The notes beneath the pieces were generated by a model that searched no databases, was not told where the DNA came from, and saw only the letters and a list, made by a program, of their open reading frames with translations. Position numbers and translations under genes: made by a program. This document shows, in pieces, positions 1 through 64,000 of a stretch of 64,000 nt of DNA. The stretch comes from an uncultured virus (IMG/VR IMGVR_UViG_3300029923_000016). Its lineage: Duplodnaviria; Heunggongvirae; Uroviricota; Caudoviricetes. How positions within the stretch are numbered: position 1 is the stretch's first letter; the number at the start of each line of letters is the position of its first letter. Where the stretch lies: the IMG/VR virus record IMGVR_UViG_3300029923_000016. One strand, written 5' to 3'.

Positions 1-127
1 AACTTAGCTCCTCTTTACTCAAATCATCTGGCAAAAGACGACTCAATGCTTCCATAGCTTCGAGTTGATGCTTCTTCGTCCCCGTGCGTAACTGGACTAT
101 CCTTAGTTGGTCTTCGAGATACTGCCA
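1..127. repeat. 127-bp exact direct repeat, copy 1 (copy 2 at 4518..4644)
   Basis: Identical by eye from aacttagctc to gatactgcca in both Rha genes. Confidence 0.9.
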
Positions 128-388
128 CCTATCTACCAGCCGCGCCGTAAATGCGGGGGACATTTGTGCAACGAGTATATACGTATCACGCTTTGGGATT
201 CGGTACGCTTTGACCATAACCCCTTGATTGTTCTTAGTTTCCTCCAATGGAGGAAGCCCAATTATACTGCTTTGGACAAGCCTATATACGGACCGTTTTA
301 CATTATCATGTCGACAGCCCAATAACTCTGCAATTTCCAGAGATGTCATCGAATCTATTTTTAATAGTGACAGCATTACATTACTCAT
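1..388 (-). CDS. Rha-family phage regulatory protein (partial, runs off left edge)
   Basis: Translated by hand from ATG at 388: MSNVMLSLLKIDSMTSLEIAELLGCRHDNVKRS...PAFTARLVDRWQYLE. The MTSLEIAEL..RHDNV and DRWQ.LE motifs are typical of Rha; paralogue of 4270..4908. Confidence 0.85.
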   Translation of the reverse strand, partial: MSNVMLSLLKIDSMTSLEIAELLGCRHDNVKRSVYRLVQSSIIGLPPLEETKNNQGVMVKAYRIPKRDTYILVAQMSPAFTARLVDRWQYLEDQLRIVQLRTGTKKHQLEAMEALSRLLPDDLSKEELS

Positions 389-460
389 CTTAGTTTCCTA
401 TTTTTCATTTAAGGGGTGCCCTTCTCCGCACACCGGGCCAGTGTTGAAAAACCTGAATTA
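389..460 (-). promoter_or_regulatory. Structured 5' leader of Rha gene 1 (homologous to 4909..4985)
   Basis: TTTTTCA/TGAAAAA outer pairing, GCCC/GGGC stem, GGT/ACC possible pseudoknot, AGGA RBS. Confidence 0.5.
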
Positions 461-478
461 TAAGGCTGCGAAAACTTA

Positions 479-901
479 TTATATCTCAATCTCGAAAACG
501 TCTGCCACCTTCTTATACCCGAAATCATTCGTCAATAACTTCTTACTCCAGCCAAACCGGGCTTGGGCTTCGATGCCGTCGTACTGCATCCCCTTAGCAT
601 AGAACCGTAATAGATTGAGTAACGGTACACCCCACGGCTCCATGGGCTCAACGCCACCAACAAAGGCAACATTGAGTAGTATCTTGCGCGGGTAAATCAC
701 CGGATTAACCACCGCCGCGCCGAGTATGGCGCCTTCTTCATAAACCACAAACAAGTGGTACTCGTACTGCGTCAGTAAATCATGGATGTCTTCTACTGCG
801 TACCGACCCAAAGATTTGTCTGCCGCTTTACTAAGGTGTGGCTCAACTTGCTCCCAGAATAGCGGCAGCATAGCCAACGGGACTAGGGAGGCTTCAGGCA
901 T
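479..901 (-). CDS. Hypothetical protein (possibly GNAT-like fold)
   Basis: 140-aa ORF coupled to the endolysin; ends IEAQARFGWSKKL...GYKK, acetyltransferase-like pattern. Confidence 0.6.
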   Translation of the reverse strand: MPEASLVPLAMLPLFWEQVEPHLSKAADKSLGRYAVEDIHDLLTQYEYHLFVVYEEGAILGAAVVNPVIYPRKILLNVAFVGGVEPMEPWGVPLLNLLRFYAKGMQYDGIEAQARFGWSKKLLTNDFGYKKVADVFEIEI

Positions 902-1310
902 TATAGTGCTTGCCGGCTCTAAAGTCCGCTAGCGTCATACCTTGGGTTCGCTGAAAATGACAATATTCGCGGAACTTTGGCCAATCGCCTGCCCATTCCA
1001 AGCCTAATGATTTGCCAATATCACCGCAGCGTCGGAATAGAGCAATACTGTTCCACTGCGCTTTGCCATTGACGATAGGGACGATATCGAATGCAACCCC
1101 AAAGTTGTGGAACGAATAGCCACCGCGTGCGTTGGTTACAATGGCGCCGGGCTTAGTACGCCCTTGTGCATACAGTGCGTCTTGCTCCTGTATCGAGCGA
1201 TATGTGCTGGTGATGAGAATCTCAATGCCTTGTTCTTTACACTTTGCTACAAACTTACGACACAAGCTAGCCACTTCGGGGTGTAAATCATTGATGTCCC
1301 GGCTGCTCAT
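894..1310 (-). CDS. Endolysin, peptidase M15 family (L-Ala-D-Glu peptidase, CwlK-like)
   Basis: YRS..EQDALYAQGRT, SFHNFGVAFD and EYCHFQ zinc motifs. Confidence 0.92.
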   Translation of the reverse strand: MSSRDINDLHPEVASLCRKFVAKCKEQGIEILITSTYRSIQEQDALYAQGRTKPGAIVTNARGGYSFHNFGVAFDIVPIVNGKAQWNSIALFRRCGDIGKSLGLEWAGDWPKFREYCHFQRTQGMTLADFRAGKHYNA

Positions 1311-1353
1311 GCTGGCAATGCCCGGTATGCTTTACATTTATGTTGCTTATACT

Positions 1354-2139
1354 TTACCATTTATTAGCCTTTCTAAAATTTAATAGGGCGGGGATAACCT
1401 GTAAATTCATAGGCACGTGGAGCCCCGATACTTTCCTACCTTGTAGTGGGATGATGTGGTCTACATTCCATTGTATCCCAGTTAGGCGGGTTCGTAATTC
1501 TGAAAGTATGTATATCTCTTCCATTAACCATATATCAGTGGGGGATAGCCAAGAAGGGGTACGATGCATCTTCGCAATTTTCCGTTTCATACCTATCGCT
1601 TGAACTTTACCGGGGTTATTCTTCGTCCACCTTGTCTTACAAAACCTAGTGTTAGGATGGTCGGGATTTTCTTGCCTCCACTTAACCGAACGAGCTATAG
1701 CTTTTTCTAACCGAACTTTGCGCTGCTCTGAGGTTTCTACTGTTCGCGCCAACCTAGCTCTTTCTGCTATTAGGGGTAGTTTATGTGCATTCTCTCGTAC
1801 CTTGCGTGCGTTATAGGCTTCCCTATTAGCCGCAACCCGCGCATTTTCCTTTAATCGAGCACACTCCACACAGCCCCCACTAGCAGAATACCGCAAACTA
1901 TGTCCTCTATTACAAGGTACATCAGGGATATAATAAAGCCCCTCTCCTTGATACGCTTCTTTGACCCTCGCCGCACGGTCTTTATCATGTTTTGATTTAC
2001 ATCCAACACAATATCCTGTTGCTGCATACCTAAGGTTATGCCCCCTTAAGCACGGTCTGCCCGGAATATAGTGGCTTTCCCCCTTCTCTTTAGCCGCTTG
2101 CCTGTTAAGTGTAGAGATTTTCTTTGCGCTTAATTTCAT
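1354..2139 (-). CDS. HNH homing endonuclease with Cys/His-rich N-terminal repeats
   Basis: VDHIIPLQGRKVSGLHVPMNLQVI...N..K.N; two PC.RGH...C..C repeats. Confidence 0.88.
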   Translation of the reverse strand: MKLSAKKISTLNRQAAKEKGESHYIPGRPCLRGHNLRYAATGYCVGCKSKHDKDRAARVKEAYQGEGLYYIPDVPCNRGHSLRYSASGGCVECARLKENARVAANREAYNARKVRENAHKLPLIAERARLARTVETSEQRKVRLEKAIARSVKWRQENPDHPNTRFCKTRWTKNNPGKVQAIGMKRKIAKMHRTPSWLSPTDIWLMEEIYILSELRTRLTGIQWNVDHIIPLQGRKVSGLHVPMNLQVIPALLNFRKANKW

Positions 2140-2172
2140 TTTAATGCCTCATTAAAATATGCCTGGATTAAA

Positions 2173-2220
2173 TGTGGCGAGCGTCAGGCTAACGCTGTTC
2201 GACCGCTAAGTCTAGCCACA
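2173..2220 (-). ncRNA. Three-way-junction leader RNA upstream of HNH gene (C4-antisense-like)
   Basis: TGTGGCTAGA...TCGAA...TCGCCACA, shared with 44491..44538; TATAAT just upstream on the - strand. Confidence 0.5.
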
Positions 2221-2231
2221 CACGAATTATA

Positions 2232-3587
2232 CTACACAGGGAGCGCCTTGTATGCCTTAATGTCTCTGGCGATATTGCCGCGACCTATTGATTTTTTACG
2301 GCTGCGTTGGATATCATTCACCATCTTGTCAAGGCGTTTAGCCCCGGCATCACTGGACCCATTCCCAAGAGCTGAGACCGCATTTGCCGGTATGATAAAC
2401 TCACCACTTGCAATAGCCGCCGGACGACGCCCATCAATAATGGCTTCTATACCGTCTGAGACCCCGTCCCCCTCACCGGACACCATGCGTCCGCGCGCGT
2501 AGCCATCGCCATGCCCCTCAACCATGCGTCCGCGTGCATAACCGGCTATGCCTTGTTGCTGTGGGGGTGCCTGTGGCAACGGCTGCGCTTGCAACGGCGC
2601 CATAGCTTGTGCCTGAGGCGGGGGTGCTTGCTGAGTCTGTGCCTGCTGCGCTTGTTGTAAACCCGCCGCATAGAATTTATTGACCGGCCCGCCTTCGGCA
2701 TAGCCTAGCTTGGGCTTATAGGCCGTGGGTCGTGACGGCTGGTAGTTGGGGGATATGCCCCACGCTGACGTTGGTTGCTGCGGTTGGGGGGTAGTATCAT
2801 ACCCTCCCCCATTATTTTGGGTAAGGGCATTAATACCTTGTCCGACGAAGCCAATCGCCTGCAACGGGTTCTCGCCAGCCCAGTTCATAACTTTATCAGG
2901 CATGCCTTTTAGACCGGTAGTAAAGTGGGATAAGCCTTTTTCAAATGAGGACATGCCGGCTTCTTTAGCGGCTTGCTCTGAGGCTACCCGCGCCATTTGC
3001 TCTTGGGCTATACCCGTGGCTGAGGTTGCATCGGGCACCAACCCGGATCCGCCTGCGACACCTTCAAGCCCTATCTTACCTATGCCCTCAGTAGCGCCAC
3101 GCGATAAGGCTTGCTGGCCCATCTGCGTCGTACCTTGTGTGAATCCTGGGAGTGTTGCAGAACCCGGCGCCTGCACCGCGCCAGCAATACCCATTTGATT
3201 TCCGCCTTGTGCGACGGCTTGTTGTGCTGCTGTAGAAAGTTCCGGTGTAATAGCACTACTGGCTGTTGTGCCTGCAGCGCCACCTGCCCCGCCTGTCCCT
3301 GCGCCTGCTGCAGCCCCTCCGGCAGCACCAATGCCACTGGCTACGCCGCCGGTTAAAGCACCGCCACCAGCGCCTATTAGCGCACCTTTTAAAACATTAC
3401 CCCCGGATAACGCCGAGCTGGCACCCCCAATAACGGCACCTGTTCCTGCGCCAATTAATGCCCCGGTCGCAATGGTCATCGCCGTCGCGCCGGTGACAAA
3501 CACATAGCAGCCACGGGCTTCTAAATCAGGGGAGTTGCTTCGGAATTTCATGGTCTTGCTCCAACAAAAAGATTTCATACTCATCAA
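2232..3587 (-). CDS. Putative DNA-ejection/internal virion protein (start probably 3551)
   Basis: Gly/Ala-rich hydrophobic N-terminus, Q/P-rich linker, C-terminal GDGVSDGI...GEFIIPA..VS.LGNGSSDAGA motif seen in virion proteins of this phage type. Confidence 0.65.
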   Translation of the reverse strand: MMSMKSFCWSKTMKFRSNSPDLEARGCYVFVTGATAMTIATGALIGAGTGAVIGGASSALSGGNVLKGALIGAGGGALTGGVASGIGAAGGAAAGAGTGGAGGAAGTTASSAITPELSTAAQQAVAQGGNQMGIAGAVQAPGSATLPGFTQGTTQMGQQALSRGATEGIGKIGLEGVAGGSGLVPDATSATGIAQEQMARVASEQAAKEAGMSSFEKGLSHFTTGLKGMPDKVMNWAGENPLQAIGFVGQGINALTQNNGGGYDTTPQPQQPTSAWGISPNYQPSRPTAYKPKLGYAEGGPVNKFYAAGLQQAQQAQTQQAPPPQAQAMAPLQAQPLPQAPPQQQGIAGYARGRMVEGHGDGYARGRMVSGEGDGVSDGIEAIIDGRRPAAIASGEFIIPANAVSALGNGSSDAGAKRLDKMVNDIQRSRKKSIGRGNIARDIKAYKALPV

Positions 3588-3966
3588 ACGTGTCGCATGT
3601 AAGAACAGCTTCCATCTCGGCAGGGTCGGTGATATCGGTACTTAGTATATTCGCAAACACGCAGTCTGTCTCGGCATAGCCCAGCCTTTTTGCGCCTGCT
3701 TTGCCCATCCCCACCCAGGGTGCGGTAATGATAAAAGCATGCTCGTCATCCGCCAGTCGTAGTGTACCTTCCAACAAGACGGCAATATGCGCATGCTTGT
3801 GTATTTTCCCTGTAAGCGACGTGCCCGCTTTTAAGCGCATCACCCGAAAACACACGCCAGGAAGGTAGTAATGCTCCAGTGGACAGTCCACTTGCGGCAG
3901 CGTTCTGATAAGCGCGCAAAGCCGCAGTATCTCCGGCATGTTGCCGATTTCAGCTAAGTGGCTCAT
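3526..3966 (-). CDS. Cupin-like hypothetical protein
   Basis: LTGKIHKHAH...G.KR.GYA.TD pattern; sits in the structural operon. Confidence 0.6.
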   Translation of the reverse strand: MSHLAEIGNMPEILRLCALIRTLPQVDCPLEHYYLPGVCFRVMRLKAGTSLTGKIHKHAHIAVLLEGTLRLADDEHAFIITAPWVGMGKAGAKRLGYAETDCVFANILSTDITDPAEMEAVLTCDTFDEYEIFLLEQDHEIPKQLP

Positions 3967-4268
3967 ACTTTTATCTTTATCACGTTGCCCGCCGTGGTGT
4001 CGTAATACAAATCACCCACCCGTAATTTAGCGAGGTCCGCTTGCGTAGGCAGGCTAACTTCCTGGACATTGGCATCATTTAGAATACTAAAATTCATCGC
4101 GCTGAGTATCTTGCCCTGATTATAATTGGTCGACGCCTGACAGATGCCGGGATTATCTAATTCTGCGAAATACAAGCGCAGGATTTTCAATAAGTCGTCA
4201 AAGAACTGCCGGTCATACTGCGGCGGTGCTAAGGGGAGATTTGGGGATTTGGTCGTTCCGGTACTAAT
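3963..4268 (-). CDS. Small virion-associated protein, probable non-canonical ATT start
   Basis: Frame is open from ATT at 4268 (ISTGTTKSPNLPLAPPQYD...) with a GGGGGT RBS-like run; in-frame TAG at 4281-4283; ORF track calls only TTG at 4190. Confidence 0.55.
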   Translation of the reverse strand: MSTGTTKSPNLPLAPPQYDRQFFDDLLKILRLYFAELDNPGICQASTNYNQGKILSAMNFSILNDANVQEVSLPTQADLAKLRVGDLYYDTTAGNVIKIKV

Positions 4269-4269
4269 A

Positions 4270-4908
4270 TCACACCCCCACTAACTTAAGATTGCCCTTA
4301 ACGGAGGTATCTTCTATCCGCTTGGGCTGATACTTGTCATAAAGCAACTCCTTTACTTTACCATTATCTTCAAGCACTTCATATAGCTTGAGGTAATCAT
4401 CCAGTACCTTCCCGCGTACCTCTATCATATCGTCAGACATCTCATCTTTCTTAAGCATCTTAGGGAAGCCAAACAGATTGCTCACAGCCTTGTTTACTAC
4501 CGTATTAGCTTTGATGTAACTTAGCTCCTCTTTACTCAAATCATCTGGCAAAAGACGACTCAATGCTTCCATAGCTTCGAGTTGATGCTTCTTCGTCCCC
4601 GTGCGTAACTGGACTATCCTTAGTTGGTCTTCGAGATACTGCCAGCGGTCGATAATAGCAAGGCGATACTTAGCGTTGTACCCTGATACCAATAAATCGC
4701 ACTCCCTTCGTGGCAAGTGGTAACAGCGTTGTTGACGATTATTCTCTCCAAAATAGTAGCCCTCAAATTTGAGGACATCTATTTCTACTTCTGCTAAGAC
4801 TTTTTCAATATCTCGAAGTACATTGTCGTGCCGTTTTCCTGTCAACTCCGCAATAGTCAGAGAGGACATCGTTTCAATTTTTAGTAGTGCTAACATTGCG
4901 CTGTTCAT
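4270..4908 (-). CDS. Rha-family phage regulatory protein
   Basis: MSSLTIAELTGKRHDNVLRDIE...LPRRECDLLVSGYNAKYRLAIIDRWQYLE. Confidence 0.9.
   Translation of the reverse strand: MNSAMLALLKIETMSSLTIAELTGKRHDNVLRDIEKVLAEVEIDVLKFEGYYFGENNRQQRCYHLPRRECDLLVSGYNAKYRLAIIDRWQYLEDQLRIVQLRTGTKKHQLEAMEALSRLLPDDLSKEELSYIKANTVVNKAVSNLFGFPKMLKKDEMSDDMIEVRGKVLDDYLKLYEVLEDNGKVKELLYDKYQPKRIEDTSVKGNLKLVGV
4518..4644. repeat. 127-bp exact direct repeat, copy 2
   Basis: Identical to 1..127. Confidence 0.9.
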
Positions 4909-4985
4909 TTTAGTTTCCTATATTCAGTTAAGGGATTGGTGCCGTCTATATTGTACACCGACGGCGAGTGCTGAATACCTGATAA
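4909..4985 (-). promoter_or_regulatory. Structured 5' leader of Rha gene 2
   Basis: TATTCAG/CTGAATA outer pairing, GCCGTC/GACGGC stem, GGT/ACC possible pseudoknot. Confidence 0.5.
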
Positions 4986-5057
4986 AAGGTCACAATTCTA
5001 TTAAGATGCATCCAAATTTGGAGGCTACTATTAAGTTCTTGATTTTAAACATAAAAC

Positions 5058-6968
5058 TCAGCGCCTGCCATCAAGGCGCGTATCTATCGACACACGACCT
5101 ATCGTCCAACTCACGCCTAAAGTATCACTTGAAACTTTAAACGCCATCTGCCGCCCTCGCAGCCGTGTGAACACTTCCTCGGTAAACTCTTGCACCAAGT
5201 AGACCGGAGGATTGGGTGGTGTATAGTTCTGTGTACTAATGACCTCGGGGTTGTCGGCGGTGCCGTACGGGCTGCCGGGAAACTGTCGGGGCTTGACCTC
5301 CATGTTGACGCTCGGCGCATTGACCGTCGACCCATTAAAACTGACGTCCGGGATTATCCGCCAGCAAAAGCCAAAGGTGTGGCCGTCCTCAATATCAAAA
5401 TCCGCCGATTGTACGAACGCTTCAATGGGCACCGGCTCAAGACCACTGCCGTCATCATAGCCGACTTCATGGTAGAGCATCAGGCCATTGTAGTCCGCTG
5501 CCATCGGGTATTGCCGGATACCGGAGTCCAACCACGCCGTGCGCGCCATACGGCCACACACCCAGCAATTCTCCAGATAGTTGTAAATCACATACTTATC
5601 AATCGTGGTCGAGTGCTTGGAGCAGTAGAACCACCAGATTTCATTAAAGCCCGGGTTGAGACCTGCGAATATCTGGAACGACTGCTCAAGATTAATATCA
5701 TCGTAAACATACTGTTTCAACGTGCTTGGCAGCGTCTCGACACGGCCCGTGTAAACAAAGAATTTCTCCCGCCCCATCCAGTAGGTGGCGTTATTAACGG
5801 TAATCATCGCGTTGGGCGAGATAAGGCTGATATTGTCCATCAAGACATTAAAGCCCCATACATAGGAGGTGCCCAGATACTGCATGGAGTACAACGCCGT
5901 GTCTGTCCATACCAGGATTTCCTGACGGGTGATTTGCGCGGCGATAATGGTTGAGCCATGGGAAAGCCGGAACTCGCCGGCCTGATTGGTAATGGACGGC
6001 ACCCACTGGTACGGGTTGGACTGGTCAGACCAGCGCACCATCATCGGATCAAACGCACTTGTTGGCGTGCCCGGTACATAGCCATTGGCGCCAAAGGCAA
6101 TGACAAAACGCTGGATAGCGGAGGCCATCACTTGTAGGGTCTGATTCGGGACATACGGACCTAGGGCACCGTCATACGCAGTCGCCAAGGCTTGTAAAGA
6201 TTGCGCTCGCGCGGTGACGCCCAAGCTGTCTTGCCAGTAGTAAATTGCGCCGTTACGTTGGGCAATCACCAAGTCCTGACCAAAGTTATCGTTAGTCCAT
6301 AGACCTAATTGTGTGCCGACGGTAAATGACGTACCGGAGCCCCAGGCACCGCGTCCCCAACTGCCCGCACCCCAGCCATTGCCGTAGGTGTAGGTGGCGG
6401 AGAACGGGTTAATCTGAAATACAGCAGTGATAGCATTACCGCCGCCGCTGACTACTGAGGAGGTCGCCAACACGCCGGTGTCAAACGTAAATGTATTGAT
6501 GTCAAGAACCGTGACTTGATACTCGGCATTGAGCGTCGCTGCCGGGATACCGCCTATAGCTGCCGCGCCGGAAAAGGTCACGAAGGCCTCTGTCGTTGCG
6601 CCATGGGTCGGGATAGTCGCTGTGACAAGCGAACTGTTGACCGTTGTCGAAAAGCAGGAATTGGTCACAGGCGTTGTAAACGTCGCCCGAATCGGCGTGA
6701 TGTCGTAATAGACACCGCCCATCTCAATATAGTATTTTAGATTGGTGCCGAGCCCCAAATAATTGGAACCGTCGAAATCAATCCAGTTCCAGAGCGTACG
6801 GCAGACGCCTAGATAAGTCTCCGAGGACAGACGTATCCAACCGCCTATTTTCTCAGGGTTGCCGGAGCGAAAGCGCACCTTGTCGCCGTCCCACCACTGC
6901 CCTTCTGCCGCCAGTGTCGTACTTTCTCTAAAAAAACCAGAGCCTAATTTGATGGCCTTGAGGGTCAT
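5058..6968 (-). CDS. Tail tubular B / packaged-DNA stabilisation protein (P22 gp10-like)
   Basis: 636 aa, beta-propeller-like composition, MMVRWSDQ motif, FNEIWWFY, C-terminal RLRGRQ...DGRR. Confidence 0.75.
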   Translation of the reverse strand: MTLKAIKLGSGFFRESTTLAAEGQWWDGDKVRFRSGNPEKIGGWIRLSSETYLGVCRTLWNWIDFDGSNYLGLGTNLKYYIEMGGVYYDITPIRATFTTPVTNSCFSTTVNSSLVTATIPTHGATTEAFVTFSGAAAIGGIPAATLNAEYQVTVLDINTFTFDTGVLATSSVVSGGGNAITAVFQINPFSATYTYGNGWGAGSWGRGAWGSGTSFTVGTQLGLWTNDNFGQDLVIAQRNGAIYYWQDSLGVTARAQSLQALATAYDGALGPYVPNQTLQVMASAIQRFVIAFGANGYVPGTPTSAFDPMMVRWSDQSNPYQWVPSITNQAGEFRLSHGSTIIAAQITRQEILVWTDTALYSMQYLGTSYVWGFNVLMDNISLISPNAMITVNNATYWMGREKFFVYTGRVETLPSTLKQYVYDDINLEQSFQIFAGLNPGFNEIWWFYCSKHSTTIDKYVIYNYLENCWVCGRMARTAWLDSGIRQYPMAADYNGLMLYHEVGYDDGSGLEPVPIEAFVQSADFDIEDGHTFGFCWRIIPDVSFNGSTVNAPSVNMEVKPRQFPGSPYGTADNPEVISTQNYTPPNPPVYLVQEFTEEVFTRLRGRQMAFKVSSDTLGVSWTIGRVSIDTRLDGRR

Positions 6969-7931
6969 TTAAGTCGCCGCAAAATAGGTGATACTAATAT
7001 TAAACCCGGACGTTGTACTTGGCGCAGGGCCACCCGTAAAAAAGTTTAAGTTACTGCCCGCAACATAGACTCCATATATTCCAGGGCTACCCAGCACAGT
7101 ACCGCTCGAAGAGCCAATTGCGGCAAAGGGTAAGGGTATAACTGAAAAGCTTGATATTTGTACGGATGTTGCCCCACGCAATAACATATTTAAGGTAACT
7201 TGCCTGCCAATTTTTGTATAGAGAAAAGAGGACGTGTTCGCTCCAACAAAGGTAATAGAGGCGCCTATAGTTGGCGTCCAGCTCCCCTCTTGGTAATCAT
7301 CCAGCGTATTAACATCCGTGCTGGCAACCTGTGTAGCAGGGAAGCCTACTTGCCCGCCCCGTAGGGCTAAGGTGCCGACGCCGGCGGTAACATTGGAAGA
7401 GGCCCCGGTGAACTTAACCAACCCTGTCGCAGCGATGGTATTAAAGGTAGGGGTGGTTGACGTCGAGACAGCAGTAGCATCGCCTACTGTCGCTATCGTA
7501 ATATTGGTGCCTGCCGTCACACTGGTGTTATTGAGCGCCTGAACGAAATTCACGGTATCACAATAGACCAGCACCGTTGCGCCGGCTTTAACAGAGACAG
7601 CACTGCCCGTTGCTCCACGAATACGGATATCAAAACCCCCCGTCGTCGCATTGCGGACAATATAGGTCTTCTCGACGAGCGGCGCAATGATGTCAAAAAT
7701 AGCGGCGGGTGTGCCCGTCGCCACCAATACCGCATTACGCGCCTGATTACTGATGCCGTCCGAATTAGTCAGCGTGACATTGGCTGTTGATATCACAATC
7801 GCCTGCACGCCGGTGATAGCCTGCTCTATCAAGGTGCCGAGATTGGTGTTGGTCAACGTGCCCCAGGTGCCGGTGTTCTCCCCCGTACCTAATAACGCTA
7901 TTTTTAAACTTGGGGAGTAGGAGGTTGCCAT
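6969..7931 (-). CDS. Tail fibre-like structural protein
   Basis: N-terminus TGENTGTWGTLTNTNLGTLIEQAI; LDDYQEGSWTPT...YTKIGRQV module common in fibres. Confidence 0.7.
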   Translation of the reverse strand: MATSYSPSLKIALLGTGENTGTWGTLTNTNLGTLIEQAITGVQAIVISTANVTLTNSDGISNQARNAVLVATGTPAAIFDIIAPLVEKTYIVRNATTGGFDIRIRGATGSAVSVKAGATVLVYCDTVNFVQALNNTSVTAGTNITIATVGDATAVSTSTTPTFNTIAATGLVKFTGASSNVTAGVGTLALRGGQVGFPATQVASTDVNTLDDYQEGSWTPTIGASITFVGANTSSFLYTKIGRQVTLNMLLRGATSVQISSFSVIPLPFAAIGSSSGTVLGSPGIYGVYVAGSNLNFFTGGPAPSTTSGFNISITYFAAT

Positions 7932-7953
7932 GCTAATTATCCTGTGGTATTAT
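7925..7953 (+). promoter_or_regulatory. Sigma70-like promoter for guide array 1
   Basis: TTGCCA-17 bp-TATTAT with extended TG. Confidence 0.7.
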
Positions 7954-7959
7954 ATTGTT

Positions 7960-8057
7960 TCGATGCGGTGCGATGCTATGCGTTGCGTTGCGCAGCATTG
8001 CGAAGCAAAGGTTACTTTAAAGTATCTAATCAAGCCTCGGTAAAACGAGGCTTTTTT
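7960..8057 (+). ncRNA. Putative non-contiguous guide RNA, array 1: (GCNNW)x9, palindrome, terminator
   Basis: GCGGT GCGAT GCTAT GCGTT GCGTT GCGCA GCATT GCGAA GCAAA at 7965-8009; TACTTTAAAGTA; terminal hairpin. Antisense to the late operon. Confidence 0.8.
8032..8057 (+). terminator. Rho-independent terminator
   Basis: AAGCCTCG-gtaaaa-CGAGGCTT followed by a T-run. Confidence 0.8.
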
Positions 8058-8064
8058 ATGCCCC

Positions 8065-8193
8065 CTATTGCGAGTCGTCTATAATAGCCCAATCGACCGT
8101 TTGGCTGTTGTCTATCAACTCCCAGACTTGGGTCAGTCGTTCGTTAGGGTCTTGTGAAAAAGCCAGTTCTGAATAAGCACTATTCCCGTACAC
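8065..8193 (-). CDS. Small virion-associated protein (42 aa, below ORF-track cutoff)
   Basis: GTG start with GGAGG RBS: MYGNSAYSELAFSQ...WELIDNSQTVDWAIIDDSQ. Confidence 0.6.
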   Translation of the reverse strand: MYGNSAYSELAFSQDPNERLTQVWELIDNSQTVDWAIIDDSQ

Positions 8194-8836
8194 GGTTTGC
8201 CTCCAGGTACTCCATAAAATTGGCGGTAAAGGTCTTGGTGCCGGTATGCGTGCACTGCAGGTACGGGTCCAACCAGACCTTACCGCCCAAATCCCGCCAC
8301 TTATGACAAAAGATATTATCCTCCGAAACCAGCTGCCCGTCGATAATCTTTATATCAAAGACCATACGGCCTACCGGCCCTTCATTTTGGTACTCTTCGC
8401 TGATGGTCCACAGGTTCTGCAGGGCTTGTTGGGTGATACGCAGAATGCCCGTACCGACACACTCTACCTCCATCACCCCGTCAATAATCTCTAAAGATGC
8501 GCCCGGCAGTACCTTGACATTGAACGCCGGATTGTCGCATTTCTTAGGTACCACGCCGCCGACGACCTGCACGGGGTGGCGGAGTAATCTAAAGAAGGCC
8601 TCAGGCTCCCAGCCAATATCCGCGTCGATAAACACCAAATCATCTACATTAGCGCTAATGGCCTGTTTAACAATGTCATTGCGTGCCCGCTGTACCAGCG
8701 CGTCATAGCAAATGAATAACGGGAAAATCTCGATGTCCTGCTTCGGTGCTTCTTTAAGCGTGCGCAAGAGTGCGTCAACATAGTGCGCAGTCAGCGTGCC
8801 GTCATAGGTCGGCGTGCCAATCAGGACACGCCTCAT
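8180..8836 (-). CDS. GT-A-fold glycosyltransferase-like protein
   Basis: ARNDIV...FIDAD (DxD motif), SEDNIFC..WR.LGGKVWLD...H.G. Confidence 0.8.
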   Translation of the reverse strand: MRRVLIGTPTYDGTLTAHYVDALLRTLKEAPKQDIEIFPLFICYDALVQRARNDIVKQAISANVDDLVFIDADIGWEPEAFFRLLRHPVQVVGGVVPKKCDNPAFNVKVLPGASLEIIDGVMEVECVGTGILRITQQALQNLWTISEEYQNEGPVGRMVFDIKIIDGQLVSEDNIFCHKWRDLGGKVWLDPYLQCTHTGTKTFTANFMEYLEANRVRE

Positions 8837-11031
8837 AACAACGCTTCCAGTTGCGACATGCGCGCGGAGAGTTGCTGCAGGGCTTTAACTATCACGGGGA
8901 GTAGCGTGCCCGATGCCGCTTCCAGTCTATCGGGGTTTTCTTCCAATACTAATCCCGGTATGACATAGCCCGTCTTTCTCTGTGCTGCTTGTAAATCTTG
9001 AGCAATGAAACCTAGTTCAGGGGTGCCCACTTTACCCCCGTCCCGCATCGCCCAAACAAACCTTACTGGCTGCAAGGCGTCGATGAAATCAAGGCCAGGT
9101 TGAAGGGGGGTGATTTCGCTTTTATCTCGCTTATCGGATAAAGCCGTAATGGTCGTTACCTGACAACGTAACGTTGTAATACTCGCGTTCCCCAAGGTGA
9201 TAGTATTACTGGTCGTCGCGGTTGCCGGCTGGGCGGCATTTCCCAGACAGGTGTTATTACTGCCGGTGGTAATAGAGCTGCCTGCGGTGGCACCTATTGC
9301 TGTATTGGTCGTACCCGTTGTATTTGCTAAGAGCGTATTGACGCCGACTGCCGTATTACTGCTGGTTGTACAGGCATTTAGGGCATTAGCGCCTATCGCC
9401 GTATTACTAGCCCCCGATACATTGGCAGCCAGCGTCGAGGCACCCACCGCCGTGTTGCTGCTGCCGGAGGTGTTGGCTCCCAACGCATTTAAGCCTACTG
9501 CGGTGTTGCTGCCCCCGGTCGTGTTGGCGACCAACGCCGAAGAGCCCACCGCCGTATTGTAATTGCCCGTAGAAAGCGTAAGTGCCTGATGGCCTACTGC
9601 GGTATTATTAATGCCCGATACATTAGTGGTTAGTGCCGAACGCCCTACAGCAACATTAGCCGTGCCTGTCGTATTGTTATTCAGTGCCCCATAACCCACT
9701 GCGACATTAGCGGCACCTATCGTGTTGGCAGACAGTGCGGATGCGCCTAGCGCAGTATTGCCAGAACCTGTGGTATTAGAGGCTAATGTTGATGACCCTA
9801 AAGCGGTATTGGAATCACCGCCACTATTGGCCGCCAGCGCAGACGTCCCGACAGCGGTGTTGCTATTTCCATTGGTACTGGCCGCCAGCGCCAAATAACC
9901 CACCGCCACATTCTCGCTACCCGTGATGTTGGCGGTTAATGCCGAAGGGCCAATGGCAATATTGTAATTTCCCAAGGTATTGGCACGCAGGGCTAACGTC
10001 CCCACAGACACGTTATTACTGCCTACCGTATTAGACTGCAGCGCTTCGTCACCGAGCGCCGTATTATTGATACCTTCGGTATTTAATTGCAACGCAAAGT
10101 GGCCTACTGCGGTATTATCGGAGCCCGTTGTATTTGTCGTAAGCGCACCAAAACCAATAGCGACATTGTCTACACCGGTGGTGTTCGCCTGCATGGCTGC
10201 ATGCCCGATAGCAACATTACCATCACCCACCGTATTTGCGTCCAGCGCATTAGTCCCTATGGCAATGTTATAGCCGCCAATACTATTGGACGTCATTGCC
10301 GATGTGCCCAACGCAATGTTGTACACGCCTACGGTGTTATTGGCCAACGCCTGATACCCCAGCGCAATATTGGACAGCCCTGTCGTATTAGAGGCTAAAG
10401 CTGACGCGCCAATAGCGACGTTATAATTACCTGTCGTACTGTTTGCCAATGCCAGCTCGCCTATCGCTACATTACGAACGCCCACCGTATTCGCCGATAG
10501 CGCATAGGCACCCAGCGCAACATTAGAGCTGCCTGTAGTATTAAGCAATAGCGCACTAAAGCCTACGGCCGTATTAAAATCGCCGTAAGTGTTAGCGTTT
10601 AACGCCGCATACCCCAAAGCCGTGTTCGTAGAGCCTGTGGTATTCGCGACCAACGCACCGACGCCCAACGCCGTATTGGTACTGACCGTGCCACCGCCCA
10701 TACCTACAGGAATGGCCACAATCGGGGCAATATCCGCAGGCAAAGTACAAAAGATATCTTTAGGCCCGGGTAAAAAACTAACTAGGGTATTAGCGTTGGA
10801 GGACGCCAGTATAGTGGTCCGCTCCAAGGTCGGTGGCAGCGTGGCGTTATACGTACCCACGCCCACTTCCCAGCTGTCGTTCGGTACATCGGCAATCACG
10901 TACCACGTAGTATTGCCGTCACCGACCACACTAAAGTCCTGAAAGCCCGACGGCGCGCCCAGCAGCGTGATGACGTTAAGTCCTTCAACGGTGGAATTTT
11001 CTCTTATCCTGTTGCCTATGACTAAGCTCAT
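8833..11031 (-). CDS. Tail fibre/spike with ~14-aa NTAVG..AL..NT.G repeats and C-terminal peptidase S74 intramolecular chaperone
   Basis: Dozens of tandem repeats; SDKRDK...LQPVRF.W...GFIAQD chaperone motif. Confidence 0.85.
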   Translation of the reverse strand: MSLVIGNRIRENSTVEGLNVITLLGAPSGFQDFSVVGDGNTTWYVIADVPNDSWEVGVGTYNATLPPTLERTTILASSNANTLVSFLPGPKDIFCTLPADIAPIVAIPVGMGGGTVSTNTALGVGALVANTTGSTNTALGYAALNANTYGDFNTAVGFSALLLNTTGSSNVALGAYALSANTVGVRNVAIGELALANSTTGNYNVAIGASALASNTTGLSNIALGYQALANNTVGVYNIALGTSAMTSNSIGGYNIAIGTNALDANTVGDGNVAIGHAAMQANTTGVDNVAIGFGALTTNTTGSDNTAVGHFALQLNTEGINNTALGDEALQSNTVGSNNVSVGTLALRANTLGNYNIAIGPSALTANITGSENVAVGYLALAASTNGNSNTAVGTSALAANSGGDSNTALGSSTLASNTTGSGNTALGASALSANTIGAANVAVGYGALNNNTTGTANVAVGRSALTTNVSGINNTAVGHQALTLSTGNYNTAVGSSALVANTTGGSNTAVGLNALGANTSGSSNTAVGASTLAANVSGASNTAIGANALNACTTSSNTAVGVNTLLANTTGTTNTAIGATAGSSITTGSNNTCLGNAAQPATATTSNTITLGNASITTLRCQVTTITALSDKRDKSEITPLQPGLDFIDALQPVRFVWAMRDGGKVGTPELGFIAQDLQAAQRKTGYVIPGLVLEENPDRLEAASGTLLPVIVKALQQLSARMSQLEALL

Positions 11032-11453
11032 GACACGGTGTCCCTAATAACGGCGGTAGTATAAGTGGCCGGCGGGAACCACACGGGGAAATCCCCTGAG
11101 GCAAGCTTGTCTGCACCGAAGTCCAGCACAGCCACGGCGGCGTCTGTTGTAAAATTATAAATAAGGGCGCCGCGAGTAATGAAGTCGGCGCCCGTCCAAA
11201 GCACATTTTGGAAGGAGAGAAAGGCAACGCCGTTATCTACTACCGGCGGAATCGGGGTGAGGCGCAGACCGCCTGCCGTATAGCCGGGGCCGGTCACTTC
11301 GTTAGTCGACGTGTAAATCAAAGTATCCGGACCCAAGTCAGCATTGGCGTTGTAAAGCGCCATGTAATACTGGTACGGGCTTAACAGTGAAAAGTCTTCA
11401 GCACCTAAGAGCTTGTTGAGCAGGAAAATGTTACATTGGCCCTGGATAAGCAT
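11028..11453 (-). CDS. Virion structural protein
   Basis: ALY...TNEVTGPGYTAGG...RGALIYN...AVLDFGADK. Confidence 0.65.
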   Translation of the reverse strand: MLIQGQCNIFLLNKLLGAEDFSLLSPYQYYMALYNANADLGPDTLIYTSTNEVTGPGYTAGGLRLTPIPPVVDNGVAFLSFQNVLWTGADFITRGALIYNFTTDAAVAVLDFGADKLASGDFPVWFPPATYTTAVIRDTVS

Positions 11454-11456
11454 CGG

Positions 11457-12125
11457 TTATACCTGATTAAACGGAATTTTCTTTTGGCCTTCCCGATAGG
11501 CATCGCCGCGTTCCAGGCCTGCGCACAGACGAATGAACTGCGTCATCGCTTCGGAATACTTCTGTTCATAGTAGCCGACCATATCGGCCTCGGCTTTCAT
11601 GAATAGATTAGCCACTCGAATAGCGCCATAAAGTAACACGTTAGGAAAAGAGTCTGATAACCAAGTACGGCCCGTAGCCGCCACGGTAATGCTCTCAGGA
11701 TTATAATTGTAATGGAGTTCAACTTCATAGCTAGCGTCCGGGGTGGGGGCGGTAATCAAAGTCAACTCGTTCAAGTCCAAGATGGACGGTCCAAATAGCG
11801 CATAAAATTTAGGTTGCCCATACACCGACGGGTTCGGATAGGCCTCACGCATAAAACTCACGTCTTTGTTCAATAAATAACTGTACACGCCCGCCGCATC
11901 AACCACCGCCAGTGAATAGACACTCAAGAAGTCCAACGGGCAGCTCAAGTATTTGTTGTGCGCCGTCAAGTGCCCCGTGACATTACGCCGCAGTGTCGGG
12001 ATATTGACGGAGTTATATATTTCAAGTTCTGCGGTCGTGATAAACATCGGGATATTCGAGACAAACAGCGCCTCGGTGTTCTCTAAGAGGTCTTGAATAG
12101 CCTGAGAAATCTCGGTGTAATTCAT
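11457..12125 (-). CDS. Head-tail adaptor / tail tubular protein
   Basis: 222 aa; PKFYA...APTPD..YEVELHY...TWLS...VLLYG. Confidence 0.7.
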   Translation of the reverse strand: MNYTEISQAIQDLLENTEALFVSNIPMFITTAELEIYNSVNIPTLRRNVTGHLTAHNKYLSCPLDFLSVYSLAVVDAAGVYSYLLNKDVSFMREAYPNPSVYGQPKFYALFGPSILDLNELTLITAPTPDASYEVELHYNYNPESITVAATGRTWLSDSFPNVLLYGAIRVANLFMKAEADMVGYYEQKYSEAMTQFIRLCAGLERGDAYREGQKKIPFNQV

Positions 12126-12128
12126 GGC

Positions 12129-12281
12129 TTAACCTAGCGGTCCTCGCACCATTTTGCCCTTCGTAGCTGCGCCATAACCGCGCATCATGATACCACTGGT
12201 CTTCGGGTTGTCCTTCACCGCATTAGGCGGGTTCGGGACTGTTTTAGCCGTACCCGCTTGTTTGCCTTTTTTCTCTGCCAT
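12129..12281 (-). CDS. Small basic protein
   Basis: MAEKKGK...KTSGIMMRGYGAATKGKMVRGPLG with GGAG RBS. Confidence 0.6.
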   Translation of the reverse strand: MAEKKGKQAGTAKTVPNPPNAVKDNPKTSGIMMRGYGAATKGKMVRGPLG

Positions 12282-12290
12282 CATCTTCTC

Positions 12291-12410
12291 CTAACTAAAA
12301 TAACTGGCGGCCAATAACACCAGCATCGCCAGTCCTACTGCCGTATAAAGCACCCGTAGCCGCCGGGTGTCGTCCTTGCGAATCTCTATTTCGTCGTCAC
12401 CTAAAAACAT
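12291..12410 (-). CDS. Small single-TM protein
   Basis: MFLGDDEIEIRKDDTRRLRVLYTAVGLAMLVLLAASYFS. Confidence 0.45.
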   Translation of the reverse strand: MFLGDDEIEIRKDDTRRLRVLYTAVGLAMLVLLAASYFS

Positions 12411-12577
12411 TACAGCTTGTCCGGTAAAGTGACCCCTAAAGCGCCTGCGACTGCGCCGCCAATAGCCCACACGGTCTCGGGATTAGTCCCCATCGCCGGT
12501 GCGAAAATACTCAAGATGCTGGTGAGTATCCAGACGATGCCCCGCTTGGTGCTGGGCTCGGTCCAATTAACGTTCAT
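12410..12577 (-). CDS. Putative holin (2 TM)
   Basis: MNVNWTEPSTKRGIVWIL...AIGGAVAGALGVTLPDKL; EPST.RG holin-like motif. Confidence 0.55.
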   Translation of the reverse strand: MNVNWTEPSTKRGIVWILTSILSIFAPAMGTNPETVWAIGGAVAGALGVTLPDKL

Positions 12578-12762
12578 TAGCCTGCCCTCTGATTATTTCT
12601 ACGCGCCACCCCTCTGCCGACCTTTTTCATATCAAGGGATGATACACCAGACGTCGTTAAACCGCCAGACTCTGCGGCGACTACGCGGCTGCCGCTGCCT
12701 ATCATCTTGCCTTTTGTGTGGCCCTTCTTGGCTACACCATCAATTCCACTTTTACTCATCAC
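12577..12762 (-). CDS. Small basic hypothetical protein
   Basis: Shares GIDGVA.KG.T.GK.I with 13971..14198. Confidence 0.55.
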   Translation of the reverse strand: MMSKSGIDGVAKKGHTKGKMIGSGSRVVAAESGGLTTSGVSSLDMKKVGRGVARRNNQRAG

Positions 12763-12769
12763 ACTTCTC

Positions 12770-13162
12770 CTAACCTGCTAATACTGATGCTACGGACCCG
12801 ACGCTAATTAAGGCATTGGGTGTTAATACGGTGTCGAACTGGGACGCGCCGCCGACTGGACTGAAGCCCCACTGGAATATGCGATATCCTGAACTTGGGT
12901 AGCCATACACATTAACCCCGGCTTCATAGCGTCCAAGGTCGGGGCGGGGATTGCGTAAGCCCTGTGGGTCATAGACAGGCCGCTCCCCAAGCCGAAGCTG
13001 CGGGTGACTGGGCTCCCAATCACTTTTGCAGACAAGGATTTGCGTCAGCGTATTTTTAATCATAATACGCTTTAAATCTTTTAACTTAAAGCGTTGTCCA
13101 CACCTATCGCAGAGTCCCCAAGCCTGCTTACCTTCGGCGTATTTAACAGCCACTGCGCCCAC
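12770..13162 (-). CDS. Hypothetical protein with zinc ribbon
   Basis: CDRCG...C; PQL.LG..PVYDPQGLRNPRPD. Confidence 0.65.
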   Translation of the reverse strand: MGAVAVKYAEGKQAWGLCDRCGQRFKLKDLKRIMIKNTLTQILVCKSDWEPSHPQLRLGERPVYDPQGLRNPRPDLGRYEAGVNVYGYPSSGYRIFQWGFSPVGGASQFDTVLTPNALISVGSVASVLAG

Positions 13163-13877
13163 CGAATATTTGCGGTGTTAGGTGCAAAGAAGCCTTTTCG
13201 CGGTCTTCATTCATCGCATTTTTCAGCTGCTCGTCGTAATCCGCCTTAAGGAACATCATCCGCTGTGGGTCCATCCCTTGTATCTTGGGGGCGATGTAAT
13301 AGGCCAAGCCTGATATCAGCGCAGGCAAGAACCGGAAAGGGATGTCCTGGACATTGGATGCGTCCCCAGGATTTTGTAAGCGTCTCAGCCGCCAGTAAAT
13401 CAAAGTGTATTGTCCATCAGGCGGACTGGCCGTCGGCCAAATATTAATCGTTGGGTACGCCACGCCCGTGGTCGGGTAGTTGGCGCCACTCTGACGATTT
13501 ATCCAAATTTGAATCGGTTTGCCCTGCGCGTTTTTGTTGGGCAACGCGGCATAGGTAGAAGATGATATGCGCGTGATGGTGATGTCTTGCTGGTTCTGAC
13601 CTGTTCCCGTTCTGATAACATGGTCAAGCAAATCGACAGTATCTACAGGCAGCGAGTAAGTTATCTGCCCGGTGACTAACGGGATGGTACCGGACTCCAA
13701 GGTCCACAAATTAATCCCGAGGTTGCTCCAAGCAGCGAGGAGGAGCTGCAAACTTCTACGTGCTGATTTGAAATCCCAGCCGCTGCGTAGCTCTGAGGAA
13801 CATCTGGCCATTGCCTCTTCAACTATGTCAGCAAGGTCAAAATTGCCATCACTTAGTCCGCTTGTTTGCTCAGTCAT
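13143..13877 (-). CDS. Tail tubular A / adaptor-like protein
   Basis: ARRSL.LL...W.N.GINLWT, G.PIQIWI.R, DIPFRFLPALISGLAYY. Confidence 0.7.
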   Translation of the reverse strand: MTEQTSGLSDGNFDLADIVEEAMARCSSELRSGWDFKSARRSLQLLLAAWSNLGINLWTLESGTIPLVTGQITYSLPVDTVDLLDHVIRTGTGQNQQDITITRISSSTYAALPNKNAQGKPIQIWINRQSGANYPTTGVAYPTINIWPTASPPDGQYTLIYWRLRRLQNPGDASNVQDIPFRFLPALISGLAYYIAPKIQGMDPQRMMFLKADYDEQLKNAMNEDREKASLHLTPQIFGGRSGC

Positions 13878-13970
13878 CGCTTTAGCTCGCGCTCAGTGCC
13901 GTTAAACACCGGCGGCAACTTGGTCACCGGTACGGGGTTAGACTTGTGCTTGTGGTGCTTGTTAGGCTTC

Positions 13971-14198
13971 TTAGATGATTTTCCCACGGGTTTTTCCTTT
14001 CGTGGCAACGCCATCAATACCGCCGCCCTTCGCTTTCTTGACCTTACCCCCACAGGCGAACCTGCTTTTTGAAGCTGCTTCGCCCGGCTCGGACTTCTCC
14101 TTTTTAGCATAGGCCGCTTTGGACTTTACCGATTTCTTTTCGGCTTTTTCTTCCGCTTTGGATTCGGCGCCGCCGAATAATTTAAATTTTTTGCTCAT
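13971..14198 (-). CDS. Small Lys-rich protein
   Basis: MSKKFKLFGG...GGGIDGVATKGKTRGKII. Confidence 0.55.
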   Translation of the reverse strand: MSKKFKLFGGAESKAEEKAEKKSVKSKAAYAKKEKSEPGEAASKSRFACGGKVKKAKGGGIDGVATKGKTRGKII

Positions 14199-14199
14199 T

Positions 14200-14595
14200 T
14201 TAGTGTCCCCCACCCATTAACATTTTTATTTGTTCTTCGACCGTTTCGTTGATGTCTTCTTGTCTTTTGATAAACTGCGCCGCATCGTTATGGTGAATCA
14301 ATACCGAATCGCGGAGTGTTGTGTATTCTGTGTAGCCCCAGACAAACAGCCCGGCAATACAGCCGCTTAATACACTGACAATCATGGCGAACCATTGCCA
14401 TGAGTTCAGGGCTTTAATGACCATCGTTTCGTGGCTGTCCAGCTTGGCGCGTATATCTTTTTGTGTCGCTTCCTGCTTTTCTGCGTAATCGTCAAAACGC
14501 TGAATAATGGCACTTACCCGTTCAGTCAGCGTATAAACCAAACCCATTGCAGCCCGGTCGTCTGCCCTGCGTTGTGGGTAATCGTCGTTATTCAT
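14200..14595 (-). CDS. Membrane protein (coiled coil plus 1 TM), possibly lysis-related
   Basis: RRADD N-terminus; WQWFAMIVSVLSGCIAGLFVWGY TM segment. Confidence 0.55.
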   Translation of the reverse strand: MNNDDYPQRRADDRAAMGLVYTLTERVSAIIQRFDDYAEKQEATQKDIRAKLDSHETMVIKALNSWQWFAMIVSVLSGCIAGLFVWGYTEYTTLRDSVLIHHNDAAQFIKRQEDINETVEEQIKMLMGGGH

Positions 14596-15983
14596 AAGCC
14601 ACCCGCGTAAGACTCTCGATTGGCGCCAGATTTCTGGATAATACGTGTTTTTAAAGCATCATTAGCAGGCTCAATATCTGCTGTGTAGGTAATTCTATTC
14701 ATCGGAAATAATCCATATTGAGTGACTTTTGCCCCGTTCAATAAATAATGGCCTTCTGACTTTATCCCCAGTGCTGTATCTGTTGGAAAATAATAATCTC
14801 TATTATTTGTTATCTGTTTAGTACCTGAGCCAATGGGCTCATAAATATTCCCTTGCCCGTAATAAGCAGCGCCTTGGTTAATCGTAACAGGGGCTTCGCT
14901 CCAAGCGGCTGTCGCATAACTGTTCCATTCGTGGATAGTTGAACCTTTGGAATGCGCCCTTGGGTTGCGTGTTGTGCAATTATCCCAAAAATTGTGGTGC
15001 ATACTGATTCTGGTAAATACTGTTAATTTGTTACCTGTGTTGTGCGTTTCGCTGCCGGTACTAAAACCTCGGCTATTGGGCGCTTTAAAACGGTTCCAGC
15101 TGATTGTTATGCCAGTCAGCCCTTGGGTTGTCGCATCAAGTCCCGTACTTGAGTTGTTATATACGGCAATCGGTTGGCCTGATGTGCTGCCAGAAGACTG
15201 CCCACTGAACGTACAATGATCCACCCAAACATTATAAGAGCCGTAGGATATGAATATTGCGCTGCCATTCGGGATATTATCTTTAAACGTGATGTTCTTG
15301 ATAATAATATTATTTTTGCCAGCCGTACCGATTGACGCTCTTGTTATAGTTATATTTGCGCCTGCTCCATCAAGCGTAACATCACCATTTTTCAAGTACA
15401 TATAGGGGGATGACGAAGAAGCAGGAGGCATTGATAGTGTTGCCGTTAATCCTGGCTTGAAAGTAATTACACGTTTCCCTGGCCTGTTAAGATAATCATA
15501 AAGTGAGCCTGCGCCGCTATTAGCGCCTGTTGTTACAACATAATGAGTTCCACCTGCGCCTCCGGTAACGCCTGCTACGGCTGCAAAGCCTTGTAGTTCT
15601 GAAGTAGCTGGTGGTACGATTGGCGATTCTACCGTTATAATCTTGGTTAATCGGTTATTGGCTTCATCAGACTCGGCAATCCGATTCATATTATCGGCAA
15701 AAGCGGTAACAACATAATTCCCGCTGGTTAATGGCTTGGCTGTTGTCGAGCTCAATGTCATTGTTGCGCCAGGCGCAATAGAGCCCATAACTTTTCCGTA
15801 ACTATGTTCTACCCCAACGATAAGGAATGAAACACTGATATAGGTCTTGGGTGTTGCCGTGGTGCCTTGATTTTTGAGTATGCTGGTAAACTTGCCATTG
15901 GCATAATCCAATGACGTAACGACAATATCAGGGTCGGCAAATGCCTGGAATGAGAGTAACAGTAAGGCTATTATTTTCCACAT
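14592..15983 (-). CDS. Secreted CARDB + pectate-lyase-like (PL1) beta-helix protein
   Basis: Signal peptide; PDIVV...IAESDEANN CARDB motif; GFA..VTGGAGG, NVWVDHCTF and RNPR PL1 motifs. Confidence 0.78.
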   Translation of the reverse strand: MWKIIALLLLSFQAFADPDIVVTSLDYANGKFTSILKNQGTTATPKTYISVSFLIVGVEHSYGKVMGSIAPGATMTLSSTTAKPLTSGNYVVTAFADNMNRIAESDEANNRLTKIITVESPIVPPATSELQGFAAVAGVTGGAGGTHYVVTTGANSGAGSLYDYLNRPGKRVITFKPGLTATLSMPPASSSSPYMYLKNGDVTLDGAGANITITRASIGTAGKNNIIIKNITFKDNIPNGSAIFISYGSYNVWVDHCTFSGQSSGSTSGQPIAVYNNSSTGLDATTQGLTGITISWNRFKAPNSRGFSTGSETHNTGNKLTVFTRISMHHNFWDNCTTRNPRAHSKGSTIHEWNSYATAAWSEAPVTINQGAAYYGQGNIYEPIGSGTKQITNNRDYYFPTDTALGIKSEGHYLLNGAKVTQYGLFPMNRITYTADIEPANDALKTRIIQKSGANRESYAGGL

Positions 15984-16330
15984 AGCAGCATGGCCTTATC
16001 ATAAGCCTGTCTGGGACTTAAGCCCCGGTAATGGGTATCACTGTACGGCCCAGACGTTAAGCCCGAATTGACTGAATAGAGTAATGGGGCATTAGCACAG
16101 CCATTAGTTATCGTGCAGTTTACGTATTTATCCCATTCCAGTGTTTCATGCAGTTGGTATTGCACATTAGACATAGCTTGGCCGGCATCTTCCCAAGCGA
16201 GTTGTTCACAGTCTTTAGGTGCCGCCCCACAATCGGTAATCAGTACCAGAAGGATGAAAGGCAGGACAAAGACAACCAGAAAGGTGGCCTTTATAGAGTC
16301 CAGTATTAGTTCAAATGTTTTCATCATCAA
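15971..16330 (-). CDS. Hypothetical membrane-anchored protein
   Basis: N-terminal TM, Cys-containing ectodomain. Confidence 0.5.
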   Translation of the reverse strand: MMMKTFELILDSIKATFLVVFVLPFILLVLITDCGAAPKDCEQLAWEDAGQAMSNVQYQLHETLEWDKYVNCTITNGCANAPLLYSVNSGLTSGPYSDTHYRGLSPRQAYDKAMLLCGK

Positions 16331-16452
16331 CCACCTCTATAATTATCATGTAGCAGCCAGAATCAACAGATACAAACCACCCAACTACTAGAGGTACAAG
16401 TACCACTAAAAGAACTATGCCAAACAAAATCCAAGCTATTATTTCAAACATA

Positions 16453-16884
16453 TCAATATATCCAGTTAACGTCTGACGTTCCTACGACTACATAAGCCGC
16501 CGTGACGTGTGTTTGTGCCATCATCGCATCGAATTTATCCGCATTATCCAAGTCTATGCCACTGGGTTTGGCAAAATATTCACGGGGATGGTTATGTGCC
16601 AGAATCACCTGATTGCATTTCAATACAGCGCAGTCGATTACGATTTTTAATCCGTTTGTAGCCACGTCAGTACGGCTGCCTTCAGCGACAACCTCATCGC
16701 CTAGGTATCTGTCATCTCGGTAGTAAATGGCGCGTGACTGTTCGTTTAAGACATTTTTATACTGGGTTAGTAAATAATAGTTAACCGTCTCTTTGTTAAA
16801 GCGAGCGGGTAGCGTAGTCACCGGCTTATAGGTGTCGTACTGTGCCGTGCAGCTAGCTAAAAGAAAGAGAACTAAAAGCCTCAT
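16453..16884 (-). CDS. Lipoprotein with JAB/RadC-like metallo-motif
   Basis: Lipobox LLASC; ILAHNHP....KPSGID. Confidence 0.65.
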   Translation of the reverse strand: MRLLVLFLLASCTAQYDTYKPVTTLPARFNKETVNYYLLTQYKNVLNEQSRAIYYRDDRYLGDEVVAEGSRTDVATNGLKIVIDCAVLKCNQVILAHNHPREYFAKPSGIDLDNADKFDAMMAQTHVTAAYVVVGTSDVNWIY

Positions 16885-18365
16885 GTCAACATCCCGACAA
16901 TAGTTGCTGTGGGCAACGCTGAAGCATAGTAAGTAAAATTGCTGATATTAACCAGCCCGCCATTAAGCAGTAGGATAGTCGTTGGAACGGCGATGCCGGT
17001 ATACTCCGTTGGCGTTGCGCCACCTGCTGCCGTGTACAAATACGTGCTGCCATCCGTTACTGCATTGTTATATTGCAGCGCATACGTCCCTGCAGTCGGT
17101 AAAGTAAGGTTAAATGTACCAAAGGGGCTAGGCGTTCTGAACGCCTGCCCAGAAGCGGTAATGACAAACGTGCCTTGCTGGGTGTTGTACCAGCTTAAGC
17201 CTGCGCCCGTGAAACTGGCTACATCGGCTGCACGCGCCGTATTATTCGGTATGAAGCTAGACATAGAAGCACCCGCTTCAAACTGCCCGTTGGTATTAGT
17301 CCCTGCAAAGGTGAGCGTCAACGTGCCAGCGGTTGCGGTAACAGTTAGAGATACTCGTGTCGTTGCGCCTGTGCCGGTTAATGTGCCGGTTGCTGTTCCC
17401 GATAGCGTACAAGTGCCAGTTCCCCACATTGAAACCGTGTAAGTCTGTGCGGTTGTGGTGATGTTCTGTGTTGCGGGTGTAGCAGGTATTAGCAGTAAAT
17501 TCGTCCGCGCTTCTTCGGCCAGCAGGGTGATGGTATTGATTAGCGGTGTGCCTGCGGCTTCGGTGACGACGTTAGATGCAACCGTATTGCCATTAGTCGT
17601 TGTGAAATACTTAACGCCATCAACGCCTGCGCCGTGATATGGGTAGCTCAGAACGCCGATTGAGACGTCTGCACTTGGGTTCTGATTGGATTGGCCTGTT
17701 ACGTTTTCGACTAATGGGCTCCATATTTCTATTTTGTCACCAGAAACAGCGACATCAATACCTACATAACACGACGTACTTGCGGCTGTTGATTTTATAG
17801 AAAATCGTTTCCACGTTGAACTGAGTGCTGACGTTATATCTGCACTTGAGTTGCCCTGATAGTTGAATAAATTAACTGCACCTGTCCCTGTATTTCTGCG
17901 TAACCAAAATGCACTAACAATAGTTGCACCGCTTGGCACGGTTAGTAACTTAAAAAATTGTCCATGTGCTCCAGTTGCGGTAAATACCCAGGCTGTCGTT
18001 GTTCCATCTGGTGCGATTGCGGTCTGTGCCGAAGTAATGGAAGACAGTGCCCATCCAGCGGCGGCTGTCAATGTAGCAGAATTAGGTACTAAATTCTCAA
18101 CCCGCCGAGCCCCCGGAAAGCGCACCTCGTTAACTTTAGCTGTCTTAACAAGCCCTTCAAAGTCAACCACTGTGCCTGTCGTGCTGCGCGTAAACGTCAG
18201 CCGTGAGTCTATCTGGGGTGTGGTCGCGTAGTTATACGCGAGTGCAGTCGAATTGTACTGTACCACTTCACCTGACCCGCCCAGGCCGCCGGGCGCGTAG
18301 ACATTAAGCGCCGTGCCTTGGGTGGTGTTGGCGTAGTTGGCGACGCCGGAGTTGCCGATGGGCAT
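16881..18365 (-). CDS. Head fibre/spike-like structural protein
   Basis: LTFTRSTTGT, LLAEEARTNLL, QFEAG..SSFIP..TARAAD motifs. Confidence 0.7.
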   Translation of the reverse strand: MPIGNSGVANYANTTQGTALNVYAPGGLGGSGEVVQYNSTALAYNYATTPQIDSRLTFTRSTTGTVVDFEGLVKTAKVNEVRFPGARRVENLVPNSATLTAAAGWALSSITSAQTAIAPDGTTTAWVFTATGAHGQFFKLLTVPSGATIVSAFWLRRNTGTGAVNLFNYQGNSSADITSALSSTWKRFSIKSTAASTSCYVGIDVAVSGDKIEIWSPLVENVTGQSNQNPSADVSIGVLSYPYHGAGVDGVKYFTTTNGNTVASNVVTEAAGTPLINTITLLAEEARTNLLLIPATPATQNITTTAQTYTVSMWGTGTCTLSGTATGTLTGTGATTRVSLTVTATAGTLTLTFAGTNTNGQFEAGASMSSFIPNNTARAADVASFTGAGLSWYNTQQGTFVITASGQAFRTPSPFGTFNLTLPTAGTYALQYNNAVTDGSTYLYTAAGGATPTEYTGIAVPTTILLLNGGLVNISNFTYYASALPTATIVGMLT

Positions 18366-18366
18366 G

Positions 18367-18693
18367 TTAGCCGCCTACCACGCCGGACTGAATAACGACA
18401 GCATCGACTGAACCTGTTCCTGCGGTAATATTAAAACGTATGGCGGCAACGGGGAATGCATAGTTGCCGTCTTGCGTAGTCGATACCCCGACGACGGTCG
18501 GATGGTTGAACCAATTACCGCTGGCTGCGACATACGTCGAAGCAAACACATCATCAAAGGTGTGCTGAACGGAGTAGGTAGCCGTACCGGTGACAACCGC
18601 ACCAAACCCGACATTGAACGGGCTGATATAGGTGTCCATGACAATCGGAGGTGATACGGCAACCCCGACGACTTTAGCTGTCTGGCGTCTCAT
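18367..18693 (-). CDS. Virion structural protein
   Basis: Beta-rich 108 aa in the head module. Confidence 0.6.
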   Translation of the reverse strand: MRRQTAKVVGVAVSPPIVMDTYISPFNVGFGAVVTGTATYSVQHTFDDVFASTYVAASGNWFNHPTVVGVSTTQDGNYAFPVAAIRFNITAGTGSVDAVVIQSGVVGG

Positions 18694-18702
18694 GACAGCT
18701 CC

Positions 18703-19218
18703 TTAAGCAATACGGGTGAAGGTATAAGCCGTTGCACTGGAAAACATGAGTCTGAAGCACGCTTGTCCGGTAACGCCGACGGGTACCGTCAATAATCCGG
18801 CACTGGCAGAAACAGCCGCAGCTAATGCGGATAAAATACCATTAACAGCGACGACCATCGTTACTATACCCGTCGAGGTGCTGGCGGTGTTATCAATGTA
18901 TAAATCAAACACGGTGCCCTGCACAGCGCCTAATTGGGTGCCTAATAGCGTGCCGGTCGGTAGTGTTAAACTGACCGCAGTGGCGGAGGTGACCGCGATA
19001 TAGCCAGAAGCTACTTGTGCAGCCGTCAATGTCGCTGTCGCAGCTACTGCGACCGGGGTATGTACTATTGTGGGGTTGGTGACTTGAGGTGCACCGAGCA
19101 AATTGCCGGTGACGTTGCCGGTGACGTTGCCGGTGGTGTTACCGGTAATATTGCCAGTGACGGCACCTACGAAACCTGCGGCACTGTAAATCGGGCCAGA
19201 AAAATGAGTGGCTGCCAT
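18703..19218 (-). CDS. Capsid decoration-like protein
   Basis: MAATHFSGPIYS.AGF N-terminus, TGNV repeats. Confidence 0.6.
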   Translation of the reverse strand: MAATHFSGPIYSAAGFVGAVTGNITGNTTGNVTGNVTGNLLGAPQVTNPTIVHTPVAVAATATLTAAQVASGYIAVTSATAVSLTLPTGTLLGTQLGAVQGTVFDLYIDNTASTSTGIVTMVVAVNGILSALAAAVSASAGLLTVPVGVTGQACFRLMFSSATAYTFTRIA

Positions 19219-19441
19219 GGTATGTTACTCCGTATAAAGAGATTTCGCCCAGAGTCTTTATACCGTCGGCCTAGCTGCCGTCGCTGGGTGATGATGTTGC
19301 TAGATGTTTAGATTAATTGTGCGCCAAAGCACAGAAAAAGCAAGGTGTTTTTGTGTTATAATACGCCTCAGTGGGAGGTGCCTGTAAGTGCCTTTAAATA
19401 TGGATGCCTTAATGCCTGCCCACTACCACCAGGAGCCTATT

Positions 19442-19753
19442 ATGCAAGATAAAATAACGCATCATGGACACCATGAGCACCCCACTTACACACACGCGGA
19501 GCATAAAATCATTATGTTATTATCTGAACTGTTAAAAATTAACCAATCTGTCGCCGGCCAACTCAATAAAGTTGAAACCGAAGTCAATACCCGTTTTGCT
19601 GCACTGCAGGCCGCTATCGACAAATTGACTGCCGATTTAGCTGATGCGCCATTGTCTGAAGAGCAAGCCAACTCCGTTAATGACGTCGTTGCCGCCGCGC
19701 AAAGACTTGACGATATTTCAGTGGATTTACCAACTGAACCCCCTGTAGTATAA
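19442..19753 (+). CDS. Coiled-coil hypothetical protein (opposite-strand cassette)
   Basis: AGGAG RBS; TG-n-TATAAT at 19354-19362. Confidence 0.6.
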   Translation: MQDKITHHGHHEHPTYTHAEHKIIMLLSELLKINQSVAGQLNKVETEVNTRFAALQAAIDKLTADLADAPLSEEQANSVNDVVAAAQRLDDISVDLPTEPPVV

Positions 19754-19782
19754 TTTTACCCGTCGAATGGGTCTGCTTGAAT

Positions 19783-19823
19783 CTTCCCGAGCTGACCTGC
19801 GCGAGCAGGTTGGCGAGGGATGC
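19783..19823 (+). repeat. 41-nt hairpin repeat, copy 1 (copy 2 at 38259..38299)
   Basis: cttcccgagctgacctgcgcgagcaggtYggYgagggatgc. Confidence 0.75.
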
Positions 19824-20040
19824 TCTACATAGCAGGGCACCCGACACTTTAACTGTAAAGCCCCTTGTATAAGGCACGGTCTATGTCCTTCATCATAGGC
19901 CTTGTCTTGCAATCCTCAGGAGTCGCTATGAGCTTCACCAAAAAAGGCCCCGGCAGACATCATGACTACCGTCCCGGTAAACCCTTCGCCAAGCTGCGTA
20001 AGCGCAGTAAAGACGGTACCGTCACGGTTAGAAATCCGTA

Positions 20041-20319
20041 ATGTCTTACTCACTGCCCACCGACCAACACATCAAGCTTAAGTTAAGCGCCCTGGATGAC
20101 GCCGGATTGCCCAGTCCCACGCACAACGAGACCTTTGCCTCCAGTGATTCCACCATTGCGAAAGTTAACGCCAGCGGCAGAGTATCCCCCGTAGCGCCGG
20201 GTGAGGTCATTATTGCCTGCACGGCAGAGTCCAAAGGGGAGACGCTAGCCTCAGAGTTCGCGATTACCGTCGTCAGTAGTAAACCGACTACGTTATTAGT
20301 CGAAGCAGTGATGGTATAA
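20041..20319 (+). CDS. Ig-like (Big_2) domain protein
   Basis: FASSDSTIAKVNASGRV..VAPGEVII. Confidence 0.7.
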   Translation: MSYSLPTDQHIKLKLSALDDAGLPSPTHNETFASSDSTIAKVNASGRVSPVAPGEVIIACTAESKGETLASEFAITVVSSKPTTLLVEAVMV

Positions 20320-20434
20320 TGTTTAACTATCCCCTAGGGGCGCTAGTTGACTGGTGGTTCCACGAAGCCCGCTTTATCAGAACTATTAATAACCCGCTAA
20401 TTTTAGCCATGCTCATAGAGTCAGAAGACGGCAT

Positions 20435-20650
20435 TTACTTATTTATGGCCTGATGCGTCGCCCTTAGGCGATGCATGTAATACCGCTCGAAATCGGCTTG
20501 GGCTATCCAGTGCTGATGCCCGTCCGGAAACCATACCGTGTAGCCGGGTATCTCGATATGCTTACCCCCTATAAACGTCCCCGCACTGTGGGGAGACGCT
20601 TTGATGGTTATCGTCGTCGTAAAAATACGTCGGACATAAGGGAGGGTCAC
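20435..20650 (-). CDS. Small hypothetical protein, paralogue of 20647..20853
   Basis: Shared GY...FPD.H..W....D.E..Y pattern. Confidence 0.55.
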   Translation of the reverse strand: MTLPYVRRIFTTTITIKASPHSAGTFIGGKHIEIPGYTVWFPDGHQHWIAQADFERYYMHRLRATHQAINK

Positions 20651-20853
20651 TTATCTAACAAACCCGTCGGGCTGTTACGTAAGTACAGCTCCTCGTAGTC
20701 CCGCTCGTCCACCCACGTCGTATGCTTATCGGGAAAGTGTAGCCGGTAGCCCGCCGTGCGCTCCCAGGAATCATTCTGCAAATACCAGGACTGCTGAGGA
20801 ATAGCGGTAATCTCGAGGGTAACGGTGAGTTTGCGGGGGAGGGGGGCGGTCAT
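20647..20853 (-). CDS. Small hypothetical protein
   Basis: See paralogue 20435..20650. Confidence 0.55.
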   Translation of the reverse strand: MTAPLPRKLTVTLEITAIPQQSWYLQNDSWERTAGYRLHFPDKHTTWVDERDYEELYLRNSPTGLLDK

Positions 20854-21074
20854 AATAATTTTACCAGTACGGCAACGACGCCGATAGCGAAAGCAATCAA
20901 TGCACCCAGCTTGATAATCAGGCGCTGTTCGAGTTGGATAAGGTCTTGCTTGGTTGCCAGCTCTACTTGTGCCTCAACGAGACCCCGCACAATAGCCCGC
21001 GCCTGCTCGTGCGGGATACCGGAGGTTTTGAGCTCTTCGACCAAGCGGTCAGTATCAAATGTGAGTGTGGTCAT
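20850..21074 (-). CDS. DUF1640/CCDC90-like protein
   Basis: FDT..LVEELK.SG...EQA.AIV...LATKQDL..LEQRLIIKLG plus TM. Confidence 0.75.
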   Translation of the reverse strand: MTTLTFDTDRLVEELKTSGIPHEQARAIVRGLVEAQVELATKQDLIQLEQRLIIKLGALIAFAIGVVAVLVKLL

Positions 21075-22600
21075 ACCACACTCCAAAGCCACTTCTTTTT
21101 GCCGCAGTCATAAATACGCCTTGCACCCATTAGGTATGTCATTTCTTTCTCCGTGCGAGTATCCGTTTCCGGATTGTAAGTGTCTGTACAGCCATGCTCC
21201 AGTAACCGTTTAGGTATGTCTCGGCGTTGGTAGTGCGCTTTGGGGCGAATGCCTATCTTCTGACTCCATACTTGGTAGTCTACAGTAATTTCATTCTCCA
21301 AAACAAACCCCAGTTGCTTATACATCCCACCCCCAAAGTATCGGTTATCTGAAAAGGACTTCACTTCTTTTGGGTTGTACTCTTGGAGAAATGCCTTAAA
21401 TAATCGAGATGCTCCTCCTGATACTGTAACCCGCGTTGCATATCGCCCCAGCGTCCAACACCGCCCTTGTGCCGCTGTACCTCTATCATTTGCCCCAAAA
21501 ACAAAGCGCATACACGCCACCAGCTTGTCTTTCCAGTACAACCCATAGTGCGCACCTACCCCTGCACCGCCTTGGATGTGATACTTGTCATAGAACCCCC
21601 GCGCTTCCTGAATATCTACTTTGCGTATTTCACATTTCCGCGCCATCAGCTTACCCTTGGACTTCCCAATCGCATTACGCAACAACCGTTTTACTGCGTA
21701 GGGGTGCTCCTTATATTCATTCTCAAAAATAGTTATTAGTCTGATGCCTAAATCCGCACATGCTTGATGTTTAATGGCGTGCTGGTTTTTATCCCTTTTC
21801 TCGGATTCTGCATTACTATGGCTATGATAATAAATGCCACAATATTCAACAGCTAACTTATGCTCGGGAAGGTATATATCCAGCTCTTTAGGTTTTATAA
21901 GCTGTCTGTCACGCCGCTCTACAGAAGTAAATATGGATAGCATATCCCCCAATGCCTCTTCATCCTTGGATTTCATGTGGTTGCACTGAGGGCACGGGTT
22001 TCCCCCATCCAAATGATTGTAGGCTATTTGGGTGAGCTGTCTGTTATGCGGGATGCACCTGAATGTTATGGGGTTAAGATTGTGTGTGTATACTGTTCCA
22101 GTGTAATCAAACACTCCTTTATGCAATAGGGTTGCCCGTGCAACAAACTGTTCTGCTACCGTTTTATTCCTTCGGGTATTTCGTGCTTGTTGGGGGCCTA
22201 CAGCACATTTAGGGCAGCCCCGCCCTTTCCTGTGTGAGTGTGTAGTTTGGGGGAACACTCCATGTTCTCTACAAATAATATCAACATTGTCATGGGCGTT
22301 AGTGTATTTCACCAAAGAGTAATCATACCTATCTCCATGTACTTTCCTAAACTGCATTAGTCTATCTTCTAAAGAAGGCTTACGCTTTTTAGAAGCTGCA
22401 TTGGTTGCTTCTCTCCCACACTGGAAACAGCCTTGGCGCTGGGATACATGTGCATTGGGTGACTGAAAAAACTCCCCATGAATAGGGCAGATAATTCTTA
22501 TATATGTCCCGGAATTAATGTAAGGGTCTGGGTAACTATAAGTATCCCCATGTACTGCCCTAGCTTTGGTTATAAAATCTTCTGTTGTTAACTTCTTCAT
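21071..22600 (-). CDS. Homing-endonuclease-like protein (HG..YDYS/Zn repeats plus Vsr/DUF559-like nuclease domain)
   Basis: Repeated VHGD.Y.Y...IIC..HG.F...GC..C; ELDIYLPEHKLAVEYCGIYYH; own insertion after the capsid terminator. Confidence 0.75.
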   Translation of the reverse strand: MKKLTTEDFITKARAVHGDTYSYPDPYINSGTYIRIICPIHGEFFQSPNAHVSQRQGCFQCGREATNAASKKRKPSLEDRLMQFRKVHGDRYDYSLVKYTNAHDNVDIICREHGVFPQTTHSHRKGRGCPKCAVGPQQARNTRRNKTVAEQFVARATLLHKGVFDYTGTVYTHNLNPITFRCIPHNRQLTQIAYNHLDGGNPCPQCNHMKSKDEEALGDMLSIFTSVERRDRQLIKPKELDIYLPEHKLAVEYCGIYYHSHSNAESEKRDKNQHAIKHQACADLGIRLITIFENEYKEHPYAVKRLLRNAIGKSKGKLMARKCEIRKVDIQEARGFYDKYHIQGGAGVGAHYGLYWKDKLVACMRFVFGANDRGTAAQGRCWTLGRYATRVTVSGGASRLFKAFLQEYNPKEVKSFSDNRYFGGGMYKQLGFVLENEITVDYQVWSQKIGIRPKAHYQRRDIPKRLLEHGCTDTYNPETDTRTEKEMTYLMGARRIYDCGKKKWLWSVV

Positions 22601-22682
22601 TTAGCCCCCTGTGTTGTCCAAGCAGCTATTTTAATACCTATATGGAAAAGGTCAACATCTAAATTGCTAAATGGACAGGCGC

Positions 22683-22706
22683 AAAAAAGCCCACCGAAGT
22701 GGGCTT
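22683..22706 (-). terminator. Rho-independent terminator after major capsid gene
   Basis: AAGCCCAC-ttcg-GTGGGC-TTTTTT on the - strand. Confidence 0.85.
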
Positions 22707-22735
22707 AATTTACTTCTTTTAAAACAGAGACTTAA

Positions 22736-23644
22736 CTATGCCCCAGGGCTTGAGAACACCCCTAGCGGATCCGACCAGCCCACGCTGTATCGTTCACGAG
22801 ATTTGTAGCGAACGTTGCCCGTGTCGAAGTCACCATCCATTGCAGTGGTCAGTGGCGCTCTAACAAACATTTTGAGTCCATTAGGCACGTCCGTTGTTAA
22901 CATCCAAGCATTGGAGTCGGTAAAAAAGTGGTTTATCTTATACCCACCTGGAATTGACCCATTACTCTTCAATGCGTTGATATCATTGTCCGCAGTACCC
23001 ACACGAAGCTCTGTCTCAAGGAGCCTGGTTGCCACAAATTGCAGTGCTGGTGGGATGACTAACTTGACAGGTTTAGCTGCAATCAGCAACCCGCGTTCAT
23101 CCGTCCAAGCTGCAATCTGGATGACTGCTGCCTCAAGTGAGGTTTCATTCAAATCCGCTGCTGTCGCCGGTGTATTGCTGTTATACCCGCCCCCTACCAG
23201 AGGATGCAAAGTAGAGAACAGTGGCACACCATCGCCGCCCACAGCCTGTGCTGAGAAGCCATTGTTGATAATAGACGCTGCTTTAACCTGCTTGGTGTAC
23301 GCCATCGCTCTTGCCAGCGCTTTGGTATAACGAGCCGATAGTGCGTCATACAGATTGTCCTCGACAGCTTCTTCTGTAATTGAGAACCCTAGTGCAATGG
23401 TCTCATGATTGTATCTGGCCGTCCAAGCCTCTTGGGCGTTTTCATATTGAATAGCAGCCCCTTCGTTTTTAACCGGAGCGGCCTGGAAGCCACTCAATTT
23501 TGTTTCTTCTTCAAAAGAACGTTCTGAGCTTTCAATCTCGAAAATCTCTTTATGCTCTTCGCCGTAGCGGGCATATTCAAGACCGAACAACGCGTTCAGT
23601 CCGGGAAGCAATTCTTTTAATAGTTGTGCGCGTGAAATAGCCAT
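22736..23644 (-). CDS. Major capsid protein
   Basis: MAISRAQLLKELLPGLNALFGLEY...DGDFDTGNVRYKSRERYSVGWSDP; position after scaffold, followed by terminator. Confidence 0.92.
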   Translation of the reverse strand: MAISRAQLLKELLPGLNALFGLEYARYGEEHKEIFEIESSERSFEEETKLSGFQAAPVKNEGAAIQYENAQEAWTARYNHETIALGFSITEEAVEDNLYDALSARYTKALARAMAYTKQVKAASIINNGFSAQAVGGDGVPLFSTLHPLVGGGYNSNTPATAADLNETSLEAAVIQIAAWTDERGLLIAAKPVKLVIPPALQFVATRLLETELRVGTADNDINALKSNGSIPGGYKINHFFTDSNAWMLTTDVPNGLKMFVRAPLTTAMDGDFDTGNVRYKSRERYSVGWSDPLGVFSSPGA

Positions 23645-23655
23645 GACTAACTCCT

Positions 23656-24480
23656 TTAAGTAATTGCTAAAGCAGTATAGTAAGCATGGACGCCAAAGTT
23701 GAGCTTGACGAGCACTTCCGGATACTGGGTGAAAATGACCGTCGCACCCGAGGCAATAGCTGCCAACGGCGCTGCATTGACGGTGACCGAGGTTGCACCC
23801 GCTGCCGCTGCTACAGAGACGTAAGACCCTGAAGCAATGTACTGGCCATTGGACGCAATCGAGCCTACATCAGTACCGACAACCAGTGCATTAGGTAATG
23901 CAGTCGTCAAGGTAATGGTTGTAGAGCTGGATGAGCCGACCGACGGGGTGACAACCGCAGTCTCAGGCACCAAACCCACCATACGCGCCGCAGCAGTATT
24001 GGTGGTTGTCGTCGCAGACCAGAGTAAAGCCACTTGGGAATTGCCGGTCGCGCCATTGACGGCGTTTTGAATCAGACCGTAGTTCTGACCGAGGACAGCT
24101 TGGCTGGCAGAGGCCAGTACCGTTGTTGCCGAACAGACGACGGCTTTAAACACCGTGTCGGGGTCATCGCACACATACGCCATGCCGTCACCTGCCAAGG
24201 TACTGGCGACCCAATTTTGGGCAAACAGTTTTTGCTTGGTTGCCGGGCTGGTGTAGGTGCAGCCTAAAAATACACCGACCAAGCCGACTGCGGTAGAATC
24301 CGTAGTGCCGGTGTGTTTGGTAATGTTGCCTCGGGTGATATTGACTAAATCACCGTAGCCTATTGCTGTTGCGTAGCCATAGCCAATCGGGAGCATACGT
24401 GTCGCACCTGCGAACACCTGCCCACCGACCAGATTGACTGGTTTAAGCCCATACGGGCCGTTTACAGTTGGGTAAGCCAT
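23656..24480 (-). CDS. Capsid-associated protein
   Basis: PYGLKPVNL.GG...GVFLGCTY...DDPD.VF; immediately upstream of the major capsid gene. Confidence 0.7.
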   Translation of the reverse strand: MAYPTVNGPYGLKPVNLVGGQVFAGATRMLPIGYGYATAIGYGDLVNITRGNITKHTGTTDSTAVGLVGVFLGCTYTSPATKQKLFAQNWVASTLAGDGMAYVCDDPDTVFKAVVCSATTVLASASQAVLGQNYGLIQNAVNGATGNSQVALLWSATTTTNTAAARMVGLVPETAVVTPSVGSSSSTTITLTTALPNALVVGTDVGSIASNGQYIASGSYVSVAAAAGATSVTVNAAPLAAIASGATVIFTQYPEVLVKLNFGVHAYYTALAIT

Positions 24481-24524
24481 AATGGCCTCCTATTAATATT
24501 TATGCATCCCCTAAGGGCGATGCA

Positions 24525-24962
24525 TTAACCCTTGCCGAAGGACGTGGAACTTTTCTTTTCTCTAAAGATAGGCATCCGGGCGTCGCTTTGGCGCATCAGG
24601 TTATTGTCCACGGCCTCCGTTTGAGCGTGCGTTTGCGCGGTAATATACTCATTACGTTGCTGTACGAACTCAATCGGGGTCTTGCAGAGCAGTAACCCAC
24701 CAATTTCGATGTTGTCCTTGAATCGGCTGTTCGGGTCGACCAATAGTTGCATTTGTGGCTGTTCAATCACCGGGACGGGTTCCCAGCCTTCTCGTAGTTT
24801 TGCGGACAGATTGCGCGGGTCAGTCTGACCTAACGAGGCAATACGAATCCAGCGGTACGCCCAACCGGGGATTTCCTCCGGTTTAGGCAATAATTCGGGG
24901 GGCATCCACTTCTCGGGGCGTTTGTGGGCGTCGCGTTTTTCCAGTACTCTAGTTTCAGCCAT
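24525..24962 (-). CDS. Head-module hypothetical protein
   Basis: YRWIR...REGWEPV...IGGLLLCK. Confidence 0.7.
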   Translation of the reverse strand: MAETRVLEKRDAHKRPEKWMPPELLPKPEEIPGWAYRWIRIASLGQTDPRNLSAKLREGWEPVPVIEQPQMQLLVDPNSRFKDNIEIGGLLLCKTPIEFVQQRNEYITAQTHAQTEAVDNNLMRQSDARMPIFREKKSSTSFGKG

Positions 24963-25263
24963 GGTCGTTTCCTATTAAATATCTTCCGGAGACGGCGTCG
25001 CCGGCAATGCTTACACCCGGTACAAACGTGACTGCTTCAGCTAGTGAGTACGTTAAATCAATATTCTTTTGTTGTGTAGTTACTTGAATAACACAACCGA
25101 CACCAGGAATTTCCATAGCTTTTGTACTTTTCATCCAGCCTTCCGTCTGACTCGATGCTTTACAAAGCAACTGGAACATATCACCATTCCCAAACACTTT
25201 GATGTCCGGGACATTGACTTTAGCACCAGCTACGTCGCTGTTATACAGTGTTTTTTCAGACAT
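24955..25263 (-). CDS. Hypothetical phage protein
   Basis: GWMKSTKAMEIPGVGCVIQVTTQQ; 102 aa inserted in the head operon. Confidence 0.65.
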   Translation of the reverse strand: MSEKTLYNSDVAGAKVNVPDIKVFGNGDMFQLLCKASSQTEGWMKSTKAMEIPGVGCVIQVTTQQKNIDLTYSLAEAVTFVPGVSIAGDAVSGRYLIGNDHG

Positions 25264-26218
25264 TAACCTTCTCCAATTTAATTACTTCCATTGCATACTG
25301 CTCCGGGGTTAACCCCAACTTTTTGGCGATTGCCAGCTGTGAGGTCTTCAGGACGACTTTCTTGGAAGACGTACTGCGTCTGACGGGAGCGACGACATCC
25401 GGTTTGGGTGTGCCCTCGTCAGAGGGTGCACGTACACCGTGCTCAGCCTCCGTAGCGGGCGGTTCAAAAGCCTCAGGAAACCTCTGTTTGACTTCTTTGG
25501 TGATTTCGTCAAAATAGGCTTTGGAGCCGACAAAGTTCTGGCCGCGCGTTTCTGCCAAGTCTTCATGAACGGCGAGGGCGTACTTGGCCATTTTCTTTTT
25601 GGAAGGGTCTACATACCACGGGTTCTCTTTGACCCATTGGGCGACATTTGGGTCGACGGCAGGGGCGGGCTTGGGAAGCGTATATTCCGATGCTTCTAGC
25701 GAAGCGTCGGACATAGTAGGCTTGAAATCCGTGGCTTTGTCAAGCTTGGCATTGGCTTTTATCAGCTCTTGCTGGGCTTCGACAATCTCATCCGTGGTAC
25801 CGGCATCATAGGCCTCTTTATAGCGCCGTTTGGCCTTGTCAACCTCAAGCTCTGCCGCCGACTTGTAGGTGGTTAAGAGCTCTTCTTCACCGGTCTTGAG
25901 CAGGGACTTTAAGCGCTTGTTCTCGTCGAGGATTTTTTGAGCGAGGGTCAGGGCTTCGTTCTGCTCACGCTGCGCCTGCTCTTTTAGGCGCCTTTCATCG
26001 TGGTAAACCTTTTTGTACTGTAAAAACTTATTCTTGACCGTTTTACTATATTCTTCCGAGTCCGGCAGCGTCTCAAGCTCATCGGCGAGGTCTTTCGGTA
26101 ACGGTTCAATATTGCGGTCAGCGGCGGGGACATCGGACTCTTCTTCTATCTCAATGCCGGCGTCATCGAACTCACTGTTTAAATCATCATCGTCATCATT
26201 TGGGAAACGATATGCCAT
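25256..26218 (-). CDS. Capsid scaffolding protein
   Basis: Acidic N-terminus, coiled coil, W...NPW, C-terminal AIAKKLGLTPEQYA. Confidence 0.8.
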   Translation of the reverse strand: MAYRFPNDDDDDLNSEFDDAGIEIEEESDVPAADRNIEPLPKDLADELETLPDSEEYSKTVKNKFLQYKKVYHDERRLKEQAQREQNEALTLAQKILDENKRLKSLLKTGEEELLTTYKSAAELEVDKAKRRYKEAYDAGTTDEIVEAQQELIKANAKLDKATDFKPTMSDASLEASEYTLPKPAPAVDPNVAQWVKENPWYVDPSKKKMAKYALAVHEDLAETRGQNFVGSKAYFDEITKEVKQRFPEAFEPPATEAEHGVRAPSDEGTPKPDVVAPVRRSTSSKKVVLKTSQLAIAKKLGLTPEQYAMEVIKLEKVNV

Positions 26219-26460
26219 TACAAGTTACTCCTTTCTTCCTGGAGTTGTGCTGACTCTTTGTCTCGCATAATTTGCTCATCACGAATTGCTTTACCTACCC
26301 ACATATAACATTCTTCCAAATGAGTAAGCGCCAGCTGCGTTGCGCGCGTATCACCAAAATCTTCAATGGCTTGCGCTAAACTTTTTACAGACTGTTTTAT
26401 GTAATCCTGCTTTTCGCAGGCTATGTTGTCATACTTTATGTAATCAAATCTATTAGCCAT
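26218..26460 (-). CDS. Acb2/Tad1-like helical-hairpin protein (putative cyclic-nucleotide sponge)
   Basis: R.TQLALTHLEECYMWVGKAI matches the R..SLA.T.LEE..MW..KAI pattern. Confidence 0.6.
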   Translation of the reverse strand: MANRFDYIKYDNIACEKQDYIKQSVKSLAQAIEDFGDTRATQLALTHLEECYMWVGKAIRDEQIMRDKESAQLQEERSNL

Positions 26461-26641
26461 TGTCTGCTCCTTGTTGGGCGGCGAATAGCCTGGAGACGTA
26501 ATCTTCCTGCTCCGCATAAGGAATTAAACACGTCATTAACTTAATAATATAATCTTCGCTTCCGGTTACGTAAATTCCACTATTAATCAAACTATCTTTT
26601 GCTAAATCAAGTAGTAGCTCTTTTTGCTTCTCAGTTATCAT
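26453..26641 (-). CDS. Hypothetical protein
   Basis: 62-aa ORF coupled to its neighbours. Confidence 0.5.
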   Translation of the reverse strand: MITEKQKELLLDLAKDSLINSGIYVTGSEDYIIKLMTCLIPYAEQEDYVSRLFAAQQGADNG

Positions 26642-26784
26642 TTTTTGTCCTTGGTGAGGTGGTGGTCGTGCGCTATGCGCGCGTTGAGTAGCTTAGTCCG
26701 CTGCGTTTGCGTCGCTGCGGCTTGGTAATCTTTTAATAATTTGCGGGACTTGTCGTCCCGCTCGAGTACGGACGTAACCATGAT

Positions 26785-27003
26785 TTAATCCTCGAAATCG
26801 CCATTTAGTAATTTGAACTTAAATCTTTCTATCATATACAGTAGCTCTTGTTTGCTCGCAGTAGATGCTGCAAAATAAGCCCCATCATCGTGGCATCGCC
26901 CTATAACCAAAACCCTGTGCAACTTATTTTTAGCCCCCTCCAAAACGTTATCGGGACTAATATCCAATCGTGTATAGCCTCCTATAGGCGTTACCTTGCT
27001 CAT
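26785..27003 (-). CDS. Hypothetical protein
   Basis: TRLDISPDNVLEGA...VLVIG...YFAAS. Confidence 0.6.
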   Translation of the reverse strand: MSKVTPIGGYTRLDISPDNVLEGAKNKLHRVLVIGRCHDDGAYFAASTASKQELLYMIERFKFKLLNGDFED

Positions 27004-27182
27004 GAAATCTTTTTAGTGCTAAACAAATGCTCCAACCAAGACTCTTTATGCTTGGCTCTAATAGCATCGGCCAAGTCCGCTTCGTCAGCTTGTTTTTGTA
27101 GTTCAATCAATTGCTCTTGCTCGGCGACCGAGTCTAACGAGAATTGGTACAATGCGTCTACTAAATATTTTGGAATCTCCAT
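27000..27182 (-). CDS. Hypothetical protein
   Basis: AGGAG RBS; overlaps the next gene. Confidence 0.5.
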   Translation of the reverse strand: MEIPKYLVDALYQFSLDSVAEQEQLIELQKQADEADLADAIRAKHKESWLEHLFSTKKIS

Positions 27183-27235
27183 TTTATGCTCCTAGGGGTT
27201 CGTTACTTAAGACGCTAATCTTAAGGAATGGACAG

Positions 27236-27622
27236 TTAACGGCGTCTAATGCCGCGGGGGTCTTCGGCTGTCCCGATTACGGAATCATCCGTAATAAGGG
27301 CAAACTCTTTGCCGTGTATATTAAGCCGCATCCCGGTGTAGCTGCGGCACAAGATGAAATCACCTTTCTGGCACCACGGTCCTGATGGGAACTTAATAGG
27401 GTCATTATAGCAGTCAGGACCTAAGTCGACGACGAACAGCACCATGGTGAGTATACTTTCGTTGGCAACGGTAATGTCCGGCTTAATAAGCTCCGAGTTG
27501 TCGAACTTCTCGACGATTTCAGGCACGGCGCACAGGATGTGATAGCCGGTGGGTTTGGGCAGTTGTGATGCTAGTTTGGCGTGCTCGCTAGTGCTCGTAC
27601 GCGTTTCTGATAAATCGGTCAC
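27236..27622 (-). CDS. groES: GroES-like co-chaperonin
   Basis: PKPTGYHIL, LGPDCY, GPWC.KGDFI, GKEF.LI.DDSV.G. Confidence 0.8.
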   Translation of the reverse strand: MTDLSETRTSTSEHAKLASQLPKPTGYHILCAVPEIVEKFDNSELIKPDITVANESILTMVLFVVDLGPDCYNDPIKFPSGPWCQKGDFILCRSYTGMRLNIHGKEFALITDDSVIGTAEDPRGIRRR

Positions 27623-27819
27623 TCGTCGTCATCCTCCCCTCGTGCGAGGGTGTTTAGCAGTTGTAAAAGTTGTTTAAAAGCGTCGATTTTGCCGACAATA
27701 TGCCGGTACTCTGCCCAATCTGTCGGGGTGCCTTTACTCAAGGTGTCAGTATAGACGGTTATACGTTCTTTGACTTGAATCTCGAGTTTGGTCAGGATGC
27801 GCAGGGTCTCGTTGTCCAT
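27619..27819 (-). CDS. Hypothetical protein
   Basis: DWAEYRHIVG.I motif; lies between portal and GroES. Confidence 0.6.
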   Translation of the reverse strand: MDNETLRILTKLEIQVKERITVYTDTLSKGTPTDWAEYRHIVGKIDAFKQLLQLLNTLARGEDDDE

Positions 27820-27834
27820 TAGTTCTCTCCAATA

Positions 27835-30393
27835 TTAGTTACTCTTCTTAGCCGGTGCGGGCCTCTTAGCCGCCAGCTTGGCTTGTTCAAGCTGCTGCTC
27901 CAGGGTCATCTCGTGCTTGGCCATGTCATGGGCTTGGCTGGAATGATGGGTGTGTAAATCAACGGCATGCTTAGTGTGGCCGTCATGTTTTTTAGCATTT
28001 AATTCAAGCTGCTTGATATGGATATTAGCGCCGAGTTGGGCGCCGGCGGTCTCACTTTGGTCTTGCAGCTTGGCGCCTTGCAGTTGTAAACCCGCTTGTT
28101 TAATGGCGATATCGGCGTCGTCCTTTTTAGCCTTGCGTTGTAAATCTTGCGCTTTAAGCTGCAGCTCTTGTTGCTGGAGCTGAATCACCGGGTCTTGGGA
28201 TTTGGCGGCGTTCTCTTGCGCCTGCTGCGCTTGTACATTCTGTTGCAATAGCTGTTGACTTGCTTTGGCAGCCAGCTGAGATACTTGTAGCTCCATTTCC
28301 ATAGGGATGCCAATCTGCTCATCCTCATCCTCCGGACTGCCGTAAGTGGGAAGGGGCTGGCCCATCGCCTGCTCAATTTGTTTACGATACTCATAGCCCA
28401 GATGCTCGGCAATATGAGCGCTAAGAGCAGCCTCGAGGGCCTGTAGGGCTTGGGGATTGTTGCCATACGCACCTTGTAGGACGGACATCACTTTAGGGTC
28501 GTGCATGGCCGCCATGTGCACGGTGATATGGGCTTGGTGGTCTTGGTATAAAAACGCTTTGACCGGCTTGCCTTTGAGGATATCCTGGTTCTCGGTCACC
28601 GGGTCACGGGGTTTGGCGTCGCCGGGCATCGGGATAAGCTTCTGGTAGTCTTTAATACCTAGCACCTCTAACATCTGCCGATGTAGTAAAGGCATGTCAT
28701 ACAACTGCGGTGCGCCTTGGGCCAGTTGTAAAACCGCTTGGTACTGTACCACGCGTTGGGCGAGTGTCGCGGCGTTGGGGTCACTAACCGGGATGACGGC
28801 GACTTGCTTATAATCAGAGCGTTTAGCAGAGCGTCCGCCTTCTTCCGGTTCATAAGAGTAAGTCTGCGGCGTGTAGTCCCTGATGATGTCCCGTAAGAGC
28901 TGGAGCTCGCGTTTCATTGAGTAATGGATGCGGGCTTGGATCGCCGACATCATTTTTAAGGTACGTTCAAGTACAGCCAGGGTTGTGCCGACGGGCGAGT
29001 TGGAGCTCATATCGGACACGGCCAAGTCAGCGCTGCCGGCGAATTTGCGGCCTTCTTCTACTATTGCTTGGAGCAACTGGAAGAGGGTTTGAGACGGCTC
29101 TTTGTAGGGCAGCGGCATGAAATTGTCACGCAAGGTGCCGGATGGCACGTCGACGTCGCGCCACTCACCGGGGCCTATCGGCGTGTCGTCGCCTTTGACG
29201 CGCAGACCATTGGCCTTGAAGCCGCCGGGGAGATTAGACAAGGTACCCGCGTCAACCAACTGGCGGATTAAGCTGGTGCCGGACTTGGCGAAGGAGCCAA
29301 TCAAGTTGACTAAGCCTAGGTTGTAAAAGCCAAAGGCCGGGATGTAGCCATAATGGACAAAATGGTTACGGCGGATTTGCTTTACATCGTCGGGGTCCCA
29401 GTTACGTCTAATGGCTAAGATGCTGGTGGTGCCTTTTTCTAGGGTGACGATGTAGGGTAATTCGATGCCGGTGGCATGGCCTTTGTCGTCTTTATGGGGG
29501 AAATCATCTAAATCAAGATTGACCTGCATCTCCAGGAGCTTGAAGCGGTCGTCTTGCGTCGCAGAGAAGCCTAAGCGCTCGGCAATTTGCTTCTCGATGT
29601 CGTCTAAGGTGTTGGACGGCTCGCCGAGCTCGACGTCCCGGTAAAAGCCGGCGTAAATCAATTTATTGACATCGTTCTTGGTCTTGCGCATGACATGGGT
29701 GATGCGCTCGGAGGACTCCAGGGATGCTGCGCCATAAGGGACGACGACATCATCGGCAGAGACGAACATGGAGACTTGGCGGCCTAGGCTGGGGTCGAAG
29801 TATACCTTCTTGAACGCATTCCCTGCGACCGCTAAACTAAACAACATACGCTCGTGGTCTGGACGCATTTCCACCATCTGTTCTGTTAAAGCCCAGTTCA
29901 TGTCGGACTGTACACGCTCAGCAGCCTCTTTGAGGTCTTGCGTCTCCTTACCGATTATCTTGGTTTTACATGGGCCCATGGCGGGCCAAGTGGCTGTAAT
30001 GACCTCACTGGCAAACTTTACACAGGCCTCAGTCAATAGAGGATGTACAATAGCACACGCCCCAGGCCATGGCTCTGTGCGCTCATCGAGACTTTTAATT
30101 CCAAGCAACTCTATCCCGTCCACATAGGTCTGTAGCCAGTCACGACGCGACATTTGGTCTTCATCGTAGTCCGCAAGCAGCTCACCGGATATCTTAGTTA
30201 GCTCCGCTTCGCTTAGTCTATCGGCAAGGTTCTCACCAAACTCGTCATCTTCAGGCTCTGGCATAATGTCTATGCCGTTGATGGAGACCGACTCAGGGTC
30301 ATCAATTTCTATCTGGAGCTCGTCGAAATCTAACGGGGGCTGGAGGGCGCCTAAGCCTGTCGGCGCGGGGTTCAATGCGGGGGATATGGGCAT
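27835..30393 (-). CDS. Portal protein (podovirus P22-like)
   Basis: 852 aa after TerL; GNAFKKVYFD, LVDAGTLSNLPGG, Gln-rich C-terminal barrel. Confidence 0.9.
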   Translation of the reverse strand: MPISPALNPAPTGLGALQPPLDFDELQIEIDDPESVSINGIDIMPEPEDDEFGENLADRLSEAELTKISGELLADYDEDQMSRRDWLQTYVDGIELLGIKSLDERTEPWPGACAIVHPLLTEACVKFASEVITATWPAMGPCKTKIIGKETQDLKEAAERVQSDMNWALTEQMVEMRPDHERMLFSLAVAGNAFKKVYFDPSLGRQVSMFVSADDVVVPYGAASLESSERITHVMRKTKNDVNKLIYAGFYRDVELGEPSNTLDDIEKQIAERLGFSATQDDRFKLLEMQVNLDLDDFPHKDDKGHATGIELPYIVTLEKGTTSILAIRRNWDPDDVKQIRRNHFVHYGYIPAFGFYNLGLVNLIGSFAKSGTSLIRQLVDAGTLSNLPGGFKANGLRVKGDDTPIGPGEWRDVDVPSGTLRDNFMPLPYKEPSQTLFQLLQAIVEEGRKFAGSADLAVSDMSSNSPVGTTLAVLERTLKMMSAIQARIHYSMKRELQLLRDIIRDYTPQTYSYEPEEGGRSAKRSDYKQVAVIPVSDPNAATLAQRVVQYQAVLQLAQGAPQLYDMPLLHRQMLEVLGIKDYQKLIPMPGDAKPRDPVTENQDILKGKPVKAFLYQDHQAHITVHMAAMHDPKVMSVLQGAYGNNPQALQALEAALSAHIAEHLGYEYRKQIEQAMGQPLPTYGSPEDEDEQIGIPMEMELQVSQLAAKASQQLLQQNVQAQQAQENAAKSQDPVIQLQQQELQLKAQDLQRKAKKDDADIAIKQAGLQLQGAKLQDQSETAGAQLGANIHIKQLELNAKKHDGHTKHAVDLHTHHSSQAHDMAKHEMTLEQQLEQAKLAAKRPAPAKKSN

Positions 30394-30395
30394 AG

Positions 30396-30608
30396 CTATC
30401 TCCTAAATGGCAATAGCCCGGGGCCGCCGGGAAAGATGCCGATACAATTGAGTACGGCAATCAGGACTAATAAGCCAAACAAGAGGCGGATGAGCATGAT
30501 AACGGGTGGTGGTAGGGGCAAGAACTGTGCCAGCAAGGTCTCGATAATGTACAGTACAATAAGTGCTACGATAATCCAGATGATGAGGTAGACCAAACAG
30601 CTAAGCAT
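30396..30608 (-). CDS. Small 2-TM membrane protein
   Basis: Two hydrophobic helices joined by PLPPP. Confidence 0.65.
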   Translation of the reverse strand: MLSCLVYLIIWIIVALIVLYIIETLLAQFLPLPPPVIMLIRLLFGLLVLIAVLNCIGIFPGGPGLLPFRR

Positions 30609-31281
30609 GACGATTTCCTTTAACGAAATTTAACTTGGCAGGGATAATCTGGAGATTGCTTGGAACGTGCAGTCCGGACACTTTCTTGCCTCGTAGTGGA
30701 ATGATGTGGTCAACATTGCATTGTACGCCAGTTAGGCGCGTGCGCAACTCTGAAAGTATGTAAATCTCTTCCATCATCCATAAGTCTAGTGGGGAAAGCC
30801 AAGTGGGGGTACGCTGTGCTTTAGCTATTTCTCGCAAGTTCTTTTTAGCTCTGACCTTACCAGGATTATTTTGGCGATATGCCCTAGCCGTAGCGGACAT
30901 ACGCGCTCGGTTATTGTCCCTCCATATAGCCGCGAGTTTTGAAATACGCTCAGTATTTGAGTAATACCAATTCCTACACATCGCTATATACTTTTCCTTA
31001 TTTGCCTCTCTCCAAGCCTGGCACCGAGCTAACTCCTTTTCGGGGTTTTCTTGTCGCCAGCGTTTATTATTGGCTAAGTCTATATCCTTCCTTTTTGCGT
31101 ATTGGGTTTTGCTATATTCTGCTACCTTATCCGGGTTAGCCCTACGCCACGCCAAGCTTCTGGCATATATCTCTGCTTTATGCTGTTCTCTATATCCTTT
31201 AGCCTGAGCAGCCAGCTTCTCTTTATTTGCGTAATAATACGCTCTTTGTTGTGCTTTTCTTTCTTCGTGTGTCAGTGCCAT
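30601..31281 (-). CDS. HNH homing endonuclease
   Basis: VDHIIPLRGKKVSGLHVPSNLQII; W...N repeats; sits between TerL and portal. Confidence 0.88.
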   Translation of the reverse strand: MALTHEERKAQQRAYYYANKEKLAAQAKGYREQHKAEIYARSLAWRRANPDKVAEYSKTQYAKRKDIDLANNKRWRQENPEKELARCQAWREANKEKYIAMCRNWYYSNTERISKLAAIWRDNNRARMSATARAYRQNNPGKVRAKKNLREIAKAQRTPTWLSPLDLWMMEEIYILSELRTRLTGVQCNVDHIIPLRGKKVSGLHVPSNLQIIPAKLNFVKGNRHA

Positions 31282-31307
31282 TTTGGGGCTCCTATGTTTG
31301 ATAGGGG

Positions 31308-32801
31308 TTAATAATACGCAACGCGTTTAGAGCTCTTAAAATACCTTATTTCGTCTTCTAAGTCCATCGTTGATTTGATGAATCCACCTGTACGAAAGTA
31401 GGCTAACGCCATGGATACGCAGTCAACGAGGTCATCATGGTCTCCCTGAGGGAAACTGGCGACTTCTTCAATAACTTCGTCCGCCCAGCGTCGGTTTGGC
31501 GCCCATACACGGCCCGAATTGAACAAATCAGTCGTCATAGAGAGCCTTGCGACCTTGTCGCCCGTGACCCGCGTTGGTGTGAATTCAGAACACGGGATGC
31601 CAGCGCTACGGAGCTCATAGATTAATGGCGCTCCCGAAGCTTTCTTCTCTATAATCACCTTATCTGATTGATATTCTTCAACTTTTTCCCTTGCCATCTG
31701 TTTTAGGCGGGTAAAAATACACTTTTCACGCACCATGTCCAACATGATAATGTTGGCTTGTGGCAACCCCGCGTCGTCGTCTTTGTAAAACACACCCCAG
31801 GTGATAATCGCTGAATAATCGGCGCGTTGATGCTTCTCGAAAGCGGTATCCATGGTTTGAAGTACAAATTCGATGGGCGGAGGGTTATCTGGCTCCCAAC
31901 GCATCCAATCCGTGCGCTTTACTATCGCAGATTCATCTCCGGTTGGATTCTGCTGATATTGTGCATTCCATTTTGGCACTGAAATGGCGTTTTTGGTCGC
32001 TAAAATCTCAGCCATTGGCCAAAACTGAGGCCAAAGTGGGTTACCCGACGGCAGAATTGCAGGAAAACTGACATGCTTCCAGGTCTCCGTGTCGTTTAAA
32101 GCGGCATGGTTGAGGATTTGCGCGGTTAAATCTCGTTTACTCCAGCGGGTCATAACGACAACTATTTTGCCACCGGGTTGAAGCCGCTGGCGCGGGCCAC
32201 TAGTATACCAGTCATAGACCTTGTCGTAGACCTCAGGCGTAGTAATGGCTTGAAGGGATTGCTGCTCATCGTGGGGATCATCTAACACAATGAGTCCGCC
32301 GCCAATCCCGGTACAACTTCCACTCACGCCTATCGCATAGTAACTCCCTCCGAAGTTGGTGTTCCACCGTCCAGCCGCTTTTGAGTCCGCTTGTAATGCT
32401 ACGGTCGGGAAAATCTCCCGATACGCATCGGTATCGATCATATTACGAACCCGGCGACCGAAGCCGACCGCCAACTCAGCGGTGACGGAGCATTGCAGCA
32501 CCTTATCATCCGGATATTTACCTAAATACCATGCCGGGAGCAGTACACTAGCGAACTCTGACTTGGTTGAGCGTGGGGGCATATTGATAATCAGCCGATT
32601 ACTCTCACCTCTGTCGAGCGCTTCAAACTCTGCCGCCATTCTGAAGTGGTGGCGGCCTTCAATAAAGGTGGGCCACATGTGCTTCACAAACGCCAGGAAA
32701 GACTTGCGGCACAGCTCCTGGTGCTTGCGGCGTTTGAGCTCTTGTATTAAAGCCTCGAGGCGCTCACGGTCGGAGGGGGAGAGGTCAGTCAGAGCAGCCA
32801 A
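31308..32801 (-). CDS. terL: Terminase large subunit
   Basis: INMPPRSTKS (Walker A), IVLDDP (Walker B), MTRW, DTA, HDDLVD nuclease motifs. Confidence 0.93.
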   Translation of the reverse strand: MAALTDLSPSDRERLEALIQELKRRKHQELCRKSFLAFVKHMWPTFIEGRHHFRMAAEFEALDRGESNRLIINMPPRSTKSEFASVLLPAWYLGKYPDDKVLQCSVTAELAVGFGRRVRNMIDTDAYREIFPTVALQADSKAAGRWNTNFGGSYYAIGVSGSCTGIGGGLIVLDDPHDEQQSLQAITTPEVYDKVYDWYTSGPRQRLQPGGKIVVVMTRWSKRDLTAQILNHAALNDTETWKHVSFPAILPSGNPLWPQFWPMAEILATKNAISVPKWNAQYQQNPTGDESAIVKRTDWMRWEPDNPPPIEFVLQTMDTAFEKHQRADYSAIITWGVFYKDDDAGLPQANIIMLDMVREKCIFTRLKQMAREKVEEYQSDKVIIEKKASGAPLIYELRSAGIPCSEFTPTRVTGDKVARLSMTTDLFNSGRVWAPNRRWADEVIEEVASFPQGDHDDLVDCVSMALAYFRTGGFIKSTMDLEDEIRYFKSSKRVAYY

Positions 32802-33021
32802 TAGAGTAACCCCATCGCCAGTAGCCAGAGTAAAGCAAACGTTAAGACAATATTAATTAACATGCATCCCTCGCTTCGCTCGGGGATGATTCGTGCGGCT
32901 GCTGCGCAGTCTTATTCATCATCGCTCCACATGTTGATAATGGCAATAAGCCCGGCTATTATAAAGAACACCAACGCTATCATGTGACCACCAAAGAGCT
33001 CGACGACTATCCCCGGGGCGC

Positions 33022-33657
33022 TCATCCCTCACCGCGCAGCTCCTCGTCAGTGAGCTCGCCCCTTGCTTCGCGCTCTAAGGACAACTGGCTCTGGACATCA
33101 GACAGCTCGCCCTCTAGTACACCTAAATCATACCCTCTTAGAAGGCGATGCAGCTCTTCTTCGAGGTCGGCGGTGGGGCGTTGCTCTATTGAGATTTCTA
33201 TCTTGTTAGCAAACAGCCCGACTTCGGCGACTTTGCCGAGGAGCTCGATGGACTTGAGCTTGACGGAGTCGGAACTTGCCTTTTCTGCGAGGTCAAAGAG
33301 GTTGTACAAGACATAGTTGCGCATCTTGTTGGTGGCGCCGAGCATGGTGTAATCATATTTGGTTAACAGTGCTTCGAGGTGTAGCGCTGCGCCGGGAGTG
33401 CGGGGGGCTTCGGGCGCGTCGGGGTTGCCCATGAAGATAGCCCGGGCTTGGTCCCGGTCGTCCTCGGTTATATTAATCGGTAGGCCAAAGGCTTTTAGAA
33501 ATTCTGCGGTGTTAAAGGCGGCTTTGGCGCGCTGGCGGACGTCTTCCAATTCTTCGGGGCGTCGTGGTTTGGGCAAGGGATGGTGCCAATCAATCTGGGG
33601 GTTTAGTGCGGTGGTCATAGTGGGCGGCGTCTGAGGGTGGCAGTATCCAGATATCAT
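33022..33657 (-). CDS. Probable terminase small subunit
   Basis: Upstream of TerL; KLKSIELLGK..EVGLF motif. Confidence 0.65.
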   Translation of the reverse strand: MISGYCHPQTPPTMTTALNPQIDWHHPLPKPRRPEELEDVRQRAKAAFNTAEFLKAFGLPINITEDDRDQARAIFMGNPDAPEAPRTPGAALHLEALLTKYDYTMLGATNKMRNYVLYNLFDLAEKASSDSVKLKSIELLGKVAEVGLFANKIEISIEQRPTADLEEELHRLLRGYDLGVLEGELSDVQSQLSLEREARGELTDEELRGEG

Positions 33658-33661
33658 AGTC

Positions 33662-34309
33662 TTAAGACTTTATCTTAGCAATAATCTCTTTGAGGTGCTC
33701 CCAGTCTCGAACTAGCCCAAGATTAATAAGCTGGCAGAGCTTCGCCTCCAATTCATAACGCGTGCGTTGGGCATGTGCATCAGCCACGGCCTGATTCCAA
33801 GTGGCACTTCCACTGTCACTTAGTATTTTACACTTGTCTCTAATCATTATTGCCAACTGGATGTATCTACCTTTATTGTCTCCACTCGGAGAGGGTATGT
33901 GCTCAGCTATTGCCGCGTTAAGCATTTTAAACTCGTCACCCCCCAGTACACGGAACTCCAGCAGTTTCCCTTCGATAAAAGTCTTATGTACCTTAACATG
34001 AAATTCGGGGCTTATTTGTTCAGCTAACAATACAGCTACGGATATGTGTCCATAGTGTCGCACACCTTTACCTTTACCTATTGTACATAAAAATGCCTCC
34101 TTTGGGAGCTCCCAAATACGTGCAGCCGCCTCGACATACTCCTCCAGGTATTTAGAGCTTAAGAACTTGTTTAGCTGTCGGACGGGCATCCCCTTCTTTA
34201 ACCGATGAATATTGCCCGCCTCCATCAACGAAACTAAATCGACACCCCACTCAGTGGAAGCGAAAACTATCTCGCTGTCTACGTCTACTTTTAATATTTG
34301 TGGTTTCAT
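33662..34309 (-). CDS. KilA-N-like DNA-binding protein
   Basis: GKGKG..HYGH..VA..LAE.ISPEFHVKV. Confidence 0.7.
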   Translation of the reverse strand: MKPQILKVDVDSEIVFASTEWGVDLVSLMEAGNIHRLKKGMPVRQLNKFLSSKYLEEYVEAAARIWELPKEAFLCTIGKGKGVRHYGHISVAVLLAEQISPEFHVKVHKTFIEGKLLEFRVLGGDEFKMLNAAIAEHIPSPSGDNKGRYIQLAIMIRDKCKILSDSGSATWNQAVADAHAQRTRYELEAKLCQLINLGLVRDWEHLKEIIAKIKS

Positions 34310-34649
34310 AAATTTCTCCGAGTAAAAGGAAAATATTATAAAGGCGTTCCGGAATAAACGCAAATTTTTTATAAAAAATTATTTTTTAGAAATCTAAATA
34401 CCTTACAAGGTGTAGGGTCTTTGGGTAGGGAGTGGTCGTCGGGAATCTGAAATGGTATGGAGATATAACGGGACTCCTTCGATGGTATTTTGCTTGGGGC
34501 GGGGTCGCCAAGTCCATCCCGCTAGTAAAGTCCCACTTTACATCCAGTATGCGAACGTTTTGCGCTTGGTATAATCCTTGCTACGTGTGTGCGCTACAAT
34601 ATATCCAGCAATCCAAAGTTATAGCCATTATAACCTTGTAAATAAATAC

Positions 34650-34679
34650 TTGACTAACTACTCCAGAGTATGAGATAAT
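34650..34679 (+). promoter_or_regulatory. Early sigma70-like promoter
   Basis: TTGACT-18 bp-GATAAT; TTGAC(A/T)AACTA shared with promoters at 41039 and 57424. Confidence 0.55.
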
Positions 34680-34758
34680 ATAGGCTCAAGTCAGAGTTAT
34701 GAACTGACTTGGCAAAGTTAGAACTTTGAATCAATCACCCTTTTATGGAATCAAGACA

Positions 34759-35754
34759 ATGAACATCCAAACTGAAAAACAAACGATCGACTTAACTGTT
34801 TCTTTGCACAAGCTTTTTGACTTACGGGAAGGACACGCCAATTTAATTGGGCAATTGGAGTCTAATCAGGAAGCGGGTGACAAGCTTTTACTGGCTATTA
34901 GAAGAGCGGGTTATGCGCAAGTGCAATCGGGTAGTGAGTGCCGTACCAAAGTCAACCCACCAAAGACTGGCTATTTCCCTTACCCAATTGTAAAGGAGGA
35001 GTTGACTACTCGGTTTATTGCCAAGTGTGAAAAGGATAAGAAAACTTACACACCCAAGCAATTGGCTGACTATTTGAAACAACAGATATTCATATTGAAT
35101 AACTGGCTTAAGACTGGTAAGTTTAGCAGTAATGTAAGCATGACGAACCGTCGCGACGAGTACAAAACGGCTATGGATAACCTGGCCAGTGCTACACACC
35201 AAAAAGAGCTGGATAAGCAAATTTTGACTATTACTCAAATCAAAGCCAGTGAAGCGCGTAAGGTAGTAAATGACACACAAGCGCAAGTTAAAAAGCTTGG
35301 CTTAACGCTCAAAGCTTCCAGCGATAAAGACATCATAGACACGCTTAATGGGCAAATAGCAGAGCTTATGATGGATAAAATAGCTTTTGAGAAAACTGCT
35401 AAAGGTTTAGAAGACTTGGTTATTAAGCAACAAAAAGCGCTTGATGGTGCGGTTGAAAAAGTTATCAAGGCAACGGGCGAGGTTATCGAAAAAGAGGGTA
35501 AGTTACCGGGTAAGGGCAAGGGCAAGGGCAAGCCAAAAGCGCCAAGTGCGGGCACAGACGCCGATGGCAAAACGAATCACGACCCAAGTACAAACAAAAT
35601 TAGCTTTAAGTCAGGTATCGCCACCGACGCGGAAGAAGAAGTAGTAGAATTTTGTGAGCATATGTTTAGCCATTTGACTACCCGTCAATTAATGTCCGCA
35701 TTTGTAAAGCTTAAAACTGAACTGGGTAGCGTTGCAGACTTTGCAACGTTATAA
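34759..35754 (+). CDS. Early hypothetical coiled-coil protein
   Basis: First long ORF of the rightward arm. Confidence 0.7.
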   Translation: MNIQTEKQTIDLTVSLHKLFDLREGHANLIGQLESNQEAGDKLLLAIRRAGYAQVQSGSECRTKVNPPKTGYFPYPIVKEELTTRFIAKCEKDKKTYTPKQLADYLKQQIFILNNWLKTGKFSSNVSMTNRRDEYKTAMDNLASATHQKELDKQILTITQIKASEARKVVNDTQAQVKKLGLTLKASSDKDIIDTLNGQIAELMMDKIAFEKTAKGLEDLVIKQQKALDGAVEKVIKATGEVIEKEGKLPGKGKGKGKPKAPSAGTDADGKTNHDPSTNKISFKSGIATDAEEEVVEFCEHMFSHLTTRQLMSAFVKLKTELGSVADFATL

Positions 35755-35782
35755 CGCGTTATAACCTATTGGAGTTTTACAA

Positions 35783-35992
35783 ATGATTGAATTAATACCA
35801 GCGTACGGACGTACATATAGTGATACTAACGCCATGCTTAACGCTTGGTTAAATGGCTCTGACTTTAAAGTTAAGAATGGCGGACCCTATTGTTCGATAC
35901 GGGACGTGGACCAACTCAAATCAGACGGTTATCAATTGGTCCGCTTGTACCCTAATAGGCTACAAGCGCATTTTTTAACTAAAGTATTGTAA
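35783..35992 (+). CDS. Hypothetical protein
   Basis: GGAG RBS; PAYGR...W..G.DF...GPYCSIRD. Confidence 0.65.
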   Translation: MIELIPAYGRTYSDTNAMLNAWLNGSDFKVKNGGPYCSIRDVDQLKSDGYQLVRLYPNRLQAHFLTKVL

Positions 35993-36005
35993 ATCAAACT
36001 TAACT

Positions 36006-36029
36006 AAGCCCGCGAAAGCGGGCTTTTTT
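36006..36029 (+). terminator. Rho-independent terminator
   Basis: AAGCCCGC-gaaa-GCGGGC-TTTTTT. Confidence 0.88.
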
Positions 36030-36060
36030 GTGCCCGAAAGTTTTGCAAAGTGCAGTTTAC

Positions 36061-36777
36061 TAACACCTGTTTCCTAAGGTGACGACAAGGCTAACCATCC
36101 CCTAGGGGCGATGGATAATTGTTGCTTATTTGGATACAATGGCCACTTAGCTTTGGTGTAGTTCTAGCGTGGTGAATACCCCTGATTTGGGGATATTTTA
36201 ACACCTGTTCCCTAAGGTGACGACGAGGCTAAGCGCGTGATTGTGTACATTACTACACGCGGTAAATTACAACTGCATCAAGTGTTAAATTGGGCTTGAT
36301 AAATCAAATCAATCAGTTAAGATAAAACGATGAGTTTTAGATTACTTATATTATATACTACTACTACTACTACCTAATAATAAAAATATATAACCCCCCT
36401 GAGAGTAATTTTTCTTGTACACACTCACTATACTACGCGTAATGGTACGTACGCTTTACATTTGAGACGGGTGGTCGTCTTAGTGAGCCCTCGTTTTTAG
36501 GTGTTTATACTCTTATTATTGGGTATTCACTACTTTACATACATACTATGCCACCTCCAGCCATCAAAGTTAGAACGTTATAACTTCCCCAAACCCGCGC
36601 CCCACAAGAACTGAGACGACCGTCTCACTTTCCTTATCACTCGATAGAAGGCCCGTTTAAAAAACACCCGTTTTTGAAGAAAGTGTACACAATTGTCTTG
36701 TTTTAACCTCAAATCTGTGTATAGTGTACCGCTCAAGGTGATTATTCAAACACCTGTTCCCAAATGAGACGACGAGC
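36061..36777. repeat. Non-coding region with three direct repeats (AACACCTGTT.CC.AA..TGA.GAC) and an AT-rich tract
   Basis: Copies at 36061-36094, 36199-36232 and 36748-36777; (TAC)n and AT-rich run at about 36340-36392. Confidence 0.7.
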
Positions 36778-37221
36778 ATGACACGCACCGAAGAAAAATA
36801 CTACTATGACCACCGGCAGACCAGCCCCGTATCCAGCCCTACGGGCGAGTACCCGTATATCATCCCAACCCCAAGCCACTTAGAGCAAAAACAAGGTAAG
36901 AACTATTGCCGCTACTGTCGGTCATCCTACAGCCAGCGAGCTTTGATAGCTGAACACAGCTATTGTTGGAAATGTAAGCGCGCGCTTGCCTTCATGATTT
37001 ATGGCGACTATTGCAACATACACCACGGTGCTTTGAGGGCGTATTTGTACCTATCACCCAAACAGTGGCAGCGCGATTACGAAGCGTACGCACACAGGCT
37101 AACCCACCCCACGCCGGAGGACGTCGCCAAAGAAAAAGCGTGGGAAGAAAGGGTAGCGCGCCTGGATACAATCCGTGCAATCGGCGCACAAATCGCACGT
37201 GGCGAGGTGATTTATGACTAA
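36778..37221 (+). CDS. Hypothetical zinc-finger protein
   Basis: CRYC...CWKC. Confidence 0.6.
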   Translation: MTRTEEKYYYDHRQTSPVSSPTGEYPYIIPTPSHLEQKQGKNYCRYCRSSYSQRALIAEHSYCWKCKRALAFMIYGDYCNIHHGALRAYLYLSPKQWQRDYEAYAHRLTHPTPEDVAKEKAWEERVARLDTIRAIGAQIARGEVIYD

Positions 37222-38821
37222 GAAAAAGTTCTCCCCTGTGGGCAAGAATAGCCCACTAACCCCCGAGCAAATCACCGCCTATAACACCTCTCGCACCCGT
37301 GATTACCGCGAGCGCCAACGCATTAAACTAGGCACCAAATGCCGTCCTCGCGCTAACTTAACCCGACGAGAGCAACTCGACCGTCTCTACAAGGCCATCA
37401 ATCGCCCCGCCATGTCTTACACCGTGCCTCCAGGTGAGCATTATTACCCGCATCCTACAGGCGATACGCATAGCGCCGAATACACACGCCTCTACAACCT
37501 CGCGCGCCATAACCCACAGCTCACCAAAGAGAAAGCCGAGTATCGCCCGCGTACCACGCCTTACGTGCGCAAATCACGCCGTTGCAATGGCCGCTTAGGC
37601 CGCCCCGTCAAAGAAACTCGATGGTCTGGTCTTGCCCCGACTATCCGCCCGTCCATCCTGCGCAAGAACAAGCTTCTCAGCAAGAGTGTGCATCGCCCCA
37701 ACGGGGATGCACCGCGCCCTGCCATCCCGCGCGGCACGCTCACCCAGACCATGCTCCACGAAATCATGGACTATGTCCCCCATCTCGGCGAGTTCTGGTG
37801 GATATCAGGCCAGCGCACCGGCAACGAAGCCGGTTACGACCGTCATCTCACCCACACACGCGAGCATAAAGGCGCCAAATATCCCGCTCACGCCCCGAAA
37901 AGATTTGCCGACCCCTACGCAGGCCTCCGCCCACAACGTGCCACCAGCCCACACCCACCTCGCTCATACCCCGGTGGACACATCATCACTGGCCGCACCC
38001 GCGAGCTACACCCCGTCGATAAAAACAATAACCCGATATGCAAGCCCGCCATCAAGCTCCCGATTCATACTACAACCCGCGACGCCAATGGCTTGGAGCA
38101 CATCACCCATGATTTCCACCTCGTCCGCCCGTATAACCCGATGCGCGTCATCACCGTCGGCGGCGTCACCTACCCCGCTTGGCAACTGGCTATTCTCTGG
38201 ATGGGTGCAGGATGCAAATGGCTGTACGCCTACGGAGCCGTGGCCCCAACACCTGTTCCTTCCCGAGCTGACCTGCGCGAGCAGGTCGGTGAGGGATGCA
38301 AGGGTAACGACGAGCCTGATACCAATGTAGACCTCACCTTTACAATGCTAGATGGGCGCCCTGCACCGCCCGTGTTCCGTGATGGCAACACACTCAACCT
38401 AACCTGGGACAATATCCGTCCTGATTTACCTCCAATCATGCCAACACAAGAAATGCTAATCGCAGCACAGCGCAAATATGACAAGAAATATGCCAAACTC
38501 AAACAACAAGAGCGAACGTTCAAGGCATTATCCGCTGAAAATAAGCGTAAAGCGCTATCTGACAAGATGCGCAAAGAGCGAATTGCCCGAGAAAAACGCC
38601 AGCTCCGTGAATCCACAAAATACAATCAGGACAAATGCATCACGAAAACGACCTTTAACAAAGTGCAAAACAAATGGGTAGTGGCTATTCCGTACCAAGA
38701 AAAGCAAGTGTTCTTTTCTGAGGCTGACGCCATAGCACATCATACACAAGTAATAGAGGAGCTAACACGAAAGGGTAAAATCAACAACACCCACATTAAG
38801 TCACAAAATAATACAGATTAG
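37214..38821 (+). CDS. Insertion-expanded, probably inactive HNH-derived protein
   Basis: LTQTMLHEIMDYVPHLGEFWW, GNEAGY, VITVGGVTYPAWQLAILWM and FRDGNTLNLTWDNIR blocks are collinear with 44575..45141. Confidence 0.55.
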   Translation: MTKKKFSPVGKNSPLTPEQITAYNTSRTRDYRERQRIKLGTKCRPRANLTRREQLDRLYKAINRPAMSYTVPPGEHYYPHPTGDTHSAEYTRLYNLARHNPQLTKEKAEYRPRTTPYVRKSRRCNGRLGRPVKETRWSGLAPTIRPSILRKNKLLSKSVHRPNGDAPRPAIPRGTLTQTMLHEIMDYVPHLGEFWWISGQRTGNEAGYDRHLTHTREHKGAKYPAHAPKRFADPYAGLRPQRATSPHPPRSYPGGHIITGRTRELHPVDKNNNPICKPAIKLPIHTTTRDANGLEHITHDFHLVRPYNPMRVITVGGVTYPAWQLAILWMGAGCKWLYAYGAVAPTPVPSRADLREQVGEGCKGNDEPDTNVDLTFTMLDGRPAPPVFRDGNTLNLTWDNIRPDLPPIMPTQEMLIAAQRKYDKKYAKLKQQERTFKALSAENKRKALSDKMRKERIAREKRQLRESTKYNQDKCITKTTFNKVQNKWVVAIPYQEKQVFFSEADAIAHHTQVIEELTRKGKINNTHIKSQNNTD

Positions 38822-38824
38822 TTA

Positions 38825-38856
38825 TTGACATTATTTAAAGTTAGACGTATTCTAAC
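38825..38856 (+). promoter_or_regulatory. Sigma70-like promoter overlapped by a GTTAGA-N5-TCTAAC palindrome
   Basis: TTGACA-17 bp-TATTCT; palindrome at 38840-38856. Confidence 0.7.
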
Positions 38857-38885
38857 CATTCCTTTAACACTATGAGATATCACAG

Positions 38886-39278
38886 ATGAGCGCAGTAGAC
38901 ATACAACCCCTCGGATGGAAAGACCGCAAAAAGATGGAGTCCGAGCGGCTTAAGATAAAGAGTAAAATTGATGTGGTGGTCAGACCCCTCAGGGATGCCG
39001 AGGTACGAGATAAGGTGCTTGAATTGGCTTTACACAGAGATTCTCTTTTCAAAGAGGTGACGACTATCACCAGCGATATTAAAGCCTATGACACCGAGGT
39101 AAAACGATTAGGTGATATAATCACCCGTTGGGAGGCTAAGCTGCAAGCGTGGGAACAGATCGAGTACAATATTGCTATCGAATTACAGAGCGCGCGCGCA
39201 ATGCTAGCTAGTAAAACCAGCGAGCTTGCTACTATAAATGCGCAGTATGCTGAAGCTACGAAACTATTGGAGCAATAA
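38886..39278 (+). CDS. Coiled-coil hypothetical protein
   Basis: 130-aa ORF after the promoter. Confidence 0.6.
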   Translation: MSAVDIQPLGWKDRKKMESERLKIKSKIDVVVRPLRDAEVRDKVLELALHRDSLFKEVTTITSDIKAYDTEVKRLGDIITRWEAKLQAWEQIEYNIAIELQSARAMLASKTSELATINAQYAEATKLLEQ

Positions 39279-39280
39279 TT

Positions 39281-39898
39281 ATGAAGCTAAGTAAGAGACA
39301 GAAGAGCAATCCGTATTCGTCGGCTATAGATAATGGGATAAATCAGAGTGTACACCCACATTGTGCTGACCCAAACAGCCCTCTCAATGGTAAGTTATCT
39401 GATAATGGTCAGTTACGTGAGGATGTGCACCATGCTATATTTAATAAAGAATCCGTTGCCCCCAACAAAGTCGAAATCAAACCCATACCGAAAAAGTACG
39501 ATAACGACGGCGCAATAATAAAGGACTTTGAGCCAATCACCGACCCCGAGCAATTAAAACGTTACCAAGAGTTGTGTGCAATCGTCACGCATCACTATCC
39601 TGGCGCAATGGGGCGATACAAAGTGATCGAGGGATTGCGCATTTTATCCGAATGGGGGTTAGAAGGTGAAGAAGCATTAAAGTCAATTAGCGACAGTATG
39701 GTCGAATGGTTGAAATGGACGCCCCCTCCTGCGCATCACGACCGCACCGCCAAGCGTCCACCCGACATAAATCTGATAGCCTGCAAAACGTGGGATGAGT
39801 TCCATGCAGCAAAAGTGCCATCACATACGCGTACGCAACAAGAAGACCGTCATGGGATGGCATTGTTTGCACAAAAAATGCAGGAGCGCGCACAATGA
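39281..39898 (+). CDS. Hypothetical protein
   Basis: GGAG RBS, 205 aa. Confidence 0.6.
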   Translation: MKLSKRQKSNPYSSAIDNGINQSVHPHCADPNSPLNGKLSDNGQLREDVHHAIFNKESVAPNKVEIKPIPKKYDNDGAIIKDFEPITDPEQLKRYQELCAIVTHHYPGAMGRYKVIEGLRILSEWGLEGEEALKSISDSMVEWLKWTPPPAHHDRTAKRPPDINLIACKTWDEFHAAKVPSHTRTQQEDRHGMALFAQKMQERAQ

Positions 39899-39908
39899 GC
39901 AAGCCACA

Positions 39909-40319
39909 ATGAGCAAGCCACACATTGATTTATTATCACGGGGAACAGGTCCCGAGTCCATCGACTACCAAAACCATCCTGTAAAAGAGCGTCTCTCAAC
40001 CTGCCCTTGTGACGATTGTCTTGATTTATACAAAAAGATACACGGTAAAGACAGCCCCCTTGAGTACCGGACACAAGAAAGCGCCGATATTGAGCCTAAG
40101 CCAACACCCACCGCTGTCGTATATAACAGCTGGAAGTGTCCAGCTTACCAAATGCCGCCCTCGTCAGAGCTAGAAGAGTTGATAAAACGTGCACCTTGGG
40201 CACCGGGCAAGGTCTATCATTCACAAGATGGTATGACACCGGACATAGATACGGATGGGTCTTGGCACGCAGCGGGAAGTATTGCTCATCACTTCAAACA
40301 GTTCACGGAACTCAAATGA
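39909..40319 (+). CDS. Hypothetical protein
   Basis: ATG at 39909; overlaps the next gene at ATGA. Confidence 0.5.
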   Translation: MSKPHIDLLSRGTGPESIDYQNHPVKERLSTCPCDDCLDLYKKIHGKDSPLEYRTQESADIEPKPTPTAVVYNSWKCPAYQMPPSSELEELIKRAPWAPGKVYHSQDGMTPDIDTDGSWHAAGSIAHHFKQFTELK

Positions 40320-40819
40320 CAATATCCATAATAGAAACAATCAAACAGAACGAATGCATCGCCCGACTCGCACAATGGAACCTAAACAGGCCTGAGTATT
40401 TCATCACCAAAATACTACCCAAGTATGCCAACGATGTTCATGTCAACGACAAAACACCTGAAGAGCGCCAAGCTTACTATGAATCGCAGTTGACAACGGC
40501 TGGCCTCGCGCATGAGCTAGCCCTACCTAACCCCGTCGAGACACCGTGGGGCATCGTCCGAGAAAGGGATGGGCTTGATTTATCGACGCTCACCCGCGCG
40601 CGTGAGTTCTGGCAGCGGCAGCATGAGTGGGCCGAGTCTGCTACACCTGAGACCGTGCAAATCATCAGTGATTTAATTGACATCACCCGCCGCATTATCA
40701 TGGAGGAACAGGTGTCCTATCTGGCTATCCCACCCGGTACACAGAGGAATGAACAAGTATTAAGCCTAATCAAAGACCAGCATAAAAAAGCGTTGAAGGA
40801 GTTAGTTAATGGGCTTTAA
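40316..40819 (+). CDS. Hypothetical protein
   Basis: ATGA-coupled start MTISIIET. Confidence 0.55.
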   Translation: MTISIIETIKQNECIARLAQWNLNRPEYFITKILPKYANDVHVNDKTPEERQAYYESQLTTAGLAHELALPNPVETPWGIVRERDGLDLSTLTRAREFWQRQHEWAESATPETVQIISDLIDITRRIIMEEQVSYLAIPPGTQRNEQVLSLIKDQHKKALKELVNGL

Positions 40820-41027
40820 ATACCGCATGACGGGCGTCTACAGCCCTATCGAAGCTAAATGCTTTGCATACCAAAAATGGAATGAAATCAATCACGCACC
40901 GTTCGAAGTCTTTTTATTGGACTGCCAAGTGAATGATTTACTCTTCAATGACAACGGCATACAACTGAAAAAAGGCGTGGACTACATTAACGCACAGTTA
41001 CATAACCCGCTATCTAAATTCAAGTAG
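40809..41027 (+). CDS. Hypothetical protein
   Basis: AAGGAG RBS. Confidence 0.55.
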   Translation: MGFKYRMTGVYSPIEAKCFAYQKWNEINHAPFEVFLLDCQVNDLLFNDNGIQLKKGVDYINAQLHNPLSKFK

Positions 41028-41171
41028 TAAAGCAGCACTTGACAAACTACTTGTAGTCCTGTAGAATGTATCTCACAGTTTGGCATCCCTTCCCGAAGGG
41101 ATGCCAGACACTTTGCCGACTTCGGCAAGGTTAGAAACATTCTAACTTTTCAAGCTACTTAGGACATACCA

Positions 41172-41792
41172 ATGAATAACGACGCAATCGAAGCCATAGC
41201 TTACGCCCAATGGACTCAGACCACCCCTCCCATCGGGGAAAATTTTCCAACCCACTATGGACGATTTATGAAATCAAGAGATGTATTGTACGGCAAGCAA
41301 GGTAAAAACGATGAGTGTTACACGCCGGACTACGCAGTAAAACCTATTATTCAATATATTCCGGAAGGGTCTATTGTATGGTGCCCGTTCGATACTGAGG
41401 CAAGTCAATTTGTTATTCAGTTAAAACAAGCGGGGTTTGAAGTAGTGTACTCGCATATAAGCCAAGGTCAAGACTTTTATAAATACGAGCCTAAAAAATG
41501 GGACATTATGATTTCCAACCCGCCTTTTACAGGGAAGCGCAAAATTTTTGAGCGCGCATTAAGTTTCAATAAGCCTTTTGCTTTAATCATGAGCAATACT
41601 TGGCTTAACGACGCCGCTCCAAAACAATTATTTAAGGATAAGGATTTACAATTGCTAATGTTTAATGAGCGCATGAAGTTTGATAATCAAGACAACTCGC
41701 AAAACAAAATTACTTTTAGCAGTAGTTATTATTGCTGGAACTTCCTACCTAAACAACTCATTATGGGGTCATTGAAAGATTATGGAAAATAG
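41172..41792 (+). CDS. Amino-methyltransferase (probably N6-adenine DNA MTase); alternative start at 41268
   Basis: DECYTP, VWCPFD, GQDF, ISNPPF motif IV; TTGACA-17 bp-TAGAAT promoter at 41039. Confidence 0.8.
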   Translation: MNNDAIEAIAYAQWTQTTPPIGENFPTHYGRFMKSRDVLYGKQGKNDECYTPDYAVKPIIQYIPEGSIVWCPFDTEASQFVIQLKQAGFEVVYSHISQGQDFYKYEPKKWDIMISNPPFTGKRKIFERALSFNKPFALIMSNTWLNDAAPKQLFKDKDLQLLMFNERMKFDNQDNSQNKITFSSSYYCWNFLPKQLIMGSLKDYGK

Positions 41793-42408
41793 TAATCCGT
41801 TCCGTCCTGGGACACAAGCACACCTGTTCTGTGAGATAGCACATGTTGATTACCTTACGGGATTTTCTGATATTGTAGAATTGCCCACACTTATTGCGGT
41901 CGGCCTGCAACAAGAGGTAGGCAGTAATGGAGGTAGCTGGTGCCGCTCCGATGGTGTACTCGGTTCCAAGTTTAACATCCATAGGCGGCTGGCAGGGGGC
42001 AGGATAGTGTCGGTACAGCTTGTCGGCTTTGCCAAGAATAATTTCACTAACAAAATTGATACTGCTATCATCGACGCTTACAAGAATGCTAATTGTAGAG
42101 TGTTGGCTATTAAAGGCAAGACTATCGAGATAGACCATAAAGATGGGCGCAAAGATGACTATAGCTTGCACGATAATCAAACATTGGATGATTTTCAGCC
42201 CTTACATAAGAGTGCTAATGTAGCCAAACGCCGACATTGTAATGTATGTAAAGAAACCAGAATACGCTTTGATGCAACTCGACTAGGATACAGTGTCCCA
42301 CAATACATAGGAACTACGCACTATACGGGCTCATGCGTGGGTTGTTATTGGTATGATATGGAGACATTCAACCGACATGTATCTGAGGACTATGTGAAAA
42401 TTAGGTAG
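41782..42408 (+). CDS. HNH-type restriction endonuclease, NlaIII/IceA1-like
   Basis: NGGSWCR, IEIDHKDGRK, DFQPL.K.AN..KR..C..CKET..R, C.GCYWYD; overlaps the MTase stop. Confidence 0.7.
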   Translation: MENSNPFRPGTQAHLFCEIAHVDYLTGFSDIVELPTLIAVGLQQEVGSNGGSWCRSDGVLGSKFNIHRRLAGGRIVSVQLVGFAKNNFTNKIDTAIIDAYKNANCRVLAIKGKTIEIDHKDGRKDDYSLHDNQTLDDFQPLHKSANVAKRRHCNVCKETRIRFDATRLGYSVPQYIGTTHYTGSCVGCYWYDMETFNRHVSEDYVKIR

Positions 42409-42630
42409 TAAACCTAGACTCGACAAACTAGCTTTACTAATGCTATAATATGCCTGACTTAAAAATTCAGATTTAGAGTAAAGCCTACCGGACTCGTGGC
42501 ATTGTAACGACCGGGCAGTGCAGGACAGCTAACTTAACCGTGTCCATACCGTTAAGACTATCGCTGCACGACCTCCCATCACTCCCCTAAGGGCGAGTTA
42601 TAACTTTTCTAACCTTACCGAGATACCATA

Positions 42631-42891
42631 ATGAAATCAGTAACAATTGTCGCCACGCTTGTGGCATCCCTCGTCACTTATTATGTAAAAGCGGATGAGT
42701 ACACCGACCAGCAACAGCTGCAAGTCTTGCAACAAATCCAACAGACCCAACAGTTTGAGCAGATGCAAGAGTACGGCAGACAGGCTACAGAGGATTACGA
42801 GAACCAAATGCCGGAAGCCCGTGGCCGTGCTATCCGTGAAAAGTATATGGAGAGGCAAGCCTACGAACAAGCCATCACGTCAGGAGAATGA
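42631..42891 (+). CDS. Small secreted Gln-rich protein
   Basis: Signal-peptide-like N-terminus. Confidence 0.55.
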   Translation: MKSVTIVATLVASLVTYYVKADEYTDQQQLQVLQQIQQTQQFEQMQEYGRQATEDYENQMPEARGRAIREKYMERQAYEQAITSGE

Positions 42892-42892
42892 A

Positions 42893-43477
42893 ATGAAAAT
42901 CAAAGACCTAAAACTAATGATGACCGCTAGCGCTGTAAAGGATGTGCGCTATTACTTGAATGGCGTCAACGTGACATCCAGGTATGTGGTTGCCAGCGAT
43001 GGCCATCGCTTGGCCAGGGTGATGTTCGATGAGCCCTATTACTTCCCGGCAGGGGAGGAGGATGCCCATGTTAATAACATTATGGTTCCACGTGAATCCA
43101 TCAAGGCGTTCCTGTCCAAGTGTGGCAAAGTGCCGCCCAATATGCCGGTTGAAATCAAGCAGGGCATGTATCCCAACCAGTACACGTTAGAGTGTGCCGG
43201 TGTGATAGAGTTCTTCCATCCGATAGATTGCCAACGGTATCCAAGCTTTGATAAACTACTCGAACTGATTGCAAAGGGTCCGGTTATCAAGCCAACCTAC
43301 TCTATGCAGTTTGAGTGGCGCTACCTGCATGAGGCCTATGCGGGGCTGGAAGTGTGGAGCAAAGTAGCAAAAGGCAGCTCGCTGGCCACCGAGCTGCATA
43401 TAATTGAAGATGGCTTGGGCTTCGGGTATTTTGAAGTGGATAATGCGACCTACATTATCATGTCCAAGCGAGTGTAA
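42893..43477 (+). CDS. DNA polymerase III beta-clamp-like protein (partial fold)
   Basis: KDVRYYLNGV...VASDGHRLA...YP.F, matching the DnaN middle domain. Confidence 0.7.
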   Translation: MKIKDLKLMMTASAVKDVRYYLNGVNVTSRYVVASDGHRLARVMFDEPYYFPAGEEDAHVNNIMVPRESIKAFLSKCGKVPPNMPVEIKQGMYPNQYTLECAGVIEFFHPIDCQRYPSFDKLLELIAKGPVIKPTYSMQFEWRYLHEAYAGLEVWSKVAKGSSLATELHIIEDGLGFGYFEVDNATYIIMSKRV

Positions 43478-43583
43478 AGTTAGATTGATTCTAACGTCAC
43501 TCGCCCTTAGGGGAGTGACTGCAATAAGGAGTACGACCCCATCCTATTATAATAGGGGTCAGTGAGTAATAAGAGAGAACGAA

Positions 43584-44468
43584 ATGTCAAACATAGTAAA
43601 TTTTAAAACACCTGTTTCCAATGTTGCTACCCTGTCATCAAGTGCGATGTTAGTAAACCTTACCGTTACACAGTGGACAGCGCGTAAGTTGGACAAGAAA
43701 GTGTCGGTCGATATTGATATCGAGAACAATACTACCACACGCTCAGGCAATTACAATAAAAATCTATTAGCCGGTGACTCGGCGCTGTCTAATTTACAGA
43801 AGCTGGGCAGTGCAGCACGGGCCTATCATAACAACGTCACCACGCCATGGTCTGATATGGGGCCCCGCCTGCTGCCGACAGCGTTATTCTTCGATTACAA
43901 AAAAGAGATGGCGCGCTTCGAGAAACTGTACACTCAAGAGGTCGAAGCGTTCCTGCTGGACTACCCGCATAAGATAGCCTATGCCCAGTACACCTTGGGC
44001 GACTTGTACAACCACGAGGATTATCCGACTTTGGAAAATATCCGGGGCAAGTTCGGCTTGACCGTAAGCTATATGCCACTGCCCGAAGTAGGGGATTTCA
44101 GATTGGACATCAATAACCAAGGCTTGCGGGAGTTGCAAGAGCAGTACCAAACCATGTATAATGACAGCCTCAGCAATGCGATGCAGTCTGTCTGGGACCG
44201 TCTGTATGACAGCCTGACCCGCTTGTCTAATGGCTTAAAGATTGAGGGCGGCAAACGTGGTATCATAGTAGGTAGCACGTTCGACGGAGCGAAGGAGCTA
44301 TGTACACTTCTAAGTCACTTAAACATAAACGGCGATACGAAATTGGAATCCATGCGCCAAGCGTTGGAGAGTGCCATGAATGGGCTTGATGTGACGGATG
44401 TTAGAAATTCAGATTACCAGCGCACTCTCCTCAAGTCTTCTGTAGATTCGATACTTGACAAGTTCTAG
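43584..44468 (+). CDS. DUF3150-like protein of the AAA/vWA module
   Basis: WTARKLDK, TTPWSD.GPRLLP, Y...DYP, LNINGD.KLE. Confidence 0.65.
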   Translation: MSNIVNFKTPVSNVATLSSSAMLVNLTVTQWTARKLDKKVSVDIDIENNTTTRSGNYNKNLLAGDSALSNLQKLGSAARAYHNNVTTPWSDMGPRLLPTALFFDYKKEMARFEKLYTQEVEAFLLDYPHKIAYAQYTLGDLYNHEDYPTLENIRGKFGLTVSYMPLPEVGDFRLDINNQGLRELQEQYQTMYNDSLSNAMQSVWDRLYDSLTRLSNGLKIEGGKRGIIVGSTFDGAKELCTLLSHLNINGDTKLESMRQALESAMNGLDVTDVRNSDYQRTLLKSSVDSILDKF

Positions 44469-44538
44469 GGGTATCTGTAGAATAGGTAACTGTGGCTAGA
44501 GGGATACCTCGAAACCGGCATGAACACCCGTCGCCACA
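44455..44538 (+). ncRNA. Promoter plus three-way-junction leader RNA (C4-antisense-like) upstream of HNH-AP2 gene
   Basis: TTGACA-17 bp-TAGAAT, then TGTGGCTAGA...TCGAA...TCGCCACA (44491-44538). Confidence 0.55.
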
Positions 44539-44574
44539 CATCCTTTCGTTCCTAACCTACGTTCAGAGGTTCAC

Positions 44575-45141
44575 ATGCTTACCCAAGAAATCCTAAAATA
44601 CCATTTGTCTTATGCTCCTGAAACCGGAGAGTTTGTCTGGATTAGGCCAAGAGCCAATTGGATGAAGCCGGGGAGTGTTGCTGGATTTACAGAGAAGAAG
44701 GGGTATCGAAGTATTATCTTATATGGCAAAACATATAAGCTGCATAGGATTGTCTGGCTTTATGTATACAACAAGTGGCCTCCATCTGATATCGACCATA
44801 TAAATGGTATCAAAGCTGATAATAGGTTGTGTAATCTTAGAGAGGCTACGCGTAGCCAAAATATAAGACATAGTGGTGTATATAAGAACAATATATCTGG
44901 GCATAAAGGTGTCTATTATCATGCCCGCCTAGATAAATGGGAGGCGCATATCCACTACAACAAAAAATTACGGTACTTAGGCGTATACCCTACGAAAGAA
45001 GAAGCAATAGCAGTGTATACGGCGTTCGCCGCTGCTATATGTAAAGAATTTCTCCATTCTAGTTTGGAGGGAGGTCTCGTTGGTGCCGATGCACCAGTAA
45101 TGAAACGGTCTCGTCGGTGCCGAAACACTGACAGTAAATAA
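44575..45141 (+). CDS. HNH homing endonuclease with AP2-like domain
   Basis: HRIVW, IDHINGIKADNRLCNLREAT..QN, SGHKGV...W.A.I...YLG.Y.T.EEA. Confidence 0.92.
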   Translation: MLTQEILKYHLSYAPETGEFVWIRPRANWMKPGSVAGFTEKKGYRSIILYGKTYKLHRIVWLYVYNKWPPSDIDHINGIKADNRLCNLREATRSQNIRHSGVYKNNISGHKGVYYHARLDKWEAHIHYNKKLRYLGVYPTKEEAIAVYTAFAAAICKEFLHSSLEGGLVGADAPVMKRSRRCRNTDSK

Positions 45142-45153
45142 TGAGAGTTTAAA

Positions 45154-46239
45154 ATGAGCGCAATAAAAAAACCCTACGAATCCATCCCAATGACTGAAGT
45201 TATCAATAGCATCAGTCTGATTGGCCACAAAGTTACTGTCCTCGTTGAAGGTGAAACGGGAACAGGTAAGAGTTCTATTCTCAAGGAGCTGGCCAAGCTC
45301 CACCCCAACCATGTCGCCGCTTATGTGGACATATCAACCAAAGATACCGGTGATTTGCTTATCCCCCGCATCACGACCATTGATGGCACACCCGTGTCCG
45401 AGTTCGTGCCCAACTCTGAATGGGGCTTGCAACATGGCAAGCCACTGATAGTCATGCTGGATGAGTTGGGTAAGGCGTCGAAATCTGTCATGAACTCGTG
45501 CCTTAGGGTGATGTTGGAGCGCAAGATAGGCACACATGCTTTGCCTGAGGGCTCTATCGTCTTCGCGACGACCAACCTGACCGCAGAAGGGCTGGGGGAT
45601 AACATGCCAGCGCATGCTCGAAATCGTATCGTAACCGTACGAATGGCTAAACCAAGCCCGATGGACTGGCGCATGAATTTTGCGGAGCATAACGGTGTTC
45701 ACCCCGTTGCCATTGCAACGGTTTTAGAATTTCCGGAGATGTTCGCGAGTTTCCAGGACTATGAAAAACCCGAACAGAACTCGTATATTTATGACCCTCG
45801 CAGCCCACGCAGAGCATTCGTGACGCCACGAAGTCTGGAGCGTGCCAGTGATATTCTCCATGCCTGCTCAGCACTGAACGAAGATGTGCTGGTACACCTG
45901 CTACAAGGTGCAGTTGGCGAAAGAGCAGCTCAAGACATACTTATGATTTTAAAACTTGATAATAGCCTACCCACCTTCGCCTCCATCGCCGCCAGTCCCG
46001 AGACAGCCAAAATAAGTAAATCCGGGGCGTCCCTCTGTCTCATTGTCAGCAAGCTCATCGGTAACTGCACCAAAGAGAACATGGACAATGTATTGATTTA
46101 CCTGGACCGGCTACCCCGCGAGGCGATTGCTTTGTTTATGCGGGGCATCATGAGTTCCAATAGCCCGAAGCGACCCATCGCGGTCACCAATCGGAAATTT
46201 ACCGAGCTGGCCGTTCGTTTAGGTTTTCTCTTCTCTTAA
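45154..46239 (+). CDS. MoxR-like AAA+ ATPase
   Basis: GETGTGKS, VMLDE, ATTN, NR, TPRS. Confidence 0.85.
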   Translation: MSAIKKPYESIPMTEVINSISLIGHKVTVLVEGETGTGKSSILKELAKLHPNHVAAYVDISTKDTGDLLIPRITTIDGTPVSEFVPNSEWGLQHGKPLIVMLDELGKASKSVMNSCLRVMLERKIGTHALPEGSIVFATTNLTAEGLGDNMPAHARNRIVTVRMAKPSPMDWRMNFAEHNGVHPVAIATVLEFPEMFASFQDYEKPEQNSYIYDPRSPRRAFVTPRSLERASDILHACSALNEDVLVHLLQGAVGERAAQDILMILKLDNSLPTFASIAASPETAKISKSGASLCLIVSKLIGNCTKENMDNVLIYLDRLPREAIALFMRGIMSSNSPKRPIAVTNRKFTELAVRLGFLFS

Positions 46240-46453
46240 TACCTTATAGCCAAGGTTATAACGGTTATAACCTTGGTAGGAGACATAACATGATAATTAC
46301 AATGAAAGAAGAGGACCTGCGCGCTATCCTCGAAACATTTAAGCTTACGCCGCAAGAGATTGACCGTATGCTTGATGATATCAGGCTCCCGGAAGGGCAC
46401 ACTTTAACAGCGGATGACTTTGAAACCGTTGAAGATTTTGGGAGAACAACGCC

Positions 46454-47617
46454 ATGAGCTTATCAACAGCAGACAGAATAACTAAGCAACATATTTGGCT
46501 GATGGGGCACAAACCCACTATGCATTACTCAGGTATTGTTATGGTGGGCGACGTGGACATATCGGATGCGCTGCCCACGGCGGGCACCAATGGTCGTGAT
46601 GTAACTTATAATCCACAGTTCGTGGACTCTCTCACCGAGCAGCAACTGCGGGGCTTGGTGCTGCACGAGGCAGGGCACAAAGCTTACCAACATCTCTTTT
46701 TATGGCAAGAGCTGTACAAAGAGGATGCCAAGCTGGCGAACATGGCTTGTGATTATGTTATAAATCTTGAAATCTATGACCTTGACCCACGCGGGGTTGA
46801 GATAGCTCTGCCCCCTAACCCCTGCCTGGACGAGAAGTATCGGGGCATGGACACGAAACAGGTGTTTGAATTACTCAAGCAAGACAAAGCCAATGGGGGC
46901 CAAGGCGGCAAGGGCGAGCCGATGGACGACCATCAATGGGAAGACGCCCAAGCCTTGCCTGAAGAAGAGCGCCAAGCCTTGGCCAAGGAGATTGACAATG
47001 CCATACGCCAAGGCGTTTTTATGAGCGGAAAGCTCGGTGGCGATGTCTCCCGTGGCTTCAATGCCTTGCTGGAGCCTAAGGTCGACTGGCGCGACCAGCT
47101 CCGGGACTATGTAAGTACCGTAACAGCCGGTCGTGGGGACAGCACTTGGGCACGCCCTAACCGCCGTTTTATGGCCATGGACTTGTATTTACCCAGCCAA
47201 ATCAGTGAGTCTATTGGCAATATCGTCGTGGGTATCGACACGAGCGGCTCGATATCGGGCGAAGCCATCACTGCGGCGCTGTCTGAATTAGTTGGCATCT
47301 GTAATAACACCACGCCCGAACGAGTTGACCTTTTATATTGGGACACTCGCGTCGTTTCACATGAAACCTATTTCGAGGGCGACTATGAGAGCATTGCAAC
47401 GTCCACGAAACCTGCGGGTGGCGGCGGTTCGAGCTGCGTCGAAGTGTTCGAGTATATCAAAGACAACAAGCTCGACCCGTTAGTGTGTATCCACATTACT
47501 GATGGCTTCATTGAGTACCCGCAACTACCCCCCAACTATCCGGTGCTGTGGGTGATATGCAACGGTAGTGACCACCACCAACCGCCGTTCGGGAGCTTTA
47601 TCAGGGTGAAGCTGTGA
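46454..47617 (+). CDS. Metallopeptidase-like plus vWA (DUF2201-type) protein
   Basis: HEAGH; IDTSGS MIDAS; TDG. Confidence 0.85.
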   Translation: MSLSTADRITKQHIWLMGHKPTMHYSGIVMVGDVDISDALPTAGTNGRDVTYNPQFVDSLTEQQLRGLVLHEAGHKAYQHLFLWQELYKEDAKLANMACDYVINLEIYDLDPRGVEIALPPNPCLDEKYRGMDTKQVFELLKQDKANGGQGGKGEPMDDHQWEDAQALPEEERQALAKEIDNAIRQGVFMSGKLGGDVSRGFNALLEPKVDWRDQLRDYVSTVTAGRGDSTWARPNRRFMAMDLYLPSQISESIGNIVVGIDTSGSISGEAITAALSELVGICNNTTPERVDLLYWDTRVVSHETYFEGDYESIATSTKPAGGGGSSCVEVFEYIKDNKLDPLVCIHITDGFIEYPQLPPNYPVLWVICNGSDHHQPPFGSFIRVKL

Positions 47618-47651
47618 AGGCTTCATCCCCCACTACGTGGGAGACTCAGTC

Positions 47652-47915
47652 ATGAAACACCTGGCCGTGATTTATAATCCTACTATGTATACTTGGTCGA
47701 TGCTGTATTGCTCCCCGCATTACCCCATCGCCAATTCCTTAAGCACAGTAACGGTCAATGCCTATAGTTTACCTGAGCTGGTCGCTGAGAAGGTCGCCAT
47801 GCTCAGGCTGGTTGCGATAGGCGACACCGTGCCGGACATTGGAAAACGGGTGGACGAGCACAAGTTCGCCGTCCATCTTCCTGACGATTATGGGATAAAA
47901 GGGTTGGAGCTATGA
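47652..47915 (+). CDS. Small hypothetical protein, paralogue 1 of 3
   Basis: VAMLRL...GDTVPDIG. Confidence 0.6.
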   Translation: MKHLAVIYNPTMYTWSMLYCSPHYPIANSLSTVTVNAYSLPELVAEKVAMLRLVAIGDTVPDIGKRVDEHKFAVHLPDDYGIKGLEL

Positions 47916-48172
47916 AAAAAGTTTATGTATCACAAGAGTTTGAACCTTTGACGGGTACCCCTTTCCGTAGGGTACAAGTAAGGTCGCCTACTGTATCAGG
48001 CTCAGTAGAAATATCTGTCGATGAACTGTCGTCGGAAATCACTGACCGTATCGCAATGCTTCGTATAGCGCCCGAGGAGGATGAGGTCATCGGAGTCGGC
48101 AGGAATCTGGGCGGTGACTTGTACTTCCTCTACTTCCCCGATGACTTCGACTTGACGAGGTTGCGGCCATGA
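47912..48172 (+). CDS. Small hypothetical protein, paralogue 2 of 3
   Basis: IAMLRI...EDEVIGVG. Confidence 0.6.
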   Translation: MKKVYVSQEFEPLTGTPFRRVQVRSPTVSGSVEISVDELSSEITDRIAMLRIAPEEDEVIGVGRNLGGDLYFLYFPDDFDLTRLRP

Positions 48173-48429
48173 CACTGCGTATCCACGTCAATTCCAAGGG
48201 AGATATCTACAGCTACACACGGCTTGACCTTATCTCCCTTGCGCTGGATGACCCGCTTACACCGTTGGTGATGGGTAATCTAGCGATGTTAAAATTAGCC
48301 GAGGTCGGTGATACGGTGGCCGATATTGGTGTTAAACTAACGCCATCTGTGTTCATTTGCTGCGAACTCTCACCCGGCCATAATCCTACCATTGAGGATA
48401 TTTTGATTTTTATTAAGGCCCTTTCATGA
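48169..48429 (+). CDS. Small hypothetical protein, paralogue 3 of 3
   Basis: LAMLKL...GDTVADIG. Confidence 0.6.
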   Translation: MTLRIHVNSKGDIYSYTRLDLISLALDDPLTPLVMGNLAMLKLAEVGDTVADIGVKLTPSVFICCELSPGHNPTIEDILIFIKALS

Positions 48430-48623
48430 AACCACTTAATTCTGATTTCACCCGCTGCTACGGTGACGGATGCCCTGAGAAGGCCAGCTGCCTGCGCTTT
48501 ATGACGATGAAAATTGACCCGCCTAACACAGTTTTTTCGTATGCACTGTCCCTCAGGCGGCACCCTAACGAGACCTGCGAGAGTAAATTAGATGGCGACG
48601 TATCGGATATCCACCCCTTGTGA
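48426..48623 (+). CDS. Small Cys-rich protein
   Basis: DFTRC.GDGCP.K.SCLRF. Confidence 0.6.
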   Translation: MKPLNSDFTRCYGDGCPEKASCLRFMTMKIDPPNTVFSYALSLRRHPNETCESKLDGDVSDIHPL

Positions 48624-48822
48624 GTCCCTATTCTGCCACTTCGACGAAGCCCGGGGCATCTGCCTCGGCTGCTTCAGAACCCGCTATGACTTACGGCATT
48701 GGACGGGATATAACGATATTTTAAGGCAGAAAGTAATGATGCGTTCTTTTGAGCGCATGGATGATTTCTTTATTGTAAATGAGCAGTTCTTTAATCGAAA
48801 CCTTGACCATTACGACGGGTGA
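48592..48822 (+). CDS. DUF1289-like Cys-rich protein
   Basis: STPC...C.FD...ICLGCFRT..D...W. Confidence 0.65.
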   Translation: MATYRISTPCESLFCHFDEARGICLGCFRTRYDLRHWTGYNDILRQKVMMRSFERMDDFFIVNEQFFNRNLDHYDG

Positions 48823-48831
48823 GGGTATTAT
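48803..48831 (+). promoter_or_regulatory. Sigma70-like promoter for guide array 2
   Basis: TTGACC-17 bp-TATTAT. Confidence 0.75.
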
Positions 48832-48837
48832 ATGAAC

Positions 48838-48935
48838 CCTAAGCGCTGCCTTGCCCTGCTTAGCCTAGCTTAGCGATGCGCTGCAAAGCAAAGACTAATT
48901 AATTAGTGGTCTACACTCTCTGACGAGAGTGTTTT
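48838..48935 (+). ncRNA. Putative non-contiguous guide RNA, array 2: (GCNNW)x10 plus two hairpins
   Basis: Pentamers at 48843-48892; ACTAATTAATTAGT; ACACTCTC-tgac-GAGAGTGT. Confidence 0.8.
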
Positions 48936-48960
48936 CCAGTAACTAATTATAAGGTGTCTT

Positions 48961-49269
48961 ATGTCCTATTTAACGCCCGAAGGGCGAATCAAAAAGCAAA
49001 TCAAAGCTATACTGGCTGAGTATGGGGTATATTATTTCATGCCAGCGCCCGGGTTTACTTGTAAAGTAGGCGTTCCAGACTATATATGCTGCCTTAATGG
49101 GCATTTCATAGCCATCGAAGCCAAGGCCGGGCGCAAGCTGCCGACGCTGCTGCAACAACGTGAACTTGACTTAATCAACGCCGCAGGCGGCGTGGCTTTG
49201 GTGGTTAACGCCGACAACATACACGCTTTTCCCCTCATACTACAAGAGATAATGAAATGCAACTACTAA
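48961..49269 (+). CDS. VRR-NUC domain nuclease
   Basis: TPEG.IK..I...L, GVPDYI, FIAIEAKAG..PT.LQ. Confidence 0.88.
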   Translation: MSYLTPEGRIKKQIKAILAEYGVYYFMPAPGFTCKVGVPDYICCLNGHFIAIEAKAGRKLPTLLQQRELDLINAAGGVALVVNADNIHAFPLILQEIMKCNY

Positions 49270-52055
49270 CTCTGGACGCAGAAACTTTTTATGCAAAAGA
49301 TTATTCCCTAAGTAAGCTGACGACCGAGCAATATATAACAGATGACCGCTTCGAGGTTATCGGTGTATCCACCAAGATTAACAACGAGCCCGCACAATGG
49401 TTCTCCGGAACATTTGATGAGACGAAAGCATACCTAAACCAATTTGATTGGGATGATATTGCATTAGTAAACCACAATAGTCTATTCGACTCAAGCATCC
49501 TTGGCCTGCGCTTCGGTATCCACCCTAAGAAGCTCATCGACACGCTAAGTATGTCAAGAGCAATCCATGGCATCGAGGTCGGGGGCAGTCTGGCCAAGCT
49601 GGCTGAGCATTACCAGCTGGGTGTCAAGGGCACTGAGGTCATCAATGCCTTGGGTAAACGTAAACAAGACTTTACTACTGAAGAACTAGCGCGCTATGGT
49701 GAGTACTGCAAGAACGACACCGAGCTAACGTACAAATTGTTTTACAAACTACTGCCGCACTTTACTAAATCTGAATTAGACATTATTGATATCACCCTGA
49801 AGATGGCCACACGACCGTTGTTGGAATTGGATAAAGCCGTGCTGACCGCACACCTTGCCGACGTGCAAGCTAAAAAACAAGCGCTCATGGACAAGGTCAT
49901 TGTCTCTCGAAAAGAGCTGATGTCCAACGTCAAATTGGCGCAACTGCTGATAGACTGTGGCGTGGAGCCGCCAATGAAGCTGTCGCCGACTACCGGTAAG
50001 CCGGCCTATGCGTTCGCTAAAACAGACGAGGGCTTCAAAGCATTACTTGACTCTGATAACCTTATGGTACAAACTATTGTTGCTGCTCGGTTGGGTGTTA
50101 AATCAACGCTTGAAGAAACGCGATGTGAAAGGGTTATTGGCATTGCAGAAAGGAACAGGTGTTGTCCTTTCCCGCTGAAGTATTACAGTGCCGCGACAGG
50201 GCGCTGGGCGGGGGCAGATAAAATCAATGTCCAGAATTTCCCGCGTAAGTCGCCGTTAAAGCGAGCGTTCAAGGCCCCCGAGGGTTATGTTATTCTGGGC
50301 GCGGACTTAAAACAAATCGAACTGCGCGTGGGCCTCTGGCTGTCGTCGGAGTGGGAGAAACTGGATATCCTGGCAGGCGGGCTGGACTTGTATAAAGTCT
50401 TCGCCTCAGAGGTACTGGGTGTTGCCTATGATGAGGTCACAGAAGACCAGCGCTTTATTGCCAAGACCTCCTGTATCGCAGAAGGACAGCTTGTCCTTAC
50501 CCCAAGGGGTTTAGTGCCTATAGAAAACATTTTGGTAGACGATAGAGTATGGGATGGGGTAGAATGGGTCTCACATGATGGGGTCATTTACCAAGGGGAG
50601 AGAGATGTCATCACATACCAAGGACTTACAGCCACTACCGACCATATTATATTTACGCAAACTGGTGAGACCCGCCAGTTCGGGGATGCCGCCAATTTAT
50701 CAGCGCGTCTCGCTACTACCGGAGATGATAGGCGCCCGCTTAAATTCATGGGAGATAATCAGTACCGAGATACAACAAACAGTGAAATCGGGGAGCATAA
50801 AGATACATGTGCGCTGCGTTTGTGGCAGAGAGCAGTGGGCGTATGTAGAGGCCATTATCAGAGGGCAGTCCAGACGATGCAAGCCTTGTGCAACACGAAC
50901 TCGGCACCAAAGGCAAGGTCATCTGATTGTCTGGGACAAGGTTACGGAGCTTATACAAAAACGGGCAACAGCTATGCAACAAAGATGCTGCAATCCTATG
51001 GACAAAGGCTACGCCAATTACGGAGGACGAGGGATTCAGTTTTTGTTTGGCTCAACGAAAGAGTGTGTAGAGTATATCAAAACGTTGCCTCTCTGGGATT
51101 CCGGGTTGGAGGTGGACCGAATCGACAACAATGGACACTATGCAGTAGGGAACTTGCGTATGGTGTCCCGCAAGGTACAGACCAGCAATCGTCGAAATAC
51201 GATGTGGATTTCGTGGCGAGAGGAAATGCTTCTGGTAGCGGACTGGGCAGAATCCCCTTACGCACTGAGAGTAACCTGCAAGTATGTTCAGCAGGGTTTA
51301 ACGGGGGAACAAATTATCCAGACCGCATGGGACTCAGTGGCGAAGAAATGCAAGAATTGGCGGGGGATAAAAAGAAAGTTAGAGTCTATGACATATTAAA
51401 CGCCGGCCCTAGGCATCGCTTCACGGTGTCTAACGTGTTAGTCCATAACTGTCTGTCATTGGTTTTTGGGGTGGGCGCGGCGAAGCTGCAAGCGGCTATT
51501 CTCTCGGGTATAGGTTTGGATGTGGGCATCGTCGAAAGTAAACGGATAGTGGAATTTTACCGAGACAACCACCCCGGTGTGAGAGCAGCATGGTCGGCGT
51601 GTGGTAACGCTATTAAGTTATTAACCACAGGCGGTGAGGGGATGATACTAACCGATAATTTAATCAAGGTCGAAGGGCGCAAGGGTATCCGGCTACCGTC
51701 AGGACTGTATTTAAAATACCCTGAGCTACAGTATTCTGAAGATGCGCAGACCCGGAAGCGGGAATATAAATACAAAATTAGAAGCAGTTGGGATAGATTG
51801 TACAGCGGTAAGTGTTTTAACAATATTACTCAGGCAACTGCACGCTGTATCTTTGCTGAGGCGCTACCCAAAATCAATAAGCATTACCCTATTGTATTAT
51901 TGATTCACGACGCCGCCTATGTCCTGGTGCCGGAGGGGGGTGTAGAGGAGGCGAAGCAGATTTTAGAAGAAATCATGTGCCAGCCGCCGGACTGGATGCC
52001 GGATATTCCCTTGGAGGTTGAGTTTCATTATGGCCGAACTCTTTTCGATTGTTAG
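49257..52055 (+). CDS. Family A DNA polymerase with intein
   Basis: LTLDAET exonuclease motif, TGRW, ADLKQIELR (motif A), RFIAKTS/CLSLVFG (motif B, split by intein), IHD (motif C). Confidence 0.92.
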   Translation: MQLLTLDAETFYAKDYSLSKLTTEQYITDDRFEVIGVSTKINNEPAQWFSGTFDETKAYLNQFDWDDIALVNHNSLFDSSILGLRFGIHPKKLIDTLSMSRAIHGIEVGGSLAKLAEHYQLGVKGTEVINALGKRKQDFTTEELARYGEYCKNDTELTYKLFYKLLPHFTKSELDIIDITLKMATRPLLELDKAVLTAHLADVQAKKQALMDKVIVSRKELMSNVKLAQLLIDCGVEPPMKLSPTTGKPAYAFAKTDEGFKALLDSDNLMVQTIVAARLGVKSTLEETRCERVIGIAERNRCCPFPLKYYSAATGRWAGADKINVQNFPRKSPLKRAFKAPEGYVILGADLKQIELRVGLWLSSEWEKLDILAGGLDLYKVFASEVLGVAYDEVTEDQRFIAKTSCIAEGQLVLTPRGLVPIENILVDDRVWDGVEWVSHDGVIYQGERDVITYQGLTATTDHIIFTQTGETRQFGDAANLSARLATTGDDRRPLKFMGDNQYRDTTNSEIGEHKDTCALRLWQRAVGVCRGHYQRAVQTMQALCNTNSAPKARSSDCLGQGYGAYTKTGNSYATKMLQSYGQRLRQLRRTRDSVFVWLNERVCRVYQNVASLGFRVGGGPNRQQWTLCSRELAYGVPQGTDQQSSKYDVDFVARGNASGSGLGRIPLRTESNLQVCSAGFNGGTNYPDRMGLSGEEMQELAGDKKKVRVYDILNAGPRHRFTVSNVLVHNCLSLVFGVGAAKLQAAILSGIGLDVGIVESKRIVEFYRDNHPGVRAAWSACGNAIKLLTTGGEGMILTDNLIKVEGRKGIRLPSGLYLKYPELQYSEDAQTRKREYKYKIRSSWDRLYSGKCFNNITQATARCIFAEALPKINKHYPIVLLIHDAAYVLVPEGGVEEAKQILEEIMCQPPDWMPDIPLEVEFHYGRTLFDC
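50472..51449 (+). mobile_element. Intein in DNA polymerase motif B (326 aa, C1...HN|C+1)
   Basis: CIAEGQLVLT (block A), TATTDH (block B), VYDI...F..SNVLVHN (blocks F/G). Confidence 0.9.
50686..51399 (+). CDS. HNH-type homing endonuclease overprinted in the +1 frame of the polymerase intein (frame open from 50575)
   Basis: RCVCG, C..C, MQQRC.NP...YANYGGRGI, EVDRIDNNGHY.VGNLR.V....Q..NRR. Confidence 0.85.
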   Translation: MPPIYQRVSLLPEMIGARLNSWEIISTEIQQTVKSGSIKIHVRCVCGREQWAYVEAIIRGQSRRCKPCATRTRHQRQGHLIVWDKVTELIQKRATAMQQRCCNPMDKGYANYGGRGIQFLFGSTKECVEYIKTLPLWDSGLEVDRIDNNGHYAVGNLRMVSRKVQTSNRRNTMWISWREEMLLVADWAESPYALRVTCKYVQQGLTGEQIIQTAWDSVAKKCKNWRGIKRKLESMTY

Positions 52056-52174
52056 GCAGTGTCTGTATTGTTGGCTACACGGCTTTGGCATGAAAACTGG
52101 AGCGGAGATTTGGCTTAGACGCCAAGGCATCCGCGAAAATTCTAACTATCATTTAGGCTCACAGAGGCGACCAC

Positions 52175-52381
52175 GTGAATGAAATAGAGATTAGTTTTCA
52201 CAGTATTGAGTTAAGTATTTTTTATAATATCGACCCCAAGATTGGCTTGAATATTTTGTATATCTACCATTTCGATGAGGAAATCTCCTGTTATCTTAAT
52301 TTCTACGCGGTTTCGGAAATCAAACAGGCGATTTGGGAGCATCTCGATTCTCCTGATACTCTTTCAATAGCAAATCAATGA
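52175..52381 (+). CDS. Hypothetical AT-rich protein
   Basis: GAGG RBS, GTG start. Confidence 0.45.
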   Translation: MNEIEISFHSIELSIFYNIDPKIGLNILYIYHFDEEISCYLNFYAVSEIKQAIWEHLDSPDTLSIANQ

Positions 52382-52483
52382 GTTGTGTTAGGGGGAGTCC
52401 CAAATCTAATGATAGCTGCTTAAGGTTTTTGTGTGTCTGAACCTTAACCAGCAGAGAAACATATTTTTTATTCATATATAAGG

Positions 52484-52511
52484 TTGCGTATTAAATTAGG
52501 GGGTGTATAAT
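52484..52511 (+). promoter_or_regulatory. Sigma70-like promoter for the tandem guide locus (arrays 3-5)
   Basis: TTGCGT-16 bp-TATAAT with AT-rich upstream sequence. Confidence 0.6.
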
Positions 52512-52551
52512 ATTATATATGAAATTTATAGAGGGGGTTAATTTATGTGAG

Positions 52552-52691
52552 TCAAAGCTATGCAATGCTTAGCCGTGCACTGCGATGCTGAGCGATGCCG
52601 TGCCTAGCTATGCTCTGCGGAGCAATGCAAAGCCTAATTAATTAGGGTACTGAGTCTTCTCACGAGGGCTTAGTGCGGTAATTAATTTACC
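52552..52691 (+). ncRNA. Putative guide array 3: (GCNNW)x15 plus three hairpins
   Basis: Pentamers at 52557-52631; CCTAATTAATTAGG; 13-bp G-U-rich stem at 52647-52676; GGTAA..TTACC. Confidence 0.85.
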
Positions 52692-52798
52692 AAAGCGCTG
52701 CTGTGCCTTGCTATGCGAAGCCATGCGGAGCAATGCAAAGGCTATTTTAATAATAGCGTACTAGCCATTCCAACGAGTGGTTAGTGCGGTATTGTACC
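52692..52798 (+). ncRNA. Putative guide array 4: (GCNNW)x9 plus three hairpins
   Basis: Pentamers at 52695-52739; GCTATT..AATAGC; 13-bp stem at 52758-52787; GGTA..TACC. Confidence 0.85.
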
Positions 52799-52878
52799 AC
52801 TGCGATGCAGTGCGATGCCTTGCAGTGCCAAGCTTAGCATAGCACAGCGAAGCAAAGGCCGTGCCTTTTAGGCACGGC
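52799..52878 (+). ncRNA. Putative guide array 5: (GCNNW)x11 plus hairpin
   Basis: Pentamers at 52802-52856; GCCGTGCCT-ttt-AGGCACGGC. Confidence 0.82.
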
Positions 52879-52900
52879 ACCCTATTTTTAGGAGAATCAA

Positions 52901-53590
52901 ATGTCAAAAATGTTGCCGTGGAGTTATTCGGGGCTAAGCCAATTTCAAGTATGCCCGTTGCAATTCTACGAGCATCGCGTACGTAAAAGCGTACCGTTCA
53001 TAGAGACCGATGCGATTAAGTACGGCAAAGCCCTGCACAGCGCGGCGGAGTTTTACATCAAGTCCAACATGCCCTTGCCTGCCGAGTTTGCGTTCATGCA
53101 GAGCTACCTGGATAAGCTAATAGCGTTGCCGGGCAAAAAATATGTCGAGCTACAGATGGGCATAGCTATCAAAGATTGGGCGTTTGTCCATTGTGATTAC
53201 TGGGATTCAAGCTGCTGGTATCGGGGCGTCAGTGATTTTATTTCCGTTGACCACGATAATGAGAAAGCTTACCTGGTCGATTTTAAGACCGGTAAGAGTG
53301 CAGCCTATGCCGACACCACCCAGTTGGCATTACTGGCGGCGCTTATTTTTCTGCATTTCCCGAAGGTCAAAACGGTCAAAAGCATGCTGTTGTTCGTCAA
53401 GGCTGGACAAATTGTCAAAGCAGAGTATGATTTTGCCAGTCGGTTTACAGTGTTTGCGCATCTGAATCAGGACTTAAAACGCCTGAAAGCGGCGTACGAA
53501 AGTAACGTGTGGAATCCAACGCAGAACAATTTCTGCAAGCGCTGGTGTGCGGTACATACCTGTGTACATAACGGAGAATATAGTGAGTGA
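52901..53590 (+). CDS. Cas4-like PD-(D/E)XK exonuclease
   Basis: WSYS.L..F..CP, G..LH, RGVSD, VDFKTGK, QL, C.RWC....C. Confidence 0.88.
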   Translation: MSKMLPWSYSGLSQFQVCPLQFYEHRVRKSVPFIETDAIKYGKALHSAAEFYIKSNMPLPAEFAFMQSYLDKLIALPGKKYVELQMGIAIKDWAFVHCDYWDSSCWYRGVSDFISVDHDNEKAYLVDFKTGKSAAYADTTQLALLAALIFLHFPKVKTVKSMLLFVKAGQIVKAEYDFASRFTVFAHLNQDLKRLKAAYESNVWNPTQNNFCKRWCAVHTCVHNGEYSE

Positions 53591-53804
53591 GGAAGAGGTA
53601 GCGTACTTAACGCTGGAGCATCTGAAAGCTATCCGCAAGACCGGCGAGCGTACCGCAGAGGACGTGAAAGATATCATACACCGTGTGTCCTCACTTGAGA
53701 GGTCAACGGCATTACTACACCTTGATTTAGCTCAAATCAACTATCGTCTGGATACTTTCGATGGGCGCTTGGGGCATATCGAGAAACGATTGGAGTTAGA
53801 ATGA
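53583..53804 (+). CDS. Coiled-coil hypothetical protein
   Basis: GGAG RBS, GTG start; RLD..DGRL.HIEKRLEL. Confidence 0.6.
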   Translation: MSEEEVAYLTLEHLKAIRKTGERTAEDVKDIIHRVSSLERSTALLHLDLAQINYRLDTFDGRLGHIEKRLELE

Positions 53805-54046
53805 ATGAACTACCCACAAACGGCCCCGGCAAATACGATGATATTTGTACGGTGGCGCGAGAAAGAACCGATGCGCAAGCCGCCATTGTTATTATAATTA
53901 ATGGCGTGTTGGGCAGTGGTTTCTCACTACAGTCGGAACATCCGGATGTAGTAGTCCAACTACCCGATATGCTTGAAACAATGGCTAAAGAAATACGTGA
54001 AATAATTACTGAGGAGAAGGCAGATGCCGTACAAAGACATGAATGA
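53801..54046 (+). CDS. Hypothetical protein
   Basis: GPGKYDD.CT..RE...A...G..GSGFS. Confidence 0.6.
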   Translation: MNELPTNGPGKYDDICTVARERTDAQAAIVIIINGVLGSGFSLQSEHPDVVVQLPDMLETMAKEIREIITEEKADAVQRHE

Positions 54047-54287
54047 CCGCGACCCGTCACACGAGGCCCAGGTCGAAAAGAAAAACCCCAAAGCCGTGGC
54101 CGCACGCAAGAAACGGCAGCAGGCTAGACAATTGTACGATAAACTCGATATCCCTAGAAAAGGTAAGGATATTGACCATATTAAGGGCACCGAAGCCGGC
54201 AACGCCAAGAGCAATCTCAGGCTACAGACGCCGTCACAGAACCGGTCATTCCCACGTAATTCAAATCACACTGCAAAGAGGAAGTAA
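54024..54287 (+). CDS. Small HNH endonuclease
   Basis: GKDIDH...GN.KSNLR......NRS. Confidence 0.8.
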   Translation: MPYKDMNDRDPSHEAQVEKKNPKAVAARKKRQQARQLYDKLDIPRKGKDIDHIKGTEAGNAKSNLRLQTPSQNRSFPRNSNHTAKRK

Positions 54288-54288
54288 C

Positions 54289-54501
54289 ATGCAAATATCA
54301 ACCAAGTCAGTGATATCACTGGCAGAGGAAGCGGGGCTCCCGCCCTCTTTAATCGAGCGCCACACCGATGCTTTAACGCATTTTGCACTCCGCCTGCGCA
54401 TGGCAGAACGGCGCGTTTGTCGTAATAAGCTGCGCAACTGGACCATAGACAAGTCCCTGAGCAAGCCGCCGCTACTTGAGGCGCTGACGGAGCATGATTG
54501 A
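54289..54501 (+). CDS. Hypothetical protein
   Basis: GAGGA RBS, MQISTKSV. Confidence 0.55.
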   Translation: MQISTKSVISLAEEAGLPPSLIERHTDALTHFALRLRMAERRVCRNKLRNWTIDKSLSKPPLLEALTEHD

Positions 54502-57139
54502 GATAATACATGATAAGGTGTTATCCGTCACCACGGATAGCCCTGACGACATTACAACAGTAATAGACAAGTACAAGATAGACAATGGCAAAGTGCTCAT
54601 CCCCTTTAATCTGGGGAATGTTCACATATTAAAAAACATGGGCTTTACGGTACCGTCGCCCATTGAGACTCGGTATGGGTGGCCTGGACTCCATAAACCC
54701 TTTTCGCATCAGCGCAGTATCGCTTCGTTTTTGACCTTGAATAGGCGGGCGTATAACTTTGGCGAATTAGGAATTGGCAAAACGAAAAGCGCTATCTGGG
54801 CTGCCGACTACCTACTAAGTATAGGTGCTATACGGCGTGTATTGGTTATCGCGCCGCTTAGCATCCTCGATTCTGCATGGAAGCAGGAGATATTCAGGAC
54901 AGTGATGCATCGGTCTGTTGATGTGGCGCATGGCACAAAGGAGAAACGCGAGGCAATAATCAATAGTAAAGCTGAGTTTATACTTATCAATTATGATGGC
55001 GTCGAGATTGTGATTGACGCTTTGGACCGAGGTAACTTTGATTTAATCATAATTGATGAGTGCTTTGTAGCTGGGACACGAGTTCTTACGCCTATTGGTT
55101 TTAGAGCTATTGAACAAATCGTAGAAGGTGATATAATAGAGACAAGTTGGGGGCCAAGACCCGTAACCAAAACGTTTCATAAACAATCATCCAACATAGT
55201 TGAAGTCGAGTTTGAAGATGGTATCAAAATTACCTGCACAGAAGAGCACCCTTTCTCAACCCGAAATGGTTGGGTCGCCGCAAAAGACCTCCTTGGTGAA
55301 ATATGTACTACATCAAGAGAATTGTCACACCTGCGGGACGCCGTTCGAGCAGAAGGTGTTTGCCAACCAGAAGGCATCTCACTATTGTTCTCGCGCATGT
55401 TGGAAAGAGTCGTACTATGTAGATTTGGTGTGCGGGCATTGCGGAAAAAAGTATCGAAAGGTAAAGAGTTACTTAAGAACCAACCCTGCAAAATATTGCA
55501 GCACAAAATGTACGGCGCAAGCGCGCTCTGCAAAAGTTATGGGGGAGACAGTTATGTGTCCGGTCTGCGGAGGGGAGCATTTTGTACCCCACAGAGTGTT
55601 GCGGTATCGTCCAGCATTAACCTGTTCCCGTTCCTGCGCCAGAAAGTTAGTGTGGCAAACAGAGCGAAAGCGGATGATGGATGGCGTACAGAAAGCAGCG
55701 GAGAAGCATCGGGGCCAACCCTCACCTCTCAGGGGGATTCCCCATACAGAAGAGCGCAAGCAACAACAGCGTGCGCTGGCAGTAGAGTTGGGGAGTCGGG
55801 AACCGTTCATGCGAGTGCGGGGCGGCAATGGTACGGGTATGTCAAGAGTAGAGTTACTAATGCGCTCAATACTCCCAGAAAGTTTCCAATACAACTATAT
55901 TGTAAAGACATTACAAAAGCGTGGAAGCGGGTATCCCTATCACTACAAGCTGGATTTCGCAGACCCTTTACAGATGATTTGTTTAGAAGTAGACGGGTAC
56001 AGCCACAATACAATACAGCGTCAAGAACAAGACAGGAAGAAAGAGGCGTTGCTTCAGGACTTAGGGTGGTCAGTGTTACGCGTATCCAACAAGGATGTCC
56101 TCGCGATGTTTGGAATCTGGAAGTAGCGGGCCCTCATGATTATATCGTTGAGGATGTGCTAGTCCATAACTGCAACTACATAAAGAACGTCCAAACCCGC
56201 AAGCACAAGTTCATTAACAAGTTGATTAAAGCGGATACCTGGTGCTGGCTAATGACCGCTACACCGGCTGCGCAGAGCCCTTGTGATGCCTATGGTCTGG
56301 CGCGTATGATAGACCCTAAATCAGTGCCTCGGTCTTATGGTGCATTTAGGGAGATGGTGCAGTATAAAATCAATATGTTTATGTGGATAAATAAACCCGA
56401 TGCAGAGCGAACAGTACACAGAGTTTTACAACCCGCAATTAGATTTACTAAATCAGAATGTTTGGATTTACCTGAGCTATTATATGAGACGCGTGAAGTA
56501 CCTCTGACCGCACAGCAAAACAAGTATTACAAACTTCTAAAAAAGGAAATGATGATTCTCGCTGCGGGTACAACGGTCACTGCGGCGAACGCAGCGGTTC
56601 TGATTGGAAAGTTGTTGCAAATTTCAGCGGGCAACTGTTATGATGAACGTGGGGATATTATTGAGTTTGATATCTCCAACCGATTCAGAGAGCTGTGTGA
56701 TATCATCCGTGAGACGCGTAACAAAACGATAGTGTTTGTGCAGTTTAGGAACTCCATCGAGCGAATCATGCGGATGCTGCAGGATGAAGGCATTACTTGC
56801 GAGGCCATTCACGGGAAAATCCCCATGAATAAGCGGGATGTCATCTTCTCTGATTTCCAAAACAAACCCGACCCGCAAGTGTTAATCATCCAGCCGCAAG
56901 CTGCGGCACACGGTGTGACATTGACAAAAGCGGATACGACAATATGGTTCGGGGTACCCATGTCCTTTGAAATTTACCAACAAGGGAATGGGCGTACGCA
57001 CCGCGCCGGACAACGCAACCAATGTACTGTTGTCCATTTGATAGGTAGTGATGTTGAGAAGAAAGTATTGAACGCGTTGGACAAAAAGAATATGTCCGCA
57101 ACGACTCTATTGGCATTATTTAAAGAGGTAATAAAATGA
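54494..57139 (+). CDS. SNF2-like DNA helicase with intein
   Basis: GIGKT, IIIDE|C (Walker B split by intein), TATP, AHGVTLT, QGNGRTHR.GQ. Confidence 0.92.
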   Translation: MIEIIHDKVLSVTTDSPDDITTVIDKYKIDNGKVLIPFNLGNVHILKNMGFTVPSPIETRYGWPGLHKPFSHQRSIASFLTLNRRAYNFGELGIGKTKSAIWAADYLLSIGAIRRVLVIAPLSILDSAWKQEIFRTVMHRSVDVAHGTKEKREAIINSKAEFILINYDGVEIVIDALDRGNFDLIIIDECFVAGTRVLTPIGFRAIEQIVEGDIIETSWGPRPVTKTFHKQSSNIVEVEFEDGIKITCTEEHPFSTRNGWVAAKDLLGEICTTSRELSHLRDAVRAEGVCQPEGISLLFSRMLERVVLCRFGVRALRKKVSKGKELLKNQPCKILQHKMYGASALCKSYGGDSYVSGLRRGAFCTPQSVAVSSSINLFPFLRQKVSVANRAKADDGWRTESSGEASGPTLTSQGDSPYRRAQATTACAGSRVGESGTVHASAGRQWYGYVKSRVTNALNTPRKFPIQLYCKDITKAWKRVSLSLQAGFRRPFTDDLFRSRRVQPQYNTASRTRQEERGVASGLRVVSVTRIQQGCPRDVWNLEVAGPHDYIVEDVLVHNCNYIKNVQTRKHKFINKLIKADTWCWLMTATPAAQSPCDAYGLARMIDPKSVPRSYGAFREMVQYKINMFMWINKPDAERTVHRVLQPAIRFTKSECLDLPELLYETREVPLTAQQNKYYKLLKKEMMILAAGTTVTAANAAVLIGKLLQISAGNCYDERGDIIEFDISNRFRELCDIIRETRNKTIVFVQFRNSIERIMRMLQDEGITCEAIHGKIPMNKRDVIFSDFQNKPDPQVLIIQPQAAAHGVTLTKADTTIWFGVPMSFEIYQQGNGRTHRAGQRNQCTVVHLIGSDVEKKVLNALDKKNMSATTLLALFKEVIK
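55061..56170 (+). mobile_element. Intein in helicase Walker B (370 aa, C1...HN|C+1)
   Basis: CFVAGTRVLT (block A), ITCTEEHPF (block B), VWNLEV...Y...VLVHN (blocks F/G). Confidence 0.9.
55266..56126 (+). CDS. Zinc-finger plus Vsr/DUF559-like endonuclease overprinted in the +1 frame of the helicase intein (frame open from 55200)
   Basis: Three C..CG...CS..C repeats; YKLDFA...LEVDGYSH.....DRKKE..L..LGWSVLR. Confidence 0.85.
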   Translation: MVGSPQKTSLVKYVLHQENCHTCGTPFEQKVFANQKASHYCSRACWKESYYVDLVCGHCGKKYRKVKSYLRTNPAKYCSTKCTAQARSAKVMGETVMCPVCGGEHFVPHRVLRYRPALTCSRSCARKLVWQTERKRMMDGVQKAAEKHRGQPSPLRGIPHTEERKQQQRALAVELGSREPFMRVRGGNGTGMSRVELLMRSILPESFQYNYIVKTLQKRGSGYPYHYKLDFADPLQMICLEVDGYSHNTIQRQEQDRKKEALLQDLGWSVLRVSNKDVLAMFGIWK

Positions 57140-57315
57140 CAGCAAGCGAAATAGAAGATTTTAATGATTTATTATCTGATGCTGAGATGAACGCCAGCAC
57201 GGATTGGGAACTCGAATTCACCGGTAGTATGAGGGCGCATTATAAAAAATATGGCGATGACACCTATGTGTCCGCCAAGCAATTACATCACCTGGAGAAG
57301 ATTGCAAATGTGTGA
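57136..57315 (+). CDS. Small hypothetical protein (59 aa)
   Basis: GAGG RBS, ATGA overlap; TDWELEF..S......YG....VS.KQ...LEKI. Confidence 0.6.
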   Translation: MTASEIEDFNDLLSDAEMNASTDWELEFTGSMRAHYKKYGDDTYVSAKQLHHLEKIANV

Positions 57316-57486
57316 GACGTTACATTTGATATCCATTGTACTGCTTATTGGCGCTATCGGTATGATGTGGGTGCTACACAGTGTAGGCAAGGCGCTGAAT
57401 AAACAAGATGAGCGGGATAAGAGTTGACAAACTAGCTTTACAACTGTATAATAATCTCACAGTCAACAACTAAACAGGACAAGACT

Positions 57487-57879
57487 ATGCCCGATGTAGA
57501 AAAGATAGTATCCGTCTATCTGAAAATCAGAAACAAGAAAGCGGAAATCACCAAGGCTTATGAAGCGCAGATAGCAGAGCTTGACGCTAAACAAGATATG
57601 CTCCAAAGCGCATTGCTTGATTTGTGTAAAGAACTGGGCGTTGAATCAGTTCGTACAGAATCCGGCACTGCCTTTAGGACTATCAAAGAACGAGTCTTCG
57701 TATCGGATTGGGCAGCTGTAGAGCAATTCATCTACGACAATGACGCGTTTGATTTGGTCGAGAAAAGGCTTGCCCAGAACGCGGCTAAGTCATGGATAAA
57801 AGACTTCCCAGACAAACCTATCCCGTCTGTGGTTGTAGACAGAAAGTTTACTATAACGGTTAGGAGAGGTAAGCCATGA
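57487..57879 (+). CDS. Replication-module hypothetical protein
   Basis: TTGACA-17 bp-TATAAT at 57424; YLKIR...SVRT.SGT...DW. Confidence 0.7.
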   Translation: MPDVEKIVSVYLKIRNKKAEITKAYEAQIAELDAKQDMLQSALLDLCKELGVESVRTESGTAFRTIKERVFVSDWAAVEQFIYDNDAFDLVEKRLAQNAAKSWIKDFPDKPIPSVVVDRKFTITVRRGKP

Positions 57880-58262
57880 GCGATTATTCTAATAATGAAC
57901 TGTTACATCCGGACCTTCCTGAACCGGACATTTTCTTAACCGAAAAAGAAGTCAGGGAAATTTTAGGGTTATCCCGGCAGTCTTGTTATAATATGCGCCG
58001 AGCCGGCATCTTCACCAGCCACTATATCAAAGGCAAAGTGAAATACTCGGCCAAAGAAGTCGAAGCGTACATTGAGCGCAAATCATTGCCTGATATCCGT
58101 GTGACGCCAACAATCAGAACGCGTGCCAAACCCGGCGAACCGAAGAAGGAAAGAGTTTATACCAAGCCTGCCCCGTCTGTTGCCAAGATGAGCAAGCGCA
58201 CCCCACCCCCTGCTACGATGCCAGAACCATCGTATGAGGACTTTGATAATTACTTTATATAA
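57876..58262 (+). CDS. Excisionase/AlpA-like HTH protein
   Basis: FLTEKEVREILGLSRQSCY...G....Y...EVEAYI. Confidence 0.7.
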   Translation: MSDYSNNELLHPDLPEPDIFLTEKEVREILGLSRQSCYNMRRAGIFTSHYIKGKVKYSAKEVEAYIERKSLPDIRVTPTIRTRAKPGEPKKERVYTKPAPSVAKMSKRTPPPATMPEPSYEDFDNYFI

Positions 58263-58271
58263 GAGAGCACC

Positions 58272-59249
58272 ATGAGCAACTTAAGCATATTTAAAAACGG
58301 CGGCGGCGTCCCTGCCCATCTTCAAAAAAGAGAGCTGTCTGCCGCCACCAAAGCCTTGATGGGTGGTTTTGAAAACCGCCGTATCTCTATCCGGGGCGGG
58401 GTCTTCCGCAAGGTCATCAATGGTCAGGAGGTGGGTTCCATCCCCGAACGGGCACTGAACGTGGTCATTGTTGGCGTCGCCGAGCATACTTCCCGGCAGT
58501 ATTACAAAGCCGCCTATCAGGAGAATGCCGACCCGGTGGCACCGGACTGCTACAGTGCTGACGGCATCACGCCGATGGCAACAGCGACGGCGATTCAAGC
58601 AGCCACCTGCGCCGCCTGTCCACAGAATATCGCAGGCTCAGGCCAAGGTGATTCCAAAGCCTGCCGCTTCCAACGCCGCATTGCGGTGGTCTTGGAGAAA
58701 AACCTGGAAGATGGTGAGGTTTATGAAATGACGCTGGCAGCGACCAGTCTGTTTGGTGGCAAGGGCAAGCCTGACCCCGACAAGATGGGCATGCGCCAGT
58801 ACGCCAACTTTTTGGGTGGTTACGGCGTCAACATCGACGCCGTGGTCACTGAATTGCGCTTTGATTTGGACGCCGCCACCCCGAAATTACTGTTCGCGGC
58901 ATTAAGACCGTTAGAGACGGATGAGCTGTTGCTGGTTGAGGAATATTCCAAATTGCCGGAGACTATCCAGGCTATCACATACAGCTTTGGTGGGGTGGTG
59001 GTGAAACCGGCGGCTGCCGAATTGCCCTTTATCCAGCCTCGCCCAGCTCCTGCCCCCGCAGCTGCGTCAGTGCCTGAGCCAGAGCCCGTCGTTCCGGCAC
59101 GCACAAGGGTCACTCGAAATCGCCCCGCCGCAGCCGCTGCGCCTGCCCCTGAAGTCATTCCGGAGCCGATACGCCGTGAAAGCCACGCCGCGCCGCAACC
59201 CGCCTCGACAAATATTGATGAGCTGCTATCGGAGTGGGGCGACGAGTGA
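58272..59249 (+). CDS. Putative ssDNA-binding/annealing (SSB-like) protein
   Basis: RISIRGG.FR, PDCYS.DG, C..CPQN..GS...KACR, Pro/Ala linker, acidic tail DELLSEWGDE. Confidence 0.65.
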   Translation: MSNLSIFKNGGGVPAHLQKRELSAATKALMGGFENRRISIRGGVFRKVINGQEVGSIPERALNVVIVGVAEHTSRQYYKAAYQENADPVAPDCYSADGITPMATATAIQAATCAACPQNIAGSGQGDSKACRFQRRIAVVLEKNLEDGEVYEMTLAATSLFGGKGKPDPDKMGMRQYANFLGGYGVNIDAVVTELRFDLDAATPKLLFAALRPLETDELLLVEEYSKLPETIQAITYSFGGVVVKPAAAELPFIQPRPAPAPAAASVPEPEPVVPARTRVTRNRPAAAAAPAPEVIPEPIRRESHAAPQPASTNIDELLSEWGDE

Positions 59250-59255
59250 TATAAT
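59247..59255 (+). promoter_or_regulatory. Extended -10 promoter for guide array 6
   Basis: TG-A-TATAAT overlapping the upstream stop codon. Confidence 0.65.
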
Positions 59256-59261
59256 TTTTCT

Positions 59262-59370
59262 TCCATAGCGATGCGATGCCTAGCCTAGCTTAGCGTTGCG
59301 ATGCGATGCTATGCAGTGCAAAGGCCACTTTAAAGTGGCAAGAACGAGCGGCTTAGGCCGCTCCTTTTTC
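59262..59370 (+). ncRNA. Putative guide array 6: (GCNNW)x11, palindrome, terminator
   Basis: Pentamers at 59268-59322; GCCACTTTAAAGTGGC; GAGCGGC-ttag-GCCGCTC plus T-run. Confidence 0.87.
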
Positions 59371-59390
59371 CTCTTCGGGACACATCAAAA

Positions 59391-62189
59391 ATGGACCCAC
59401 ATGATTTCCTCAGCTCCATCCTACCCAACACCGGCCCGTACTGTTTCACCCTCATTAAGAACGGCCTCGTTAATCAACAATTCATTGATGCTATCCCCAC
59501 TGATGCCGAGCTCGTAGAGTTCGCCAACGACTACGCCGACCACGATATTTATTTCGCCGTCGCCAGCTTCCAAACCAAAACCAGCCGCACCCAAGCCAAT
59601 GTCGCCCAACTTAAATCCTTATGGATTGATTTGGACGTCGGCGGCAAATCAGCCTATGCTACCAAGAAGGATGCCAAACAAGCGCTTGATAAATTCGTCG
59701 CTGCTGCCGGGCTTCCTGCACCTACGCTGGTAGACTCCGGTGGTGGTGCACATATCTATTGGCCACTAACACAGGCTATTGATATCCCTGAGTGGAAGGC
59801 GTTGGTTCTGGCATTACTAAGCAAAGCGACGGAGCACGGGTTTAGCATTAAAGACATCGGTGTTTCCAAAGACAGCGCCCGCATTCTACGGGTTCCCGGA
59901 ACAACTAACCATAAGTTCGACCCACTGCGACTCGTCGCCGTTATCAAGACTGGCACACCAACCGACCCGACTGTACTGGGGAGTTTGCTTAGCGTCGGCG
60001 CACCCATCCCGAATAATCCCAAAGTTAGAACGAATCTAACTTCACAGGCGGTAAGTAAACTCTCTCCGTTAACCCGCGCCTTGATGTCTCACCAAGGCCA
60101 GCAATACGGGCAGGTGATTACCCGGTCGATGCAGGGAACAGGTTGTGTGCAGTTGGCTAATGCTTATATCAATCAGGATGATTTAACGGGTATGCATTGG
60201 TGGAGCGTGATGTCTATCCCGCAGTTCACCGAGCAACGCCAGGAAGCGGTGCATAACCTCTCCTATCAGCACAGCAACTATTCAATCGAAGCCACCTTGC
60301 TTAAGGCCGAGCGCACCGACGGGCCGTATGCCTGCGCCAAGATAAGCGAGCATCGTCCGGAGCTCTGCACCGCCTGCCCTCATTACGGGAATATCACTTA
60401 CCCTTTTTTGCTCGATAGGACCCCCCGCCCGGAGCAGGTCCACCCACTCAATGAAGACATTGCCCGCAGCGGCTTACCCCCCATAGTTTATCCGTATTTA
60501 CCCGGCGCGCGGGCGGGTATTTATGTTAAACAATTTATCCCTAACAAAGACGGCGACGGTGGCTCCATGGCCATCAAACACGTCTACAATCATACCTTTT
60601 ACGTGTCAGGGCGCTGCCTTGACCCGCACGAGGGAGAGCTGGTCCACATGAAACTGATACGCCCCCACGACGGTGTTAAGGACTTTTCCGCGCCGTTATC
60701 CGAGATTACCGCCAAGGAGAAATGCAGGGAGCACTTCTCCAAACAAGGCATGGCCGCAGATGCGTTTAAAATGAAGATGCTGATGGAATACACCACCGAG
60801 TTTTGCAGTTACTTACAAGAGATCGACAAAGCCGACAATATCCGTGTCCAGTTCGGTTGGCATGACAATGACACCTGCTTCATTGTCGGCAACCGGGAGA
60901 TTCGCAAAGACGGCATCTATTACTCAATGCCCTCCAACGATACCCTGCAAGCCTCTGTCCAGTTTACCAAAGTCGGTACCTTGGCGGCATGGCAATCGGT
61001 CGCTCAGCGCTACGCAGGGCCTGATAATGAGGTACGGGCATTTGCCTTAATGATAGGCTTGGGCTGCCCGATGTTCAAATACTTGGGTCACGGCGGCGCT
61101 ATCCTGCACTTGACCAACACACTATCGGGTGTCGGTAAGTCTGCCGCCCAAGGCTTGGCATTGAGCGCCTGGGGTCACCCCGACAAGGGCATGAGTCTGA
61201 TGAAAGACACCCTGAACATGCGTCTGCATCGCCTGGGTGTGATGAACAATGTGGTGTTCTGCATGGATGAAATCACCCAGATGACCGCCGAAGAAGTCGG
61301 TACCCTGGCGTACTCGATTAGCCAAGGCCGAGGCAAAGGCCGCATGGAGGCGTCGGCCAACCGTGAGCGGGCCAATAACACCACCTGGAGCGTGCCGTGC
61401 ATTACCTCGGGCAACGCCAATATCCATGACGTCTTAAAAGCCAACAGCATGAACTCCGATGGCGAGGTCATGCGGGTGCTGGAGATGCGCGTCGAGCCCA
61501 TCACCGGCATCACCAAGGAAGAGTCTGACCGACTGTTTATTGATGTCCTGCAGAACAACTACGGGCATGCGGGGGAAATCATTGTCCAGTATATCCTCAA
61601 CCATCGGGAGGAGTGCTTCACGCGTCTGAAGGCCATCCAGAAAGAGTTTGATTTGGCCATGGGCTACCTTAACCCCGAGCGCTATTATTCATTGCTCACA
61701 ACCACAGCCTTATGGGGTGGGGAGATTGGCAACATGCTCGGCCTGATTGATATCCCGCTGGCGCCTATTGTAGATTACTTGATGAAACAAAACACAGACA
61801 CCCGTAGCGAGGTGCGTACGCCTGAGCAAATATCGGGTAATACCATCGGGACATTTATCAACGAGCACGCCGGCAATCATACCTTGGTGATTGACATGCG
61901 CCCGTCGAATATCCCCGGTGACCTACGCCCGGCGGTACAAATGCCGCGTGGCGAGCTGATGATACGCATTGAAACCGATACCAAAATGATTTATATCACC
62001 ACTACCAGCCTGCGCAGTTGGTGCAGCAAGAAGCGGGTGTCGTTCAATGACACCGTCGAGGAGCTCAAGACCAAAGGTGCTTTGATAACCACCGGTCAAG
62101 TGAAGATGGCCGAAGGCACGCAGACATCATCGCCCGCAGTACGGGCGCTTATTTTAGACAAGACAATTTTAGATGAGATGGGGTTATAA
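59391..62189 (+). CDS. Primase-helicase (RepB-like primase plus DUF927-type ATPase)
   Basis: WIDLD, SGGGAHIYW, RILRVPGT.N.K, SGVGKS, MDE, NNYGHAG. Confidence 0.88.
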   Translation: MDPHDFLSSILPNTGPYCFTLIKNGLVNQQFIDAIPTDAELVEFANDYADHDIYFAVASFQTKTSRTQANVAQLKSLWIDLDVGGKSAYATKKDAKQALDKFVAAAGLPAPTLVDSGGGAHIYWPLTQAIDIPEWKALVLALLSKATEHGFSIKDIGVSKDSARILRVPGTTNHKFDPLRLVAVIKTGTPTDPTVLGSLLSVGAPIPNNPKVRTNLTSQAVSKLSPLTRALMSHQGQQYGQVITRSMQGTGCVQLANAYINQDDLTGMHWWSVMSIPQFTEQRQEAVHNLSYQHSNYSIEATLLKAERTDGPYACAKISEHRPELCTACPHYGNITYPFLLDRTPRPEQVHPLNEDIARSGLPPIVYPYLPGARAGIYVKQFIPNKDGDGGSMAIKHVYNHTFYVSGRCLDPHEGELVHMKLIRPHDGVKDFSAPLSEITAKEKCREHFSKQGMAADAFKMKMLMEYTTEFCSYLQEIDKADNIRVQFGWHDNDTCFIVGNREIRKDGIYYSMPSNDTLQASVQFTKVGTLAAWQSVAQRYAGPDNEVRAFALMIGLGCPMFKYLGHGGAILHLTNTLSGVGKSAAQGLALSAWGHPDKGMSLMKDTLNMRLHRLGVMNNVVFCMDEITQMTAEEVGTLAYSISQGRGKGRMEASANRERANNTTWSVPCITSGNANIHDVLKANSMNSDGEVMRVLEMRVEPITGITKEESDRLFIDVLQNNYGHAGEIIVQYILNHREECFTRLKAIQKEFDLAMGYLNPERYYSLLTTTALWGGEIGNMLGLIDIPLAPIVDYLMKQNTDTRSEVRTPEQISGNTIGTFINEHAGNHTLVIDMRPSNIPGDLRPAVQMPRGELMIRIETDTKMIYITTTSLRSWCSKKRVSFNDTVEELKTKGALITTGQVKMAEGTQTSSPAVRALILDKTILDEMGL

Positions 62190-62194
62190 AAACT

Positions 62195-62392
62195 ATGTGT
62201 AATTGCGCAGAAGAAATTAATGTCAAATTAGCCGATATGAATTTACGCTTGGTCGGCGCGTTTATTCTTTCAAAAGACATGGAGTTAACCTATAAGTTGT
62301 GTGTCGCTACAGAAAAGATTGACACTAAAATCCGTAAAAATCCGCCCTCTGTAACGGTTACTTTTTGCCCGTTTTGTGGGGAGAAGCAATGA
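62195..62392 (+). CDS. Small zinc-binding protein
   Basis: MCNC...FCPFCG. Confidence 0.65.
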   Translation: MCNCAEEINVKLADMNLRLVGAFILSKDMELTYKLCVATEKIDTKIRKNPPSVTVTFCPFCGEKQ

Positions 62393-62748
62393 CCACCATC
62401 ACCCGCAAAGAGATGGCCGAGCTGGCCGGTATTACTCTGGAAGCCGTAGCGTCCTACGCACGCGGCAAGCACAGTAGGCTCCCCAAAATACACCATCGTG
62501 TCAAGAACACGTTTTACTATGATAAAGTCGAGGCCGAGAACTGGGCGGCGAATTATCGGGAGATGGTGCAGGCCAAAGCCGAAGGGACGTTTCAATCCAA
62601 ACCCGAAGGCCTGCCGATGCCGTTCCAACTGTCTATTGACCAAAGAATTGACTATAGATTACGGCTTATGAAAGCCCGACACAATAAACCACAAACTATC
62701 AAAGTAGAAGTAAAGGAGCTAAATATATGGGCGTTATCCCGAAATTAG
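62389..62748 (+). CDS. HTH DNA-binding protein
   Basis: ITRKEMAELAGIT.EAV. Confidence 0.55.
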   Translation: MTTITRKEMAELAGITLEAVASYARGKHSRLPKIHHRVKNTFYYDKVEAENWAANYREMVQAKAEGTFQSKPEGLPMPFQLSIDQRIDYRLRLMKARHNKPQTIKVEVKELNIWALSRN

Positions 62749-62951
62749 AAGACCTATGGAGTCGTATCGAAAATCAAATGCATGAAGATGGCTTTTCAGA
62801 TATGTCCGTTACCGCCGCAAAAGTTGGTTTCTATAAAGGGTTTATCCTATCATTGGAGACACAGAAGGAACTGCGCATGTGCCTATCGTCGTTTGAAATG
62901 GACAGGGTCATCCATGATTGGGACGTAGAAGCCTACCATGCCCTTGTTTAA
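62727..62951 (+). CDS. Hypothetical protein
   Basis: AAGGAG RBS. Confidence 0.55.
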   Translation: MGVIPKLEDLWSRIENQMHEDGFSDMSVTAAKVGFYKGFILSLETQKELRMCLSSFEMDRVIHDWDVEAYHALV

Positions 62952-63183
62952 CCCGACAGAGTATCAAGGTTTGAGGCTCAAACTAGCGTGGGATGAATTG
63001 GAGATTGGCTTCTCATTTTTCATCCCGTGCTTAGACACGGAGACAATGCTCCGCACCATCTATACCGAAGCGGAGCGTAGGGGATATAAGCTTATCCACG
63101 AAGAACGTACAGAAAATGGTATGGCTGGCGTCCGTTGGTGGAGGGTTCCTCTTACGGACGATACACCCGATTATACGTCCTAG
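62938..63183 (+). CDS. Hypothetical protein
   Basis: W..LEIG.SFFIPCLD...GVR.WR. Confidence 0.65.
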   Translation: MPLFNPTEYQGLRLKLAWDELEIGFSFFIPCLDTETMLRTIYTEAERRGYKLIHEERTENGMAGVRWWRVPLTDDTPDYTS

Positions 63184-64000
63184 AGGCGCTCTCGGTAATC
63201 CGCTTTATCTGTGCATCAATGCGTTCGAGGCGCGCACGCTTAGCTTCTGGCGATATTCTATCATTCGGCGTCGCCATGATTTTGTCCTTTTGCGCTGTTA
63301 GATCGTGTATTTTTGCTGTTTTTTGGTTTACTTCTCGTTGCACGCTGTCAGATAACAACCGGCGGTTATCCGCACGCCCCAAGGCCAGATTGGCCTCCCG
63401 CCGCTTAAATTCCCGCGCTTCTTTGGTCTTGCCCAATGCCTCGAAGCGATTCACACTGGCCTTAGCTTCCCGCGCCGCGCCTCCCAAGGTATAGAAATCA
63501 TCCACCCCCTGCGTCATCCGGTCGTTACGCAGCGGCATGCCCGGAATGTCTTTCGCTGATTTACCGTAACCGATATTAAACTGGTCTTCACGCGTGGCCG
63601 TATACGGAATATCCAAGCCGGCCCGTAGCGCCATGTCGGTCACCATCATGGTCGTTGCCCCTGCATAGCCAAAATAGCCCTTAATAAAATGGTCGACCAA
63701 AAACGGTGACAGGCCGGCATGACCTAATAGTTTAGCCAGCTCTGAGGTCTTCTCGTTGTACTGCAGTTCCGGCGTCCCCGATAAATGCTTGTAGCGCTCG
63801 GGGATAATCGGGCGGTTGGTGTGGAAATCAATACCCGTGATATTCTCCAAGACCGGCTTGATAACTGTCGGCCCCATCGGTGCCCCGGCTAATATGCGCA
63901 CTGTCGTATCCAACATAGCTTGACGGGTCTGATACGGGTTCTCACTACCCTTATCCATCAGATATCGGTACACATGGTTCATGGCAATAAACGACAGTGA
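63152..64000 (-). CDS. C-terminus of a large internal virion protein (LPD38-like), entering from the right edge
   Basis: Frame open to 64000; PT.IKPV.E...G.DF.T.RPI.P...TSE.AK.LG...SP..VDH.IKGYFG. Confidence 0.75.
   Translation of the reverse strand, partial: SLSFIAMNHVYRYLMDKGSENPYQTRQAMLDTTVRILAGAPMGPTVIKPVLENITGIDFHTNRPIIPERYKHLSGTPELQYNEKTSELAKLLGHAGLSPFLVDHFIKGYFGYAGATTMMVTDMALRAGLDIPYTATREDQFNIGYGKSAKDIPGMPLRNDRMTQGVDDFYTLGGAAREAKASVNRFEALGKTKEAREFKRREANLALGRADNRRLLSDSVQREVNQKTAKIHDLTAQKDKIMATPNDRISPEAKRARLERIDAQIKRITESASRTYNRVYRP

Follow-up and report, generated by a model that had tools for sequence, protein, structure and literature searches.

Orphan pentamer-array guides beside conserved genes of an uncultured caudovirus: a vrRNA probably aimed at the start of a relative's exonuclease gene

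The type II VIPR system of Escherichia phage SUSP1 comprises the Vipr protein, vap1 and vrRNAs built of GGY/NN repeats (10.64898/2026.04.26.720920; structures in 10.64898/2026.04.26.720927). According to the text of these preprints, VIPR targets DNA on both strands and natural targets were defined by a match of at least 80% of the NN bases (10.64898/2026.04.26.720920), while H17 and D177 of SUSP1 Vipr read the first G of the repeat, and assembly of the complex starts at the tail end of the vrRNA (10.64898/2026.04.26.720927). The skipping of the wobble position is said there to block synonymous escape (10.64898/2026.04.26.720920; 10.64898/2026.10.15.759431). In the preprint text, SUSP1-type systems are aimed at satellites, at prophages and at other VIPR loci, and not at the counterpart of an adjacent gene. 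Non-canonical repeats have been also described, namely YNNNG and NNNNG (10.64898/2026.04.26.720920) as well as WGT/NN and TGH/NN (10.64898/2026.10.21.760802). Solo vrRNAs, i.e. guides without an effector, are reported from VIPR-null phages and F5 satellites and are proposed to borrow the Vipr of a rival; in the text of that preprint they occur as one or two guides at a vipr-vap deletion, aimed at vipr, vrRNAs, satellites or host REP elements, and those directed against vrRNAs match self less well than the rival (10.64898/2026.10.15.759431).

Here we describe the arrays of an uncultured member of Caudoviricetes (IMG/VR record IMGVR_UViG_3300029923_000016), in a stretch of 64,000 nt hereafter called the window. 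They resemble the SUSP1 system in their 9-16 pentamer units, structured 3' tail, tandem guides, 1-nt wobble skip and use of both strands, but differ from it in the repeat triplet, in the tail sequence and in a genome devoid of vipr or vap. They also resemble the published solo vrRNAs, except that there are six guides at four places, four of which adjoin the very gene, of the replication or virion module, to which they decode. The preprints thus already describe orphan guides, variant triplets and a lower match to self; the VIPR preprint text consulted (figures and supplements aside) contains neither a WGC or AGC triplet by name, nor an A-first repeat tied to the loss of H17/D177, nor guides beside codon-family-swapped homologues of their own.

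All six arrays of WGC/NN units in the window (A1-A6, Table 1) are on the + strand, with 9-15 units each, i.e. within the vrRNA range of 9-16. In Markov simulations the longest chance run of WGCNN is 3-4 units (30/30), and the A4 array is not a product of chance. Among the 65 units of the six arrays TGC is found in 41 and AGC in 24, and the canonical fixed triplet GGY is absent; judged by their sequences, these arrays and the AGY/NN arrays discussed below fit the published YNNNG consensus. Each array is followed by a hairpin tail (fold z -2.6 to -6.2), so that the conserved, structured 3' tail of a vrRNA is present. The terminal NN is AA in all six, and 42 of 46 non-self arrays close with AA or AC, in a sample to which the search pattern lent some bias; the terminal AA units of A4 may be scaffold. 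The A4 tract is kept in the five near-identical records that span the region (L001-L005). A3 and A4 are identical in their last three units (52616-52632 and 52724-52740). Read in sense against polA these units give G-K-K, and read in antisense against the exonuclease F-L-P; duplication or conversion may account for the common end.

Table 1. Guide arrays, their tails and the genes and near-sites discussed in the text (positions in the window)
Feature	Position	Strand	Evidence or remarks
A1 (9 units) and tail; decodes to start of adjacent minus-strand gene 6969-7931	7964..8070	+	
Near-site of A1 across start codon of minus-strand gene 6969-7931	7912..7938	+	7/9 residues, 14/18 bases
A2 (10 units) and tail	48842..48955	+	
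Near-site of A3 in own polA, residues 839-853	51771..51815	+	11/15 residues, 19/30 bases
Promoter-like site upstream of A3-A4-A5: perfect -10 hexamer, 16-nt spacer, weak -35	52484..52511	+	read by eye
A3 (15 units) and tail; sense decoding to adjacent DNA polymerase gene polA	52556..52693	+	
A4: nine WGC/NN units, guide region of orphan vrRNA	52694..52738	+	sequence
A4 tail (long hairpin); tails of vipr-linked AGY/NN arrays are homologous	52739..52800	+	fold z -6.2; 49-50/62
A5 (11 units) and terminal hairpin; weak sense hint to exonuclease residues 9-19	52801..52878	+	
PD-(D/E)XK exonuclease gene, 229 aa, four invariant Cys	52901..53590	+	PF12705 E 1e-11; phrog_69
Own near-site of A4: exonuclease residues 4-12, antisense, wobble-aligned	52910..52936	+	9/18 bases; both Ser codons in other family
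Near-site of A6 in own gene	58920..58952	+	11/11 residues, 18/22 bases; mismatches only Leu, Leu, Ser
A6 (11 units) and tail; sense decoding to adjacent 325-aa gene	59267..59380	+	

A promoter scanner made no call at the promoter-like site, which is preceded by an AT-rich stretch with an inverted repeat (52400-52455). RNA contigs from three runs are scattered and short, with none over A4 among those listed, and Rfam gave 0 matches in the window. In the DNA run X6, single contigs link polA to an array-like stretch (51578 to 52584) and skip A2 (48797 to 49111); they possibly represent relatives with other array layouts, but their sides are short, at 80% likeness. Among the surrounding genes, those for polA (49257-52055) and an SNF2 helicase (54494-57139) exceed their homologues in length, each is overlapped in another frame by a long endonuclease-like ORF (50575-51399 and 55200-56126, respectively), and Pfam intein domains have been found in the helicase.

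The arrays were connected to VIPR through the exonuclease homologue search, which led to a related phage (L103) whose AGY/NN arrays have similar tails and which carries a gene of 192 aa (L103:1537-2115). A pattern scan revealed many further AGY/NN arrays, most of them adjoining homologues of that gene. A profile of nine array-linked proteins matches the solved SUSP1 Vipr with E 2e-48, the L103 protein itself is 43% identical to SUSP1 Vipr, and its alignment-based structure model (pLDDT 83) matches Csm3/Cas7 folds. Of its 62 positions, the A4 tail shares 49-50 with the best-matching tails at four Vipr-linked AGY/NN loci (L175, L177, L180 and L197), compared with a shuffled maximum of 40/62 and with 33/62, i.e. 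the shuffle level, for the SUSP1 tail. In the family of the window phage, three records (G013, G015, G016) are Vipr-positive, with 77% identity in the capsid, 52-56% in polA and 39-40% in the exonuclease. Records G001 and G002 are of equal length and have equal array positions. A contig of 49 kb from a genome titled Methylomarinum sp. carries an AGY-type VIPR locus whose tail is related (L386/L387), which is a hint, no more, to methanotrophs as hosts of the AGY VIPR clade.

The phage genome closes at ~71.7 kb by joining a second record to the window, and apart from a Rha-type gene the 7.7 kb outside the window encode nothing but two large proteins of virion type, so the idea that an own effector resides there was rejected. 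No vipr or vap was found in the window plus this gap (best E 0.23 in tblastn and 0.83 in hmmsearch --max), and vipr is present in 0/5 records of the window phage; a very divergent effector might still be hidden among the unannotated ORFs. The carrier genome without vipr is that of a solo vrRNA, as opposed to a complete VIPR with vipr and vap at the locus. Because their tails are homologous to those of Vipr-linked arrays and the genome is without vipr or vap, we regard the arrays as orphan vrRNAs, and A4 is almost certainly a genuine orphan guide belonging to a variant clade of VIPR.

The repeat triplet of this clade appears to vary together with the protein. We aligned 29 Vipr frames, 21 of them beside A-first repeats, 7 beside G-first or mixed ones and one without a called array. 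H17 is found in 0/21 of the A-first frames and D/E177 in 0/19 of those with position 177 resolved, whereas D/E177 is found in 6/7 of the G-first or mixed frames, and at least one of H17 and D/E177 in 7/7. Since the sequences are related, this association is a lead and not a test; it suggests an orthogonal guide scaffold, with A-first repeats and matching Vipr changes at positions 17 and 177. The Vipr-linked arrays are nearly all AG(C/T) (505/514 units) and the window arrays TGC-rich (41/65), so that the loading of the window guides by Vipr is something we infer.

As to the reading code, a 13-unit Vipr-linked AGY guide (L252) scores 24/26 bases with a skip of 1 on the primase gene of a related phage (region L015:15382-15408), against 18/26 at skips 0 and 2 and a maximum of 20 in 30 shuffles; this guide is the best of 85 scored, and the mean best scores do not differ between skips. 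A3 matches polA of L087, a phage with no array between polA and exonuclease, at 24/30 bases, only at skip 1 and above 30/30 shuffles. A4 gave nothing convincing at skips 0, 2 and 3. From these alignments, wobble-aligned recognition with a 1-nt skip holds for the repeat clade and for the sister arrays. Another Vipr-linked AGY guide (L244) matches the vipr gene of L103 at 19/22, a score reached by 1/30 shuffles.

The NN series of A4 is GC TG CT TA GA CA GG AA AA, as given in the original prediction together with its reverse complement, which at codon positions 1-2 spells (F/L)(F/L)-P-(W/C)-S-Y-(S/R)-(H/Q)-A. The adjacent gene had been called a Cas4-like exonuclease starting with MLPWSYSGL at 52910-52936. 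The reading of these codons is correct, but the ORF begins at 52901 (MSKMLPW), which makes 52910 residue 4; the score against Cas_Cas4 (20.2 bits) falls below the cut-off of 22.7 while Pfam PDDEXK_1 passes, a CRISPR context is likewise lacking, the window giving no Rfam match, and the gene encodes a phage PD-(D/E)XK exonuclease and not Cas4. Compared with it, A4 matches 6/9 residues, 4/9 dinucleotides and 9/18 bases, and both serines under A4 indeed belong to the other codon family than the guide.

Whether A4 decodes to the exonuclease start depends on the scoring. Unweighted, over six frames, the match is at chance level (92/100 shuffles do as well), but with residue-frequency weights, a scoring chosen post hoc after the claim had been seen, and with 77 hand-picked ORFs compared in both orientations, A4 has its best genome-wide match at the exonuclease start, with a null of 19/1000 (unit shuffle) or 18/1000 (base shuffle). 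When only the three neighbouring genes are counted, the null is 2/1000 and 0/1000, respectively; without the last two units it is 36/1000 genome-wide and 5/1000 among neighbours. When A4 was compared with 172 homologous proteins, the best match was FLPWSYSGL (7/9 residues, null 2/500), which is present in 6/10 close exonuclease homologues.

The weighted best matches of A1, A3 and A6 also lie in adjacent genes (null 0/1000 each), and the best match is in an adjacent gene for 4/6 arrays (P 6e-5). A5 in sense gave a hint to exonuclease residues 9-19, with a null of 3/500 for close homologues and 56/500 for all, as one of 30 tests; this weak site overlaps that of A4 on the other strand. A1 in sense also matches a homologue of the 325-aa gene (L009:14089) at 16/18 (0/100 within the family), a score that 1/20 and 3/30 shuffles reach across all loci, and we regard this site as a weaker rival to the adjacent-gene reading of A1. 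The opposite orientations of A3 and A4, which had been taken to support a DNA target, are real and fit such a target, yet A3 and A6 alone already imply DNA, because a guide that copies the sense strand cannot pair with the mRNA.

Guides and own proteins agree at 12 Ser, Leu or Arg positions, and at nine of these the own codon is from the other family, compared with 5.3 expected from the codon usage of the window genome (P 0.027; the tally was made by hand). For conserved serines in 10,878 exonuclease pairs, the family differs in at most 6% above 70% identity, in 30% at 60-70% and in about half at 40-60%. Inside the A3 footprint of polA the Arg family differs between L087 and the window at 2/2 conserved positions, as opposed to 0/6 outside, and L087 carries the state of the guide at both. 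In the exonuclease homologues, TC-TA-AG, on whose occurrence the original prediction had staked its case, proved to be the commonest serine state (41/123 distinct sites, 15 loci being without a parsed site), and the own state AG-TA-TC was found in 20/123. The exonuclease of L087, 68% identical, shares AG-TA-TC and differs in family at 1/10 conserved serines, and hence the own state is old, not a recent private escape. As the target of A4, the sequences thus point either to a lineage in which both serines have switched or to a family member at a greater distance. A6 fits its own protein at 11/11 residues and three relatives at 78-85% identity at 10/11, which points to a very close target.

The search for the target itself was carried out on several levels. 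The gapped A4 pattern that had been proposed for homologues yielded 0 exact 18-base sites in IMG/VR, and the best A4 site among exonuclease homologues scores 13/18, at chance level (68/100 shuffles do equally). The residues (Q/H)A follow the exonuclease motif in 0/123 DNA sites and in 0/113 parsed proteins (of 173). The in-frame pattern P-W-S-Y-S-(Q/H)-A gave eight matches, none of them an exonuclease, and the in-frame A3 core pattern none. There are no exonuclease relatives between 47% and 100% identity in IMG/VR and no close ones in GTDB (0/90 candidates); L087, one among the metagenome matches listed, is the only close relative whose exonuclease DNA was compared. In a DNA run, contigs of relatives span the exonuclease start. 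A close relative with swapped serines would score only 14/18 for A4, under the 80% threshold of natural targets. The window guides remain at the null level against 10 Vipr-positive records (A4 reaches at best 14/18 in Vipr-positive relatives from the family) and show no match above null to 38 vipr and 12 vap frames, and 136 foreign guides are at the null level against the window genome, at most one base above 10 shuffles in 2/136. A2 was considered as a vipr-targeting guide and rejected, with 12/20 at best at the candidate site.

Taking the evidence together, we believe that A4 is probably an orphan vrRNA aimed at the exonuclease start of a relative, with the own allele spared. A3, A4 and A5 would be transcribed together, most likely from the promoter-like site, and A4 would be loaded onto the Vipr of a co-infecting or resident element. 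It would then pair with codon positions 1-2 on the coding strand where the relative encodes F/M-L-P-W-S-Y-S with TCN-TAY-AGY, and the guides would repress rival polA and exonuclease alleles by binding double-stranded DNA, without cutting. The own exonuclease allele keeps the protein and would be spared by failing at 9/18 read bases, four of them due to the two serine-family differences. The two units of A4 that do not match, (Q/H)A, are the ones distal to the tail, the tail being the end at which SUSP1 complexes begin to form. Transcription, loading, donor, target phage and immunity are what we infer here. The match to own DNA is 82% for A6, 78% for A1 and 50% for A4; as the value for A6 exceeds the 80% threshold, some self-binding is possible and immunity is not assured.

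Other explanations of A4 have been also considered. It could be read in sense and be directed at a conserved motif, A-W-L-Y-D-Q-G-K, in the head-scaffolding gene shared by a group of unrelated phages, its likeness to the exonuclease being coincidental. Two of the eight pattern matches lie, wobble-aligned, in long ORFs that share this motif and score 17/18 (L172) and 16/18 (L169) with 8/9 residues; the L172 ORF is a head scaffolding protein (phrog_3927), both loci also match the next AA unit, outside the search pattern, and these are the only sites found above the 80% threshold in a recognisable gene. Nonetheless, we think this unlikely, because the loci were picked by the search pattern itself, which makes the scores circular, and because ~8 sites with at least 17/18 are expected by chance per 1e10 positions; they also leave unexplained the match to the neighbouring gene (2/1000) as well as the same layout in three other arrays. 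That layout (0/1000 for each of the three), along with P of 0.002-0.005 for A4 among neighbours with or without the terminal units, also makes it improbable that the target of A4 is unsampled or A4 decayed and that the exonuclease match is due to chance aided by the scaffold AA units, even though the unweighted score is matched by most shuffles, the genome-wide P is only 0.02-0.04, and A2 and A5 are without an assigned target.

We attach a similarly low probability to the possibility that the guides dampen the neighbouring genes of their own phage by pairing with them in part, or that they are left over from a VIPR once owned and since lost, having matched ancestral own alleles. The complete fit of A6 to its own protein, compared with only 10/11 in relatives at 81-85% identity, and the high matches of A6 and A1 to own DNA would agree with it; against it speak the low own-DNA match of A4, the absence of an own Vipr from the genome, the intact tails and promoter-like sites, which argue against decay, and the four Ser AG/TC differences over three arrays, which are double changes that keep the residue, unlike drift of a guide. 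Finally, the RNAs might act mainly as sponges that occupy the Vipr of a rival, whatever they match. Six intact guides without an effector would suit this role, and redirection of Vipr by solo vrRNAs is reported for satellites in the text of a preprint (10.64898/2026.10.15.759431), but according to the same text the antagonism by satellites is target-dependent, as measured against a non-targeting control bearing the tail, and a sponge would not need a codon-phased match to neighbouring genes. We therefore consider it very unlikely.

If A4 is indeed aimed at a relative's exonuclease, a further step can be tentatively envisaged, which we regard as possible though rather doubtful: each guide and its neighbouring gene may form a linked attack-immunity cassette, in which the borrowed Vipr of a rival silences the rival's allele of an essential gene, the own allele escapes by a Ser, Leu or Arg family switch with the protein unchanged, and both spread jointly by recombination. 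There is an analogy to the free-standing homing endonucleases of phage T4 (intronless homing, marker exclusion), which, in passages of PMC2988022, are likewise intergenic elements next to a conserved gene that attack the rival allele and spare their own; those enzymes cut DNA and drive gene conversion, whereas type II Vipr represses without cutting. The likeness is an analogy only.

Six-fold-degenerate codons constitute the loophole in a code that skips the wobble position, and beneath the guides of the window genome nine of the 12 candidate positions seem to exploit it. If the proposed function of A4 is true, it explains by what means conserved genes shared with rivals can be targeted by a phage that does not silence itself, and it provides ready pairs of guides and near-miss sites for measuring the mismatch tolerance of VIPR. 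The layout with the guide beside its target bears on the origin and spread of vrRNAs. Should the cassette exist, it would be an RNA-guided counterpart of intronless homing, with the switch of the codon family as the one synonymous escape left by a code that reads codon positions 1-2.

What the first reader, a model, noticed from the sequence alone, without database searches (positions are those of the whole stretch)
58920..59322. Array 6 decodes to DELLLVEEYSK of the upstream SSB-like gene, the clearest case
Seen: NN series GA GA CT CT TT GT GA GA TA AG AA against the gene at 58920-58952, GAT GAG CTG TTG CTG GTT GAG GAA TAT TCC AAA. All 11 residues are compatible and 18 of 22 bases match in the gapped register about 320 bp away. 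All mismatches are silent family swaps (Leu, Leu, Ser). This directly shows that the arrays store sequence in a two-of-three code.
Basis: seen in the sequence. Interest (0 to 1): 0.93.

Follow-up and report, generated by a model that had tools for sequence, protein, structure and literature searches.

The report
Orphan phage VIPR guide-RNA array
The five-base repeat array is a guide RNA of the recently described phage VIPR system; its variable base pairs spell, two bases per codon, a stretch of the neighbouring replication gene, and they fit two relatives' copies better than the phage's own, which differs only by synonymous Leu and Ser codon swaps.

Summary
Array 6 (59268-59322) is 11 units of GCNNW. 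Its NN series matches 58920-58952 at 18 of 22 bases in an NNx register, in frame with the upstream gene. All 11 codons are amino-acid compatible (DELLLVEEYSK). The three mismatched codons are Leu, Leu and Ser six-fold family swaps.

At base level this is only borderline: 5 of 500 shuffles reach 18 of 22, and p is about 0.06 without the constant last unit. At amino-acid level it is far beyond chance: 0 of 1000 shuffles exceed 9 of 11, and composition predicts 7e-8 such sites.

The 'two-of-three code' is the published 1-nt-skip rule of VIPR systems (three 2026 bioRxiv preprints). There, a Cas7-like Vipr protein reads vrRNAs made of pentanucleotide repeats. This window is most of a 71.7-kb peat phage with six such vrRNA genes on a WGC/NN scaffold, and I found no vipr gene, so they are 'solo' vrRNAs.

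Two relatives that lack the array carry alleles that fit the guide better (20 and 19 of 22). This suggests the guide is aimed at kin and the resident allele is synonymously recoded. The kind of element is known; the linkage of a guide to its own recoded target is not mentioned in the parts of the preprints I read or term-searched.

The parts
59247..59255 (+). Extended -10 promoter-like element TGATATAAT. It overlaps the stop codon of the upstream gene. A start of the RNA near 59262-59265 is inferred.
   Evidence: Read from the sequence. The consensus scanner, which needs both hexamers, found no full -35/-10 promoter. TATAAT is kept in relatives L177 and L178. TATTAT or TATAAT also precedes arrays 1, 2 and 3.
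59268..59322 (+). Array 6, the guide region of a vrRNA: 10 variable GCNNW units plus the constant last unit GCAAA.
   Evidence: Over 66 units of the six arrays, position 1 is G in 65, position 2 is C in 66, position 5 is A or T in 66, and positions 3-4 are variable.
59324..59339 (+). 3' tail hairpin directly after GCAAAG(G).
   Evidence: RNA fold (z -4.2 for tail plus terminator). A hairpin directly follows GCAAAG(G) in five of the six tails; for array 4 the minimum-energy fold pairs otherwise, though CTATT/AATAG is self-complementary there (read from the sequence).
59346..59372 (+). Intrinsic terminator: a 7-bp GC-rich stem followed by a T run.
   Evidence: 1 found, 0.2 expected in shuffles.
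58920..58952 (+). Resident near-target of array 6: codons for DELLLVEEYSK. 18 of 22 guide bases match and the skipped base is the wobble position.
58272..59249 (+). It has four conserved Cys and an acidic C-terminus. Its function is not established.
   Evidence: PHROG 27714, unknown function. No Pfam, NCBIfam or PDB sequence match. The fold model is poor (pLDDT 52) and Foldseek gave no hit with E <= 0.001.
7965..8009 (+). Array 1 (9 units), with its own -10, tail hairpin and terminator (to 8056), between two genes on the minus strand.
7912..7938 (+). Best genome-wide match of array 1 (13 of 16). On the other strand it covers the start codon and first six codons (MATSYSP) of gene 6969-7931, 27 bp from the array.
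   Evidence: Weak on its own: amino-acid-level p is about 0.07.
48843..48892 (+). Array 2 (10 units) with tail and terminator, upstream of the endonuclease and DNA polymerase genes.
   Evidence: No target found.
52557..52631 (+). Array 3 (15 units), the first of three tandem vrRNAs behind one promoter region.
51771..51815 (+). Best genome-wide match of array 3, in frame in the DNA polymerase gene (YKIRSSWDRLYSGKC). 19 of 30 bases match and 11 of 15 codons are compatible, four of them by Arg, Arg, Leu and Ser family swaps.
52695..52739 (+). Array 4 (9 units).
52802..52856 (+). Array 5 (11 units). Its tail hairpin is followed by the ribosome-binding site of the PD-(D/E)XK nuclease gene.

Best explanation
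Array 6 is the guide part of a small RNA of the VIPR type (vrRNA).

Inferred transcript: it starts at an extended -10 element that overlaps the stop codon of the upstream gene. It has 10 variable WGC/NN units, a constant GCAAAGG junction and a tail hairpin, and it ends at an intrinsic terminator, about 110 nt in all.

Mechanism, taken from the published system: one Cas7-like Vipr protomer holds each constant trinucleotide and presents each NN pair. The NN pairs base-pair with double-stranded DNA while every third target base, the codon wobble, is skipped.

Shown here: the NN series specifies codon positions 1 and 2 of an 11-codon stretch encoding DELLLVEEYSK in the 325-aa gene just upstream. 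Because the guide has the sense of the coding strand, it would pair with the template DNA strand and not with the mRNA.

Shown here: the phage's own copy misses 4 of 22 positions, all by Leu or Ser six-fold codon swaps that leave the protein unchanged. Two relatives that lack the array fit better (20 and 19 of 22).

Inferred: the guide is a weapon against close relatives, and the resident allele is a synonymously recoded, less sensitive copy kept in tight linkage with the guide.

Shown by search: neither the window nor the rest of the 71.7-kb genome holds a recognisable vipr gene. Inferred: the six vrRNAs are 'solo' guides that must use a Vipr supplied by another element in the same cell.
For: Anatomy:
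- Six strand-specific arrays of 9-16 GCNNW units: 43 pattern matches against 0.16 expected.
- Each array ends in GCAAAG(G/C/A). A hairpin follows directly in five of the six tails, and all six tails fold more stably than shuffles (z -3.4 to -6.2).
- A terminator follows array 6.

Known system:
- VIPR vrRNAs are 9-16 pentanucleotide repeats followed by a 3' tail. They obey a 1-nt skip aligned to wobble positions. Alternative scaffolds, including YNNNG, are listed. GCNNW rotates to C-NN-W-G.

Same repeat type next to a RAMP elsewhere:
- An IMG/VR scan found 133 or more loci with such arrays.
- 49 flanking ORFs form one protein family.
- Its model (pLDDT 93) matches Csm3/Cas7 chains, best E 1e-5, 69 hits at E <= 0.001.
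- Homologues flanked by arrays occur in three bacterial MAG contigs.

Correspondence:
- 11 of 11 compatible codons; 0 of 1000 shuffles exceed 9; expectation 7e-8.
- Only the 1-nt skip gives the outlier.
- Relatives score 20 of 22 (L178, the same contig as L169) and 19 of 22 (L177), and neither has an array downstream.

Support from other arrays:
- Array 3 has 11 consecutive perfect units (23 of 28) in frame in the portal gene of a provirus.
- In L075, a 7-unit guide (the variable units of an 8-unit array) fits an ORF 520 bp away at 13 of 14, with one Arg swap.

No vipr:
- HMM, tblastn, hhalign and the genome search all found nothing. The same model finds vipr in two other array-bearing records at E 6e-40 and 6e-30.
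- Solo vrRNAs in VIPR-null phages are reported in bioRxiv 10.64898/2026.10.15.759431 (abstract, section 8 and Discussion read).
Against: - No transcript evidence. Contigs of three metatranscriptome runs do not cover the arrays, and the promoter is read by eye (one search found no full -35/-10).
- No perfect target exists in IMG/VR: 0 exact hits for the 22-base gapped pattern.
- 'Relatives fit better' rests on two contigs and on differences of 1-2 bases.
- The resident match (82%, or 80% without the constant unit) passes the preprint's own 80% threshold for a natural target. The resident gene may therefore be bound rather than immune. The preprint reports no self-hits at 80% or more in its own sets.
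- The skip rule has been shown experimentally only for GGY/NN systems, not for this WGC/NN scaffold.
- No Vipr donor is identified.
- Silencing a rival's diffusible replication protein would be complemented in a mixed infection, so a cis effect has to be assumed.
- Arrays 2, 4 and 5 have no identified target.
- Two VIPR-positive phages tested the same way show no near-self targets.
Confidence: 0.6

Rival explanations
1. Self-regulation. The vrRNA guides a Vipr complex to the phage's own gene 58272-59249 to tune or time its transcription. Arrays 1 and 3 would do the same at the start of gene 6969-7931 and in the polymerase gene. The imperfect match would set a weak, graded repression.
For: - For arrays 1, 3 and 6 the best genome-wide place lies 27 to 790 bp from the array.
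- Array 1 covers a start codon, a good place for repression.
- The resident match of array 6 (82%) passes the 80% threshold used in the preprint.
Against: - The phage encodes no recognisable Vipr, so it could not regulate itself on its own.
- A regulator would be expected to match its operator. Here the mismatches are exactly those that preserve the protein, and two relatives without the array match better.
- The preprint found no self-targets at 80% or more in its sets.
- Array 3 fits a foreign portal gene better (23 of 28) than the resident polymerase (19 of 28).
Confidence: 0.15
2. Relic. The array is a former weapon or a captured enemy guide that no longer acts, because vipr has been lost. 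The similarity to the neighbouring gene records a past conflict in which this lineage's gene was the target and escaped by codon swaps.
For: - No vipr in the genome.
- The October 2026 preprint traces VIPR-null phages to a deletion of vipr-vap1.
- No perfect target was found.
- Relatives carry a different cassette at the same site.
Against: - All 66 units of the six arrays keep C at position 2 and A or T at position 5, and 65 keep G at position 1. The tails and a terminator after array 6 are also kept, which argues for selection.
- The arrays sit at four separate loci, not at one decaying locus.
- Identical copies occur in several IMG/VR and metagenome contigs.
Confidence: 0.15
3. Coincidence. 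The 18 of 22 match is what a search with six arrays and free choice of register finds by chance, and the arrays have nothing to do with the gene.
For: At base level the match is only borderline: 5 of 500 shuffles, or 6 of 100 without the constant unit, with six arrays tried.
Against: - 11 of 11 amino-acid compatible codons; 0 of 1000 shuffles exceed 9; expectation 7e-8.
- The same site is the top hit in two relatives (0 of 100 shuffles reach it).
- The site lies 316 bp from the array.
Confidence: 0.02
4. A binding platform for some other multimeric RNA-binding protein, like the 11 (G/U)AG triplets with 2-nt spacers bound by TRAP. It would control termination at the downstream terminator and hence primase expression.
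For: - The 3+2 periodicity, the 11 units and the terminator between promoter and primase gene.
- Relatives keep a promoter-hairpin-terminator leader at this site without repeats.
Against: - The variable bases carry gene-specific information, which a pure protein-binding platform would not.
- The same repeat type sits next to Cas7-like RAMP genes in many phages.
- No alternative antiterminator pairing was seen in the fold.
- The TRAP features are recalled, not tested.
Confidence: 0.03

Closest known systems
VIPR systems (Vipr protein plus vrRNA), type II of Escherichia phage SUSP1 and a Pseudomonas fulva prophage; bioRxiv 10.64898/2026.04.26.720920 and 10.64898/2026.04.26.720927
   Same: - 9-16 tandem pentanucleotide units with a constant trinucleotide and a hypervariable NN.
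- A 5' repeat tract and a structured 3' tail.
- Single and tandem vrRNA genes in intergenic gaps of a phage.
- Target read with one base skipped, aligned to codon wobble.
- Targets in essential genes of competing phages.
   Different: - The constant part is WGC, not GGY. It probably falls in the preprint's 'YNNNG' class, but fig. S17 could not be seen.
- The junction is GCAAAGG plus simple hairpins; a pseudoknot was not examined.
- No vipr or vap gene in the genome.
- The arrays are scattered over four loci of a 71.7-kb peat phage.
- One guide lies beside a near-matching copy of its own target.
Solo (orphan) vrRNAs of satellites and VIPR-null phages; bioRxiv 10.64898/2026.10.15.759431
   Same: - vrRNA genes in a phage without vipr.
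- Self-match lower than the match to relatives.
- Wobble-aligned targeting.
   Different: - Those are SUSP1-family Enterobacteriaceae phages with 1-2 solo vrRNAs at the deleted vipr-vap1 site. They aim at vipr, other vrRNAs, satellites or host REP decoys.
- Here six solo vrRNAs sit at four sites. The recognisable targets are a replication-module gene of close relatives and a provirus portal gene.
- Term searches in two of the preprints gave no hit for six-fold codon swaps: 'Leu' in 720920; 'sixfold', 'six-fold', 'recod' in 759431. 'adjacent' occurs twice in 759431, neither time about a resident near-target. 720927 was not term-searched.
Class 1 CRISPR crRNA with Cas7 backbone (Csm3/Cmr4/Cas7)
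   Same: The array-adjacent protein family folds like Csm3/Cas7. One protomer per repeat unit displaces bases periodically.
   Different: - No CRISPR repeats, spacers or adaptation genes.
- The period is 5 nt on the guide against 3 nt on the target, instead of 6 against 6.
- The guide information is interleaved with the scaffold.
Homing endonuclease genes of T-even-like phages that sit beside a resistant allele of their own target (an analogy from general knowledge, recalled)
   Same: A weapon gene lies next to a target gene whose resident allele differs at the recognition site. Relatives lacking the insert carry a more sensitive allele. The window is rich in HNH endonuclease genes and holds an intein.
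   Different: The weapon here is an RNA guide that needs a protein from elsewhere. Neither cleavage nor gene conversion is shown.

Membership tests
VIPR vrRNA | Tandem pentanucleotide repeats: a constant trinucleotide alternating with a hypervariable NN | tested here: met
   66 units: G 65/66, C 66/66, W 66/66, and 16 different NN. The constant part is WGC instead of GGY. The preprint lists a YNNNG variant.
VIPR vrRNA | 9-16 repeat units per RNA | tested here: met
   9, 10, 15-16, 9, 11 and 11 units.
VIPR vrRNA | Repeat tract followed by a conserved structured 3' tail | tested here: met
   GCAAAG(G/C/A) ends all six arrays, and a hairpin follows directly in five of six minimum-energy folds (array 4 folds otherwise); z -3.4 to -6.2. 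The internal tails of arrays 3 and 4 share GTACT...TTAGTGCGGTA...TACC with each other and a looser version (GCGTA...TGCGGTATT.GTACCAC) with L045-type loci next to vipr. A pseudoknot was not examined. An alignment-based covariation test failed because the loop lengths differ.
VIPR vrRNA | Made as a discrete RNA of about 100 nt | tested here: inconclusive
   A -10 element read by eye and a terminator predict about 110 nt. RNA-run contigs gave no cover of the arrays, which proves nothing.
VIPR vrRNA | NN pairs specify a target with a 1-nt skip aligned to codon wobble | tested here: met
   Array 6 scores 11/11 codons in frame and only skip 1 stands out. Array 3 has 11 perfect consecutive units in frame in a portal gene. 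This is in silico only.
VIPR system (complete locus) | A vipr gene (small RAMP with G-loop and thumb) in the locus or genome | tested here: not met
   No hit in the window or in the 7.7 kb that complete the genome, nor in G001. The best window ORF (57487-57879, E 0.005-0.02) has only weak Mu Gam/Gp157-like Pfam hits, and I saw no glycine-rich loop in its sequence. The same model finds vipr in other array-bearing records. A very divergent RAMP cannot be excluded.
VIPR system (complete locus) | The Vipr-vrRNA complex binds DNA and silences transcription | not testable with these tools
   Needs expression and reporter or binding assays.
Solo vrRNAs of VIPR-null phages (bioRxiv 2026.10.15.759431) | A vrRNA on an element with no vipr on the contig | tested here: met
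   Whole circular 71,705-bp genome searched.
Solo vrRNAs of VIPR-null phages (bioRxiv 2026.10.15.759431) | Targets are vipr genes, other vrRNAs, satellites or host decoy repeats | tested here: not met
   No significant match of any of the six guides to the vipr-bearing loci held. The recognisable targets are a replication-module gene of relatives and a provirus portal gene. The host genome is unknown, so decoys could not be tested.
TRAP-type RNA-binding attenuation leader | (G/U)AG triplets with 2-3 nt spacers that overlap an antiterminator, plus a TRAP protein | tested here: not met
   The triplet is WGC. No alternative pairing between array and terminator was seen in the fold. The family features are recalled from memory.
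CRISPR array | Direct repeats of 23-50 bp separated by unique spacers | tested here: not met
   The period is 5 nt. Rfam found no family.

The most novel reading that the evidence does not exclude
vrRNA genes of this kind behave as RNA-guided 'homing' or marker-exclusion cassettes. Each guide is inserted next to the gene it attacks, and the linked resident allele is made insensitive by the only synonymous changes a wobble-blind guide can see: Leu, Ser and Arg six-fold codon swaps. In mixed infections, with a Vipr supplied by another element, the complex blocks or breaks the sensitive allele of a relative in cis. Repair from the attacker then copies the recoded allele together with the guide. 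This would explain three things: the occupied site with a poorer match here, the empty site with a better match in L177 and L178, and the abundance of homing endonucleases and an intein in this phage. It would also show the natural escape route from a recognition code that has been described as preventing mutation-based escape.
Probability: 0.15. Interest if true: 0.85.

Novelty: new variant of a known kind. Interest (0 to 1): 0.62.

Why it matters
As a kind of element it is therefore already explained by 2026 preprints.

This case adds four things:
- The WGC/NN scaffold is widespread: 133 or more IMG/VR loci, with a Cas7-like protein beside many of them.
- Solo guides occur outside enterobacterial phages, six of them in one peat phage.
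- A guide can lie beside a near-matching copy of its own target, and that copy differs only by Leu and Ser codon-family swaps.
- The last point gives a concrete, testable answer to how a gene can escape a guide that ignores wobble positions without changing its protein, and how a phage may tell self from kin.

If the linkage reflects gene conversion, vrRNAs would be a new class of selfish, RNA-guided homing element.

Tried and rejected
1. My first idea, a TRAP-like protein-binding leader or sponge RNA, was dropped once the VIPR preprint was found and the NN bases proved informative.
2. Rfam at gathering threshold gave 0 families. There are no tRNAs. blastn against GenBank phages found no match.
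3. vipr hunt:
   - ORF 33022-33657 hit one array-bearing locus (L037, 30% identity), but it is not in the RAMP family.
   - ORF 57487-57879 gave E 0.005-0.02 over 60 residues. It has only weak Mu Gam/Gp157-like Pfam hits and I saw no G-loop.
   - ORF 18367-18693 gave two tblastn hits at E 0.6-2.7, taken as noise.
   - hhalign of the RAMP profile against 172 ORFs gave a best probability of 2.9%.
   - A glycine-loop regex found nothing convincing.
4. Naming the 325-aa gene: no PDB, Pfam or NCBIfam match. The AlphaFold model has pLDDT 52. The best Foldseek hit has E 0.08; RPA, gp32 and PrgE-type OB folds appear only at E 0.2-0.5. 'SSB-like' stays unconfirmed.
5. Sequencing runs: 21 peat DNA runs hold the stretch. 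Contigs of three RNA runs cover parts of genes but not the arrays. A DNA run holds polymerase fragments about 87% alike but does not cover the target sites. This is no evidence either way.
6. The exact 22-base gapped pattern of array 6 gave 0 hits in IMG/VR. A 16-base seed (units 4-11) gave 30 hits. The best was 20 of 22 in five contigs with one sequence, read through a stop codon, which is about what chance predicts.
7. Seeds for arrays 5 and 4 gave 33 and 16 hits, numbers expected by chance. Array 4's perfect hits fall in helicase, HNH and other genes that share AWLYDQGK. The resident helicase is unlike at that site.
8. Array 4's best resident place (20400-20426, minus strand, 15 of 18) lies between genes and is not significant (p 0.05 with the constant unit, 0.40 without).
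9. The near-self test on two VIPR-positive phages (G002, G003; 8 arrays) found no outlier.
10. Of 86 distinct arrays in IMG/VR loci with 1-kb flanks, 7 have an own-locus best within the top 5% of other loci. Three of the 7 are copies of this phage; the others include L075, L152 and L046.
11. Covariation of the tails by alignment failed.
It was repeated with 5 close rows.
Full report
**What is at the coordinates.**
- Between the stop codon of ORF 58272-59249 and the start of the primase-helicase gene (59391), the plus strand reads as follows: TGATATAAT; then eleven 5-nt units GCNNW (59268-59322); then GG and a 6-bp hairpin (59324-59339); then a GC-rich terminator hairpin with a T run (59346-59372).
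- The window holds five more such arrays, all with the same polarity: 7965-8009, 48843-48892, 52557-52631, 52695-52739 and 52802-52856.
- The pattern of five GC dinucleotides 5 nt apart (GCNNNGCNNNGCNNNGCNNNGC) gives 43 matches against 0.16 expected.
- Over 66 units, position 1 is G in 65, position 2 is C in all, position 5 is A or T in all, and positions 3-4 take 16 different values.
- Every array ends in GCAAAG. A hairpin follows directly in five of the six tails, and all six tails fold more stably than shuffles (z -3.4 to -6.2).
- Arrays 1, 2 and 6 have their own terminators. Arrays 3-5 are in tandem, separated by a conserved three-hairpin module.
- The window is a phage: terminase, portal, capsid and tail genes on the minus strand; polymerase, helicase, primase and nucleases on the plus strand.
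- With 7,705 bp fetched from a near-identical IMG/VR record, the genome closes to 71,705 bp.

**Is the match more than chance?**
- 58920-58952 (GAT GAG CTG TTG CTG GTT GAG GAA TAT TCC AAA) is in frame with the gene and matches 18 of 22 guide bases.
- It is the best place in the window on either strand. Still, 5 of 500 permutations of the dinucleotide order reach 18 somewhere.
- Without the last unit, which is constant in all arrays, the match is 16 of 20 and 6 of 100 permutations reach it. With six arrays tried, base counts alone would not persuade.
All 11 codons encode a residue that the guide pair allows. The three mismatched codons are Leu TTG for CT, Leu CTG for TT and Ser TCC for AG.
- Across all six frames of the whole genome, the compatible-codon score is 11 at this site and at most 8 elsewhere. 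In 1000 permutations the best score was 6 to 9. Composition predicts 7e-8 fully compatible sites.
- Skips of 0, 2 or 3 nt give no outlier for any array.

**What it is.**
- A full-text search led to bioRxiv 10.64898/2026.04.26.720920. I read its Results, Discussion and two of the four parts of the Methods.
- VIPR systems consist of a roughly 20-kDa RAMP protein (Vipr) and vrRNAs. A vrRNA has 9-16 tandem pentanucleotide repeats, GGY alternating with hypervariable NN, followed by a conserved 3' tail.
- The NN pairs recognise double-stranded DNA with one target base skipped per unit, usually the codon wobble. Either strand can be targeted and no PAM is needed. The natural targets are competing phages, satellites and prophages.
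- The Methods mention alternative scaffolds NNNGG, YNNNG and NNNNG. GCNNW rotates to C-NN-W-G.
- The companion cryo-EM preprint (720927; first of two parts of its Results read) shows one protomer per repeat. The three constant bases are flipped out, and 5 guide nucleotides sit against 3 target nucleotides.

**The same repeat type has a RAMP partner elsewhere.**
- In their 1-kb flanks, 49 ORFs belong to one family of about 195 residues that ends in a glycine-rich loop.
- A model built from 21 members has pLDDT 93. Foldseek places it with Csm3, Cmr4 and type VII Cas7 chains (best E 1e-5; 69 chains at E <= 0.001).
- Close homologues flanked by AGCNN arrays also lie on contigs of Dechloromonas, Methylomarinum and Flavobacteriales MAGs.
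- The internal tails of arrays 3 and 4 share GTACT...TTAGTGCGGTA...TACC with each other and a looser version with arrays that sit beside this RAMP.

**No vipr in this phage.**
- Four methods found nothing in the window or in the rest of the genome: an HMM from 32 array-adjacent RAMPs, a second HMM from the 21-row alignment, tblastn with every seed, and hhalign against 172 ORFs.
- The genome search found no candidate in G001. It did find the gene in two other array-bearing records at E 6e-40 and 6e-30.
- The only weak hit is ORF 57487-57879 (E 0.005-0.02). It has weak Mu Gam/Gp157-like Pfam hits, and I saw no glycine loop in it.
- The six vrRNAs are therefore 'solo'. A third preprint (10.64898/2026.10.15.759431; abstract, section 8 and Discussion read) reports solo vrRNAs on satellites and on 346 VIPR-null enterobacterial phages. 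It says that their self-match is lower than their match to rivals.

**Whom does array 6 aim at?**
- The 325-aa protein has many homologues.
- Among 80 metagenome loci with up to 10 kb of flank on each side, only the copies of this same phage carry arrays.
- The two closest relatives whose DNA I could fetch are 81% identical in protein. One is L178, the same contig as L169; the other is L177.
- At the site of array 6 they have a different promoter-hairpin-terminator cassette.
- At the homologous codons they match the guide at 20 of 22 and 19 of 22, against 18 for the resident. L178 has AGT where the resident has TCC, and TTG where the resident has CTG.
- In a 1.7-Mb set of relatives' loci these are the top hits, and 0 of 100 shuffles reach them.
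- Every guide pair except the fourth is present in at least one of the three alleles. The decoded peptide equals the resident peptide.
- The simplest reading is that the guide fits an unsampled allele of a very close relative, and that the resident allele differs by the only synonymous changes such a guide can detect.
- No perfect site exists in IMG/VR.
- The guide has the sense of the coding strand, so it would pair with the template DNA strand and not with the mRNA.

**The other arrays.**
- Array 3: its best genomic place is in frame in the polymerase gene, 740 bp upstream (51771). 19 of 30 bases match and 11 of 15 codons are compatible, while the next best place scores 8 and 0 of 200 shuffles exceed 9. 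Four of the codons are Arg, Arg, Leu and Ser family swaps. Distant polymerases match at the same site, 20-21 of 30.
- Array 3, external hit: a 16-base seed scan of IMG/VR gave 8 hits. Two of them are homologous to each other and extend to 11 consecutive perfect units (23 of 28). They lie in frame in a Phage_portal gene (Pfam E 6e-82) of a 38-kb provirus. The chance of that extension among 8 hits is about 0.002 by my estimate. This fits the published picture of guides aimed at essential genes of competitors. It leaves the polymerase similarity unexplained.
- Array 1: its best place (13 of 16, unique) lies 27 bp from the array. On the other strand it covers the start codon and the first six codons of gene 6969-7931. 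On its own it is weak, p about 0.07.
- Arrays 2, 4 and 5: no target was identified.
- Other phages: L075 shows the array 6 pattern again, with a 7-unit guide at 13 of 14 to an ORF 520 bp away and the one mismatch an Arg swap. L152 shows 21 of 28.
- Two VIPR-positive phages show no near-self match.

**How it most likely works.**
- Shown: the anatomy; the information content of the NN pairs; the better fit of relatives; the absence of a recognisable vipr.
- Taken from the preprints: filament assembly on the constant trinucleotides, gapped pairing to DNA, and transcriptional silencing.
- Inferred: the RNA is made from the -10 at 59250. It is loaded by a Vipr from a co-infecting or resident element. 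It acts on relatives' alleles. The resident allele is protected by its four mismatches.
- Main doubts: 82% identity passes the preprints' threshold for a target, so self-binding is possible. The rule is untested for the WGC scaffold. No RNA evidence was obtainable. Silencing a diffusible replication protein would be complemented in a mixed infection, so a cis effect (roadblock, break or gene conversion) has to be assumed.

**Comparison and novelty.**
- As a kind of element this is known since 2026, and earlier notes of this scan reached the same family on other genomes.
- It fails the test for a complete VIPR locus (no vipr). It fits the 'solo vrRNA' class, but not that class's reported targets.
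- Two things appear new: the linkage of a guide with a near-matching, synonymously recoded copy of its own target, and codon-family swaps as the escape route from a wobble-blind guide.
- The basis for 'new' is my reading of the sections named above and two term searches. 'Leu' gave no hit in 720920. 'sixfold', 'six-fold' and 'recod' gave no hit in 759431, where 'adjacent' occurs twice but not about a resident near-target. 720927 was not term-searched. The preprints' supplements could not be seen.

Noticed in passing
window 54494-57139: The SNF2-type helicase gene is interrupted by an intein. Hint/intein-splicing domains lie at about residues 190-559, between the ResIII and SNF2/Helicase_C parts.
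   Followed up: no
window 49257-52055: In the 932-aa family A DNA polymerase, Pfam and PHROG matches cover residues 2-405 and 756-921. About 350 residues between them are unassigned apart from a short PHROG 26005 match at 425-470. This may be an inserted element.
   Followed up: no
window 1354-2139, 21071-22600, 30601-31281, 44575-45141, 48961-49269: There are many free-standing HNH or endonuclease VII-like genes spread through structural and replication modules, which suggests active homing in this phage lineage. PHROGs also labels 46454-47617 an HNH endonuclease, but Pfam finds DUF2201 domains there.
   Followed up: no
window 41172-42408: A DNA methyltransferase-like gene is followed directly by an IceA-family gene (Pfam ICEA, E 7e-36). 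This looks like a restriction-modification-like pair in a phage.
   Followed up: no
window 45154-47617: A MoxR-like AAA ATPase is followed by a DUF2201 metallopeptidase/VWA protein.
   Followed up: no
L177:2980-3200 and L178:5080-5300 (relatives), homologous to window 59247-59390: Relatives keep the TATAAT at the stop codon, the terminator T run and the primase ribosome-binding region. Between them they carry an unrelated hairpin cassette of about 95 nt instead of the array. L177 holds a possible 2-unit remnant (TGCAT AGCAT).
   Followed up: partly
window 51771-51815 versus L300/L303 (portal gene of provirus G004): The resident polymerase peptide KIRSSWDRLYSGK and a foreign portal peptide RIRTDWERLYSGN both resemble the array 3 guide. 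The two proteins are otherwise unrelated. I have no explanation for why both fit.
   Followed up: partly
G002:C1 around 71822; G003:C1 5798, 11093, 11880: VIPR-positive phages carry very long arrays of 26-31 AGCNN units that run straight into the ribosome-binding site of the next gene, without a GCAAAGG-hairpin tail. G002 has two RAMP genes 3 kb apart.
   Followed up: no
window 20400-20426 (minus strand): The best genomic place for array 4 has six consecutive perfect units (TG CT TA GA CA GG) in an intergenic stretch downstream of the capsid module. It is not significant.
   Followed up: partly
L218:1-393: A distant relative of the phage (325-aa protein 43% identical, 65-kb contig) has a partial RAMP/Vipr hit (E 8.5e-8) about 10 kb upstream of that gene. 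VIPR-positive members therefore exist in the wider phage group.
   Followed up: no
window 50000-59999: The phage is held complete in 21 peat-metagenome DNA runs. One of them also holds polymerase fragments about 87% alike, so related strains co-occur in the same sample.
   Followed up: partly
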